From: Geosiphon pyriformis uo1
Taxonomy: Eukaryota > Fungi > Glomeromycota
Assembly: GCA_016748015.1 (NCBI GenBank)
Contig: JAAOMT010000129.1
Coordinates: forward strand, 248,001 to 312,000
DNA: 64,000 nucleotides
Reading direction: 5' to 3'
Position numbers and translations under genes: made by a program. Of this stretch, positions 1-64,000 are shown in pieces. Every line of letters begins with the position of its first letter. The stretch's first letter is position 1. The notes below the pieces were generated by a model that did no database searches, was not told the origin of the DNA, and saw only the letters and a list, made by a program, of their open reading frames with translations.

Positions 1-600
1 TAGTTATAAAACATAAATATAATAAATGTTTTTTTGATATAATAACTAATTTATAATTATTAAAATAGTTATTAATAAAATGTTTTTTTATTGTTTTTTT
101 AAATTATGTTGTGATGTTATTTATTTTGTATTAATTAATAATAATTACTAAGATTTAATATTGTTTTTTTGCTTTTTTAGTAAGCTAATAATATAATAAT
201 TAATAAATCTAAATTAAGATAAGCTTTTTTTATTAGGTTATTACAAAGTTAAATTACAAAATTTATTTATAATAATCAATTTTTTCAAGTATATAGCTCT
301 ATAAAAAAAAATAAAAAAAAATAAAAATAAAAATATTTTTTTTTTATAAATTAAACTATTTGTATTTATACATATTTTCTAGTTTTATAAGATTGTTTTT
401 AATAATTTGTTATTATTAATTATTGTTTACTATTGCTAGTTATTTTCTATTATTTAGTATTATTATATATTATATTCAATAAAAACTTCTTTCTTTCTTA
501 CCTCCAAAAATCTTCAAAAAGCATATTTTCTGATAAAAAAGTTTTCTAATTTTTTCTTGCTAGTTTTTTCAACATTTCTTTAAGTAATAACCTTTTTATC

Positions 601-2505
601 GTGGATTTAAAAGCTGCTTCAGGTGGTGACATGTCAAAAAAAAAGACACCCAAAGGAGCTTTTTATGGTCCTGCTGGTGGTTCTTTTGCTCAAAAGAAAA
701 AAGTAGTTCTTGGAAATGTTAAACACTCTGGTGATAAGAAGGATATTTCCTTAAGTAATTCTGGACTTGGTAATAGTATGTATTCTAATGTGGATAGTCT
801 GTCTGGTAATGATAAGGATGTGGACATGACTGGTATACATGATGGGTGTTTTTTGGGTTTGGCTGTAATCACTTCCAAGGCAAAACATATTGATATTGGT
901 GCAATATTTGGCTTTTCACTTGGCTCTTCTGATTTTACTATGAATGATGATAAAATTGTGCTTCTCTTTTGCTTGTCTATCTCTCTGAAAAAAAAGTGGA
1001 TTGATTCAAAGATCATCAAAACTCCAGTGGAAGTGTCAGTCAAAAAATCATTTGCTTTGGATATTGATATTTCTGCAGTAGAAAACAAATCAGTCACAGC
1101 AAAAACTCAGCTTGTTAGAAAATTTTTTTCAACTATCAATAGTTTTGGGGGGGCCACTACTCCCTCAAAATTTGAGAGAATCATCAGATCTATCTTCATT
1201 TTAGAAGAAAGCATGAATATGACCACTTTATTGGCCAGAAAAAAAGATATCTCTGTAAACACTGATTTCAAAAAACAAAATATCCATTCAAATTGGGCTG
1301 TGGTCATAAAGAAAATTCCCATGGATATGCCTAAAAAAATGATCGTCGCTGCAGTATCTGAATTTGGTAATATTAAGTCGATCAAAGTTTAATTAATTGG
1401 CATGTGGCAAAAAGCCATAATAGAATTTGCTAGTTCAGATTAGGCTGAGCAACTGGCATCTAGATGGTCCTTTCTTATTAAGAAAGACTCTGTATGTGTG
1501 ACTATGGCTGTGGAAAATTGCAAGACATAGGCTTCTAAGGATTGGTTTAGAGTGCTTTTGTTTATTCTACCAGTGAGAATAATGGCACATGATCTTGGTA
1601 TTCTCTTGGATAGGGCTGGTGGAAAAACATGTGTAATCAATCATTCTGTTGATACTAGCAATAAAATCCATTGTGCTATAATTGGCTTTAAATCTGAGGA
1701 GGATCTGGAGTCTGCTTATTGCATAGAGCCAATATTTAGTAGTGTTAAACTTTCTTAAGCAAGAATGGATCTGGTTTGGTGTGAATGTTGTGAGAAATTT
1801 GGTCATTCTGTTTTGAAATGTGATGCCACAATTACATCCTCTTTCAAGCCAGTCAAACCATTTAAAAAAAATGCTTTAGAGGTTATTTGCCTTCATCTAG
1901 CTAAATTGTATGCCAAGAAAAACGTTACCATTTTTTGTTTGGCTGCTTTTGGTGGCAGATCTTGGGCTCAAATGGCTCTGGCTGCATCCACTTCTCATGA
2001 TCACTCTGCCAAGGCAGGCTCTGGTCCCTTTCTTATTGTTGATATAGATTCTGATGGCAAACGCCTCTTTCTCACTTCATTGAACTCTTCTTTAGATAGA
2101 TGTTTGTCAATGTTGAAGCATTCTCTTGAGCTTTTGACTAATCAGGTGTCAAACATTATAAAACAGTTAAATGACATTGCACTGGTGCTTTTGGTGCCTG
2201 TCTCTGAACAGAGCCCCTTGACTTCTGTCTTTTAGTATCCTATTCTAGTTCTGTTTGCAGTTGTGGATTCTAGTGTGGATTTGGATATGGTTTTAGATAT
2301 TCCTGATGCTCATTCTGCACTCTCTTCTCTTGCTGCTGATGATGCCTCAGTTCTTAGTTCAAGTAGCACAAGAGTGTTAACTTCCAAGGTTGGCAGTCTT
2401 GAGTCAAAATTGGTGGCTTTTGAGGCTTCTATTGGTTCTGTTTTGGGAAAGTTAAATCTGTTATGTGCCAACTCGGATTTCCAGAAATCTTTTTTATCTC
2501 AATGA
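601..2505 (+). pseudogene. LINE ORF1 (RNA-binding protein: RRM-like region, CCHC knuckle, C-terminal coiled coil), disrupted by stops
   Basis: ORF pieces 601-1392, 1552-1758, 1765-2235, 2263-2505 are in one frame, broken by stops. RRM-like 'AVVIKKIPMDMPKKMIVAAVSEFGNIKSIKV', knuckle 'CECCEKFGHSVLKC', heptad-like 'SKVGSLESKLVAFEASIGSVLGKLNLL'. Confidence 0.85.
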
Positions 2506-3392
2506 ATGATCTTATTTGGAAGGTTGCTATGTGTAACATTCAAGATATCAATGTTCCTGCTAAACAAGAAGATGTCATGCATTGGCATAAAAAATCTGGG
2601 AACATGGTCTTATTTATTACAGAAACAAAGTTAAAACCTAGCACTAGGCCTTAAATTATGAATAAGTTTGAGGGAGTTCGGATTTTCTCATCTGGTTTGG
2701 ATAAAAGTTTTGTTGAAACTGGAATGGCAGTTATTATAAACAATTCTTTAGCTCGCCATGTTTCTAAAGTGGAAGAAGTTCTTGGTTGTCTTATTTTGGT
2801 TCAGCTTCTCTTTAAAGGCAAACTTTTGGTTACATTTGTGGGTTTATATGCTGGTCTGCTGAGGTTAGATTTGGGCTGGCCTCAAAGATCAACTCTTTTA
2901 TAGCCAAGACAGTTAATTTTAGCAGTTTTGTTGTTTTGGGTAGAGACTTTAATGAAAATGGGTCTAAAAAAAGTACCAGTTACAAGTTTTGTTTGGACAT
3001 AAGGTTGGTTAATTTGTTTCAAGGATATTCTTTAGTCAAGACTCCTACTTGGGGCAATTCTAGAGGCACTTTAAAAGTTATTGACTTTATTTTTGTGAGT
3101 AATAATTTGGCATCTGCAGTGGCATTGCATTTTGTTAATGAAGTATCAGAATTATTTGATACAGATCATAAATCAATTTCAGTTTCAGTTGGTTTGGATG
3201 GACTTCTGAACACTTGCCTTAACAGTGCTCAAAAACAAGCCAATAAGGACTGGTGAAAATTTAAGTTGGAGAATGCCAATGAGACACAATGAATGCACTT
3301 TAAGGAGCTCTCTTTGGTTGGATTGCTGACGTATTCAAATGAGTTTCAGGAAGTAGAAAATAACAGTGACCTAGATGCAATGTGGAAGGTGT
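2502..3392 (+). pseudogene. LINE ORF2 N-terminus, apurinic/apyrimidinic-type endonuclease (APE/EEP)
   Basis: MNDLIWKVAMCNI (N-V-R-G motif region), ITETKL, GRDFN (GDFN), IDFIF, TDHK (SDH) motifs in the correct order. Confidence 0.88.
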
Positions 3393-4320
3393 TGTTACTC
3401 ATAGAATATAGGAAGTATATTATTATTAGCAAGTAGATATTAGCCAATTAGAAGTAGACGTAGTAAATGTGAAATTCCAGGATTCTTCTTAGAGGAATTG
3501 CAGGATTCCAGGAATTTCAGGATTCTCTGGCGAGGAATTACAGGATTCCAGAATTGCAGGATTCCTCTTATTAGGAATTGCAGGATTCCAGGAATTCCAG
3601 AATTCCTGTTGCAAGAAATTAAAGAATTAAGGAATCTCAAATATGTATATATAACAGTAGTATTAGAAGCAGAAAGAGGGAGAATCGACACCAGGAATCC
3701 TTAGCTTAGTTATCACAATCCTCAAATAAATAATTATTCATTATATCAAATTCATTCTTCACTATCAATACTTTATGTTGATAGTAACTGATACTTAATC
3801 ATACTGAAACAATAGCTCTTGATCATGGCTATTGATGGGATACTAACTTGTAAATTGCCTTGGCTTATTTCTTATTTTCTTTTTATCTTTTCTTTATTTT
3901 TTTTATTGTCTATTAACTTGATTAAAGAATTTACTCTTGGAGGACTTATGGAGGAATAAAACTTACTTAAACAATACTTACTCTTGGAGGACTTACAGAA
4001 AAATAAACTTGCTTAAACAATACTTACTCTTGAAGGACTTATGAAGGAACTGACATCAAAAAACAGCACTGGTATATACTTACAAAGAATATCGTACTAA
4101 GAGAATCATCAACCATTAAGCTGAGCAAGCTATTGACAAAACTACAGTTTCAGGAAACTACTGATAAACTGTTACCATTGAATTTCTGTCCATTATACAA
4201 AAAACTCAATTGGAAAACCTTCAGATAAAATACCTTTAGATTATTATCATCACTAATCACTTTGAGTACCAAGTTACAGGTTTGTTATTCATTCAACACC
4301 CCAAAGAATTACCTGTAATA
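3393..4320 (+). repeat. 5' LTR, family A (928 bp)
   Basis: Starts tgttactcatagaatatagg and ends cctgtaata, directly before the PBS. Homologous to 19757, 27532, 54085, 63270 and the inverted 17186-18171. Confidence 0.92.
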
Positions 4321-4322
4321 TT

Positions 4323-4339
4323 TGGTGCTCTCTGTGAAG
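4323..4339 (+). promoter_or_regulatory. Primer-binding site (TGGTGCTCTCTGTGA..), probably for elongator tRNA-Met
   Basis: TGG begins 2 nt after the LTR end; same motif at 6515 and 54934. The complement CCTCACAGAGAGCA-CCA resembles eukaryotic elongator tRNA-Met 3' ends. Confidence 0.75.
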
Positions 4340-4340
4340 T

Positions 4341-5528
4341 ATAATCCTACAGAGAATCAGTGCCAACAACACCATCCAAATGTGGCAGAATCAGAAATTA
4401 TAGGAGCCAACCACTTAGAATTCACAAAATTCTTGTTTCAACAATACAGCCAACAATTGGGATTAAACAATAATCACTATCCAGCCGAATCAGTTTTCAA
4501 CTATTACGTCAATGATAAAATCACAGACTGTTTAGAAGGAACCATTAATATCGAGTCAGCAAGAGAAAATTTCTATACAGAATTATTTTAACACACCAGC
4601 TTACCAAGAAATCACAGTTTTGCCCCAATCATTAGAGAAATTAATCAAACTATTGAAAGATACATGCAACAACAATTTCCCATTACCTACGCAGACAAAG
4701 GTAAAGGAAGAATACAAACACCAGCAGCAACACCAAAAAAAATACAGTTACCTAGTTGGAAAAAACACAAAGTAGAATCACCAACCACTCTATCATATTA
4801 CTACACACTTAGAAGTGCCATCAACATTTTATCAGCAGACATGTCCACATCAAATGCGACATCAACATTTGGAAGATTTCAGTTCCAAAGCAAACAACGG
4901 AAAGAAGACTTACTAGGACCATATAGTGCGTATTTTGAAGGATTAAATCACAATCTTCAACACCATCAGGAATTTGATCACCAATACTCCAACCAGATTT
5001 TGGAGCCGCTACTCCATGGGAATTATCAAAGAAAAAAGAGGAAAGAAGTAAAGATTAAGAATTCACTTACCAAAACCCGATCTCAGAAAACTCGGAATTT
5101 GGAACCCCGAATATTCAAACTTCATGAAATTCAAACATAGAAAATCCAGAAATTGAAACTCCAAATATTAGAACTCAGCAAAATCAAAACAATCAGAACC
5201 CCGATTTAATTAATCAGCCAAATGTACCTCCAAATATTGTCATCAATTATCCACCAATTGATTCGATAGTTGAACCCATTCAGCAGCCATTTCAACAACT
5301 GAATCCTCAAATCCAACAGCCACAAAGACCACCTCAGCAACCACCACTGCAACAACAACTAAATGTAAATCAAATGGTCTATGCACTTATCACCAAGTTA
5401 GAAAACTTTACTGGTGAAGAAGACAACACTCAAGCATGAATTAATGACGTTTCCAAGGCCATTATAGCAAACAATTGGGATGATGTCAGAGTCCTACAGG
5501 CAATCCCATATTTTCTCAAAGAAACTGC
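4341..5528 (+). pseudogene. A1 gag, 5' part (continues at 15479-16008 after the nested element B)
   Basis: Colinear with 54952-56110. The reading FLKET|ANSWY is restored across the B insertion and matches LKDTANSWY at 56101. Confidence 0.85.
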
Positions 5529-6512
5529 TATTACCAGACGAAATTAGAGATATTGTTTAGCATGAAATTACCCTTATAAATTTTATCATTAATTAGCATA
5601 TATTATCATTTCAAATTATCACTTATTACATTAGCAAAATGTTCAAAATTATCATTTAATTAATAACTCAATTTGTACATAACACAAATTTAACCTAAGT
5701 GTAATGATTAATTATGCAATACCCCGAAATATGTAACATTCAAAAGTTTGCCAAAATTTGTAAAAATTTGCCAAAATAATTGATAGTTCACTGAAATATC
5801 TAATAGTTCGCAGAAATAACTTGTAGTTTGCCGAAATATACTTTTAGTTTGTCGAAACCATAGTAAAGAAAATAGTTCAAGTTTATAGACTAGTACTACA
5901 ACAAGTTGTATAAAAGAAGAGCTTTTCTCTTCGAGAAAATATATCTTACTTCAGATTTAACAATTAGAATCATTCTTTATACACAAAAACAAAATAAATA
6001 TCAAATAAATTCGAAAAACCAAATTCTTTAAATTATTACACTTGGAAAATTCTTAAAACCCAATTAACATTTTGAAATTGATTAGCTACCAATTTCAATA
6101 AACTGTTAGTGACTTTAGGCCTGGATCAAAAACAATTTCCTTAACAGAATTCAATTTTCTTTTATATTTCTTTTATTTTTCTTTTCTTTTCTCATTACAA
6201 TTATTAGGGTAGCCTACAGATGAGATTTCTGTAGAAAAGTTGACTTTCACAGCAAAGTAACTACACATTTTTTTGTGAGCTTTCAGATGAACAATTCCTG
6301 AGAAAGAGTTGATATTTACTACAACATAACTACATAAAGCAACTGGCACAGAATTGGCCATTCCACTTATAAGCCCAGCAGTTCAAATTATAAGAGATAA
6401 TTTGAAGATAAAATTCAGTTATTGAAGGTTCAAACACTTTCCATAGTCATGAATTAACAGCACTACAACAAACATACAAGAGCTAAAAAGAGACCAAAAA
6501 CCTCCGGTAACA
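5529..6512 (+). repeat. 5' LTR, family B
   Basis: t(a/g)ttacca...ctccggtaaca; direct repeat of 14494-15478. Confidence 0.95.
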
Positions 6513-6557
6513 TTTGGTGCTCTCTCATAGAAACAACACAGCAAAAACAACTTCAAA

Positions 6558-8600
6558 GTGGTGACCACACCAGATGCAACAACTCTAGAGTATTACCAGT
6601 CAATTTACACCCACTGCAAGCAAAGATTTAACATTCCAGACGGAATTGAAGTTGTCAAGAAATCAGTATACCAATACATTAAAAACCGCATCAACAATTA
6701 TCTTTTTGGAAATTACAATATTTCAGAAGTTAGAAACAACCTTTACAATAATTTAGTACACTATTCACAGTTGGGAACTGAAGACCTTAACAGTGAAACA
6801 CTTGCCACTTACTTTCAAGAACTTAATTTTAACATTATCAAGTACTGTGAAGAAACATATCCAGTGCAGTCTCAATACTCTATTGATTTTGAATCAGAGA
6901 CAGAAACAAGCAACAAAGGCAAACAAAAATTGAAACAATATTCAAAAACCACTCCAAATACTCCAATACTACCAAAAACAACTGTCAAACACTTACAAAC
7001 ACCTGAACAAGAAACCAGTTTAAAACTTCCACTTACTATCACACTTTTTCCAGCTTTACTTGCACAAACACAAACACTTAATTCATTTTTAAATCGATTT
7101 GCAAGACTAGAAGATTTTATATTACCCAAAAGTCCCACCAGACAACAAGAACCCCTTCAAACTAGTTCCAATCTCCTTGACTTTCTAGCTGAAAATCAAA
7201 GTGAACACTCTGAGACAGCAGCAAACGAAGAAAATGACTCTGAAATATCTGAAGAAAAATCAATAAACAGGAAAAACGAAAAAAACAAAATGACAGCATA
7301 CATTGTAAAAATCTCTGAATTTAATGAAGAAGACATTGAGACCAGTCCCCAAGAATGGCTCGACCAAGTTACTAAAGCTGGAGATGCAAATGGATGAAAT
7401 GCTGCCAGAATGTTAAAAACAATTCCCTATTTTCTCAAAGAAACAGCAGACGAATGGTTCGAAAACTTGACCACCTCTTTTAATAACTGGACAGCTTTTA
7501 AAACTGCCTTCTTAGAACAATTCACCAATAACAACACCTCAATCACACTTCGAAATTGTTTTCGCAATATCAAACAAGAACCCTCCAAATTTGTCATAAC
7601 TTATATTGGGAAATTTAACAAACTTTTCAAACAAATTTGCCAACTTGAAATTAATAATAATTATTCTGATGCTCAAATCTTGAATCAATTTATCACTGGT
7701 TTAAAGGATAAACTGATTAAAAAAGTTCACCCACATGTCCCAGAAGATTTAAACTCTGTCATTCAGCATGCAAAGAGATATAAAATGGCCATGGAAGAAG
7801 CCAATTGTATAAAACTTGTGAACTTAGCCATTGGAGAGACCAGCTCAGCAGCTGAAAAAAAAATTGACCAACTCACAAAAAAAGTCAAAAACTATTTCAC
7901 CAACCAACAACAACAGCAATTCCAAAGATATCAACCACCCCAAAGATGGAATCAAAACAACTTCACATCATCCTCTAATAACCAGCCTCAGAATTGCCAT
8001 TACTGTGAAATTCCTGGCCACTGGAAAAGAGATTGCAGGAAGCTACAATGAGACCAACAGAATAGGAGTAATTAATGTTACCTTTTGCCACAACAATCTT
8101 ATTACCAACCACCACTACCACCAGCTTACTATCCACCAAGACCACAATATCAAACCAACTATTATCAATCTGCTCTACAGCCAATGCAACAACAGTATCA
8201 ACAACCCATTCAACATTACCAAATACCTGCTCAAAGATTGGTTCAACAAAACCAATTTGTATCACAAAACTGATTCGCAACAAACAACAACAGAATCAAC
8301 CTAAATAACCAATTAGTTCCCCAAAATTCAGCTCAACCAAGACCCAACCACTATCATACTCAACCTAGTTATTTTATGATGCCAGAAGAACAGGATTTTC
8401 ACCATACTGCACTCTTAGAAGGTAGAGCTGCAGCACAACAACAAAATTTTTCTCATAATCACACCACTATTCTACCAGCCAGAATTGCTGAAAATGTCAA
8501 TCTCTCTGATATCTTTCCTTTTGAGTTCGAAGCCAATGAATCACCATTTCTACTTAGCAATGCTACTACAAATGAACAAAAAGCAATCACAGCTATGTAT
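6558..8600 (+). pseudogene. Family B Gag (N-terminal helical domain, capsid, CCHC nucleocapsid, Q/P-rich tail)
   Basis: Retrotransposon-gag-like 'FLKETADEWF...FKTAFLEQF...IKQEPSKFVITYIGKF...QFITGL' and zinc knuckle 'CHYCEIPGHWKRDC'. Confidence 0.9.
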
Positions 8601-8970
8601 ACTGAAGCTGAAGTTAAAAGAAAAACAATCCGCTTAATCTTAAACAGTGAATCCGCCGAAAGTATTATTACTTACTAGTTGATGCAACAGTTAAAGAGAA
8701 ATGTTGACCGACCAGCTCAAACAGTAATTATCACTGCTGATGGCATGAAAAAGACTCCAGTAGGAGAAATTGACAATTTTCTATTCACTCTCAATGGAAT
8801 TACCATTCCAGTCAAAGTTCTTGTAATGGATGCTCTCCAGTATCAAGCCCTTGTTAGAAATGATTGGCTTTAAAAAACCAATGCTAATCTGAATTGGGAG
8901 ACACAAGAGTTAACAATCTTCTACCAAAAACAACATGTCCAGGTACCTGCCACTTGTGGTACATTTAACA
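8601..8970 (+). pseudogene. Family B aspartic protease
   Basis: 'LILNSESAESII' is a mutated LILDSGSAGSII (intact at 57358 in A3). Also 'TADG' flap and 'ALVRNDWL' (LLGxDWL). Confidence 0.85.
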
Positions 8971-9179
8971 AATGCTCTGAAAAAGCCCCAGCTTTTGAAT
9001 TCAAACTGGAAGAAGAAAAACCCATTATTGAAACATTTATGGCATTTGGATCAACCTCCAATTGGGCTGATGAAACTGAACAAGAACATTTTACTCCACA
9101 CTCTGAACCTGAAACCCCTGGATGAAATATCCCTTACTCAAAGCCTAAACTAAGGAAACGACACCCCTACATTCTCCTT

Positions 9180-9790
9180 AAATGCAAAGATTGCCACAAG
9201 AAACTTTCATCAATGGGAGCCTGCATTTCATCTGAAGAAGAATATGAAAATCATACTTGTTATTACTGCAAGGCTTGTCACAGAAAATGATGGGGCCACC
9301 TAATAAAAAGAAGTAGAAAATAGGACAACACCCTTTGTTTGACTTGTGGAGATATGCTACCAGAAGAATGCAATTGGATTGATGTAGTAATGAGAGGAGG
9401 AGTCTGCGATCAAACCTGCCAATATGCTTTATCAATTTCAGAAAAAGTCAAAAGAAGAACACCTTTTGATGCTGCTTACAATAGTGCCCTCAACAAACTG
9501 TACTATTATCCTCACAATACCAAAATGATTTTCGATTTAGCAATGGCTTTTAATCAATGGAGCCACTCAAGAAAATGTTTGTCAAATGAAGAAAACAGAA
9601 TACATTGAATATACCATGAAATTAGTTGGATTTGATTACAAAGATGAAGTAGAAGTTTACCACCAAATTGCAAGTCACACCTACTCAACCCAAGAAGCTC
9701 AAATTCAACAATTAGAGCAAATGAACATTAGGCTATGTGAAGAATGCATTATGTCTTGTGATGAACAGTGGTGTCCTGAATGCTATACTC
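9180..9790 (+). other. Cysteine-rich putative zinc-binding module inside Pol, between protease and dUTPase
   Basis: CKDC..KKLSSMGAC..YCKAC..CLTC..CDQTC..CEEC.MSC..WCPEC; Cys spacing is conserved in A3 at 58040-58655. Confidence 0.7.
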
Positions 9791-9909
9791 TTAGCATTCT
9801 CCTGCCCAGTGAAAATGATGAAAACAAAATTGAATTTGGAGAACCTAAAGCAACAGAAGAAATTGAAACAACACCCATCTATCTCATCAAAAATCAGCCT
9901 GCTTCACAA

Positions 9910-10338
9910 CTCAAATACTTTAACAACAATGGACAAGGAATAAAACCAGAAAAAGCACATGAAATTAATGCTGAATACGATCTACAATATTTAAAAAAAA
10001 ACACTTTGGTTCTTTAACCAAATTCTCTTACCAAAATCAATCTCAAAATTGCCCTCAAAATCCCACCAGGAGCAATGGTCCAAATTGTTTCACAATCATC
10101 ATTGGCAAACAAAAGAATTAATGTTAGAAGAGAAATCATAGATGCAGGATATACAGAAGACATTACAGTCATGTTACAAAATGAAATCAATAAACCTTTT
10201 CAGATTAAACATGCTGAAAAAATTGCTCAAGCTATTTATTTACCCTTAAGTAACATTTCGGGTTTACAATTAGTCAGTCAAAGAGAACAATTGGGAAAAA
10301 GTGGAAAAAGAACCAATGGTTTTGGTTCAACTAGATGA
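9910..10338 (+). pseudogene. Family B trimeric dUTPase domain
   Basis: All five motifs are recognisable despite G->A decay: AEYDL (AGYDL), SQSS (RSS), IIDAGYTEDI, KIAQ, RTNGFGST. Confidence 0.9.
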
Positions 10339-10799
10339 TTCACAGTTCCAGTAAACATAGCCCTTAATGAACAAAGTGAATCTCATCAGATTCTATGACT
10401 TCCACAACCAATTACTATTTTACCCTTTGGAGAACACCCTAAAATTTACACTTATAAAAAGCTAACAACCACACAACAAATTTTTGAGTCCAACAAACAA
10501 ATCTGCTCAGAACATAATATCTTGATCCCAAATATTTACATTCCAGAAGAAACAAAGAAAGTCCGAGTTACTTTTTACAATCCCAACAGTTACCCCATAG
10601 TTTTATTAAATAACTTAGAAATTAGAGTCATTCACAGTAACATCTTTCAACAAGAACTATTCCAAATAGTTTTCAATTTCTTGGAAATCATTGAATATTC
10701 ACTACCAAAAATCAACCCAAATCTCAGTTCTGAAAACTACCATGTTGTCATGGAAAAACTATCTCGAATCAACATGAGACAACTTGAATCACAACAACA

Positions 10800-12251
10800 G
10801 AACCAGTTTAAAGAGCTAATTGCAGAATTTGCTAATATCTTTGCTGAAAACAACAATGACTTAGAAAGAACTGATTTGGTTCAACACCAAATCTATACAG
10901 GAGATGCCAAACCAAGGCAACAACAAGCCTACCAAGTTGCTTTAGAAAGCCACCAATTTATCCAAAAAGAAGTACAACAGATGCTTAATAATGGGCTTAT
11001 TCAACCATTAATGAGTTCATGGGCCTCATCTGTGGTTTTAGTTAAAAAGAAAAATGGAAAGATATAATTTTGTGTTGATTATCAACAACTCAACAGTGTC
11101 ACTATTGGAGATGTCTACTCTTTTCCCTGAATTGATGACATGTTGGATGCCCTTGGGAAGTCCAAATACTTTTTGACATTAGATTTAGAGAGTGAATACT
11201 GGCAAGTTGCCATGGATTCCAAAGATCGTCCCAAAACAGCATTCACCACTCAAAAAGGAAATTACGAGTTCAACATAATGCCTTTTAGATTATGCAATGC
11301 ATCAGCAACATTCCAAAGACTCATGGATGTTGTTTATAAAGGCCTTCTTTGGAAATCAGTAGTTGTCTATCTTGATAATACTAATGTTTATTCACCATCT
11401 TTTGAATTACACTTAACACACCTTGGAAATCAGTAGTTGTCTATCTCAATAATACTGATGTTTATTCACCATCTTTTGAATTACACTTAACACACCTGCG
11501 AGAAGTTTTTTAACAATTATAAAAAGCAGGACTGAAACTGAACATTGAAAAATGCTACTTTAGAAAAATGAGTTTGGCCTTTCTTGGCCACATTGTGAGC
11601 AAAGATGGAATTAAACCAGATCTCAGAAAAATCAGCACTGTCAAGAACTTCAAGACTCCACAAAATATCACAGAATTGAGAAGATTTATTGGATTAGCTT
11701 CCTATTACTGAAAATTCATTAAAAAATTCTCAGAAATTGCAAAACTCTTCAACCAGTTTACTACTAAAAATGTTGAATACAAATGGACAGAAGAATACCA
11801 AAAAGCTTTTGAAATTCTCAAGAAAAAGCTGACAACAGCTCCAATTTTAGCCTATCCAGACTTCAGTAACTGATTTCGACTAGCTACAGACACTTCTTAC
11901 ACTGCCTTTGGTGTCATCTTATCACAATTAGATAACAACAGAAATGAGTGAGTAATCGCTTATACTAGCAGAACATTAAAACCAGCCAAGAAAAACTACT
12001 CTGCCACAGAACTAGAAACAGCAGCTGTAATTTGGGCCTTACACCACTTCAACTTTTATTTCAGACCTAAAGAATTTGATATTATCACTGATAATATTGG
12101 ACTCAAATGGCTTCAGAACAAAAACACCCAACTAAACGCAAAACAAACCCGATGAACAGGATTTTTAGCTAACTACCGATACATTGTACATCACAAACCA
12201 GGAAAACTCCACACCAATGTTGATTGTCTCTCAAGAATGAGACAAGATTAG
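10800..12251 (+). pseudogene. Family B reverse transcriptase and RNase H, ending at a stop at 12249-12251
   Basis: SSWASSVVLVKKK, FCVDY, LDLESEYWQV, KTAFTT, MPFRLCNASATFQRLMD, YLDN; RNase H LATDTS, NYSATELE, HKPGKLHTNVDCLSR. Confidence 0.93.
11349..11496 (+). repeat. 74-bp tandem duplication spanning the RT YxDD motif
   Basis: ttggaaatcagtagttgtctat...cacttaacacacc occurs at 11349-11422 and again at 11423-11496. Confidence 0.93.
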
Positions 12252-12297
12252 AACATAAAACCAACACTCATTTGAATTAACAACAAGACAACAAACA

Positions 12298-13683
12298 ATG
12301 AACTCTAAAAACTACAACAATCTTAAACAATATTTGGAGACATTAACAATCTCAACAGATTGGTCTGCAGATGAAAAACACTGATTACAACAACAAGCCA
12401 AACAATACTTCTTACACAACAACATGATTTATTATCGAAACTTCAGAAACCCAGACAATTTACTCAGATTAATACAAGAACATGAAAAAGAAACCATTTT
12501 ATATAACAATCACTCAGAGTCTTTATCAGCACACTTAGGAAAAGACAGCACTACACAGAGAACACTAGAATATTACTTTTGGCCTCAAATGAAAAAAGAC
12601 ATTCATGAATACATTAAGTCTTGTGATAGTTGTTAAAGAAGAGGAAGAACTCACCCTACAGAACCTTTAAACCCAATTAAAGTTGGACAGTCTTTTGACC
12701 AAGTTGGTATCGATTTAGTCAGACCACTATCTATTACAAACCAAGAAAACCATTATATTACAGTAGCTGTAGACTATCTTACCAAATGGCCTGAAGCCAG
12801 AGCCATTCAACAAGCAGATGCAAAATCAATAGCAAACTTCATCTATGAAGACATTATTTGTAGACATGAATGCCCAATAGAACTTTTATCTGATCAAAGA
12901 ACACATTTCGTGAACAATTTAATCCAGGAAATTTGTGGATGATTTAATATCAAGAGACCATTATCTTCACTTTACCATCCACAAACAAATGGACTTGTAG
13001 AATGTTTCAACAGAATATTGTATGAATTATTAGCCAAAGTCTTAACCAATTTTGAGCAAAAATGAGATCTCTTTATTCCATCAGTGTTATTAGCATATAG
13101 AACACTAAAACAAGATACTACAAAACACACACCATTTGATTTAACCTATGAAAGGACAGCAACATTACCAATTAGTTTCACAATGGAAACATATCTAATA
13201 CAACCAATTAATAAAGACAACTTTCAGAAAACACTACAACAAAAAGCCTACACTCTGCTTAGCACGTTGGAAGGAAAACGACGAATAGCAGCCACCCATA
13301 TTAAAAACTCCCAAGCTCAACAAAAAAAACAGCATGACAACAAATTGCTTCCAGTTACCAATGAATTTAAAATCGGAAACAAAGTTCTCTTATACAGAAC
13401 TAAAGCCAAAAAACAATGGAGTGGAAAATTTGAAAACAAATGAGATAGACCATTCTTTATCCATGAAGTCCTAGGCAATAGATTATACAAGCTAAGACTT
13501 GATGACAAAATCCTAGCAAAAGTTGCACATGGAGATTGTTTGAAACACTATAATTCCAAACACAATTCTGAACCATTAATTTCACAAATTGGTACACATT
13601 TCTTTTTAATTAATTCTGAAGATATTCACCAAAATTTAGAACTAATAGTTGTCATTGAACAACCTTCCAACTTGAACACTTAA
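12298..13683 (+). pseudogene. Family B integrase as a separate ORF (HHCC, DDE core, GPF/SH3-like C-terminus; no chromodomain)
   Basis: Own ATG 46 nt after the RNase H stop. HSESLSAHLG...YFWPQM...CDSC; GIDLV; SDQRTHF; YHPQTNGLVECFN; FKIGNKVLL..W.RPF. Confidence 0.9.
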
Positions 13684-13805
13684 CTTAAAATTATTATTAT
13701 AGTTATCTCCTTATAATTTAGAAACAATCTCACAAAAACAAAGCAAAAATAACATAAAAATCTATACACCAAAAATAATTTTCTTTTATTTTCAAATCTC
13801 TTATA

Positions 13806-14482
13806 ATGACTATTCCTCAAAACATTCAACAATTATCCCAAAAACTAATGTTAGCTTTAAAAACAATACCCGAATTATCCATTACTGTTACTGAAAACCA
13901 CATTAATTATACCCAAACAAAAGTAGTTACAAATTTAGTCCCAAATTCACGAAAATATTACTCATATAAGAAGAACACAAGAAGTTATTCTGAAATTCAT
14001 CTGCCAGAACTTTTAAAGCTTGCTTTAAGAGAAAACTTAATGCTCATTTCTATTAGTATTCTACCAAATGCTACTATTCAACAAAAACTTCAACTGTGTC
14101 TTAATGAAGAAAACTACAACTATACTCCAATATATAGATATTTCTACATTGGAAAAACACTTCACAAACGAAAACGGGAGCTTACAGCAGCAAATCTTAC
14201 AAAAAAAGCTATTCAGAAACAACTTCACAACAAATTCAAGACAACAGCTGGACCTACAAACAGTTATTATAAACTAAAAGCTGCTCTTAGACTTTATAAC
14301 CTATTCCACACCTGTAAAAACGTCCTACAAAACCCAATTTTACAGTTTTTGAAGATTCAATACATTAGAAAGCTCACAGAACTGAAATTTTAACAATTTT
14401 CAGACCAAATTTCTTTAATAATTTTGGATTATTATTTGGAAATTACAGACAGTATTTGGACTTTGACAGAGCTCAGTCTTGA
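13806..14482 (+). CDS. Family B ORF-X: unknown ~220-aa soluble protein between integrase and PPT (partly decayed)
   Basis: 195-aa open ORF plus a tail after a CAA->TAA-type stop. Homologous to family A ORF-X (YFYIGKTL vs YFHLGQHL; LQNPILQFLKIQYIRKL vs LLNPEIDFITVNQMRKI). Confidence 0.75.
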
Positions 14483-14493
14483 GAAGAAGGTTA

Positions 14494-15478
14494 TGTTACC
14501 AAACAAAATTAGAGATATTGTTTAGCATGAAATTACCCTTATAAATCTTATTATTAATTAGCATATATTATTGTTTTAAATTATCACTTATTACATTAGC
14601 AAAATGTCCGAAATTATCATTTAATTAATAACCCAATTTGTACATAACACAAATGTAACCTAAGTGTGATGATTAATCATACAATACCCCGAAATATATA
14701 ATATTCAAAAGTTTGCCAAAATTTGTAGAAATTTGCCGAAATAATTGATAGTTCACTGAAATATCTAATAGTTCACAGAAATAACTTGTAGTTTGCCAAA
14801 ATATACTTTTAGTTTGTCGAAACCATAGTAAAGAAAATAGTTCAAGTTTATAGACTAGTACTACAACAAGTTGTATAAAAGAAGAGCTTTTCTCTTCGAG
14901 AAAATATATCTTACTTCAGATTTAACAATTAGAATCATTCTTTACACACAAAAACAAAATAAATATCAAATAAATTCGAAAAACCAAATTTTTTAAATTA
15001 TTGCACTTGGAAAATTCTCAAAACCCAACTGACGTTTTGAAATTAATTAGCTACCAATTTCAATAAACTGTTAGTGACTCTAGGCTTGGATCAAAAACAA
15101 TTTCCTTGACAGAATTCAATTTTCTTTTACATTTCTTTTATTTTTATTTTTATTTTCTCATTACAATTATTAGAGTAGCCTACAGACAAGATTTCTGTAA
15201 AAGAGTTGACTTTTACAGCAAAGTAACTACACATTTTTTTGTGAGCTTTCAGATGAGCAATTTCTGGGAAAGAGTTGACATTTACTACAATGTAATTACA
15301 TAAAGCAACTGGCATGGAATTGGCCATTCCATTTATAAGCCCAGCAGTTCAAATTATAGGAGATAATTTGAAGATAAAATTCAGTTATTGGAGATTCAAA
15401 CACTTCCCATAGTCATGAATTAACAGCACTACAACAAACATATAAGAGCTAAAAAGAGACCAAAAACCTCCGGTAACA
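14494..15478 (+). repeat. 3' LTR, family B
   Basis: tgttaccaaac...ctccggtaaca, preceded by the PPT. Confidence 0.95.
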
Positions 15479-16646
15479 CCGCCAACTCTTGGTACCAGAG
15501 TTTAGCCACCAGACCACAAACATTCCAACAATTCAAAACTGCCTTTTTGGGATATTTTAGCAACAATAACAGTATTAATTGTCTAGCCAATACTTTCACC
15601 ACAATCAAACAGAATAATACTAAAGCAGTCATAATATACTTAGGATGCTTTCATAGAATCCTATGCCAAATTCAAGCCATCGACACCATGTATTTCACAG
15701 AACTCCAGATTCTCAACCAGTTTATTCATGGCCTGTGCAGTAGCATTTTGCAACACATATGCCCATTAACCCAGCCAACCTTCAAGCTGCAGTCACACAT
15801 GCCAGAGATTTCAAATCAGCTGAGCTAAAAGCCAACCACACTCAAGCTGTAAATTTAGTAATAAATAAATCATCTGATTTGGATTCCAAATTGAAGCAAA
15901 TCAGTAATACCATCAATCAGAAAATCAAGGGATACTTAGCTAACAACCAACAGTCCATTTATCAATCTCCCTAAAGACACAGTAATCAGGAAAACTACAA
16001 TTGTTCCCGTATCAAAATAGATCCAGACAAGATAGAGATTATTAAGAACTTTCCAGTACCAAATAATCTCACAGAATTAAGAGCATTCTTGGAATTTGTG
16101 GGATACTACTACCACTTTATCAAGAACTTTTCCAAAATAATCCAACCACTACACCAACTTCAAACAAAAAACATTAAATATAAATAGACTGAAACTTAAC
16201 AAGAAGCTTTTGATATATTGAAAAGAAAGCTTATTCAAGCCCTAATACTGATTTATCCAAATTATAGCAAGCCATTCATAATCACAACCAATACATTTGG
16301 TCAAGCATTGGGAGCAGTACTATCACAGAAAAGAACAGATGGAAGAGAGCATCCAATAGCTTACACCAGTAGAAGCTTAAATCCAGCTGAAAAGAACTAT
16401 AGAACTCCAGTACTGGAACACTTAGCTATCTATTGGGCTGTCATCAAATGGAAAGAATACTTGAGTTAGAAGTTTGACATATATACTGATTACAAAGAAT
16501 TGACTTTAATCCAGAAACAAAAATTTAGAGACAATTGTTATGTCAGATAGAAAATTGAACTTTTATTATTTAATTATACAGTACATTATAAAAAAGGAAA
16601 AAAAAATGAAAATGCCGATAAATTGTTGTGAATAAGACAAATCTAA
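15479..16646 (+). pseudogene. A1 gag remainder (15479-16008) fused directly to the RT C-terminus and RNase H (16009-16646)
   Basis: Gag 'QILNQFIHGL...AVTHARDFKSAEL' jumps at 16008/16009 to 'IKIDPDKIEIIKNFPVPNNLTELRAFL', then RNase H 'ITTNTFGQALGAVLSQ..EHPIAYTSRSLNPAEKNY'. Confidence 0.88.
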
Positions 16647-16676
16647 AAATATTCCAACCCAAAAATATAACAAAAC

Positions 16677-19043
16677 ATAAATATACAAAAATACCAACAA
16701 CTCCAATATTATATAAATACCCAATTGTTTAAGGAGAAATTATCTCAAAAGAAACAAAGAAACATAAAACAACAATCAAAATATTTTGTTAACCATCAAA
16801 ATATACTTTACTGGAAGAACAGAAAAAATTTAGATCAATTAACCAGAGTAATCACAAAATCAGAAAAAGAGACAATATTATTTAACATGCATCCAGATCC
16901 AACAGCAGAATATTTTCATAAAAAAGCAACCATAGAAAGAACCAGAAAAAGATATTATTGGCCATCAATATATTCAGACATCATTCAATATGTTCAAAAT
17001 TGTGATGCTCATCAGAGAAGAGAAGAAACAAAACTCAATGAACCACTAAGACCAATTAAAGTAAGACAACTGTTTGATTGCATTAGAATTGATTTAGTTG
17101 AACCATTAATAATAACTAGCAGAGACAACAAATACATTGCAGTAGTCATGGATTATCTTATTAAATGGCCAAAAGCAAAAGCCATTGTTACAGATGATTA
17201 TTTAGGGTCTCAAATCAAATAACAAACTCATAACTTGGTGTTTAATTAATATAATGTTGTTGATAATATCTAAAAGTGTTGTTTTATCTGAAGATTTTGT
17301 TGTGGAGTTTTTTGTATAATAGACAAAGATTCACTATGGTTGGTTTTGGTTGATTTCTCAAGTCATTTTCCCAATTTCTGTCTTCAACATGATGGCTGGT
17401 TTAATTTGGCAGTTATGCCCTTTTGGTAAGCTATCCATTAATATATATAATTCTACTCTTATTTCTGGTCTTTTACCAGACTATTTTTGACATCAATTAC
17501 TCAGTGTTTAATTTCTTTAATCAGTAGTAAGTCAACAAACAAAAGAAAATAAAATAAAAGAAAATAAAATAAAAAGAAAATAAGAAATTAGAAATAAGCC
17601 AAGGCAATTCAAGTTAGTATCCTGTCAATAGCCATGATCAAAAGCTATTGTTCCAGTGTGGTTAAGTGTTGGATTTTATTAACATGAAGTGTTGATAAAT
17701 AGAAGAGTGATTATATTTTCAAACAAATGACAATAACATAAATTTGAAGAATTGGAGAGATCTTTTATTTATATAATTCCATTTTGGTTAATAGCAACTA
17801 TCTTTAAAATGAGAGTTAATAAATAGAGAAGAAAGGAGATTGTTCTAAATTAATAAAACTCTATTGAATTCTCCTGGAATTACTTTTTCTGCTTTTAACA
17901 CTCTCGCTATATATATATAATTTATGTTATACGAAATTCTGCACATTCATGAGCAATGTACCATAATTTCTTAAGCAATACTTATATTGCTGAGCAATGT
18001 GCCTGTAATTTCTGACAATGTGCTTATTGCTGAACAATATGCCATGATTCTCTGATAATGCTTCACATTGTTGAGCAATGTGCTCATGTGCTAAATATTA
18101 TTTTTTTATTGGTCTATTTTTTCTATCTGTTTTTCCTACTATTTTCTTGTATTTTTTTTCTATGAGTAACACCATTTAAAAAGCAAATGCAGAATCTATT
18201 GCCAAATTCATTCATTAAAATTTGATCTGTCGACATGGATGTCCAAAAGAACTACTATCAGATCAAGGAACTTACTTTGTAAATAGAACATTGGCAGAAT
18301 TAAGTCAAAGATTTGGGATAAAAAGACTATTATTATCACCATACCACCCATAAACAAATGGGCTAATTGAAAGATTTAACAAAACATTGTGTGAAGCAAT
18401 TGCCAAGATCAGCCAAAAAAACCAGGACAAATGGAATTTGATTATATCAACAATATTATTTGCTTATCAAACAATGAAGCAAGACCCTATACAAGCAACA
18501 CTATTTGAATTAATATACAGTAGAACAGCAACATTACCAGTTGAGATAGAAGTCAAGACATATTCAACAGAACTAATAACAGAAGAGAATTTTCAAAGCA
18601 TATTGTTAAGAAGAACATATGATTTAATAGAGACATTAGAAAACACATGGTAAAAAGCAGCTGACAACATCCAAAAGTCACAAGAAAAACAAAAAGAAAA
18701 ACATGATAACCAACTACCAAAGAAACCAGTTGAATTCAAGATTGGAAACAAAGTACTTTTACATCATACCAAAGTGGAAAAACAATGGAGTAGAAAATTT
18801 GACCCCAAATGGGACAGACCATTTCACATAGAAGAAATTCTTGGAAATAGAGCTTATAAATTAAGATAGAACAACAAAATCTTAGCCAAAACAACATATA
18901 GTAATTGACTGAAACCATATTACTATATAGTGTTACCATCCACCAGTAATATTCCACAATTAGAAGTACAAAAAATACTAGTCCAACCAGATAAGATTCC
19001 ATGAGATCTGAAACCAATCATAATCATCAGACCAAACACATAA
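16677..19043 (+). pseudogene. A1 integrase (separate ORF), split by the inverted solo LTR
   Basis: H..H..RYYWP..CDA; IDLV; DYLIKWPKAKAI | SDQGTYF; YHP*TNGLIERFNKTL; stop at 19041-19043. Confidence 0.88.
17186..18171 (-). repeat. Solo LTR (family-A-related subfamily), inverted, TSD ccat
   Basis: The reverse complement starts tgttactcatag and ends ctgtaaca. It is flanked by ccat at 17182-17185 and 18172-18175, and shares the caatagc..gctattg/TACTAAC block with family A LTRs. Confidence 0.93.
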
Positions 19044-19082
19044 ATTTGAACAATAAAAAAAGGATATAAAGACATAATAGAT

Positions 19083-19742
19083 GTGACAGAAGACTTCAGA
19101 AAAATGGAAATCACTGATAACATCTACTCACTAGCACAACAAATCTTCCAACTGATTCAACAACAGAGTATGGAAATTACTATCAATCAACAAACCATTC
19201 AATACCAAGATACCAGAAAGATATTCAAATACAAAAGTCAAAGAAAAACAGAAAACACTATTGACAAAATGGTTCTAAAAATAAAATTGGCAATAGAAGA
19301 ACCAACAAGTGTTACCATATATCAAGAATTGACCAAAGAAACGTGAAAATGGTGAATATACAAATTTCCGAGAAACTTTTGCTATTTTCACTTGGGACAA
19401 CACTTAAATATTTAGAACTTATACACAGATAAAACAAAATGATTATTTAACACAACAATACTACAACAACTGGAACAATTTGTGGAAAAGAACAATCTAA
19501 TAACACAAGCAAAAGCCATCTATCAATTGCATACTGGATTTTAAGACAGACTGGAAATTTTACTTAATCCGGAAATAGACTTTATTACAGTTAACCAAAT
19601 GAGAAAAATAATCAACACCCAATTTGAAGAATTACAGAACAAAATAACTCAAGTAATTCTCGAAAAAGAAGTTCAAGAAATACTCAAAGACAGAAAATTA
19701 GAGTTAGAAAATGTGGGAGATCTTGATGGAGCTCAATATTAA
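19083..19742 (+). pseudogene. A1 ORF-X (~219 codons, in one frame with several TGA/TAA/TAG lesions)
   Basis: MEITDNIYSLAQQIFQLIQQQSMEITINQQTIQY...FCYFHLGQHL...DLDGAQY*; colinear with 62605-63255. Confidence 0.78.
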
Positions 19743-19756
19743 AAAGAAGAAAATAA

Positions 19757-20541
19757 TGTTACTTATAGAATATAGGAAGTATATATTAGCATAAATTAGC
19801 CAATCAGAAATAACCATTGTAAATGTGAAATTGCAGAATTCCAGAAATTTTAGGATTCTTGTACAAAGAATTGCAGGATTCCAGAATTTCTGGTGTGAGG
19901 AATTGAGAAATCAAGAAATCTCAATTATATATATATAGCAGTAGTATTAGAAAGAAAAAAGGCAGGATCTTTTAGTTAGAGATCTCTTAATTTAGATTTG
20001 ATCTAAGCAACCTTCCATATTACAAATATCAATAAACATCTATTTGTTATCTTAATCCATGCTCCACTATTGGCACTATATGTTGATAGTAATTGATACT
20101 TAACCATACTAAAACAATAGCTCTTGATCATGGCTATTGACAAGATACTAACTTGTAAATACCTTGGCTTATCTCTTTTCTTTATTTTTTTATTTTTCTT
20201 CTTTTTTTTTATTGTGTGTACTAATTGATTAAGGATTAAAGCACTGAATTATTGACATCAAGGATTGCCTGGTAAAAGACCTCTGCAAGTAAGTAGAGCA
20301 TATACAAGAATTATAAATTACTTACCAGAGGATTGCCGGCCATCAAGCCAAGAAAAAAATTGATGAAATTGCGATTCTGGAAGATTATTAAAAACAACTA
20401 TTGAATCTTTGTCCATTATACAAAGAACTCAACCAAAACTTTCAGATATAAACCACCCTTAGTAATCAACATCATTATATCAATTGAGCACCAAGTTATG
20501 AGTTTGTTATTTACCAGAGACATCAATAATCACTTATAACA
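19757..20541 (+). repeat. 3' LTR, family A (785 bp)
   Basis: tgttacttatagaatatagg...cacttataaca, preceded by the purine tract aaaaagaagaaaa. Confidence 0.9.
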
Positions 20542-21256
20542 ATATTATCATATTTATATAATAAATAATACTGTAGTATTTTGTGTCTTTTGTATAATAA
20601 AATTGAAATTTCTGATCATTTATTTTTATGTTTATTAAATTTTATTGTATATAATGCTTTGTTGGTTTTTTAGACTATTATATAAGAATTTTTTTTTGGT
20701 TTATGTTAATTTTTTTTTGTATATCTTAATTGTTGTTATTATGTTTGTTAAATTTTGTAGTTTATATTATTTTATATAAAAGTGTTATTTTTAAGACTTG
20801 GTTTCTAAAATTTTTCTTTGTTTTTGAAAATTCTAAGATTATTATAAATAAAATTACAAGTTTCATATATGGTTTGGCTTTAGTTTACAGAGATAAAATT
20901 TGACTTATAGACTCTAAATATTATGTAGTTATAAAAAAAAGAAGTTTGATTCTATTAAATAGTTTAGTGTTTTTTTTTGTTAACAGTTTTCAAAATGTGT
21001 TGTTAAAAGATATGATCAAATTACTTGATATTATTAAAACTTTAAGTATAAGTTTTAGCATATATGTTTTATGTCTATTTATTTTTGATATTAACAATAA
21101 TATTAGTGTTTATATAAAAGCTTAATATTGTTTTAACTGGCTTAAATAACTGGTTATATATAGTAAATACATAATTTATATTTAGTTTAGATTATTTAGT
21201 TTAATGTATTATATTAAGTAATATTTAGATCTTATTTATAAAACCAATAAAAAAAA
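20542..21256 (+). pseudogene. Highly decayed LINE ORF2 C-terminus (zinc-knuckle region) plus 3'UTR and A-tail
   Basis: LYNK*YCSILCLLYNKIEISDHLF matches RLYNKSYPGVLCLLCDKIKLSDHSF of LINE-2. The terminal '...ISVYIKA*' matches '...VFVSIDV*'; ends in aataaaaaaaa. Confidence 0.75.
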
Positions 21257-21419
21257 TTTAATTAATTAATTTTTTGGTTGTATAGTTTTTTTTATTACAA
21301 GTTTTACAAGTGAAGCCTAACTACTATCTAATACATAAAACCAAACTAAGTAGAACTAACTAAATGCAGTTCATATACTTACTATATATGATTAGCCATT
21401 CAGGCCAGATAAAACAACA

Positions 21420-24400
21420 CTATACGTCTATGCTAACAAATACATCACCATCTAAACCAGAAAAAAAGTGACATAATTTGCACCTACCAAATCTAACAGC
21501 AAAAGATTCCATAACTCCAAGCATATAAACAACTCCAACCAATAACATAGAAACTAAACAACAAAACAAGTCTGAGACCACACCATTATTTCCAAACAAG
21601 CCAGCCTTTTCTATATTCATTCTATGTTTGGCTTTGACAACTCATATCTTAGTATGATACAACTTCACCAAAAATCTACTAACTTTTACAAGGACAAGAG
21701 CAGCTTTTTTTTCCCTTCAAAAACCAAAACAGTCTTGACATATTAATTTCTCAACACAAAGTCCTTGCAAATAGCTGTGTACAAGTCCATATCTGAAAAA
21801 CACATAAAAAGCAACTGTAAAATGGCAGAAACAGATGAGCACAAAATACTAAACAATGATATTTATTTACTAGCAGCTTCAACCAAAATATTTCTACAAA
21901 GACCAGAGTTATCAGAATAAGTAAAACTATGATCAGATAACTTTATCTTGTCACACAATAAGCATAATACTCCAGGATAACTTTTGTTATACAATCTTTT
22001 TCTAATTGCCATTGGTAGTTGTCTATAAACAGCTTTTATTAAATATGTGTGCAAATTGGCCAACTTTCTATCAGTAAACCCAGAAAGCATATATGAATCA
22101 GAGTGCCAAACCTCTGTAGTAGTTTTCCACTCAATTTTTTTAATCATAACATCTGGAATTATATCATAACCAGAACCAGTCTTCCAATAAATATGGCAAA
22201 TTGATCAGTACAGATTACAAACAAAGTGACAAGCATTACCAAACACAGTAGTTTTCTCAGCAACCAAATACCTCTTTTAAATCCTAGCCAGCAAAGAGAA
22301 GGGTAAAAACATGGTTTTACTAGCCAATACATCAGCTCTAATATTACCAAGTACACTAGAATGTTCTTTAATCTTTACATACTTAATAGAAATATCTTTA
22401 TCCTTAAGAAGATTGACTATCTGCAATCTTTCAATTCAATATTGGTTGCAGAAGTCAGACACAGTAGAAAAAGTTTCAGACATACAGACATCAATTACAA
22501 ATTGGTTATCCAAGTATAGAACCATAGAGCATGAAGATGAAACACACTTCAAAGCCAAAGCAACAGTCTGCAATTCAGTCAAAGTAGAAGACATAAGTCC
22601 AGCTACCCTAATCCCAATATCTGCATCTACAGCTAGAAAATAAGCAGCTGTCTCACTTATTACCTCATTGGAGCCAGCACTTTTTAAAGACTCATCTGTA
22701 TAAACTTTAATGTAATCAGATCACACTTTTAGTAAACTATTACAAACATCAGAAAACTTATCAGAATCCAAAACATTAAGCATATTTTTTCCAAGAACAA
22801 CAGTAATCCCAACTCCCAAAGAGACAGAATTGCATATAAACTTAGATGTTAATGTGAACCAGTGAAACACAGAGCCCCTCAAATCCAACCACTTCCAATA
22901 CCAAAATGTTTTCTAATCTACCACATTCTCTTTTTTGTTCACAAGTCTGTTACCAAATGTGGCACCAAACCATTTCAATGATGAAACAGATTTATAATAC
23001 AAAAACTGACCTAAGATAACAGATATTGGAAAATTACCAGGCTCATGAAAGACACTAGGCAGATTGTTTGCCAAAGACAACTTATTATCCAGCAAAATTT
23101 TTACCACTTCAGCCAAGAAATTGTTTACAAGACTAGTATGCAACCTAATAGAAAATTGTAAAGAATTTAGAGAAAACCATTTCAGAACTTGCAAATTCAA
23201 AAATCTATGATTAAATAAATGTCTAAGGGTGTCACAGCCATTGAAGAATAAAATCAACAAAGCCAGCTTTTTCTCAAATTGTACTTGCTCAAAAAGTTTT
23301 AGACCATATAGAGATGGATAGTGCAAAACCTCCTTAGAAAAATCATGTGGTAAACCAGTCTTGGCTCGAAGACTCTTCTTAATCATAGTATCCTACTTAT
23401 AACATATACCTGAAGAAACAAAACTAAATTATATGCAAAAGCTAACAATGGACTGCAAAACAGCCAAAACCAAGTAACAAAATTGTTTGTCTGTAATAGC
23501 TTTTTTCAATACTATATTAGTAAAAAACCTAACATTTCTATGAATTTAAGCTAAACTGGGTTTAAAGAGACTTTTAGTTAACAAAAAGATACTCAAATAT
23601 CAATATAATTCACCCTTTTTAGCAATCAAAATTGGCAAGCCATTAATCAACAGTAAAGCATTCTTAACACCTTAATTGATAGGAATAACCACCATCTTAT
23701 CATTATTAATTGAAATATTATTGACCTCAAAAAACTTACTAGCAATATTCAAAATATATTGTGTGGAAGTCTAACAGCTTCCAACCCAAATTGTATCATC
23801 TACAAAGGCACTAACAGCCAAAAAAGAAATTTTTTCTCCAACTGTTTCAATTTTGCCAGACTTTGCTACAAACTTAGTATCTATTCTGTATTCACACAAA
23901 TGCTTATGTTTCTTTACATTATATAAAAACAGATTACAAAAAATTCTCTAAAAGAGCAGAGAAAAAACTTCTTTCTGATCCAACTTATTATATACCCTAT
24001 AACTATCTAAGAGCCCAAAGTCAGTTATTACTCTGTTAATCCTATTCTCATAAATGTTGTCAAAAAACTAGATGAACTGCTTAAACATTTTAATGTAGCA
24101 TAAACTTGGCCTTAAATAATACCAGCCTACCAAATCATAAGCTTTGCACATATCTTACAGTACTAACCAAAGTTTTTTATTCTTTTCTAGAACATTCTTA
24201 ACAATGAAACCAATTGCAAAAATAAGAGATTGGGTAGAAGTACTCTTTAACACCAAAAAATTATCACCACAAAGAACATCAAATTTGCTACAAGCCAAAG
24301 ATATCTGGTTAAAAAGAATCTTAGATAAAATTTTACGTGCAGTATTGATTAATGTGATAAGCCTAATATTCATCAAAACACTATTCCATTCATAAGATTT

Positions 24401-26110
24401 TAAGATCATTGAAACTTATGTTCTCTTTTAGGCAGCTGAAACTGCACCCAAACTTAAACACAAATTCAATAACTTCAAAAGACAGACCAATATTTCCTTA
24501 TCATAATGTTTCCAAAGTTTATTAGGTATCTTAGACAATTCAGCTGGTTTATTGTTTGGCAAGCCATTAATAACCAAAAACAATTCTGCCATACCAATTT
24601 CTTTTATTACACTAGAGAAAGCATTATTATCCATATAATCTAGAGACATATATTGTTAAAACCAAAGATCAGACATATTTGGAAGTATTGAATGCTTTTT
24701 TGTCTACTTTTTTATAATCTTATTAACCTTGAGCTTAATTTTATTAGGTTCAACTACCAATTTATCATCTACTACCAAGTGATCTAGAACTACTTTGCAA
24801 AATAGGCATTCTAAAATACTTCTTATTATCTGCCTTTTGTTAAAACAGAAATTTTTCATATGACAGTTAATTATCTTTCTAATAACTATATTTTTAGCAA
24901 TCTTAGATTCACAATACTTAGATTTTCTGTACTTTTTCTTCATTACCAACAAATGTTTAACTAGATTCATTGAACTTATACTATCTAGTACTATGCCAAT
25001 AATCACAGATGCTTCAACCTTATCAATATTTGACCAGACTTTTACAAGACAGTTAAAGTTCAGAAGATTACCAGAATTCTAACATTTTACAATTTTAGTG
25101 ATAAGTAGCTCTAATTTGAAGAATTTTAAAGATTGTTTATTTCTTGAACAATCATACTCACTATACCAAATTCTAGATAACACCACATTAGCAGCTTGTA
25201 TTATGGCTTTTTCTAGCATTTTCCACATTATATTTAAGTCATTATTGTCTTTTGTATTTTCAACCATGTCTGACCTAACTAACAACTTAACAGAAAAACA
25301 GTTTTTAAAGCCCAATCATTGAATATTATCTGTATCTCCCAATTTGAACTTCCACCAGTCTCAGTTGGCTTGTTTGTAAGTATTAATAAGATGAGCATTT
25401 AAAAGTCCACCCAAATTAATTGAAACCAAAACTGACTTGTGATTTGTATCAAAAAATTCTGATACATCATCGACTTTGTGTAATGCAATTACAGACACCA
25501 AATTTCTGCTTACAAAAACAAAATTGATTACTCTTTTAACACCTCTAGAATTGCTTCAAGTAGAAGTTTTGGCCAATGAATGTTTATTAAAAGTATTAAC
25601 CAAACTCAAACCCAAGCAGAACTTGAAACTTGTATTCCTTTTAGATCTATTTTTATTAAAATCACCACCCAAAATCATGAAAAAACTGGAATTAACAGCT
25701 TTGGAAACTATAAAGTTGATATTAGCAGTTTGACCAAAGCATGTGCCAATTGAAGCACCAGCATAAAGACCCAAGATTGTAACTAAAAGCTTGTTTTTAA
25801 ACAAAAAGTGCACAAAAATTAAATGATCAGGAATCTTATCTACCTTTAACATATGTTAAACCAAAAAATTATTCATAATTATAGCAATACCAACACCATA
25901 AAAACCCACATTCAAACCAGCAGTAAAAATCCAGATACTATCAAACTTATTCATGATCCAAGACCTAATATTAAATCTTAATTTTGTCTCAGTAACAATA
26001 GAAATTATATTACCTGATTCTTTATGTCAATAAATAATGTCTTTTTGCTTAGCCAAATTTGTTATACCCCTAATATTACACATGACCATCTTCCAAATAA
26101 GCTCATTCAT
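21420..26110 (-). pseudogene. LINE-2 ORF2: APE endonuclease, reverse transcriptase, RNase H, C-terminal Cys/His knuckle
   Basis: MNELIWKMVMCNIRG, GGDFN. RT: KPAELSKIPN (KAPGxDG), RLITLINTARKILSKIL, KAYDLV, SAFVDDTIW (~23800). RNase H: VYTDES, STLTELQTVALAL, KIKEHSSVLGNIRADVLA. Knuckle: CLLCDKIKLSDH. Confidence 0.92.
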
Positions 26111-28827
26111 TAAAAAGAATAATGTATTAAGGAACTCGAATTCACACACAACAGATCCAACTTTTCCAAAATTGAGCCAATAGAAACTTTAAGAGCCAGT
26201 ATTTTGAATTCCAAACCACCAATCTTGAAAGTAAAAACTTTTAAACTACTCAGACCCAAATCCACCATCTTGTCCTCTACTATAAAAGATAAAGAAGGGA
26301 AAGATGGCTGTGAGACATTTAAAACCATATTAGCATTTAATGTTAACAACATAAGAACAGAAACAACCAGAGGTTTAACTTGAAAGACAGGTACCAGAGG
26401 CATTAGCTTCATACCATTTAATTTGTGCACAATACTTAACACTTAATCAGCTAACAATTCCAAAGAGTATTTTAGTAAAACCAGACAATCACCAATTGAG
26501 AAACCATTTTGAACAACCAGAGTGCTCTCTTTGTTATATGGGGCACCAAGAGAAGAAGAACCAAATCCAAAACTGGAACTGAAATAAGAACCACTAGAAA
26601 AAAAAACAAAAAAAACTACTTGCACCCAAGATTTATTATTAAAAACAACAGAATGGGAGATAGGAATACTCTTCTTTGCATACAACTTTGTCAACTGAAG
26701 ATGATGTACTTCTGAAGTGACTCTTTTAAAAGTTTTTGAAGACTTAGAAACAAACATAGTCAGCATATCACATTCTAAAGCAGAATGACCAAAATGCCCA
26801 CACTTTTTACAATAAACCAAATTCAATCTAGTTCAAAAAAGTTTAACACCACCAAATATTGGCTCAATGTAATATGCAGAATCTAAATTCTTATCAAATT
26901 TAAAACCAATCACAGTACAACAAATCCAGTTGTCAGTATTGAGTGAATAATTGATGATGTATGTTTTACCACTAACTCCATCCAAAAGAATGCCCAAATT
27001 ATAAACAGTTGTCCCTACAAACAAAGTAAACAACAGAGCCCTAAACTGATTTCTCACAGTCATAGTTACATGTACTGAATCTTTACCAATCAAAAAAAAC
27101 CATTTAGCAGCCAACTGTTCAGCTTGACCTAATTTGGCAAATTTTATCACAGTCTTCTATCACATTCCAATCAACTGAATTTTGATTGACTTAATTTCAC
27201 CAAATTCAAATACTGCAGCAGTAATTATTTCTTTAAACATGTCCATAAAAATTTTCTTAATGATCACAGTCTGATCTAAATGTATTCTTTGTTTCTTAAT
27301 ATTAATATTTATAATAATCTCATTTTTTTTGGCCAATAAAGTGGCCTTTATCATGTTGATCTTTAATGTAAAGGTAAATCTGATAATTTTCTCAAATTTT
27401 GAAAGAGTAGTGGCCCCCTTTAAAACCATTAACTAATGAAAAATTTTTTTTAACCAATTGAGTTTTTGCTGTAACAAATTTATCTTTCATTGCTGAGAGA
27501 TTGATATTCAAAGTGAATAACTTCTTAACAGTATTACTCATAAAATATAGAAAGTATATTAGTATATAAATTAGCCAATTAGAAGTAAATATAGTAAATG
27601 TGGAATTCTAGGATTTCTTGTAGAGAAATTGTAAGATTCTTATATAAGAAATTGCAGAATTCCAGAATTGCAGAATTCTTTTCAAAAAAATTGCAGGATT
27701 CCAGAAATTCCAGAATTCCAGATGTAAAGAATTGAGAAATTGAGAAATCTCGATCATGTATATATAGCAATAGTATTAAAAGTAAAAAAAACAGATCTTT
27801 CAGTTTTAAATTTAATCTAAAACACTTTTTCATTTATAAATATTAATAAATAATTATTTACTATCTTAATCCATTCTCCACTATTAATACTTTATGTTGA
27901 TAGTAACTGATACTTAACCTCTTTGAAACAATAGCTCTTGATCATGGCTATTGATGGAATACTAACTTGTAAATTGCTTTGGTCTATTTTTTTTATCTTT
28001 TTTTTATCTCTTTTATTTTTATTTTTCTTTATTTTATTGTGTTTACTAATTGATTGAAGATTAAGCACTAAGTTATTAATATTACAAATAGCCTGGTAAA
28101 AGACTCAGAAATAAGAATAATATTATATATATATTAATAAATAGCTTATTAAAAGAGCATAACTGTCAGAATAAAACCAGTTACCAAGCTGAGAAAAAAA
28201 TTAGATAGAATTGTAATTCTGAGAAGCTACCAAACAATCACAACTAAATCTCTGTCTATTATACAAAGAACTTAACAAAAAATCTTCAAATCACGAAAAT
28301 CTTCAGAAATCAACATCATTATATCTATTAAGCACTAAGTTATGAATTTGTTATTTGATTTGAGATTTCAAAAAATCACCTGTAACAACAGCAACTTCCA
28401 AAAGAGTTTTTACAATTTTGGGATCTATCCATCTCTTGTCCAAAGATATACTAAGAGGGAGTGAAAAGAGTTCCATCTCTTCTTTTATATTATAATTAGG
28501 GGAGCCAAAAGGGAATCCAAGAATCACATCAATATTAACTCTCTTTGCTTTAAAAGTATTAGCTACTGAGCCTAAAAAAGACCTGTTATCAACACTTTGT
28601 ATGATTATATTGTCTTCACCACAGCTAGACTCATTATTCAAATCCAAATACAAGCCATCAGAACTAGATTTAACTAAAAAAATATTTTTTTCATCATCTG
28701 AATGCTTAATATTACCTAGAACTATCTTCTTTTTCTGAGAAAAAGAACCATTAACAAGACTGTAGAAAGCACCCTTGGGTGTCTTCTTTTTAAACATATT
28801 ACTATTTGAAGCAGTCTTTAAATCCAC
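26110..28827 (-). pseudogene. LINE-2 ORF1, interrupted by a solo LTR
   Basis: Fragments 28351-28827, 27160-27429, 26833-27150, 26443-26826, 26110-26442 are colinear with LINE-1 ORF1; knuckle CKKCGHFGHSALEC. Confidence 0.87.
27532..28387 (+). repeat. Solo LTR, family A, TSD acag
   Basis: t(a)ttactcataaaatatag...cacctgtaaca, flanked by acag at 27528-27531 and 28388-28391; no PBS follows. Confidence 0.93.
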
Positions 28828-28919
28828 AATAAAAGAGTTATTAGTTAAAAAAATAAAAAACTTTTTTTTCAGAAATGTGTTTTTTGGGATTTTAGAAATA
28901 TAAAAGAGAAAGAAGTTTA

Positions 28920-29880
28920 ATTTTTTACTTAGTTTTTAAAATTAATTAGTTTTTTAATTAATTATAAATCTTTTTTTTGGTTTATTTGGAATTTTTTTTA
29001 ACTTTTTTATTTTATTTTATTGGTTTAGTATCTTATTTTAAAACTGTTGTTTTTTTAATATTAAATGTTTTTTTGTTTTTAAAATTGTTATTAATTATAA
29101 ATTAATAATTTTAAAATTAAAATTTCAAAAATTATTTGTTTTTATAAAATTAAAAATTAAGTTTATTGATTTTTAATTTTTTTAATTATATTATTAATTA
29201 ATATTTTTTTTGTTGCAAATTATAAAATAAAAAAATAAAATAAATAAATTAATATTCTTAGTAAAATTACATATAATTTAAGTAGATAATTAATTTTAAA
29301 ATAAAATAATAACTTATTCAATAATAAAATAAATATTAATAAAAAAAGTTTTTTAGTTAATATAAAATTTTGTTAAATAATAGTTTTATAAAAGTTTTAA
29401 GCTTTAAATATTAAATTTAATGCAAATATAATTGTTAAGTAAAAATTATAATAATTTTGTTAACATTATGTATAAATAAATTTTTTAAATAAATTTTTTT
29501 TTGTAAATTTAACATAATATAATCTTAATTAATTAAATATATAAACAAAATATAAATTATATTTATTATAAAATAATTTTAGTTTTATAATTAAATTATA
29601 TTTTATTAAACTTAATAAAAAATTTTTTAAAAATCTTTAATAATTAATAATTAGGTTTTAAATACTATTAAAATTAGTAATATTTAAATGTTAAATTAGT
29701 TTTTACATTGTTAATATAGTGTTTTAAATGAATTATTTAAAAAAAAACAAATTAAATTATTAATTAACAATATAACAATAATATTATTATATTATTTTAT
29801 GTATTTATTTTATTTTTATTTTTTTATAATAAAAATTAAAAATTGATATATTAATATTAATAAATTAATTATTATTATTT

Positions 29881-29916
<36 letters not shown>

Positions 29917-30400
29917 AAACTTAAAGTAATAAAATTTTTTTGTACATAAAAATTTCAAGTATCAATATTTTTAATTTTTATAAGTATTTAATTACTTATA
30001 TAAACTAAATATGTATTAAATCTTTCAATTAAGCAATTAATTACATTTAAAATTAATAGCAAATAATAAAACTGGATTGTTATTTATACAATCCAATTGA
30101 ATTATTATATAACCAAATATGAATTAGCAACTTTTTTAAATAAATGTGATTTTTAAAATTTATAAAATTTTAAAGATAAATATTCACAATATTGACATTT
30201 TTTTTATTTCAATTTTCAAGTTTTCTAAGTTAAAAAAACATGTCTAATTTTGAGAAAAACTCAAAATTTACACTTCAAAATTTACATTTTTATTTACCAA
30301 TATTTATAATTATATTGGATTTTTTATAATTTTGGATATAATTTTTAATTATATATTAATGCGATTAAATTGATATTAAAAACCAAAATGATTTTTCTTC
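28920..30400. other. Extremely AT-rich tract between the TE block and the gene island
   Basis: Almost no G/C and no ORFs; short (AAT)n run near 29886. Confidence 0.7.
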
Positions 30401-30991
30401 AATTTTTAGGTAATCAAGCTTTTATATGACTAAGAAATATTATAAGCGTGTTCTGTTATTCACCGAATTTTGCATAATTTAATCCTAGATTTCTTATAAT
30501 AGACAAGTTGAAATCCTTTGAGGCTTAAAAAGGACTTCATTAAAAATTCGACAGATCGACACCCTTATACCCTGACAAAGGAAAGCATTGTTCATCCTTA
30601 TGATTTTCACCACGTTCGGGCACCGCTAGCTGCTATGCACGCGGGATGAAACACGCTTTAAATAATGTTGCCGAACTCCTTTTTCCTTTCTCTTACACAA
30701 TAATCCCTTAAAAAATTGGATTTTTTCTTATATTAACCTGGTCGATTCAGGTTTCTTGGTTGCAAACTTTCCTCATCATTATCTCACGAGCTCCCTCTTA
30801 AAACATTCGCTTTTGACCAAGCGCTTGAGCTTCTTTTCCTCTCACTTTTGGGTGCTAATCACTTTCATTTTTTTATAGGTGTTTCAGAAAACCCACTTTT
30901 TTCCAATTTGATTTTGAGCACGATTTTCGCTGACCTTGCATATATTCACCAATCACAACTACTCTAAGCGCTTTCTAACTTTTACTCAACA

Positions 30992-32614
30992 ATGCCTTCC
31001 AAAACCACAAATCTTCGCATTAAGGCTTTGCCTTTGAATTTCTTGAACGTTATAGAGGAGTCAGACTCAATACGAGTTTTATCACCTTCTTCCATTCGAC
31101 CGAATACTACGTTGTTCATTCTCAAAATAACCACTCTCCCACCATATCCTTTCAAACGTTCGTTCAAAATCACGGTTCAACAATCGAACCATTTAATGCA
31201 AAAATCCGCATTGTTCCATGAATTAGCCACCCAATATGCCCAACTAGCGTCATTTTCACTGGAAGCTGGATTCCAGAAAGATGAACAACGAGAATTGACC
31301 GAAGAGTCCGGTGGTTTACCGATGCTATGCATCGAGGCACCGGTTCAACGTGTCGAGATTATTGATGCAATGTTGGATTGGTTGTCCTCATCAGGAGATA
31401 TTAAGGACACTTTAACTTCTTCGCTGGCATCGAAGGTTCGATCCACTCAAGATTTCTTCTCGTTGATTCATTTCTCTACCTTATTAGATCTCTATGAACC
31501 ATTTTCCACAGCTGTAGACGAGATTTTAGTTTATTATTATTTCGGATTATCATCTGAAGAAAGGGGACTAGAAATTGTGTATCATGATCAATTTGTGGAA
31601 GGAATTTTGCCGGGACGTTTTGTTAGACGATTGGCAGAATCTGTGGGTGAGCAAGAGGCCAAAGAAATTTTGGCTTCCTTCTTTCGTGGAAAAAGCATAC
31701 CAATTGATGGAAATCTGAATGATCAGAACGGCAATGAACATTGGTTTGAAGTTCATTTGGATGATAAAAAACGACCAGATAGTGGTTTCTTTTATCCAAG
31801 TTCTGATGAAAGTGAATCCAATTATTCAGAAGAATTTACTCCAATTTCATTTCCAAAACATATCCGTCAATCAGTAGTTGAAAGACTAGATAGTGTACCT
31901 AATACTCCATTCTCGCCATTCGATTATGCTGAACCACCAACCCCTTTGGGGACAGTTTACATGACCATTCCCCCAACCACCCCTGTCACTTCAAACTCTC
32001 AACGTATTCTTACTCGAGGGTCAACTAATTTTCAGCCAGAGATGTTTTCTAAGGAAATCGAGGGTCAGATTAGGTCCAGGCCAAAAAGTACCCCGCCAGC
32101 ATTAACATTAGATAGTAGGGAAGCAAGTAAAAAGGAAATATTTAAAAATTCAAATTTTAATACGATTCACTCGGTACTAAGAGACACACCAGTTACTGCT
32201 TCGCCAACATATAATCGATCTCTCCCAGTGAACTCTATATTCCAATATATTGCTGGTGTTTCCTCGAATGTACTTCAATCATCGGCTCTTCTCTCACCGA
32301 CTAGTCAATTTATTACTCAATATCAGACACTTGTTCCCCCAAATACACCTGCTACTCCATTAATCTCAACTCCAGTAAGAGAAAATAATGAACTTGACTT
32401 AGATTCGAGATCTAATAATAATCCTGAAAATTTACCTACTGGAGAAACTCAGAGCGTTCAAACGCCTCCTACTACTCCAATCATTATCATTAACGATATG
32501 CAAAGCTTCACTTTGGGTAATTTTAATGATCTGCCTCGCGATAGTCACGCATTTGTTCGTCGTGAATTATTTGAATTTGCATATAACAAGATGCGTTCCA
32601 ATCATTTCATGTAA
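30992..32614 (+). CDS. Hypothetical protein, 540 aa, single coding exon; putative folded N-terminal half and S/T/P-rich disordered C-terminal half
   Basis: Long ATG-initiated ORF with host-like GC and CpG content. Possible 5'UTR intron 30751-30878 (CAG|GTTTCT ... GCTAAT ... TTTTATAG). Confidence 0.8.
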   Translation: MPSKTTNLRIKALPLNFLNVIEESDSIRVLSPSSIRPNTTLFILKITTLPPYPFKRSFKITVQQSNHLMQKSALFHELATQYAQLASFSLEAGFQKDEQRELTEESGGLPMLCIEAPVQRVEIIDAMLDWLSSSGDIKDTLTSSLASKVRSTQDFFSLIHFSTLLDLYEPFSTAVDEILVYYYFGLSSEERGLEIVYHDQFVEGILPGRFVRRLAESVGEQEAKEILASFFRGKSIPIDGNLNDQNGNEHWFEVHLDDKKRPDSGFFYPSSDESESNYSEEFTPISFPKHIRQSVVERLDSVPNTPFSPFDYAEPPTPLGTVYMTIPPTTPVTSNSQRILTRGSTNFQPEMFSKEIEGQIRSRPKSTPPALTLDSREASKKEIFKNSNFNTIHSVLRDTPVTASPTYNRSLPVNSIFQYIAGVSSNVLQSSALLSPTSQFITQYQTLVPPNTPATPLISTPVRENNELDLDSRSNNNPENLPTGETQSVQTPPTTPIIIINDMQSFTLGNFNDLPRDSHAFVRRELFEFAYNKMRSNHFM

Positions 32615-33242
32615 ATTATTCATCTATTGTCCCTAATTTCCACGAACAATAGTATCACATTTGTTAGATTGTATAGCATTGATTTTTTTTAATAGATCAA
32701 TGAATTTTTTTATTTCATTATTTCTTGTATAATCGTGAAGGATGTAATTTGTGATAATGAAAAAAAGATAAAAATGTAATTTCTAGCATTATCTGTTTTT
32801 TCAAAAATAGTGAGCGGCTAAAAAAACTGACTGCCTGGTCCAAGCCAATCAAATCTCCGCATACATAATTTAAATTTTTTATTGGGTGAATTGAGTGATG
32901 TCTTTTCCATAATAAATGATGACGTATCATTGAATTTCGAACCTCCTTTCCCCAAAATTTAAATCAAGAATGATTTATAAATACCTCGAAACCATGACAA
33001 TTCTCTTGTTTTCAGTGTTTTCTCGACGCATATCGCTTGGGCAGCGTTCGCTGTTCCTTTTTTTCAACTATATTTTTTTGACACGAACAGAAAATTGCCA
33101 TTTCTTTTTTGTCTACTGCCACAGACTTAGACCTATTGAAATTCTTTAAGCCTTCGATCTAGTTGAGCCAATTGGCCCGACAATTTCTTTCCAAACTACT
33201 TTTCCCTCTTCCCTTATCCCTCGTTTCCACGAACAAATAAAC

Positions 33243-36200
33243 ATGTCAACAATACTTGATTGCGACATATATGCGTCGAGATTGTCGGATGCAAAACTAG
33301 GCATGTGACAATTTCTCGCTGCGCATTACATTGGTTTTTGGGTGAATTCCTTGCACATTTTAAGTTCTCCTCTGATCTCTTTGTCCATACTTGCTGTTTT
33401 ATATATTCTTAATACTGGTACTTTTAAAAGAGCCGAAATTGAAGCTAAGCATCGCTGTCGACTTGAGGGATTCGGTAGAGGTGTTCCAAAATGGCGAATA
33501 CCCGAGATTCTTGCAAGTCATGATGCCAGTATTTAGGAAAATCTTGAACGATACGCAACCTGTGTTTGTGAGCAATGATTCGAATCAAGTCAGTGCCTTA
33601 TTTGATTGTATTTCTTCATTCAATTTCATTATCCTTGCTACTTTTATGCCTTTGTCCTGAAGTTAAAGGCAACTATGCCCTCCCTGGATACTTTATAGAA
33701 ACTACGTAATGTCATTTTGGAGACGTTGCATCGTCTCCCGCAGAATGAAGCATTGCGTCCTTACTCTTCTGACTTGTTGAAGCTCATCATGCATCTATTA
33801 CGAACAGACAACGAAGAGAATGCCGTAATCTGTTTGAAGATTATAATAGATTTGCATAGAAGCTATAAACATCAATTGGAAGATCAGGTTCAGCCTTTCT
33901 TGGATATCGTCCAAGAAATGTACCGGAATATGGAACAGACGGTACACGAAGTCTTTGATAACATGGCCACGGTAATTTTGAGCCTTTCGCTCTAGATTTC
34001 AACGCCTCTCTATTTCACTGGCCATAATGTAAACCTGACACGAATATTTTACTCGCTCTAATAGCCTAGCACTGTTCCCCAACATATACCACAATCTCCC
34101 CGTCCATCATCCCCTGCATCTGACCTGTCCGAGGCACCGGCCAATAATATTTTAGCCAAAAGTATGTACAGTTTTAAAGTTCTGACCGAGTGCCCTATTA
34201 TTGTGGTGTTGCTATTTCAATCACATCGTCAATGTGTAAATACAAACATTATGAATTTTGTACCGCTGATAATTGAGGTACGCGACAACTATGACATTAT
34301 TTTTATGGTTCACCCGCAATTAGTAGGATTTAATCTGAACTGTTCCAATTTCGTAGACACTGGGACTACAAGCTGCCCCACAAGCTGAAGCACAAGCTGC
34401 TGCAAAAGCTGCTGGTGACATATTTGTTGGTGTGGCTCCTGGAATTAGGGATCGTCAGCGATATACTGATTTCGTTACTTCGCAAGTTAAGGTAGATAAT
34501 TTAACACTTATTTCTCACTTGTGAAGCATCACCTCTCAAAATACGCACTTTCAATACTTTACATGCAGAAAGTTCAATCTTTTTTATTGTCGCCTCAATA
34601 CAGACAATGTCTTTCCTGGCATATGTTTTACGAGCGTACAACCAAGCATTGAAAAAACACGAACGTCAAATTCCTGATTTTGTCATTCGACTATTACAAG
34701 ATTGTCCGCCAGAGGCGTCTGCAACTAGAAAGGTTAGCCCTGATATGCTTCTTTTTTAATAATTAGTTTTTTGCGAAAGATCGCGTTTGAAAACGAGCCT
34801 GATTTAATTCATGGTATTTGTACTTAGGAGTTGCTAGTAGCGACGCGTCACATTTTATCCACAGAATTCAGAAGCTGCTTTGTTAGCAAAATCGACATCC
34901 TTCTCAAAGAGAAAGTATTAGTCGGTACCGGAATTACATCATATGAGACATTAAGGTATATTTATTAAGAGGGTTTTCTCGAATCTTATTTCCTTTTACT
35001 GATTTTGATCACACTATTTGACTCTGACCATCTTAATTCTTTAAAAAGACCTTTGGCATATAGTATGTTAGCCGATTTAGTGCACACTGTACGAAATGAA
35101 TTAACTGTTGAACAACTTGCCCAAACTATTTATATCTATTCCATCAACTTACATGATCCAACTTTACACCCCAATATTCAAACCATGTGTTCGAGACTTC
35201 TATTACTCATGATCGACTGTAGCATAAACGTTCCATCAGAAACTCAAAGTAAAGTGTACAATTATATCAATTTTTTTGTTTATTTGTTCAATGAAGACAT
35301 ACGATCTAATGAACTTTTTTTAATAGAGCGGGAACTGCTAATCAGACTGCTTGACACTTTTTGTAGAAAATTTGTTTCGTTGAATCACCTCTTCCCGGAT
35401 CTAATAAGACAACTTCAAAAGAAGAAAAACCCTACGCTTCCACCGGGAGCGAAATGGGAAGAATTTGATTTTGAACAATTACGTCCAATCGCTACCTCTG
35501 TTTCCCCGCTACCTTACCAAGATCCTTCTTATGATCCTTTGAATGGTATTTTAATAAGAAACTGTGTTTTTTGTCTCGTTCTTTTTCTTATTTTTTGTTT
35601 GATCTTTAGATCGCAGAACTCTGCTCAAAAATCTTGTTCAAGGCTTACGTAACGTGCTTATGGCTTTAAAAACTTGTAATCCACGCCCACCACCAAATGA
35701 AGACTCACAAATATGGAACGCCGTTGCCCGTGGATTTTCTCATGATGAAGTGGCAAATTTTATGACGCTATTTCGAGAGGGTGTGCGATCTTTTGATTTT
35801 TATACAATCGACAATGATGGCAACAGTATAATCAAATCGAACGAAAAGGGCGGGACCTCAGAATTTTTAAACCGAATGGGGCCTCATACAAAAACAGAAA
35901 GAGAAGCTTTAGAAAGTTTCGCCTCCATCTTCGCTCAAGTGGATCCTGCAATCTTTCAAGAAATCTTTGGATCACAAATGGAATACTTGTTTGAACAGAG
36001 CCTACGAAATACCTCACTTTTACAAATTCCACAATTTTTCTTGGCCAACGAAACAATATCAGAGAGCTTTGCTGGTATTCTATTTCGATTTTTGGTTGAT
36101 CGTCTCGATAAACTGGGGGGACCAGATCCGATCTATGCCTCTGTCATGCTCCGATTATTCAAACTTGCCTTTATGGCGGTTACACTCTTCCCTACTGTCA

Positions 36201-39200
36201 ATGAGAGGGTTCTCCATCCTCATCTTAGCAAAATAATCATGACATCTATCAAACTTTCGACAAAGGCAGAACAACCAATAAATTATTTTCTTTTGTTGCG
36301 AGCGCTCTTTCGAAGCATCGGTGGTGGACGTTTTGAAATGCTCTATAAAGAAGTCTTGCCATTGTTGCAAGTTTTGCTTGAAGGGCTCAATTCTCTTTTG
36401 TCCTTGACACATAAACCACGCATGCGTGATTTGTTTGTGGAGCTGTGCCTTACCGTTCCCGTACGTTTGAGCGTTCTTTTGCCATATCTTAGTTATTTGA
36501 TGAAACCTGTGGTTCTCGCATTACAAGCCGGACCAGATTTGGTTTCACAAGGCCTCAGAACTCTTGAATTATGTATTGATAATCTCACTCCTGAGTTCTT
36601 GGATCCTATAATGGCTCCAGTTATGAATGATTTGATGCTTTCCTTGTGGCGACACCTCCAACCGTCCCCATACCATCAAAATCAAAGCGCACAAGCCAGC
36701 CGGATACTAGGTAAATTAGGTGGGAGAAACAGGCGTGTACTCAAAGATCCACCAAAACTTTCCAATAAAACGCCACCAAACCATGGGCTTGATCTACAAA
36801 TTTATTTTGACACAAGTTCGTCACCACAGTCTTTCCCATTGGACGAGTGTCTTGCACTTGCTGCAACCACTCTCCAAGACTGTAATGCTGCATTGCATTA
36901 TAAACAAAATGCCCTCAAGTTTTTGATAGCCAATATTCCTCTATTATTTGATTTGGATCAGGGGCCTGATAATTTCCCTCAAATACTTGCGGAAAAAATT
37001 CATAGACACTTGCTACCCATTGATGATCGATTGGATATCCTCTCAATTGGCGATGGGTCATCGGCTAACCTGGTTAAAATGGAGACAGATGAATACCAAT
37101 ACCAAAAAGATTTTGTCCAAGAAGTTGCTCCTATTCCAGCCAAATTAAGAAAAGAAGGGCATAAACTTTCTTTAAGACGAAAACTAGTTCAAGAGAATAC
37201 TTTGGAGAAATTAATGTGTGCTCTTTTCACGGCAGCTTCTCTCCCTGATTTGAAAGCTGAAGCTTGGCCGTGCCTCGAGCACATTTGTCGTCACTTTGCA
37301 CTCCTCGAAGTTTGCGATGCAATAAATCGTATTGCTCGAGAAAAAAAATTTACATTTGATGAAAATAATTCTACTTTTAACTTAGAGACAAAGGTCATGA
37401 TCGATGTTTTCTTGGAGATATTTGCAAGCGATGACAAAGCAATTCGACAAGTTGCCGTGTCTGCATTGAAAAAAACGTTCGAAGCATGTGTAACAATATC
37501 TGGCTCAAAAGAAGCTGTCAATTTGTTCCAACTTTTTCATGTGCTCGCGTCACGATTTTGCTCATGTTGTTATAAACAAGAATGGTATCGGAAAAGCGGT
37601 GGTTGCTACGGGATATCTGTATTGTGCGCCGAGCTCGATCTTGGGAGTAAGTGGATGTTAGAACATGAAATCGAATTTTTGAGATCTTTGTTCTTTATAA
37701 TGAAAGACACTTCGTCGGAATTCGCGACTGGAAATGTCGAAGATACTATGCAAACAGTGTTGCAGGTGATCACTGCTTGTAACCGACCAGGTCCCAATGG
37801 GGAAACACGAGAACGCGATCAAAAGTTTACGAAGCTGGTTCAGTTATTAATATCAGAGCTATGTAATTCTAATAATGTTGTCAGAGAATCGGTGCAAGCA
37901 TCTTTCAAGCTCTTGGCTGAATTGCTCGGATGTGAAGTAACCGATATTTTAACACCTACAAAAGACGCTTTGCTTACTCCGATTTTCGGAAAGCCTTTGC
38001 GTGTACTACCACCTTTAATGCAAATAGGCTACATCGACGCAATCACTTATGCCTTGTCTTTGCGTCCACCGATATTAGAATATAGCGATGATCTCAATCG
38101 TCTGCTCAACGAATCTTTAGTACTTGTAGACTCGGAGGATCAAGCTCTTGTTGGGAGAGCTACAAATTACAAGAATTCTGCAACTGTAACTAATCTTCGA
38201 GTGGTATGCATAAAATTTTTGACAGCGGCAATGGCATCACCTGATTTTCATAGTCCCCGCCACGTGCCTACGCGTGCTCGTATAATTGGCGTTTTCTTCA
38301 AATCTCTGTACTCGAGAGTACCAGAAATTGTTGAAGTCTCCAATAAAGGGTTAGCCTCAGTCCTCCAACAACAAAAATTGCAAAAGGATTTACTCCAAGC
38401 TGGTCTTCGACCTATATTGGTCAACCTATCTGATCATAAGAAATTGACAGTTGCGGGCCTGGAAGGACTAGCTCGCCTCCTAGAACTTCTTACTAATTAT
38501 TTTAAAGTAGAAATTGGCAGGAAATTACTCGACCACCTTACCCCATGGGCAGATCCAAAAACATTACAGGAAGCCTCAAATAAGCCACTTATGGAAATTG
38601 AAGCGATCCAAATTATCGTTTCCATTCTGAATGTGTTTCATTTATTACCTCCTGCCGCCAATGTTTTTCTGGAAAACTTGATTACCACAGTACTTGAGTT
38701 GGAGGAAAAGTTAAGGCGTTCTTTAGCCAGTCCATTCCGCTTGCCTCTCATTAGATTCCTTAATCGTTATGCGACTGAATCTGTTGAGTATTTTTACAAT
38801 CGGATTGAGGACACAAAGTACACGAATTTCTTTGTCGATCTTATTGGAACTCAAGAATCGACTAAACTTCGGCTAGAAATTATGGAAAACCCAGAGAAAC
38901 TCATTGCAAGCACTATTCATCTTGGTGATTCGCAGACACATTTCAAACGAATTCTAATTATAAGAGAAATTTCTAAATTCAATCCTGAGTGGCTGATCCA
39001 GAAAGACATTATAAAAGAAATTAGAGAGGCATGGCATGAGGCATGGGATACTAATCCAAGTCGTCGATCTAACGAGATGAACATGAATGTAACAGAAATA
39101 CAAGAATATCAGAACATAATTGAAACAGGTCTTGCATACATGCGAGCCAATCCAGATGATGTCAGTCTGATGTTTGAATTTGTGGCCATCTTTACTCGTA

Positions 39201-42200
39201 AAAGTGTGGTTGATTATCATACTTTGAGAAGGTTTTTTTATGAAGAAGTTGCGATTGGATATTCGGCTGCTCGAAAAAGGGCAGTTCTTGAAAATTTTGT
39301 TGATTTGTTTGATGATCCATTCAAAAACAATGCACCCATCAAAACTGCTGCTGCAAGAATGATTGTCAATCCTATTTTATTGTATGCATTCGCACAAGGA
39401 CCGCAAGAATATAATCAAATCATTGATATCCCAATGATTGATAAAATGCATACAAGCATTTGGCAGACTCAGGGAAGTGGCCCTGAAGATATCGATGATC
39501 CGCTTAGAATAGAATTATTCCAATTGACGTCTCTCCTGGTACAATACGTGCCTCATTTGATTGAACATGTAAAAAGAGATTTGATACGGTTTGGATGGAA
39601 ATCTCTTAACCTTGATGACGTGACAACGAAACAAGCCGCATATGTCCTTTGTGCTCGATTTATAGCAGCCTATGAATTTCCAGCCAAGTTCATCCATAAC
39701 GCTTATATGTCCCTTCTCCGTGCACATCAATTAGAAGCCCGTATTTTAGTGAAACAAGCCTTAGACATTCTCACACCTGTCCTTCCAAGACGAATGGAGG
39801 AGGCAGAACAACAACAGGCAATAGCGAACCAACAATCCCAACAGATTAATCAACAACTTCAGGGATCTCAACGCTCCCAACATTCTCATATAAATGCCAA
39901 TCGAACCAAATCTCAGCAGCTAGCTTCTGGGCAGATTCAGAAAATACAACCACTACAGAATTCTGGACCTAATTTTCCATCTTGGACAACATGGACTAAA
40001 AAGGTGCTTTCTGAAGATAGCTATAGCGTTTCTCAATTGATCAATGTGTATCAATTGCTTGTACGTCATCCAGATTTGTTTTATGAAAGCAGGCAACAAT
40101 TCTTGCCACAAATCATCAATACCTTAACCAGGCTTGGGCTTCTCCAGAATGCGACCAACGAAACCCGTATTTTGACGATTGATTTATCTGAATTAACTTT
40201 GAAATGGGAAAAACGCCGGATCAATGAATTGCGCCGACGCCAAGAGTCTAGCACTACATCAACTCCTGCCGCATCAGTAAGCAGTTCTGGAAAGAGACGC
40301 ATGGACTTTGAATCCGAATCTTCTCCCAAAAAAAGACAGCAAATTGAGCATGGTCTTGATGCTCGCTCTTTGCCAATTGAGAATACCATTTCAGAACCTT
40401 ATACACCAAATCTCAGCCTAAGAGAAAATGTAGTCAACTATCTTGTTCGCTTTGTTTGTTCAACAAATGAAGCGATTAGTAAGACTCCTGGTGGACTTCC
40501 GCACCGCGCTTTGCAATTGGTTAAAGAGTTCTTACAGCCAGAATTATGGCCTGAGGTAAACGTCAAGCTTCAGTTCCTTGAAAGGGTCTTGATAAATACG
40601 GACATCAGCCCCAGTACCTTGGATAGTGTTTGCAATGGTCTAGACGTATTAAACGTGATCTTAGACCGTAAACCAGCTGAATGGTGTCTTGCCCACCTTA
40701 ACCACCTACAGAGACTATTAGAGCGCAGCATCAGAAGTAATGATAGTCGTATTCAACAATGTCTTAACCCAGTACTTGTCCACATATTTCATTCGTTGCC
40801 AAGCACTGAGCAGACATCAATTGAAGATACGGATATTACAAATTTCACAAGCATAGTTCAAGGAGTAATCGAGCAGGGACTGAACCATATGGAAAATTTA
40901 TACGCAGCGTTGATGCTTTTGAACGCCCTGAAAAGCAAAAACCCGGAGAACATTGATAATTTTCTTGGAGGTGTTCTTGCATTATTATCTAAACTCACAA
41001 AGGATCTCCTCAATACATTGTCTGATAGCTCAACCACGAGCAATACTAGCAATGTCAAAATCTTGATAATGTCGCTTCAGATACTGAATTCAAGGATAAC
41101 ACAACTCAACGAACATCGGGGACCTTTCATTCAGGTTCTGTGTCAGCTATTAGAAAAAAACAAAGATCTTGAACTATCTCGAGCTATTTTTGAAATGGCA
41201 AGGCAGTGGGTAATTAACGGAAAACAGAAAAATATCCCCTCTTTGAAAGAAAAGGCCAAAATCTTGAACAAAATGCTAAGTTTTGAAGAACTTGGGGACA
41301 AACAATTATTAGAAGATTATCTAGATCTGGTTATTACTGTGTACAGTGATTCATCGTTGGCTAGAACTGATCTAACTGTAAAGTTAGAACAAGCTTTCCT
41401 TATGGGCACGCGTCATGAAAATCCTCAAATCCGCAATCGATTCATGAAAATTTTCGACCACAGTATAGCAAATCGGCTACTTAACCGGCTTACTTATGTC
41501 CTGGCTGTACAGAATTGGGAATCGTTGGGTAGCTATTTTTGGTTGCACCAAGCCCTAGATATTTTACTCGGCGCGATTTCTCGTTATAAACGGATTACCC
41601 CTCCTGCCTTCAGCTTACAAACAAAATCAATTGCTACTCTGATCGGAATTGACTGCGAAACTTCCGACTATTTTGCCGTGTCAGAGGATCTTGCAAAATT
41701 TTTACAAAATCATCGCCAATTTCTGGGGGAATTTTCAAAATTAACAATAGGTGATCTTTTGGCACCGATAAAACAACTTCATTATTTGGATGAAAAAGTA
41801 GCCTACAAGCTATGGGTTTATTTATTTCCTGCATGTTGGTCATCAATAGGATCAAAAGATCGTCAAGGATTAACAAGCAAGTTTGTGACCTTACTCTCAA
41901 AAGACTATCACAATAAACAAGCCATTAAACGTCCGAATTGTATTCAAGCATTACTGGAAGGCATTGCACGTTGTTCTCAGCGTATAAAACTACCGCCCCA
42001 TTTGGTTAAATATTTGGGTAAAACCCATTGTGCTTGGCACATTGCCCTTGAAATATTGCAAAGATATAGCATGGAAAATTTTAAAGATGATGAACAATTT
42101 AAAGAAAGCAATTTAGATGCTTTGGCGGAACTTTATTCAGCTTTATCAGAAGATGATTTAGTAGCCGGTTTATGGCGCCGACGCTCAATTAGGCTTGAAA

Positions 42201-45200
42201 CAAATATTGCTATATCATTTGAACAATGTGGTATGTGGGTGGAAGCCCAAATTGCTTACGAGACAGCGCAGAATAAAGCTCGCACAGCATCTCTACCTTT
42301 TACTGAACAGGAGTATCTCTTGTGGGAAGATCGTTGGCTTGAATGCTCACAAAAATTACAACAATGGGATGTTCTTACGGATTTTGCCAAAAATGAAGGC
42401 AATACCGAGCTTTTACTTGAATGTGCTTGGCGTCTCTCGGATTGGACAGAAGAACGTGATCTTCTTGATCAAGCCATTGGTTCCCTTTCCGATAGACCTA
42501 CTCCAAAGAACAAAGTTTTCGAAGCCTTCATGTCACTAGTTAAGCCACAGCAAAACAATGATTATAGCGATCTACGGAAAATAGCTGAAGAGTCACTTCA
42601 GCTATCCTTACAAAAATGGTATTCCCTACCTGAAATCGTAGCTCAGAGTCATGTTCCATTATTTCAAATTTTCCAACAATTCGTTGAGCTTGAAGAAGCC
42701 ACAAAGATGTGTACAGGGTTAAATAATTTAGAGAGCACTAACAGCGCTGACCTAAAAGCACAAGAGTTAAAGAGTGTTCTACAGAGTTGGCGTGAGCGTC
42801 TCCCCAATACCTGGGATGATATTAACATTTGGAGTGATCTTGTCGCATGGCGTAGACATATCTTTCGCATGATTAACAAAGCATTTCAACCTTTTCAAAT
42901 GCTACCCGCAGGGAACGCTATTTCGAACATAAATTTTGCTTTTCGTGGGCATCATGAAACAGCATGGATAATAAATAGATTTGCACAGGTAGCCCGGAAG
43001 CATCGACTTTCAGAAGTGTGCATCAATTTTTTGCAACACATTTATTCCTTACCAAATATTGAGATACAAGAAGCTTTTTTAAAATTACGCGAGCAAGCTA
43101 AATGTCACTATCATAATCCAGGAGAAGTAACATTAGCCCTGGATGTTATTAACAATACCAACCTTAACTATTTTGGTCCTCAACAAAAAGCGGAATTTCA
43201 CACTTTGAAAGGGATGGTAATGGCCAAGATGAGTCGAGATCACGATGCCGATGCTAGTTTTGCTTCAGCAGTACAAGTAGAAATGAGACTTCCAAAAGCT
43301 TGGGCTGAGTGGGGACGTTATTATGACCGGAAGTTCAAAGAAGACCCGACTAAGATTCCCTTAGCAGCCAATGCATTGAGCTGTTATTTACAAGCTGCTG
43401 GCCTTTACAACAACCACAAATGTCGCAAATTACTTGTTCGTATCCTTTGGCTTCTTTCCTTGGATGATACCCAAGAAGGGCACATCGCCCGAGTTTTTGA
43501 AACATATATGGCGAAGGGTGAGGTTCCTGTATGGTATTGGATTACTTTTATTCCGCAGCTTATAGTCGCATTAATGCATAAGGAAGCAAGACATGCACGA
43601 ACTTTATTGCTAAAGATTGCTAAACAATATCCTCAGGTAATTTGGCATCTTCCAGTAATCAAAATCCCTTGAATCAAGTATTCACGTTTAACACCTCCTT
43701 TTGATTTCCATTGTTGATCGATCATAGGCTTTACATTTCCAGCTGAGAACGGCTCGAGAGGAATATATGTTAATAAAAAAACAAGCTGCCGCTGCAGCCC
43801 AAGCACGCGCTGCGGCTCAAGCTTCTGCCTCAGCTCCAAGCACCCCTGCCACCCCCGTTTCCATACCGCCTGGAACCCCCACGGAAGGAAATGAGGTTTA
43901 TTCGGTCCCTCAAACCCCACAAATAACTAATGGAAATGTTCCTAATGTTAATGGCCAACGTCTTTCTCAAAGTCCTGCTCAAAAGAGTCCTTCTCAATCA
44001 AGTCCCAATCAATTGAGTCCTGGCCAAAGATCATCCATTTTAAATAGCTTTGCGCAACAAAGTCCAGTTCCTTCCCAGCAATCACAAAGCCCTTCTATAC
44101 AGCCCAACAACGGGATCAATGGGACTGTTGCAAATATGGCTGGCTCTCCTCCAAATAACATCTCTATGCAGAACATTCAAGCAATCAACAGGCTCCCAAA
44201 TGCAATGTCTCCGAACTTACAAAGCAGTCCCCCCAACAATGCTCCGAATCATATATCCCCTAATATGTCAAACGCAGCTGAACCTGGCCGATCTCCGCTG
44301 ACTCCCGGAGCAATGAATGGGCCTAATCATCACCCTATTGCCAATCAAAGTGCACCACCGAATCCTCAACAATTCCACAAGCAACCCTGGGAACACGTTG
44401 ATGACATTATGTCGGCTCTTAAAACAAACTTCGCATTGCTTGCACTTTCGATGGAAACTTTAGTTGATCAGATTCAACTGCGACTCAAACCAACTTCAGA
44501 TGAAGATATATATCGATTGATTGTTGCTTTGTTGAATGATGGCGTTCAGCAAATCCTTGCGAGATTAAATAATCCGCATGATGATGGTCAGTTGACTCCA
44601 GCAACAGAAGCCAATATTCGAAGATTTGCCGAAAATCTATATCAAGGTGCAATAAAAGTGGCTTTTGAAGAAGATTTTATTCAGTCAGAACCCAATCTGT
44701 ACCAATATGTTGAAAAGCTTAGAAAGTGGCGTGATCGATTCGAGATCTTATTAGATAATAAACCACGCAAGCAGTTCTTGGAACATTTTAGCGCTTTTTT
44801 AGTTGAATTCCAACACCAAAAGTTTGAAGATATCGAAATCCCTGGCCAGTATTTGCTTGTAAGTTCTCATATTTGCATTTTATTTCTGCGCTTCAATTAT
44901 CTAAATGAAGAATTTGACAAATTAATTCCACCTACTTGATTTATAGCATAAAGAACACCAAAATACCGATTTTATCCGTATTGATCGATTCTTGCCCGAG
45001 ATTGACGTGATTCGCTCTCATGGCTTTTGTTATCGAAGACTTACGATGCGCGGACATGATGGAAGTCTTCATTCTTTTGCTGTCCAACATCCCGCGGCAA
45101 GACACAGTCGACGTGAGGAACGCATAATGCAATTCTTTAGGATTTTAAATAGGTTACTATGGATATGTTGTGCGATTTCGTTTCTCAAAATTCCTTCTCT

Positions 45201-46534
45201 TATGCTTATTACTCCTACAGTGTTCTGGATGGTCGAAGAGAAGCTCGCAGACGAAATCTATTTTTCCATCTTCCATTAGTCATTCCGCTCGCTCCTCAGA
45301 TCAGACTTGTTCAAGATGATTCATCTTATTCTTCATTACAAGATATTTTCGAAGATTACTGTGATACTAAGGGTGTTAACAAGGATGAACCAATCATTTA
45401 TTATACAAACAAGATGCGAGCAAATCTTAGTCTTATAAGAGGAGTAAGTCTTATTATTAACACAAATTGACTTAATATTGAAATTAACCTATAATGTTTA
45501 ATCATATTTCTACTAATAGAGAGCTGGTTTAACGAATTTGAAGGTTGAAATCGCCGATGAGATAGCGTCAAAAATGATACCGAATGATATATTAACAAAG
45601 GTATGTTCAACTTTCGTTATAATTGAAAATATCTCAATTTTGAATTATCTAACCAAGAATGACTTTTCCCCCATGGCAGTATATGATAAAAACTGTGAAT
45701 GCTCACATAGATTTGTGGCTGATCAGGAAACAATTTACAACTCAAATGGCGTCTCTCGCTTTCATGTCCTATATTTTGAGTATTGGTCAGAGACATCCAC
45801 ACAAAATTATAATTTCAAAAAACACGGGCAATATTTGGACAACAGAGCTGCTTCCAAGTATTTATCATTAAATGAAATTTTGCATTCCGCTACATAAGTG
45901 ATATATTTTATTAATCCAATCTATGATATTTTTGACAGCTTTCTCATCAAATGCTCCTTTCTTATTCAATGCCGAATCGGTTCCATTCAGGCTCACACGA
46001 AGCATACAGCATTTCATGACTCCAATTGGTATCGAAGGTCTTTTCACTGGGTCATTAGTAGCAATTGCGCAATGTCTGACCGAACCGGAGGTTCGTATTC
46101 CGTTTCATTTCCAGAAAAAATATGCGCAAATTAATGTTTTTTTTTGTTTTTTGCTTTTTCTGCAAATTTAGTTTGATTTAGAACAGCACTTAAGTGTATT
46201 CGTACGAGACGAATTAATAACATGGCATTACGTAAGTCACAAGCCAGTCAATGAGCCTCAATTAAGGCAAAAGGTTGCCCAAAACGTTGATGCCATAGTG
46301 GAAAAAGCGGAGAGATTAGGGTGTAAAGACGAAACTGATCGCGAGAAGGTAAGAATATCGTGATCTTATGCTTTTTTAATTCAGTCCATTTCATTAACAA
46401 AATTTTTGACTCTGACTATCCAGTCTCTAGCTAACAAAGCCCCTCTCATTCAACCTGCACTTGAAATAATTTCACATGCGACTAATCCCCAGAATTTGGC
46501 TGCTATGGATGTTACATGGATGCAATGGTTATAG
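33243..46534 (+). CDS. TRA1: Transcription-associated protein 1 (Tra1/TRRAP), PIKK pseudokinase subunit of SAGA/NuA4. 18 exons: 33243-33300, 33431-33588, 33699-33971, 34065-34277, 34357-34491, 34604-34732, 34828-34955, 35049-35248, 35327-35545, 35610-43636, 43728-44858, 44947-45152, 45221-45443, 45520-45600, 45680-45857, 45939-46090, 46172-46348, 46424-46534
   Basis: Diagnostic segments: [79 protein letters not shown] domain ([44 protein letters not shown]), degenerate kinase ([15 protein letters not shown]), FATC ([18 protein letters not shown]). All splice phases were checked by hand. Confidence 0.97.
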
Positions 46535-47400
46535 AACACTTGAATTAAGTATAGATTAGCGAAAGTGTTTAGGAAGCACTTTACTTGTAAATAGTAGTCT
46601 CAAATCTAAATATATAGCTGGTAATAATATATCAACAAATAATAACAGACGCATTACCATAAAGTATTGCTGCTTGAATTTCATTGGAGAACTACTGTTG
46701 TAAATAAAAAGGTTAAGATTTTCTGTTAATTTGAAGTTTCAACAAGTTTCGTTTACAGGCAAAATTTATTCATGGAATTTGAAATAAAGCTGATTTTTGA
46801 AAATCACAATATCTAAAATGAAAACTTTAAAAGTAATGAGATTTATAAAAAGATTTATAAAAAATATGAGTTTTGATAATGTTGGAATTCATGATTATTT
46901 TAAAACATTTATTTATTTATTTAAAAAGATTATTTGATTAATGATTTAGAATTGAATTGATGAAATTAAAAAAAAATGATCAATAATTTTAAAAAATTAT
47001 TAATCATTTAGTTTAAACCCAAAAAGTAATGGTTATCATATTTAATGGTTAAAAGTGGCCAAAGGAAAAAAGGAAAGAAATAAGTGAATGCAGTTATACC
47101 AAATATGAAGATTTTTTTACATGAAATTTTTAATTGTCAGGATTTGCATATATTTTTTCACGTATTACACCCCGAGACTAAAATCCAAATTTCCGAGTTT
47201 TTTTAATGCCTTTATCTTTCAATAACCTGTGTAAAAATGAATAAAAAGAATCACTTGAACGACATAACACCGACACATCCATAAAACAATTCGTAAAACT
47301 TTTGTTGTTTCTAACTTTAGAAAGCCATGATGATTTTTAATTTTATACCTATAAATAAAGTCAGAATTTCGTGCACATTAAAATAATAAATAAATAAATA

Positions 47401-47441
47401 TTATCATTATGATTATTATGATTATTATGATTATTATTATA
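47401..47441. repeat. (ATTATTATG)n-type simple repeat
   Basis: ttatcattatgattattatgattattatgattattattat. Confidence 0.8.
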
Positions 47442-48406
47442 ACCTTGTATCCATTAAAAACAATTATTTAATGCTTGTTGTCTTACTATTACTTCACATT
47501 CTAAGTCTGTACGTTTCTTTTTTCATATTATTATTAAAGGCTTTAATAGTAACGGGCCGCTGTTTTCCACTAAAAGAAATTGTTTATTCTTTTCAGATTT
47601 TCTTTTTTGTGGTCACAGCCATGCTATCACCTAAAGATTTACCGTTATAAAGTTGGTGTAAAAAAGGGGGATCATGATCAGCAGAATATCAGAAATTTAT
47701 ATATTTAATGAGAGATTTTTAAAAGAGAGAACAATAGTTTAGTTTTTTTTAAAGTTAAAAATATCCGAATTGAAGAGCGACAATTGGAATTTTAGACTTT
47801 TAAAATCTTTGAGGATTGTTAAGAGGTTGACCAACCTCTCACACATTGATAATTGTATTCATATCAATTATCACAAGTGAATAGTGACGGTGATATTAGA
47901 TTGAATCAGTTAGAGTAATAATAAATTCGTGATTACTCGGGAAATCATCAAAATCGATCTTTTTTCGTCCGTGTAACGATTTAATTAAGTCAGCGGACAA
48001 GTTGAACCAGAAATTTGAACCATACAAAGATTTCAGATTTCATTTGAATTAATAGGAAATGGAATTTTTTTTTAAATTACAGAATAACGTGTAACAGGTT
48101 GGTTTTTTGAATATGAAAACTACAAAGATTCCGAAGAGAATAAATGAGGGGTGACAAAATAAATTCCTTGAAAGAAAAGTTTAATAGATGAGAATTTCGA
48201 AATTTAAAATTTTCTGAAACTGAAAATTTATTTCATTAGAATTTAAATTTAAATAAAAAAAACTATAATCCATAAAGTTAACCTTTTAATTTTAACCCGA
48301 TTTTTTCAGATTAATGGTAGTACAAAATTATCAACCAGCCGGTATTTTTCACACCCACCTTACGGATTTGATGAATAAAATAATAATCTTCAATTGATCC
48401 AGGAGT

Positions 48407-48407
48407 C

Positions 48408-48447
<40 letters not shown>

Positions 48448-48460
48448 GCATCATCATCAC
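48407..48460. repeat. (CAA)n microsatellite followed by (CAT)n
   Basis: About 13 perfect CAA units, then catcatcatc; intergenic. Confidence 0.9.
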
Positions 48461-48943
48461 AAATTTAGAACAATAGCAAGAGAAAAAAGATGAACCGAAT
48501 GGACTGGATAATCTTTAAAAGAAAAAGCCCAAAAAGATTTATTGTTAATCCCTATAAATGCTATCTGTATATATATATATATGTAGGATTTCCTAAACCT
48601 ATTTTTAAACTATAAATGAAACAAACAGTTTCTAAAACTTAAATTATTTCGATTAGATTAAATTTGAAACAATTTCTGTGAAATGATTAAAAAAAATTTC
48701 ATCTTATTCAATTAAAGAAATTTTTCTTTAACTGAATGAAAAAGCAAATCTTTTTGTGATCTTAGGCAAAAGGTTTTTTTAATCAATTATCGCCAAAAAT
48801 TTTCCATATTAAAAAAAACGGCTCGTTTTTTTGTAAAATGCTATGGTATAGTCCGATATAACGGATTTATTATTTCAAATGCTAGGTCATGGAAATAATA
48901 ATAAGTATTATCATTATTTTTAACTATTATCATTGTTACCACT

Positions 48944-48959
48944 ATCATCATCATCATCA

Positions 48960-49037
<78 letters not shown>

Positions 49038-49050
49038 TTATCTATCATTA
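48944..49050. repeat. (CAT)n(TAT)n compound microsatellite
   Basis: About 6 CAT then about 20 TAT units; source of the spurious poly-Tyr and poly-Leu ORFs. Confidence 0.92.
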
Positions 49051-50025
49051 TTAAACCCATTATTTTATCATTGAGACAGCCTTATTTTATAAAATTTAAG
49101 AGTTTTGAACTTTGAGTGATTCGAAAGAAATTTAGTCTGTGTCTCCGATATGCTTCAAAAACCAATCTACCGCTTGCATATTAAACACTAAATAAATTTT
49201 AAGATTGTCAATTGAAACTGTCCTCTTATTATTTGTCACATTTCTTTCTAGTATAAAAAATTTATTATTCTAAATGTCACCCTTGGTAAATTACTTTACA
49301 TTAAAGTCTAGACTGAATTTCAAAAATATAATTGGAAATATTAGTCACCAATTTATAATAATTTTGGCACAGTAACCTTCCTTCTTGTCACCAATTATTA
49401 ATTCTCCGGTAAAACTTTTAATCTTCCTATCAAATACAAAACATCTTTATTAGAATCACCTTTCAAAAAAGGCAGTTCAGTTATTATCATGCTTGTGTAT
49501 ATAATCGAATATCACATAAATGTGCACCCCCCATCCCCCAAATCCACTATTCATCACATTCTCAGCCTCAGCCCAAACCAACCAATGCCCATCATCATCA
49601 TGATTTATCAACCCCTCAAATTTAACAAAAAGCATGCAGTCAAAAAGGTCAAGAGTCGCGCTCTTTACCAAGATCTTCCTTCTTCCCTCCTCACATTCTT
49701 GGTACAGTGGGCCACTGGCTGGTCCTGCATCGGTATAGGTACCCAGTCATTCGTTTCCCTTTCACGCTTTACAAACAACTCTTTTAGTATTCAAACCACG
49801 CTTGGCTTCTATCTCGTCTTTTCATAGTCTTTTGTCGTATTTTTCTTTGAACAGTTTCGCTTTAGTTGCTTTGCTTTTGCTTGTTACCAGTATTATTGTA
49901 ACTTTTATTATCAAAAAAGAATTTTATTTACCCAATAACTTCTCAATAACACTGCGCGCGCCTTATTAAAAGTGCACGAACAAGAAAAAAAATTTAATTT
50001 GTACTTTTAAAAAAAATTTTAAACA

Positions 50026-51525
50026 ATGAACTCTGGCGGTGTTCAAGTTCAACTTCAACCGTCCAACCAAGACCCTACTCGACAATCTTGGAGAAACCCA
50101 ACCTCAACCGGTGACCAAGGTAAACGTAGGGAGAACGGGAGCAAGTCCAGGCCTGTAAACATGAATTCTATAAACGTGGAACGTGCTCAGAACATGGGCA
50201 ACTCTTCCAGGAATACTACTTCACCTTCACCTGTTGCTCCGGTTCGAACACCAAAGTCTGGACAATTTTTAAAATCTGCTCAACAACAACAACAACAGCA
50301 AACTTATGTTGCTCCAAAGAATTCTCAGTATGTTAACAAGGCAGCACCACAACCGATGAATTTACCTAGGTCACCAACACAACTAGCAAGCTTGTCGTCT
50401 AGGTCCTCACCCCCCCGAAACGGTTTCGTTTCGAGATCTCCACCAAAATTGGCCCCTGGTGGTAGTATTAGTAGTAGTAGTAGTGGTAGTTTCTCAAACT
50501 CTACTGCTGTTACTCTTTCCCAAAAATCAGTTCAACCAACACCACCACCACAACAACAAAAGTCATCCACCTCTGTTAGGCCTACCCCCAAGCCACTTAA
50601 CTTGACAAAATCGTTTTCAACGTCAATGCAAAATTTTGCTAGAGTTCCTCAAACGGCGACTTTTCCTCCTAAAGTAAATAGAGCGTTAAACCTTCCTCAA
50701 CCCCCGAAAACTGCCACCTTTCCAAAATCATCTAGTGGCTTTCCAAAGGATATTAGACAAGGTGTTAGAATTTCTCCACCTCCAATCCCTCAACAGGCTT
50801 ACACCTTCATATATGGTGATCAAACATATATTCAGACTGTTCAAGAATCTCCAAGGATTAGGCGTTATAGTGCCACTCCAGCACCACTTCGTTTTGTTGG
50901 ACCCAATTATCGTCAAGTTGAGTTAGGACCCGGGACTCCTGTCGTAGTTCTAAGTCATCCTGAGGATTCTGACTCTCAAGGATCATCACCACCAACTCCC
51001 GGTTATTTGCCTGAGGGTTATGGCCAGGATATTTATGACTTGTATCAAGTAGCTTATGAACCTGAAGAAATTGAGGACAATCAGTATTACTATTATTATT
51101 CTGATTATCCCCAAGAATATCCTCCACAAACCCCAACTGGAATATCACAACCACGTTCTGGTACTTTCCCAACCACGACAAAAGATCAGAGACGTAGAAG
51201 GTAAAACAGTTTTTGGCTTTCCTTCCTGGTTTCTAATTTTTGCAAATTTTTCAAAAATAATACACCCATATTTCGATTTGCTCGATTTTTTTTTCGCTCA
51301 GAAAGCCAGTAGCTAACCAACTTTCTTTTCTTCAATAGTGTCATTGGTGGACCGATGAAAGTTCATCCTGATGCCGTTCTCCCGATTCGTCAGCCTAAAG
51401 GTCCCGATATGACGAAGAATTTTGCTACTCGCATTCGTCGTAAAGCTGTAAATAAGCTTTACGCAGCTGCGGCTGAAAGACGAAGTAAATCTGCTGCAGA
51501 TCGAAGAAAATCTGCAATGTTTTGA
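50026..51525 (+). CDS. Low-complexity S/P/Q-rich protein (453 aa; exons 50026-51200 and 51339-51525) with a C-terminal RQPxGP (SUZ-C-like) motif and basic helix
   Basis: ATG in aaacaATG context; phase-2 intron AG|GTAAAA...gctaac...caatag. Exon 2 reads SVIGGPMKVHPDAVLPIRQPKGPDMTKNFATRIRRKAVNKLYAAAAERR...MF*. Confidence 0.82.
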
Positions 51526-51999
51526 GAGTGCGTTTGAATTATATTTTTTATCTCTTTTTTAGAAAAGATTTTTTGTAAGTTATATATTTGTGATATATTG
51601 TTAGTGATAACAGCGAAAAAAATGTAGACTACACCAATAGTCGCACAATTTCTTGATTTTTTGTGATTTTTACATTTTTCTTTTTTTTGTAAAGCAAAAC
51701 CCAAATTTTCCCTTTGTTTCATCATTTGTAAAGGACAATCGTCGGGAGAAAACATCTTTTTTATATATATATATATACATACCTGCAACACAATATATAC
51801 GTATTTTATTCCACCGGCTCTCAAAAAAAAGGTTTCCTTTACGATAATGGTTATTACAATTGACAAAAGGGCAGTATTTTAATTCTTCAAAATTGAATTC
51901 TTGTAAAGGGAAAACGTAAGCGATGAAAGATTTCTTAATTTGATCGCTTAATCGATTTTTGTCAAAGGTTTCGTATAAGAGGTGCATGTAATCAACTAT

Positions 52000-52134
52000 T
52001 TTTTAATTTGAAATATATGATTATAAATAAAATATATATTTAAAATTTAAATATTTGGATTTTTATATATGAAATTTAGACAAACATTTTTATAACTTTT
52101 TTTTTAATAAAAAATATTTTGTATTTTTAATTTA

Positions 52135-52165
<31 letters not shown>

Positions 52166-53890
52166 TACTTGTTTTATTATTATTTAAAAGACTGTAAAAC
52201 TTTTAAGCAAATTTGTTATTAATTTGTTAAAACTTCTTATTAATTAACAAGAAAAAAATGTACTTTACCAAAAAATTTATAAGTTTTATTATTATTATAG
52301 AATTTTATTTTTTATTTTTTATTTTTTATTTAACGTATAAGTCTAATTACTATTTAATACAAAATATTAAACTAAGTAACCTAAATTAGACATGATTCAC
52401 GTGTGACCAAATACGAGTCCAGTCTAAGCTAAACTACATTGATTTTTAAAACATCTTATGCATATATGCAATTAATAAACTATTATTAATAATTGCACTT
52501 AATTTAATATTAGATGATTGATGTTTTTAGAGAACCATTAACTAAGCAAATATATTCTTATTTATACTATTATTAAAAATATTCATATTATTAATCTTAA
52601 TATTTATTTTATTTAAAATTTTACTAAAAGCAAAAACTTTATCTTAAACAGTCTTAATTATATTTTTTAGCTTTTTATGTAAAATAAAAAAATATTAAAC
52701 AATATAGTAATTAAAGTAACCAAAGTAATCAAAGTATTAATTAATAATAAATTTAATTAGCAAAGTTATATATAATCAACTCAAATTTCAAAAAATTTAA
52801 ACAAAAACCAATTAATAATAATAACAAAAACAATTAAAGAATAGTAAAAAAAAATCAATAAAACAAAAGTATTAACATAGACTTTGTAACAAAACAGATT
52901 TAAAAAATCTTAAAACTACTTACAAACTTAAAAAAAAACTTGGAAAAAAAATAAAACCATCTTATAACTTATAATTAAATAATGTAAATTTTAATATTTA
53001 AAGCAATACAAACAACTAAAAGTTTTTTACCAAATATAATACTTTTTTAAAGTATTAATTTTAATAATAAAAATATTTAAATTTGTTTTTAAACCAAAAA
53101 TAATAATAACAAACTGCAATTACTAAATAAAATCAGAAAAATAAAACATAAAACAAGTATAATTATTAATTTAAAAAACCAAACTACTAATTTTAAAAGC
53201 AATACAATTAAAAAAATTAATTAATTTTAAAAATATTATAAAACAAAATAGTTTTTTTAATTTACTAAAAAATAATTTTAATACTAATTTTACTTATTAA
53301 AATTAATTAACAAACTAAAATAGCTGTAACTATATTAAATAATTTAAAATAAATAATAATATATCTTAAAAATTTTACCAAAAACACTAAAAACTGTTTT
53401 AATATTTATTACAAATATACTTAAAAACATATTATACAAAATAATAAAAAGAAAAAAAAATTAAAACCTTATTATAAACTTAGCAATTATAAAAATAAAA
53501 ACAAAACAAGTTTGACTTAAAATATAATATTTAAAAAAACTTAAAAAACAAACTTTATATTATCTTTAAATACAAACTTAATACTAATAAAATTATATAT
53601 AAACTAGAATACAATCTTAATTAAAAGCTAATTTAATTTTAAAAAAAACTTTAAAATAAAAATTACTTATTTATAAAACTTTTAATAATTAATAATTATT
53701 TTTTAAGTATTATTAAAAACAGCACTAAAAAATAAAAAAAATAGTAATTTAATTTTTATTAATTTAAAATCAAATAATTTAATAAAAAACTTTTTTTTTA
53801 TTGATTTTTTGATCACAATAAAAGTATAGAGTATTTGAAGAAATACATTTTTTTATTTCTTTTACTTTTTTATTTTTATTTTTATTTTTT
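52000..53890. other. Extremely AT-rich tract, probably an ancient TE relic, between the gene island and the next TE block
   Basis: Very low G/C, strong G depletion on the + strand in 52600-53700, (TAT)n near 52135. Confidence 0.6.
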
Positions 53891-53899
53891 TCAATGTAT

Positions 53900-54084
53900 T
53901 TCTATTTGTTGCTATAAATTCAGTAAGCTTTTCTACTGGTGGTTCTGGTTCTATTTTAGCTGGATTGGGAATTTGGTCTAACACTAAGAAGAAAGTATGT
54001 ATTAAAAGTATCTATTCTTATGATTTCTTATACAAAAAACTAAAAAAACCTAAAGTTGTCAATAGTATGGTGGATTTATTAGCT
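53900..54084 (+). pseudogene. Probable 5' fragment of ORF1 of another LINE family, the target of the A3 insertion
   Basis: Reads (I)NSVSFSTGGSGSILAGLGIWSNTKKKVCIKSIYSYDFLYKKLKKPKVVNSMVDLLAG. G/S-rich then K-rich start and T-rich composition like the other LINE ORF1 starts; ends at the LTR. Confidence 0.45.
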
Positions 54085-54931
54085 GGTTACTCATAAAATA
54101 TAAGACATATATTAACATATAAATTAGCCAATCAGAAGTAGCCATAGTAAATGTGAATTCCAGGATTCTTCTCAAAAGAATTACAGGATTCCAGGAATTT
54201 CAGAATTCTTGTACAAGAAATTGCAAGATTTCAGAATTCCAGAATTCTTCTCAAAGGAATTGCAGAATTCCAGGAATCACAGGATTCTTGGTGTGAAGAA
54301 TTAAGGAATTAAGGAATCTCAATTATGTATATATATCAGTAGTATTAGAAGAAAAAAAGACAGATCTCTCAGTTTAGATTTAATTTAAGCAACTTTTTAC
54401 ATTACAAATATCAATAAATAATTATTCACTATTTTAATCTACTCTCTACTATCAACACTTTATGTTGATAGTAATTAATACTTAATCACACTAAAACAAT
54501 AGCTCTTGATTATAACTATTAATGAGATACTAACATTTATCACTTTGGCTTATTTTTTTATTTCCTTTATTGTTATTTTCTTTTGTTATTTTTTTTTGTT
54601 GTTTACTAATTGATTAAGGATTAAGTGCTAAATTATTGACATTAAGGATTGCTTGGTAAAAAACCCCTGTGAGTGAATAGAGCACATAAAAGAATTACAG
54701 ATTACTTACCAGAAGAGTACTGGCTATCAAGCTGAAAAAAAAAATTGACCAAATTGCAATTCTGGGAAGCTATAAATAAACAACTATTGAATTTCTGTTC
54801 ATTATACAAAGGACTCAACCAAAATCTTTAGATAACAATACCTTCAGATCACTATCATTGCAAATAGCTTCTGAACACCAAGTTATGGGTTTTGTTATTT
54901 GATTTGAGACTCTAAATAATCACTTGTAACA
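54085..54931 (+). repeat. 5' LTR of A3
   Basis: (g)gttactcataaaatataag...cacttgtaaca, then tt-TGGTGCT; repeat of 63270-64000. Confidence 0.92.
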
Positions 54932-54951
54932 TTTGGTGCTTTCTGTAAGGT

Positions 54952-57900
54952 ATAATCTTACAGAGAACTAGCATCAACAACAATCATTCAAAAGTGGCAG
55001 AATCAGAAATCATAGGAGCAAACCATTTAGAATTTGCCAAATCCTTGTTTCAACAGTACAGCCAACAGTTAGAATTAAACAATAACCATTTCCCAGCAAA
55101 ATTAGCCTTCAACTTTTACATTAATGATAAAATTACAAACTGCTTAAGAAAAACAGTTAACATTGAATCCACAAGAAAAAATTTCTATACAGAATTGTTT
55201 CAACATACCAGCTTACCAAGAAACTACAGTTTCACATCAATCATCAGAGAAATCAATCAAACTATTGAAAGGTACACCCAACAACAATTCCCTATTACCT
55301 ACATAGACAAAGACAAAAGAAGATTGCAAACACCAGTGGTAAATTCCAAAAAGATACAACCACTCATTTGAAAGAAAACCAGAGTTGAATCACCAACCAA
55401 TCTATCATACCATTATATACCAGAAAGTGTCATTAATATCTCCTTAGCAGACATGTTCACATCAAATGCAACATCAATCTTTGGATAATTCTCATTTCAA
55501 AGTAAACAAAAAAGAGCAGAATTATTAGGACCATATGGTGAATATTTTGAAGGATTTAAATTGCAATTACCAATACCATTAGGATTTTAATTACCACTTT
55601 TTCAACCAAATTTCGAAACTGCAAGTCTGTAGAAAGTAATGGAATTAAAAAAAAAAGAAAGTAAGAATCAGGAATTTACTTACCAAAACCTGATTCTAGA
55701 AAATGCAGAAGTTAAAACCCCAAACATTCAAATCCAGCAAACTCAAAACAATTCAAACTTCAAAACAATTAATCAGCAAAACTTATCTCTAGTAATTGTC
55801 ATTGATCAGCCACCAATTGAACCAATTATTGAACCAATTCAACAGCAGCCATCTTAGCAACCTATTCAACAATCATTTCAACCATCTCAACAACCACAAC
55901 AACCACTTCAACAGCTACAACAACAACTTTAACTACTATTACCACAACAACAACAATAAATGGCATATACACCAATTGCAAAGCTGAAAAAATTTTCTGG
56001 TGAAAAGGATGATGCCCAAGCATGGATCAATGACATTACCAAAGCCATCACCGCCAATAACTAGGATAATACCAGGACAATGCAAGTCATCCCATATTTT
56101 CTCAAGGATACTGCTAACTCATGGTATTATAGCTTAGTCCAGAAACCCCAAAACTTTGATGCATTCAAATTAGAATTCCTAAGATACTTCAGTAATAATA
56201 ACAGCATCAACCATCTAACAAGTACCTTTATCATCATAAAGTAAGAGAACACAGAAACAGTCACTACTTACTTAAGATGCTTCCACAGGAATCTGTGTCA
56301 GATCCAAGCCATCAATGCCAATTATTTTATGGTAGCACAGATCCTAAATCAGTTCATTTGCAGATTACACAGCAGCATCTTACAACACATATGACCAATG
56401 CATTCAGCTATTCTGCAAGATACAGTTACACACACCAGAGATTTCAAGTCAGCTAAGTTAGAGGCCAATCATGCCCAAGCTGTAAATTTAGTAATAAATA
56501 GATCATCTGACTTAGATTTCAAGCTAAAACACTTTAGCAATTCAATCAATCAGAAAATTGAGGAATACTTAGCTGACAATTACACAATTTATCAATTATC
56601 ACAATAATGCAATAATTTAGGAAATGTGAATCATTTCAAAAATTAGTTGCATCCATCATTATTATCCAATCAGCCATGGCAGCCAGAGATACAAGTCTGC
56701 CACAACTGTGGTAAACAAGATCATATTAGAGCTAACTGCCATTCTTATAGTAATTCATAATCAGGAAATCAATACCAAAACTCTGATCACAGAGTTCAAA
56801 CTCCGAATTATTACTCAAATTAAGACCAATATTAGCCAACTTATTTGTCAATAATGCAGTAGTCAATATATCAACTACAGCCACAAGTAATATATTAACT
56901 GCAGCCACCAATAATTTATCAACCTTAACAACTTTAAACACCACCCCAAAATTCCATCCAGATGACATTAGGAAACTCCAGATCCAGAGTCGTCTAAAAC
57001 TAGAGATCAGCAATAATGGTTTACCAACCAATCTTCAGTTCATCAAATTACTTATCAGGATCATGCCAGTAGAATTCGGAAGCTGAATACACCCAAAACC
57101 CGAATTTTCAGAACTATTTAAGTCTCTTGGTTACCCCAGAAGATGTCCCATCCAACAATCAGAAAACTAATCACACTCCAACACCTACTAACAATATTTC
57201 ACCAGCTATTATTACTGAGAATGAATTACTAGACACCATCTTCCCATTTGAACTCAAGGAACTGTTAGTCATGCCATTATTTAGTGGAGCCACTCTTGAA
57301 AAAAAACCTATTACTGTCATGTATACTGATGCCAAAGTTAATAGCCACTTTATCAAACTGATCTTAGACAGTGGATCAGCTGGCAGCATTATCACAAGAC
57401 AACTCATGGACCAATTAAGTTACCAAATTAATTAAGCTGCCAGCACATGAATTATCATGGCTGATGGAATGACCAAAACTTCAATCAGCGAGATTAATGA
57501 CTTTCCTATAGAAATCAATAGCATCATTGTGCTAATCAAGATATTAGTCATGAAAGCCACTCAATACTAAGCACTTGTTGGTAACAATTGGCTGTTCAAA
57601 ACCAACACAATGCTTAATTGAAACATGCAGAAGCTTTAACTGAGTTAGAATGGTTGACACACATACATACCAGTCATGTGTGGCCATTTTAAGACCACCA
57701 ACACACCAGCACTACTCATTAAGTTCGAGGAAGAAGAGAAAAAACCTATCTGGAAAGCCTATCAAGTGTTATAGGCTGACAACAACCACAATAAACTACT
57801 GTCAATACTCTCTTAGAATAACAATAAAAAAGAAAAACAAAAGGAAAAACTTACCTAAAATGCTGATCAAGCCTGGAAAACTGACAATAACCCAGACAAA

Positions 57901-60900
57901 TTATCAACTTGGGAGTGGAAAAAAACTGACAAGGAAAAAAAAAAAAAGAAGAAGAAACAACACTCACCAGCACTACCATTTATAATTCTTACACCTACAC
58001 TACATCACAACAATCCACTTATCGCCAATCAAAGCTCATATGTATTAATTGCAACAAGAAATTGTTGTCAATAAGCGCATGCTGTGACAATGATGAGGAA
58101 TACCACATAGCAACAAAATTTTACTGTTACCCATGCATCATAGAACATTTTAGATGACCAAAATAGCAAGAAAAAAAGGACAACAAACCATGTCTTACAT
58201 GTAGAATTATTTTGCCTGATGAAAGAATGTGGAATGATATTCCTGGGTGTGGAGAAATATGCAATAAAACATACCAGTATACAATCCTAATCAATGACTG
58301 GGTATATAAGGGAATACCAATCAACAATGTCTAGAAACAAGTATTGTAACAATTAAAAAGATATTTCTATAATGAACATGAAATATGAAGAATAGTGAGT
58401 GTGAAAGTAGAAGATGTGACAATCAGCAAACTACTGGATATTAAAAACAATCTCTTATCACTTTTGAAATCTGAATACATCTTAACTTTTGACATTTTTG
58501 ATGACATTGAAGACAATCCTAAGCAATTTTATGAGCACTACCAAAACTTAGTGCCAACCAGAGAAAAGCAAGAACAGCATTTAGTCCAACTAAACACTTG
58601 ATTATGTAACCATTGTTTGATTTTTTGTGACTTCCAATATTGTAATGAGTGTGACTTTATTTACAATCCACTATTATGCATAATCTACACAATTCCAGAG
58701 GAAAAAAAACCAATTAGCAGCTGCATATCAGAATTGGAATCAATTTACAATCCCAATTCAAACTCTGACAATGATGATAACAAAAACAACAGTTCCAGCT
58801 CTGCTAATATGACAAGAAAAATAATAGTGATTCAGACTTCAATTCAAACTCTGAAATCTACATCACACTTTCTGATCTTTCCAAGGAACAGGAACTCAGA
58901 TGATATAGTAATAACAATGAAAACATCATGTCAGAATGTGCACATAATACAAATGCAGAGTTTAATCTAAGGTATTCAGAAAAAGACACCATCAAATTAG
59001 AACCATACTTATGCATCTGCATTGATCTCAAAATAGCACTGGAAATTTTAGCAACAACAATAATTCAACTAGCATTTAGAAATAGTTTAGTGGAAAAAAA
59101 AATCAACATCAAAGGAGAAATAATTGATACAGAATATATAGGAAACATCATTGCAATGCTACAGAATGACTCTGAAAAGGCCTATATCATAGAGCCAAAT
59201 AAAAAGATAGCACAGACAATATTTCTATTTCTGGTGAAAATAGCTCAGTTAGTGTTAGTGGAAAACAGAAAAAAATTAGGGATTATGGCTAGAGGGATAC
59301 AGGATTTTAGATCCATGAGTAAAATAGTTGTACCAATTAATATGGCAAAGAAAGAAATTGTTGACAAGAAAGAAATTATCTCCATCTGTTAAACAATTTC
59401 CATTCCACCATATGACCAATACATGGTAACCATAGAAAGAAAAGTAAAGGATCAGATACAGATTTTTAAGACAGAAGCAACACTTTGTAAATCAGGAAAA
59501 ATTGGATTAGTCAATCTACACATACTAGCCAAAAACTACAGGCACATCAAAATTTCTATTTACAATAACATGGGAGATATCATTGAGATACCAGAAAAAA
59601 CTATTATTGAATATTTAACCACTAAAATTGAAAACCAACTGCCAACCACCATTTCAGATTTTTCACAACTGTGTAGATATGTAGATATCACATCACAAAT
59701 AATATATGAACGAGAAAAATGTTATCTGTTCCAACTAAAACAATTGGAACAGATAAACTTGAGAAATCTAGACTCACTATAATGTATGCAACTTAAGATG
59801 TTACTCAATAACTTCAATGACATTTTTGCCAGTGAAAACAAATTTGGCAGAACTGATATCATCCAGCATCAGATCAAGACTAAAGATGCAATGCCAATTA
59901 AACAAAAAGCATACAAAGTACTATCAGCCAGCCATGAGATTATTCATCAAGAAATCAATTAGATGCTTGACAACAGGCTAATTCAGCCATCAATGAACTT
60001 ATAATCATTATCAGTAGTACTAGTCCATAAGAAAAATAGAAAAATCCACTTTTGTGTAGATTACCAGAAACTGAATAGAGTAACAAAAAGGGATAATTAC
60101 CTAACTTTGAAGATTCAAAAATTGTTTGATGCTTTTAGAAGAAAGAAATGATTTTCAACTTTAGACTTAGATAGTAGTTATTGGTAAGCAGCCATGAAAC
60201 TGGAAGACAAAGAAAAAATGACTTTTACAACTCAGAAAAAAAATTTCAAATTAAAGTGATGCCATTTGACTTAATGAATGCTCTTGCCATATTTTAATGA
60301 CTCATGGAAATTGTCTATATTAAATTACTATAAAAATCAATAGTCATATACTTGGATAACACCAATGTGTTCTTAAAAACATTTGATGATCATCTGTATT
60401 ATCTCCAACAAGTATTTAAAAGACTAAAAAGAGCTGAATTAAAATTAAATACAATTAAGTGTTTCTTTGGAAAAACTGAACTCAAGTTTCTAAGACATGT
60501 TATAAGCAAAAATAGTATCAAAATGAATCCAGACAAGATTGAGATAGTCAAAAACTTTTTAGTATCAACCAACTTAACTGAACTAAGAGCATTCTTGGGA
60601 TTTGCTGAATACTATTGCCACTTTATCAAAGATTTTTTTAAACTGGCTCAGCTATTACACCAGCTCTAATTAAAAAACACCAAATATAAATAGACAAAAA
60701 ACCACCAAGAAGCTTTCAACATATTAAGAAGAAAGCTTATTTAAGTCCCAGTATTGATATATCCAGATTACAGCAAACCATTCATCATTACTACTAATGC
60801 ATTAGGCCAAGCATTGGGAGCAGTACTATTGCAGAGAAAACTGGATGGAAGAAAACATCCAGTAGCATATGTCAGCCAAAGTTTGAGTCCAGTGAAAAAG

Positions 60901-61152
60901 AACTATGAAACATCAGCATTAGAACACTTAGCAATTTATTGGGCAGTTATGAAATAAAAGAAGTACTTGAGCCAAAAGTTTGATGTGTACACTGATTATA
61001 AAGAATTGATTTTAATTCAGAAGCAAAAATTTGGAGATGATTACTATGCTAAATAGAAAATAGAACTTTTACTATTTAATTATATAGTACATTACAAAAA
61101 AGGAAAAGAAAACAGAAATGCCAACAGTTTGTCACGAATGAAACAAATCTAA
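54952..61152 (+). pseudogene. A3 Gag-Pol: Gag, CCHC (56698), protease (57358), Cys-rich module (58040-58655), dUTPase (58920-59320), RT (59800-60650), RNase H (60750-61152)
   Basis: CHNCGKQDHIRANC; LILDSGSAGSII; AHNTNAEFNL/GEIIDTEYIGNI/KIAQ; FCVDYQKLN; YLDN; ITTNALGQALGAVL; NANSLSRMKQI*. Confidence 0.92.
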
Positions 61153-61186
61153 AAAACATTTTCAACCCAAAAATATAACAAAAAAA

Positions 61187-62563
61187 ATGAATATACAAAA
61201 ATACCAACAACTCCAACATTATATAAATATCTAACTGTTCAAGAAAAAATTATCTCAAAAGGAACAAAACAACATAAAACAACAATCAAAATATTTTATC
61301 AACCATCAAAATATACTTTACCAGAAGAACAAAAGAAATCCAGGTCAACCAATCAAAGTAATTACAGAATCAAAGAAAGAGACAATATTATTCAACATAC
61401 ACTCAGATCCAACAGCAGAACATTTTCATAAAGAAGCAACCATGGAAAGAACCAGAAAAAGATACTATTGGCCATCAATGTATCTAGATATTATTTAATA
61501 TGTTCAAAATTGTGATGTTTGTCAGAAGAGAAGAGAAACAAAACCCAATAAACCATTAAAACCAATCAAAATAGAACAACTATTTGATTGCATTAAAATT
61601 GACTTAGTTGGACCATTAACAATAACCAGCAGAGGCAACAGATATATTGCAGTAGCCATGGATTATCTTACTAAATGGCCAGAAGCAAAAGCCATTCAAA
61701 GAGCAGATGCAGAATTTGTTACAGAATTTGTTCATTAAGATTTGATATATCGACACAGATATCCAAAAAAATTATTATCAGATCAAGAAACTTACTTTGT
61801 GAATAGAACATTAGCAGAATTAAGTCAAAGATTTGGGATAAAAAAACCATTATCATTACCATACTATCTATAAACAAATGGATTAGTTGAAAGATTTAAC
61901 AGAACATTGTGTGAAGCCATTGCCAAAATCAGCCAAAAAAACCAAAACAAATGAGATTTCATTATACCATTAGTATTATTTGCTTATTGAACAATGAAGC
62001 AAGACACTATACAAACAACACCATTTAAATTAGTATATAATAGAACAGCAATATTACCAGTTGAGATAAAAGTCAAAACATATCCAACAAAACCAATAAC
62101 AGAAGAGAATTTCCAAAGAACATTGTTGAGAAGAACATATAACTTAATAGAAACACTAAAAAACACATGGCGAAAAGCAGTTGATAACATCCAAAAGTCA
62201 CAAAAAAAACAAAAAGAAAGACACAATAACCAACTACCAGAGAAACCAGTTGAATTCAAGATTGGAAACAAAGTACTTCTACATCATACTAAAGTGAAAA
62301 AACAATGGAGTGGAAAATTTGATCCCAAATGGGATAGACCATTTCACATAAAAGAAATTCTTAGAAATAGAGCTTATAAATTAAGGTTGAACAACAAAAT
62401 CTTAACCAAAGCAGTACATAATAATCGACTGAAACAATATTACCATATAGTATTATTATCTACCAATAATATTTTACAATTAGAAGTACAGAGAATACTA
62501 GTCAAACCAGATAAGATTCTACAAGATTTAGAACCAATTATAATCATTGAACCAAACACATAA
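61187..62563 (+). pseudogene. A3 integrase (separate ORF)
   Basis: ATG 34 nt after the RNase H stop. HSDPTAEHF..RYYWP..CDVCQ; IDLVGPL; SDQETYF; TNGLVERFNRTL; WDRPF. Confidence 0.9.
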
Positions 62564-62604
62564 AATTAAACAACCAAAAAAGAGTATATAAAGACACAGT
62601 ATAC

Positions 62605-63255
62605 ATGACAAAAGACAGTAGAAAGATGGAGATTATTGACAGCATTTATTTACTAACACAACAACTTTTTTAACTGATCCAACAACAAGAGATGGAAATT
62701 ACAATCAACCAACAAACTATCAGATACACAAACACCAAAAAAAGATCATGAGATAAAATATGGAGAAAAACAGAAAATACTGTAAACAAAATAATTACAA
62801 AAGTGAAATTGGCAATAGAAACACAACCAAAAGTCACCCAATATCAAGAGTTGACTATAGAAACTTGGAATTGATGGATACAACAATTTTCAAGAAACTT
62901 TTATTACTTTTATTTGGGACAACACTTAAACATTCAGGGCTTATATATGAATAAAACAAAATGATTATTTAACACAACAATACTGCAACAACTGGAACAA
63001 TTTGTGGGAAAAAACAATTTAACCACACAAGCAAGAATTATTTATTGGCTACATACTGGATTTCAAGATTGACCAGAAATCTTACTCAATCCAGAAATGA
63101 ACTCCATTACCATTAACCAAATAAAAAAAATAACCAATGCTCAATTTAAAAAATTACAGAACAAGATAACACAAGTAATTCTTGAAAAAAAAGTTCAAGA
63201 AATACTCAAAGATAGAGAATTAGAATTAAAAAATCTTGACAGAGCTCAATATTAA
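62605..63255 (+). pseudogene. A3 ORF-X
   Basis: ATG-initiated and colinear with 19083-19742; ends NLDRAQY* immediately before the PPT. Confidence 0.78.
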
Positions 63256-63269
63256 AGAGAAGAGAATAA

Positions 63270-64000
63270 TGTTACTCATAGAATATAGGACGTATATTAG
63301 CATATAAATTGGCTAATCAGAAGTAGCTGTAGTAAATATGGAATTCTAGAATTCCTTTTAAAAGAATTGCAGAATTGCAGAATTCCAGAATTTCTCTCAA
63401 AGAAATTGCAAGATTCCAGAAATTCCAGGATTTCTGGTGTGAAGAATTAAGGAATTGAAGAATCTCATTATGTATATATATTGGTAGCATTAGAAAAAGA
63501 AAAGACAGACCTCTCAGTTTAAATTTGATCTAAGCAACCTTTCATATCACAAATATCAATAAATAATTATTTATTATTTTAATCCACTCTTCACTATCAA
63601 CATTTTATGTTGATAATAATTAATACTTAACTATATTAAAACAATAGCTCTTGATCATGGCTATTGATGGAATACTAACATTTATTACTTTGGCTTATTT
63701 TTTTATTTCTTTTATTTTTATTTTCTTTTGTTATTTTTTTTTGTTGTTTACTAATTGATTAAAGATTAAGTGCTGAATTATTAACATCAAGGATTGCCTG
63801 ATAAAAGACCTCTGCAAGTGGGTAGAGCATGTAAAAGAATTATGGATTACTTATCAGAAAAGTACTGGTCATTAAGCTGAAGAAAAAAATTGACTGAATT
63901 GCAATTCTGAGAAGCTATGGATAAACAACTATTGAATTTTTGTCTATTATACAAAGAACTCAACCAAAACCTTCAGATAACAATATCTTTAGATTACCAT
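63270..64000 (+). repeat. 3' LTR of A3 (truncated by the window end)
   Basis: tgttactcatagaatatagg after the purine tract aaagagaagagaa. Confidence 0.92.

Follow-up and report, generated by a model that had tools for sequence, protein, structure and literature searches.

The window, a 64,000-nucleotide stretch of the Geosiphon pyriformis genome, contains LTR retroelements whose integrase (IN) is encoded apart from Pol. Element B and the family-A copies A1 and A3 (Table 1) are mutation-killed Ty3/Gypsy-type elements of G. pyriformis. Their separate integrase is the defining oddity, and marks a group far wider than families A and B. A split-integrase group of Ty3/Gypsy type, with translational reinitiation as the leading mechanism, is the account that we consider probable.

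Table 1. Coordinates of element B and of the family-A copies within the window.
Feature	Position	Strand	Evidence or remark
A1, host of B	3393..20541	+	family-A copy
Target-site duplication (TSD), left, CTGC	5525..5528	+	partner CCGC 15479-15482
B 5' LTR, TA start (for TG), CA end	5529..6512	+	94.3% identity with 3' LTR
Primer-binding site (PBS) TGGTGCTCTCTC	6515..6526	+	follows 5' LTR
Gag N-terminal extension	6558..7289	+	B vs A3 E 1e-9
Capsid domain and CCHC zinc knuckle (7995)	7290..8040	+	Pfam Retrotrans_gag, Ty3_capsid, zf-CCHC
Aspartic protease (PR), Gag frame, catalytic Asp to Asn	8580..8960	+	46% to A3 protease
Cys-rich module	9183..9783	+	A3 counterpart 36% and 33%; constraint p=0.0007
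dUTPase, five motifs	9946..10332	+	Pfam E 2e-12; constraint p=0.006
Reverse transcriptase (RT) and RNase H (RH), with 73-bp duplication ~11420-11490	10897..12248	+	Pfam RVT_1, RT_RNaseH
Stop codon (TAG) closing B polyprotein, 4 codons past VDCLSR	12249..12251	+	homologous stop in A1, A3, relatives
Spacer, 46 nt, A/C-rich, AUG-free	12252..12297	+	sequence
Stand-alone integrase ORF, 461 aa	12298..13683	+	Pfam; HHCC, DDE, SH3-like, no chromodomain
ORF-X, 239 codons, one premature stop, end inside 3' LTR	13806..14525	+	161 database matches
GAGCTCA motif and polypurine tract (PPT)	14465..14490	+	same motif precedes PPT in A1, A3, L003, L005
B 3' LTR	14494..15478	+	94.3% identity with 5' LTR
A1 RH stop	16644-46	+	TAA
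A1 IN start, ATA	16677	+	
A1 ORF-X	from 19104	+	
A1 3' LTR	19757-20541	+	
A3, cut by window end	54085..64000	+	family-A copy
A3 LTR	~54085-54931	+	3' LTR from 63270
A3 Gag start, GTG	54994	+	
A3 RH stop	61150-52	+	TAA
A3 IN	61187-62563	+	ATG start
A3 ORF-X	62626 to ~63255	+	

Element B is inserted in the gag of A1, which picks up again past 15478. The TSD is 4 bp long, and its copies differ by one transition. Transitions make up 54 of the 56 substitutions between the LTRs of B. The polyprotein and integrase frames contain 25 premature stops, with a CpG o/e of 0.20, and two frame breaks are unique to this copy, namely a 1-nt insertion in a T run (~9548) and the 73-bp duplication. A1 has lost its PR-RT region by deletion, and its integrase is split by an inverted solo LTR. 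The TTTGGTGC sequence 3' of the LTR is also found in A1, A3, and the related loci L003 and L007. The sequence-only reading held that the LTRs of the two families do not align, which is correct apart from one common segment of ~40 bp (E 4e-7). The common layout that it described is confirmed: all domains of B and A3 are homologous and collinear, with 24-48% identity, and IN is not fused to the RNase H frame.

As had been proposed, Gag and protease of B share one frame, which starts at 6558, passes through the capsid, CCHC knuckle, protease (8634), and Cys module, and is open to ~9548. The Gag N-terminal extension of B has no in-frame ATG, and GTG occupies the equivalent place in B, A1, and A3. 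The first 120 Gag codons are under coding constraint between A1 and A3 (p=0.006); the constraint test was not significant for the whole Gag-N region (p=0.59) or for Gag-N in the B/A3 pair (p=0.22). The capsid comparison was out of frame and is left out of these tests. With stops read through as X, B matches the Pfam families Retrotrans_gag (1.8e-11), dUTPase (2e-12), RVT_1 (2e-16), RT_RNaseH_2 (8.5e-33), Integrase_H2C2 (1.7e-16), and rve (3e-8). The gag-asp_proteas family matches the protease of A3 and not that of B, in which the catalytic Asp is Asn.

The Cys module comprises four CxxC-type pairs, a helical stretch, and then CxxC-x3-C-x4-CxxC; it is predicted to bind zinc, and nothing informative matched it in Pfam. 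All five dUTPase motifs of B are locatable (9970-10332). The Cys-rich module and dUTPase reported between PR and RT are both present in B, and all domains have homologues in A3. The weight given to this placement of dUTPase is not upheld: it is known in fungal Gypsy elements (PMC2864245), and most split-integrase members have no dUTPase. Members of the group may or may not carry dUTPase and the Cys module.

The reported stop after RNase H is real, and lies at a homologous site in all three window copies, 4-5 codons past the ADxLSR motif. The spacers to the integrase differ in length and frame. The start codon is found at +46 nt in B, +34 nt in A3, and +30 nt in A1, and the integrase frame relative to RNase H is +1 in B and A3 and in frame in A1. 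The claim of an integrase with its own ATG therefore stands for B and A3 and not for A1, where the codon has decayed to ATA. The integrases of families A and B are 48% identical, and Met1 and Tyr6 are at least 90% conserved among 25 related integrases. A chromodomain sought at E 0.05 in the integrases of B and A3 gave no match, and the protein ends soon after the SH3-like domain. The A1/A3 constraint test on the integrase was not significant, the transversions being too few.

Intact copies of the same split occur in metagenomic data. Sixteen of 80 loci belong to the split-integrase group, and integrase is visible in nine of these and unfused in all nine; outside the group it is fused in 37 of the 43 loci with visible integrase. 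An integrase fused in frame with RNase H, the finding that would have contradicted the split, is not seen in these nine intact relatives; the stop has homologues in relatives too. The integrase start lies at -1 (TAATG), -4 (ATGA), -8, -8 (ATGGATAA), +5, +62, +110, and +163 in eight relatives, and behind an extra 155-aa ORF in the ninth; stop and start overlap in four of the nine (TAATG, ATGA, ATGnnTAA). Across the group the spacer spans -8 to +201 nt, with +30 to +46 in the window copies. It is AUG-free in B, A3, L007, L010, and L062, and contains an AUG in L017 (201 nt). Among the 120 listed RT-RH homologues of at least 455 aa, the five best and P0127, P0128, and P0132 end 5-13 residues past the RNase H end motif. 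Stand-alone integrases from independent assemblies agree in length, and none of the cluster members listed is longer. In 1775 contigs of run X1, possibly the window's own sample, no variant of the stop or ATG stands among the 40 rows listed out of 47 while adjoining sites vary, and 28 contigs diverge directly after the stop. A second comparison with this run was insensitive near its ends. One relative comes from Cetraspora pellucida.

These relatives and the window copies form one group, with moderate support, in RT-RH and integrase trees. The group is a clade in the RT-RH tree of 176 sequences (SH-like 0.99), in the best ML RT-RH tree (SH-aLRT 89.1/aBayes 0.99), in a fast IQ-TREE run (SH-aLRT 70.9), and in the integrase tree (95.2/1), and is recovered exactly in 11 and near-exactly in 16 of 23 bootstrap trees. 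It is nested among fused-Pol elements in the RT-RH trees. L060 and L073 are split too and fall outside the group in these trees, L060 being inside in the integrase tree.

The Ty3/Gypsy features found are LTRs with TG..CA ends (TA in the 5' LTR of B), a 4-bp TSD, PBS, PPT, the order PR-RT-RH-IN, and an RT-RH nearest to Ty3-type enzymes. Families A and B are a variant and not canonical Ty3/Gypsy because IN, normally the C-terminal part of Pol, lies outside the polyprotein. The best solved-structure match for RT is Ty3 RT (462 bits), followed by 8R0S (303), the "enzymatic polyprotein" of cauliflower mosaic virus, and the Pr125Pol/foamy type (203). The suggested likeness to complex retroviruses is not upheld: retroviral RTs score far lower, and there is a single Gypsy-type RNase H in place of a tether and second RNase H. 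Chromoviruses have a chromodomain at the integrase C-terminus, for which B and A3 gave no match at E 0.05. Lokiretroviruses and Odin elements carry dual RNase H and the integrase within Pol, which is not so here; the idea that they have a separate integrase finds no support in the available parts of their descriptions (PMC7947760, PMC9040795). Troyka elements have a 3-bp TSD and CG..CG termini (PMC12440569), and B has 4 bp and TG..CA. Caulimoviridae are sister to the group in none of the 23 bootstrap trees, with an RT-RH identity of only 28-32%.

Judged from the sequences, termination-reinitiation has a slightly better than even chance of being the way in which integrase is made. Translation from Gag to RNase H would end at the conserved stop, and ribosomes would then restart on the same RNA at the start codon of the integrase frame. 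Protease would cut the polyprotein and dUTPase would keep uracil out of the cDNA, while integrase, not delivered by Gag-Pol, may reach the cDNA by binding RNA, RT, or the cDNA ends. The relatives' junctions have the forms stated for coupled termination-reinitiation in PMC5972666, where LINE-1 is said to reinitiate over a distance of 63 nt. The window gaps of 30-46 nt are longer than classic coupled overlaps, and no UGGGA (TURBS motif 1) was found in the 100 nt upstream of 14 stops. Clearly less probable is that integrase is translated from a dedicated subgenomic RNA, either spliced or internally initiated, the closeness of stop and start only marking where evolution cut Pol. Subgenomic RNAs of this kind serve for foamy-virus Pol and for env-type third ORFs. 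The variable spacers and a T-rich tract ending in TAG in the L007 spacer are consistent with such an RNA, but a pyrimidine tract is absent from the B and A3 spacers, most spacers are AUG-free, and exact overlaps occur at four of nine intact junctions. Rotifer ORF3s, for which expression through spliced messages is described (PMC5408684), add to its side.

Recoding by frameshift or stop readthrough, by which some molecules would have integrase joined to RNase H and a normal Pol restored, is improbable. In its favour, integrase is in the +1 frame in both B and A3 and in frame in A1, and some integrase frames extend upstream without a stop (34 codons in L005); however, frames and stop codons vary among members, the integrase frame is closed just upstream (0-12 codons) in B, L003, L012, and L007, and Met1 is conserved. 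In L007, P0133, and L050, moreover, 235-314 extra residues stand between RNase H and the stop. That dead copies only look split because C-to-T/G-to-A mutation and slippage have eroded them can be almost entirely discounted. The many premature stops and low CpG of B would suit it, as CAG/CAA can become TAG/TAA, but the split has the same position in two families with divergent integrases, and the idea is contradicted because L003, L005, L007, and L010, intact loci without premature stops, are also split.

ORF-X is a conserved third ORF, homologous between A and B (26% identity) and with 161 database matches. It was described as a ~220-aa ORF in the env position; in intact B-family copies it is 239 aa long and extends into the 3' LTR, and it is not Env-like. 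The constraint test is borderline for A1/A3 (p=0.045) and not significant for B/A3 (p=0.054). An Env membrane glycoprotein is rejected, as eight ORF-X proteins of 147-239 aa have a maximum 19-residue hydropathy of 0.48-1.43 and the predicted fold is soluble and helical. No Pfam family matched, Foldseek against PDB and BFVD gave no match at E 0.001, and the best VIA Z values (5.1 and 4.9) are compatible with a new or a known fold. Two AlphaFold models (pLDDT 73 and 85) both have a helix-hairpin followed by a helical bundle; they are not independent because their alignments overlap. Geosiphon ORF-X is weakly linked to its counterparts in L003/L005/L007/L010, with an hhalign probability of 35% (E 4e-4): one of three profiles built without Geosiphon sequences finds Geosiphon ORF-X (E 0.012-0.02), and the reciprocal E is 0.43. 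In L003 and L005, 7-16 AUGs lie between IN and ORF-X, evidence against ribosomes reaching ORF-X by scanning.

ORF-X is probably a conserved soluble accessory protein, and a separate (spliced) RNA is its likely source. The leading suggestion for its role, a tentative one, is that it regulates the element's own expression, for example by aiding reinitiation or transcription. It is rather unlikely to be a packaging adaptor or chaperone that carries free integrase into the particle. Free integrase would need a route into the particle, and among 147 loci searched ORF-X homologues are confined to split-integrase loci, but none was detected in L062. A wider proposal, also doubtful, is that mycorrhizal and related fungi harbour an old Gypsy lineage, as yet undescribed, whose genome is truly polycistronic, with one polyprotein, a stop-restart integrase delivered without Gag-Pol, a non-AUG Gag in Geosiphon, and a clade-wide, new-fold ORF-X as TAV-like translational transactivator. 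If true, this would be the first case of an LTR retrotransposon that has both a free integrase and a reinitiation factor of its own.

Integrase is normally carried into the particle at the end of Pol, from which protease releases it. A successful lineage that encodes it separately has to produce it, set its amount, and deliver it by other means. The freed RNase H end appears to have allowed added domains, such as a Cys/His cluster and a thymidylate-kinase-like domain. In G. pyriformis, LTR elements reportedly account for 41% of the genome (PMC11952901). Among its annotated hypothetical genes are scores of ORF-X copies, so identifying these also cleans the gene catalogues of mycorrhizal fungi. 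In line with the earlier proposal of an undescribed lineage, no description of it, or of a separate integrase ORF in any LTR retrotransposon, was found in a search of the literature outside subscription journals, Repbase Reports, and GyDB; the available parts of PMC3248453, PMC5911963, PMC4427930, and bioRxiv 2021.03.30.436303 do not mention such an ORF.

Compared with Ty3/Gypsy elements (Metaviridae; yeast Ty3), families A and B share the LTR ends, PBS, PPT, TSD, and domain order given above and a Ty3-like capsid. They differ in having IN outside Pol, one frame from Gag to RNase H, a conserved third ORF, and no chromodomain. A dUTPase between PR and RT is known in the fungal Gypsy elements PosPlaTy3-5, Phanerochaete elements, and Tuber Tmt1 (PMC2864245), and also in rotifer and planarian elements (PMC5408684, PMC6431247). 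Some of these dUTPase-bearing elements carry a further ORF without assigned function, but by the descriptions available they have one or two ORFs, IN in Pol, and no Cys module (PMC2864245, PMC5408684, PMC6431247). Coupled termination-reinitiation is described for victoriviruses, hypoviruses, influenza B, caliciviruses, SART1, and LINE-1, with no LTR retrotransposon listed in the part of the source available (PMC5972666). The group resembles these systems in the UAAUG, AUGA, and AUGnnUAA junctions of four of nine intact relatives, and LINE-1 in the AUG-free spacers of the window copies; a difference is that no UGGGA was found upstream. Caulimoviridae likewise have a Pol that ends without integrase; unlike the group, they have neither IN nor LTRs, and their RT-RH is distant (28-32% identity). 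Their polycistronic translation is aided by TAV (PMC5972666), which offers a model for ORF-X.

Three cistrons are present in element B, and its integrase (IN) is truly split from Pol, as a variant of the Ty3/Gypsy arrangement. B and family A have the unusual layout in common, as the sequence-only reading had proposed, with the same domain order in B and A3 and a stop at the homologous codon in all three window copies (B, A3, and A1). B lies within the gag of A1 with a 4-bp TSD, and its PBS and PPT are present. A single frame from 6558 comprises capsid, zinc knuckle, protease (PR), and a Cys-rich module. Past a 1-nt insertion this frame goes on through dUTPase and reverse transcriptase (RT), and past a 73-bp duplication through RNase H (RH) up to the stop. 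Each domain of A3 is 24–48% identical to B. The gap from stop to IN start is 46 nt in B, 34 nt in A3, and 30 nt in A1. Every window copy is dead. In B, the polyprotein and IN together contain 25 premature stops, Asn replaces the catalytic Asp in both PR and RT, and the CpG o/e is 0.20.

Features of the window and related motif sites
Feature	Position	Remark
Element B LTRs	5529–6512 and 14494–15478	94.3% identity
B polyprotein stop (TAG)	12249–51	end of RNase H
B IN start (ATG)	12298	
B ORF-X start (ATG)	13806	
GAGCTCA directly before polypurine tract	14465–14490, 19730–19756, 63235–63269; L003:9190; L005:5476	common to families with unrelated LTRs
GTG of Gag N-terminal extension	6558 (B), 4382, 54994	equivalent site in 3/3 copies
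Tra1/TRRAP (fungal host gene)	34969–44939	long exons
Decayed non-LTR retrotransposon-like element	~22000–27400, minus strand	related to plus-strand 550–3300
Family-A solo LTR	27534–28388	interrupts the non-LTR-like element on the minus strand

The first 120 Gag codons are under constraint (p=0.006). B Gag has no in-frame ATG over 244 codons, and codon 7 in family A is an ATA that may have decayed from an ATG, as an alternative start; translation of Gag from GUG, a non-AUG start, is possible. The window families have Gag and Pol in a single frame, while two related metagenomic loci have them in different frames with a slippery-like TTTAAAC site (L002:540–575, L003:3130–3147).

A search with B RT-RH among proteins of at least 455 aa gave 188 matches. 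Within the 120 listed, the top five and three more of the first twelve end 5–13 residues past the RNase H end motif, and most others continue into IN. One cluster ending after RNase H holds a Cetraspora pellucida protein. In metagenome contigs, 80 loci were identified, 12 of them without the RNase H end. The tree group containing the window copies (the split group) comprises 16 of the 80; IN is visible in nine and unfused in all nine, which bears out the claim of an integrase separate from Pol. Outside it, 37 loci are fused, six unfused (L060 with its own ATG), and nine without visible IN. In L003, a nearly complete and intact element, Gag has 889 aa and IN 426 aa; Pol lies in a different frame from Gag and stops at RNase H, and there are two further ORFs, one of 266 aa and an ORF-X-like one of 195 aa. 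IN starts in the nine loci lie at −1, −4, −8, −8, +5, +62, +110, and +163, with one behind an extra ORF, and conservation of Met1 in IN is 90% or higher across 25 aligned sequences. In run X1, possibly the window's own sample, 1775 contigs were aligned to the junction, and the 40 rows listed out of 47 contain no stop/ATG variant.

Extra small ORFs lie between Pol and IN in L014 (1608–2075, its stop abutting the IN ATG) and L017 (3926–4287). A second element set, L060 (3485–3495) and L073 (1815–1834), has a stop and then an in-frame ATG ahead of IN. Both fall outside the split group by RT-RH, and L060 falls inside by IN; L060 also has two long overlapping 3′ ORFs.

A single origin of the split integrase is likely from the tree groupings. 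A FastTree phylogeny of 176 RT-RH sequences has a clade (0.99) that unites B and A3 with 25 further sequences, none of them fused. Trees of 66 sequences unite the 24 chosen members (SH-aLRT 70.9 and 89.1/aBayes 0.99), but just 11 of the 23 bootstrap trees reproduce the exact grouping. The IN tree joins all 10 split INs at 95.2/1, including L060, although RT-RH trees place it elsewhere. The closest solved RT is that of Ty3. Caulimovirid-like genomes, considered as sisters, are distant and never sister in the trees.

Searches of the mostly open-access literature found no LTR retrotransposon that encodes its integrase separately. The proposal of an undescribed lineage is upheld to that extent, but not by the dUTPase, whose position is already known in fungal Gypsy elements (PMC2864245). 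As an unusual hallmark of the layout it fails also by frequency: it occurs in a single locus out of 80, L002, which has an RT nearest to split-group members, and in none of the 120 matches listed of the 188 RT-RH homologues. The Cys module was found in Geosiphon-type sequences only. Between B and A3, coding constraint is detected for both (dUTPase p=0.006; Cys module p=0.0007). In L050 (1384–2257), Pol runs past RNase H into a P-loop domain, predicted from a weak thymidylate-kinase match (E 3e-4, below cut-off) to be a second dTTP-pathway enzyme in the split group. L007 (3496–4441) and the related protein P0133 (C-terminus) have a 235–314 aa extension past RNase H with a common Cys/His cluster and no Pfam match, then a stop and separate IN.

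ORF-X, the third ORF, 3′ of IN, is conserved between A and B as claimed, with end-to-end homology (hhalign probability 83%, E 9e-6; A1 63%). It lacks a membrane segment and is thus not Env, despite its env position. Profile and structure searches gave no significant family or fold match. B ORF-X has 161 matches at E 0.001 or better, and the 120 listed all come from Geosiphon pyriformis, at 57–89% identity, which makes this glomeromycete the likely host. Against 1.84 billion representatives, a profile search found 34 matches, metagenomic proteins P0317 and P0318 among them. The 3′ ORFs of L003, L005, L007, and L010 are clearly interrelated (L010 weakly) and probably related to ORF-X by a weak link.

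The Tra1/TRRAP gene has a normal CpG o/e (0.83), in contrast to the heavily deaminated adjoining repeats. The translation of the non-LTR-like element contains endonuclease-, RT-, and RNase H-like motifs.

ORF-X would be translated from its own RNA, and probably needs one, because in L003 and L005 it lies downstream of 7–16 AUGs. For IN, the main rival is production via splicing. We infer instead that ribosomes would terminate and reinitiate on the same RNA, since the stop/start overlaps fit forms of termination-reinitiation junction described in PMC5972666 and the longer spacers resemble that of LINE-1 described there. In LINE-1 the spacer is AUG-free, and the same is mostly true of the longer split-group spacers.

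What the first reader, a model, noticed from the sequence alone, without database searches (positions are those of the whole stretch)
13806..14482. ORF-X: conserved non-env accessory gene between integrase and PPT
Seen at 13806-14482 (B), 19083-19742 (A1) and 62605-63255 (A3). Cross-family similarity: MTIPQNIQQLSQKL..LSITVTENHINY vs MEITDNIYSLAQQI..MEITINQQTIQY; YRYFYIGKTL vs FCYFHLGQHL; AALRLYNLF vs AKAIYQLH; LQNPILQFLKIQYIRKLTELKF vs LLNPEIDFITVNQMRKIINTQF. There is no signal peptide or transmembrane segment, so it is not an env. It looks helical and, in B, basic. Inference: a nucleic-acid-binding transactivator or anti-silencing factor, analogous in role to foamy-virus Tas or VANDAL VANC.
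Basis: partly seen in the sequence, partly recalled or inferred. Interest (0 to 1): 0.8.

Follow-up and report, generated by a model that had tools for sequence, protein, structure and literature searches.

The report
Third gene of fungal Gypsy retrotransposons
Several distantly related families of Gypsy-type jumping genes in this fungus carry, just behind their integrase, the same extra gene, kept under purifying selection and without membrane-spanning segments, whose predicted all-helical protein has no close known relative and likely acts as a nucleic-acid-binding helper of the element's own activity.

Summary
Confirmed: a real third gene. ORF-X lies between integrase and the PPT in all three Gypsy copies of the window that reach the 3' LTR, and nowhere else in it. 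All three copies are broken by stop codons. The B frame runs through the PPT into the LTR (13806-14525). Relatives are Geosiphon pyriformis hypothetical proteins and a few unnamed metagenome proteins, forming about nine groups mostly 14-39% identical; a metagenome contig (L001) shows an intact gene in the same slot. Families A and B are homologous (HHalign 86%, E 4.8e-6). Selection is purifying: dN/dS 0.22 against a neutral null of about 0.55 (0 of 4000 simulations as low). It is not env and not a Gag fragment. The predicted core is a confident seven-helix domain with a weak, inconclusive likeness to ParB-type helix-turn-helix domains, unsupported at sequence level. Best guess (0.4): a nuclear DNA-binding regulator of its own LTR; untested. 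Also noticed: integrase is a separate ORF in these elements.

The parts
13806..14525 (+). ORF-X, family B copy: 239 codons, premature TAA at 14391-14393; overlaps the PPT and ends in the 3' LTR
19104..19742 (+). ORF-X, family A copy A1: 212 codons, 5 in-frame stops, ends at the PPT; homology extends up to 19074
62626..63255 (+). ORF-X, family A copy A3: 209 codons, 5 in-frame stops, ends at the PPT
5529..6512 (+). 5' LTR of element B (56 differences in 984 aligned bases to the 3' LTR; 4-bp target duplication with one transition)
6515..6532 (+). PBS-like site of element B (TGG-starting, 2 nt after the LTR); priming tRNA not identified
6531..12251 (+). gag (capsid, zinc knuckle) - protease - Cys-rich stretch - dUTPase - RT - RNase H of element B, decayed
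12298..13683 (+). Integrase of element B as a separate ORF with its own ATG, 46 nt after the RNase H stop
14469..14493 (+). GAGCTC motif plus polypurine tract (14481-14490), conserved as DNA in B, A1, A3 and L001
14494..15478 (+). 3' LTR of element B, with three 13-nt direct repeats at 14710-14802
18172..19043 (+). C-terminal part of the integrase in front of ORF-X A1
19757..20543 (+). 3' LTR behind ORF-X A1 (end approximate)
61187..62565 (+). Integrase of element A3 as a separate ORF with its own ATG after the RNase H stop (61150-61152); end approximate
63270..64000 (+). 3' LTR of element A3 (cut by the window end), with about 40-nt tandem repeats built of AATTCCAG-like units

Best explanation
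ORF-X is a conserved, purifying-selected third gene of a fungal Ty3/Gypsy lineage that likely encodes a nuclear DNA-binding regulator, predicted to use a helix-turn-helix-like core to recognise its own family's LTR and promote that family's expression in a host that silences repeats. Shown: position, family-wide presence, homology across about nine groups, purifying selection strongest in the helical core, no membrane segment, decay of the window copies at the same pace as pol. Predicted: an N-terminal helix-strand-strand module, a flexible basic linker, a seven-helix core with a G-K/P-T-N turn followed by a basic helix. Inferred and untested: expression from its own start by an internal promoter or spliced RNA, nuclear import by the PY-like motif, DNA binding, the LTR repeats as target, and whether the effect is direct activation or relief of methylation.
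For: Slot: a profile scan of all six frames finds the gene at 3 places of the window, each behind a Gypsy integrase; L001 has RT-RNase H, integrase, intact 230-aa ORF-X, PPT and LTR start in the same order. Selection: A1 vs A3 dN/dS 0.223 (bootstrap 0.13-0.37; shifted frames 0.66 and 0.92), neutral simulations median 0.53-0.56, 0 of 4000 as low; differences fixed between B subfamilies (48) are more conservative than private ones (140; mean BLOSUM +0.33 vs -0.49, P 0.001) and rarer in the core (0.12 per residue vs 0.31-0.35 N-terminally) while private changes are flat (0.54-0.67). Structure: core model pLDDT 89.5, pTM 0.83. Among the 50 best VIA rows, Spo0J/ParB spans the whole core (Z 5.4, rmsd 5.0, 95 aligned); ParB DNA-binding domain Z 4.4, rmsd 2.9, 60 aligned; sigma-F fragment Z 4.6, rmsd 2.5, 57 aligned; KorB Z 3.7, rmsd 5.1, 96 aligned with the full model. 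N145 and R155 are the commonest residue in 9 of 9 groups, with K/R at 143 (7 of 9), 149 (5 of 9) and 151 (6 of 9). An R/K/H-x2-5-PY motif (PY-NLS consensus, PMC2408616, search listing only) sits in the low-confidence basic linker of 57 of 102 B proteins and of P0250, P0318, P0256. The three LTRs examined each have their own short repeats. The host pressure is visible: CpG observed/expected 0.07-0.33 in the elements vs 0.83 in the Tra1 gene.
Against: The structural match is within what common helical arrangements give (best Z 5.7, Spo0J tied with unrelated proteins). Profile-profile comparison with 14 ParB proteins (score 11.6 vs shuffle mean 10.7) and with DUF1016_N (16.0 vs 15.0-16.6) is null, while the ParB-vs-DUF1016_N control scores probability 84%. 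The protein is not basic overall once decay is allowed for. The PY motif arises anywhere in 19-25% of shuffled proteins and was not found in the A, F and H proteins checked. Short repeats are common in LTRs and were not tested against shuffles. The integrase control for A1 vs A3 was weak (0.50, with one shifted frame lower at 0.26), and B vs L001 is near saturation (0.37, interval 0-0.66). Annotated gene models favour open frames, which may bias the protein-level test.
Confidence: 0.4

Rival explanations
1. RNA-binding regulator (Rev-like): binds the element's RNA and balances genomic against sub-genomic messages, which this lineage would need because integrase and ORF-X are separate downstream ORFs.
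For: Integrase has its own start after an RNase H stop at 4 of 4 junctions read, with gaps of 24-46 nt in different frames; the best VIA row is a helical domain of the RNA-processing enzyme PNPase (Z 5.7, rmsd 2.6, 64 aligned); basic linker.
Against: The PNPase match covers only the first three helices and is tied with unrelated proteins; no Arg-rich motif or export signal was identified.
Confidence: 0.2
2. Integrase partner or particle component: targets or chaperones the separately translated integrase, standing in for a chromodomain.
For: Always next to integrase; the L001 integrase ends in an SH3-like domain with no chromodomain match; a free integrase needs some way into the particle (inference).
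Against: ORF-X diverges much faster than integrase (30% vs 55% identity between B and L001) and, between A1 and A3, shows dS 0.79 against 0.25 for the adjacent integrase, which suggests it is exchanged together with the LTR end and not with integrase (inference).
Confidence: 0.18
3. Counter-defence by protein-protein contact, for example a suppressor of RNAi or of a chromatin silencing complex, with no sequence-specific binding.
For: Fast divergence with a kept fold; strong decay of the elements; in the related fungus Rhizophagus irregularis TEs are CG-methylated and Gypsy elements make small RNAs (10.1101/2021.03.30.436303, passages).
Against: No test of positive selection was run; the one dN/dS that can be trusted is purifying; no similarity to a known suppressor in Pfam scans.
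Confidence: 0.14
4. Env-like or cell-to-cell movement protein.
For: It occupies the env slot.
Against: No hydrophobic segment in 20 of 20 proteins; small soluble-looking helical model.
Confidence: 0.03
5. Neutral passenger: a captured host-gene or Gag fragment, or a chance frame, copied along with the element.
For: All three window copies are broken, with stop density like pol (1/239, 5/212, 5/209 vs 5/444-6/258); the last residues are dictated by a DNA motif read in different frames.
Against: Purifying selection between lineages; fold-level conservation over groups 14-39% identical; intact copy in L001; best profile hit in gag has E 1.6.
Confidence: 0.03

Closest known systems
Sense additional ORFs between pol and the 3' LTR of LTR retrotransposons (aORF-3S; Vicient and Casacuberta 2020, PMC7264820, parts 1-2 of 3 read)
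   Same: Same slot and orientation, present across copies of a family, origin unknown.
   Different: The reviewed sense ORFs are discussed as env-like, some with transmembrane segments; ORF-X has none, is fungal, and in B and L001 runs through the PPT into the LTR.
Additional ORF of unknown function and dUTPase in fungal Gypsy elements (Novikova et al. 2010, PMC2864245, passages; supplements not read)
   Same: Fungal Gypsy elements with an extra ORF, and with dUTPase between protease and RT.
   Different: That survey centres on chromodomain-bearing elements; no chromodomain was found in the L001 integrase. Their extra ORF could not be compared, so identity with ORF-X is not excluded.
Non-envelope ORF3s of bdelloid rotifer LTR elements (PMC5408684, abstract only)
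   Same: Third ORF that is not env, in dUTPase-bearing lineages.
   Different: Those are recognisable enzymes (GDSL esterase, DEDDy exonuclease); ORF-X has no significant Pfam match.
VANC21/VANC6 of Arabidopsis VANDAL (PMC6719617, passages)
   Same: Element-encoded accessory protein; families with their own short repeats; methylating host.
   Different: DNA transposon of a plant; no sequence link found; family-specific demethylation untested for ORF-X.
Foamy virus Tas (recalled, no call)
   Same: Accessory gene at the 3' end next to the LTR; DNA-binding activator as the proposed role.
   Different: Retrovirus with env; no sequence link found in the Pfam scans.
ParB/Spo0J/KorB helix-turn-helix DNA-binding domain
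   Same: Similar order of helices over the whole core; G-K turn before the basic helix.
   Different: Z at most 5.4, rmsd 5; no profile-level similarity.

Membership tests
Ty3/Gypsy LTR retrotransposon (host element) | LTR pair with TG...CA ends, target duplication, PBS and PPT | tested here: met
   Element B: LTRs 5529-6512 and 14494-15478, 4-bp duplication, TGG site, PPT; the 5' LTR begins TA through a transition
Ty3/Gypsy LTR retrotransposon (host element) | Order gag-protease-RT-RNase H-integrase | tested here: met
   Ty3 is the best solved match for L001 RT-RNase H and integrase
Ty3/Gypsy LTR retrotransposon (host element) | Integrase as part of the pol polyprotein (usual arrangement) | tested here: not met
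   Stop after RNase H and a separate start at 4 of 4 junctions read (the A1/A2 start reads ATA)
Chromovirus | Chromodomain after integrase | tested here: not met
   No chromodomain match in the L001 integrase; the whole B integrase was given in the wrong frame in that call and is untested
Conserved sense additional ORF (aORF-3S) | Between pol and 3' LTR, sense, family-wide, under selection | tested here: met
Env / env-like protein | Transmembrane segment | tested here: not met
   Kyte-Doolittle maximum 0.06-1.33 in 20 of 20 proteins
Env / env-like protein | Signal peptide | tested here: inconclusive
   No hydrophobic N-terminal stretch by hydropathy; no predictor available
Gag fragment | Similarity to the element's own Gag or to Gag families | tested here: not met
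   Best profile hit in gag E 1.6; Retrotrans_gag matched 1 of 49 members at E 0.007, region not checked
ParB/KorB helix-turn-helix domain | Fold | tested here: inconclusive
   Spo0J Z 5.4, rmsd 5.0, 95 aligned, tied with unrelated folds
ParB/KorB helix-turn-helix domain | Sequence profile similarity | tested here: not met
   HHalign score 11.6 vs shuffle mean 10.7
DUF1016_N (PF17761) | Sequence profile similarity | tested here: not met
   One member at E 0.12; HHalign 16.0 vs shuffle means 15.0 and 16.6
VANC or Tas type regulator | Sequence family match | tested here: inconclusive
   No such family among the 25 shown of 36 and of 58 weak Pfam matches; I did not check which models the library holds
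VANC or Tas type regulator | Family-specific DNA binding, activation or demethylation | not testable with these tools
   needs bench work

The most novel reading that the evidence does not exclude
A lineage of 'complex' fungal retrotransposons: gag-pol, a free-standing integrase gene and a third gene for a helix-turn-helix-like protein that binds its own family's LTR repeats and lifts silencing family by family, a retrotransposon counterpart of VANC and Tas that arose independently in fungi and helped LTR elements expand massively in this genome.
Probability: 0.2. Interest if true: 0.8.

Novelty: new variant of a known kind. Interest (0 to 1): 0.52.

Why it matters
LTR elements cover 41.2% of the G. 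pyriformis genome (PMC11952901, passage) despite heavy C-to-T decay. A family-wide third gene under selection is a candidate reason and a testable one: an intact natural copy exists (L001), the core folds confidently, and each family has its own LTR repeats to test as targets. It also explains several hundred 'hypothetical proteins' of that species as decayed transposon genes, and points to an unusual gene layout with integrase outside pol. Extra 3' ORFs as a kind are known; this protein family and layout were not found in the papers searched.

Tried and rejected
No whole genome is held for the window, so no genome-wide DNA count or dN/dS was possible. ESM Atlas gave no result for four proteins. 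Pfam, PHROGs, NCBIfam and solved-structure sequence searches gave only weak scattered matches (phrog_23683 in 11 of 49 members, best E 1.4e-4; FtsQ in 11 of 49, best E 4e-4; importin-5 E 0.01-0.07), taken as chance helical matches. Foldseek found nothing at E <= 0.001 in PDB or viral models; VIA gave no Z >= 8; this shows neither a new fold nor exclusion of any family. DUF1016_N and ParB leads failed at profile level. The ORF-X profile found nothing convincing in 20 prokaryote genomes (2 of 20, E 0.11 and 0.4) or, with single proteins, in viral contigs. Homodimer prediction: no answer, score 0.01. No RNA holder listed. Contigs of one DNA run (X1, possibly the window's own source) cover both ORF-X regions in 30 of 30 bins; depth cannot rank genes and was not used. 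No relative of ORF-X inside the LTRs or in the LINE elements of this window. P0312 among the 117 hits is a repeat protein and was set aside. Paper searches listed no description of this ORF or of a separate integrase gene in these fungi; the Geosiphon genome paper and Repbase-type libraries were not available, and no supplements were read, so either may hold it.

Full report
Setting. The window is fungal: its long host gene is Tra1 and matches fungal chains best. All 120 listed of 161 hits to ORF-X B and all 97 hits to ORF-X A1 are named as Geosiphon pyriformis hypothetical proteins, one of them (P0127) identical to A1 with the stops spliced out by the gene model. No whole genome was held.

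Anatomy. Element B (5529-15478) is a decayed Ty3/Gypsy element nested in an A-family element: LTRs differing at 56 of 984 positions (54 transitions), a 4-bp target duplication, gag with capsid and zinc knuckle, protease, a Cys-rich stretch, dUTPase, RT, RNase H, integrase, then ORF-X. ORF-X starts 121 nt after the integrase stop. This copy stops early at 14391-14393; relatives of 239 aa align over 13806-14522, through the PPT and 32 nt into the 3' LTR. A1 and A3 carry the A form, five stops each, no frameshift, ending at the PPT. A six-frame profile scan finds the gene at these 3 places only; the LINE elements of the window lack it.

Homology. The A and B searches shared no listed protein and pairwise scores are weak, but the family profiles align over 183 columns (probability 86%, E 4.8e-6). 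A combined profile against 1.84 billion representatives gave 117 hits at E <= 0.001, including further divergent groups: 7 of 10 looked up are Geosiphon, 3 are unnamed metagenome proteins. A wider profile gave 100 hits of 2133 candidates, 98 Geosiphon and 2 unnamed. No named protein of another species appeared, but these searches have limited reach. Nine groups are 14-39% identical to each other, apart from the two B subfamilies at 65%.

Selection. A1 vs A3: dN 0.18, dS 0.79, ratio 0.223 over 200 codons (0.13-0.37), against 0.66 and 0.92 in shifted frames and a transition-biased neutral null of 0.53-0.56 with 0 of 4000 runs as low. Between B subfamilies (26 and 20 proteins) fixed changes are conservative and depleted in residues 89-215, while private changes are radical and evenly spread. 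Against this: the integrase control for the same pair was weak (0.50; one shifted frame 0.26), and B vs L001 is near saturation. Stop density in ORF-X is like that in pol, so selection acted in the active lineages and not on these inserted copies; there is no sign of domestication.

Protein. No hydrophobic segment in 20 of 20 proteins. The intact L001 protein was folded in place of a consensus: helix-strand-strand N-terminus, disordered linker, and a seven-helix core of pLDDT 89.5 and pTM 0.83. The most conserved positions are Y102, Y104, G108, the G-K/P-T-N turn, N145, R155 and F160. The structural matches that cover the core best are ParB-type DNA-binding domains (Spo0J Z 5.4, rmsd 5.0, 95 aligned), but they are tied with unrelated helical proteins, and profile tests against ParB and DUF1016_N are null while the control between those two is positive. 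The tail is not a protein feature: the DNA motif GAGCTC-PPT-TGTTAC is shared by B, A1, A3 and L001 and is read in different frames.

Mechanism. Shown: a lineage-wide, selected, soluble third gene. Inferred: it is translated from its own start, since it follows two stop codons; it enters the nucleus and binds nucleic acid through the basic helix after the conserved turn. I commit to binding of its own LTR with 0.4: each of three LTRs has its own short repeats (no shuffle control), CpG is depleted in the elements, and between A1 and A3 the ORF-X end is far more diverged than the adjacent integrase (dS 0.79 vs 0.25). Rivals are an RNA regulator (0.2), an integrase or particle cofactor (0.18) and a protein-binding counter-defence factor (0.14). 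The first two gain from the separate integrase ORF seen at 4 of 4 junctions.

Comparison and novelty. Sense ORFs between pol and the 3' LTR are a known kind (PMC7264820, parts 1-2 of 3 read); fungal Gypsy elements with dUTPase and an additional ORF of unknown function are on record (PMC2864245, passages); a survey of fungal LTR elements mentions only gag and pol as usual ORFs (PMC3248453, abstract and passages); rotifer ORF3s are enzymes (PMC5408684, abstract); VANC acts through family-specific tandem motifs (PMC6719617, passages). Tas and Rev are recalled, not from a call, except the one-line mention of Rev and Tat. Searches listed no paper on this ORF; supplements and the species' genome paper were not seen. 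Two earlier notes of this scan describe similar orphan third genes in other fungal genomes; sequence look-ups found no link to them, so they are leads only. Verdict: real gene, undescribed protein family, function open; new variant of a known kind; interest 0.52.

Noticed in passing
window 12249-12300, 61150-61189, 16644-16679; L001 772-801: Integrase is a separate ORF: RNase H ends in a stop and integrase begins 24-46 nt later at its own ATG (ATA in the third copy), in different relative frames. Unusual for Ty3/Gypsy; one annotated protein (P0118) starts at this ATG.
   Followed up: partly
window 9022-10600 and about 57500-59400: Between protease and RT the elements carry a Cys/His-rich stretch of no Pfam family followed by a dUTPase (E 2.7e-12 in B, 1.6e-10 in A3).
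   Followed up: partly
window 6531-7400: Gag has an N-terminal extension of about 290 residues with no Pfam match in front of the capsid domain.
   Followed up: no
window 14469-14474, 19729-19734, 63242-63247; L001 3092-3097: GAGCTC motif 25-28 nt before the LTR start, conserved across families whose ORF-X proteins are 22-29% identical; possibly a cis signal for plus-strand priming.
   Followed up: partly
window 5529-6512 vs 14494-15478: Decay is 54 transitions to 2 transversions and hits C in all contexts (CA 26, CT 14, CC 8, CG 6 if read as C-to-T), not CpG alone; RIP-like or broad methylation.
   Followed up: partly
window 3393-20543: Nested structure: an A element holding element B and an inverted A-type LTR (about 17186-18171), with most of pol deleted; its two outer LTRs are only about 73% alike, so it may be a recombinant.
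   Followed up: no
window about 21800-28900 (minus) and 550-3300 (plus): Decayed LINE-like elements (endonuclease-like start, RT, RNase H-like end by eye), with an A-type solo LTR inserted at about 27534-28388.
   Followed up: no
window 34969-45900: Host Tra1 gene with a 2689-codon open stretch and CpG observed/expected 0.83, in contrast with the repeats.
   Followed up: partly
protein P0127 and others: Many annotated 'hypothetical proteins' are gene models that splice around stop codons or fuse ORF-X to neighbouring repeat sequence.
   Followed up: partly
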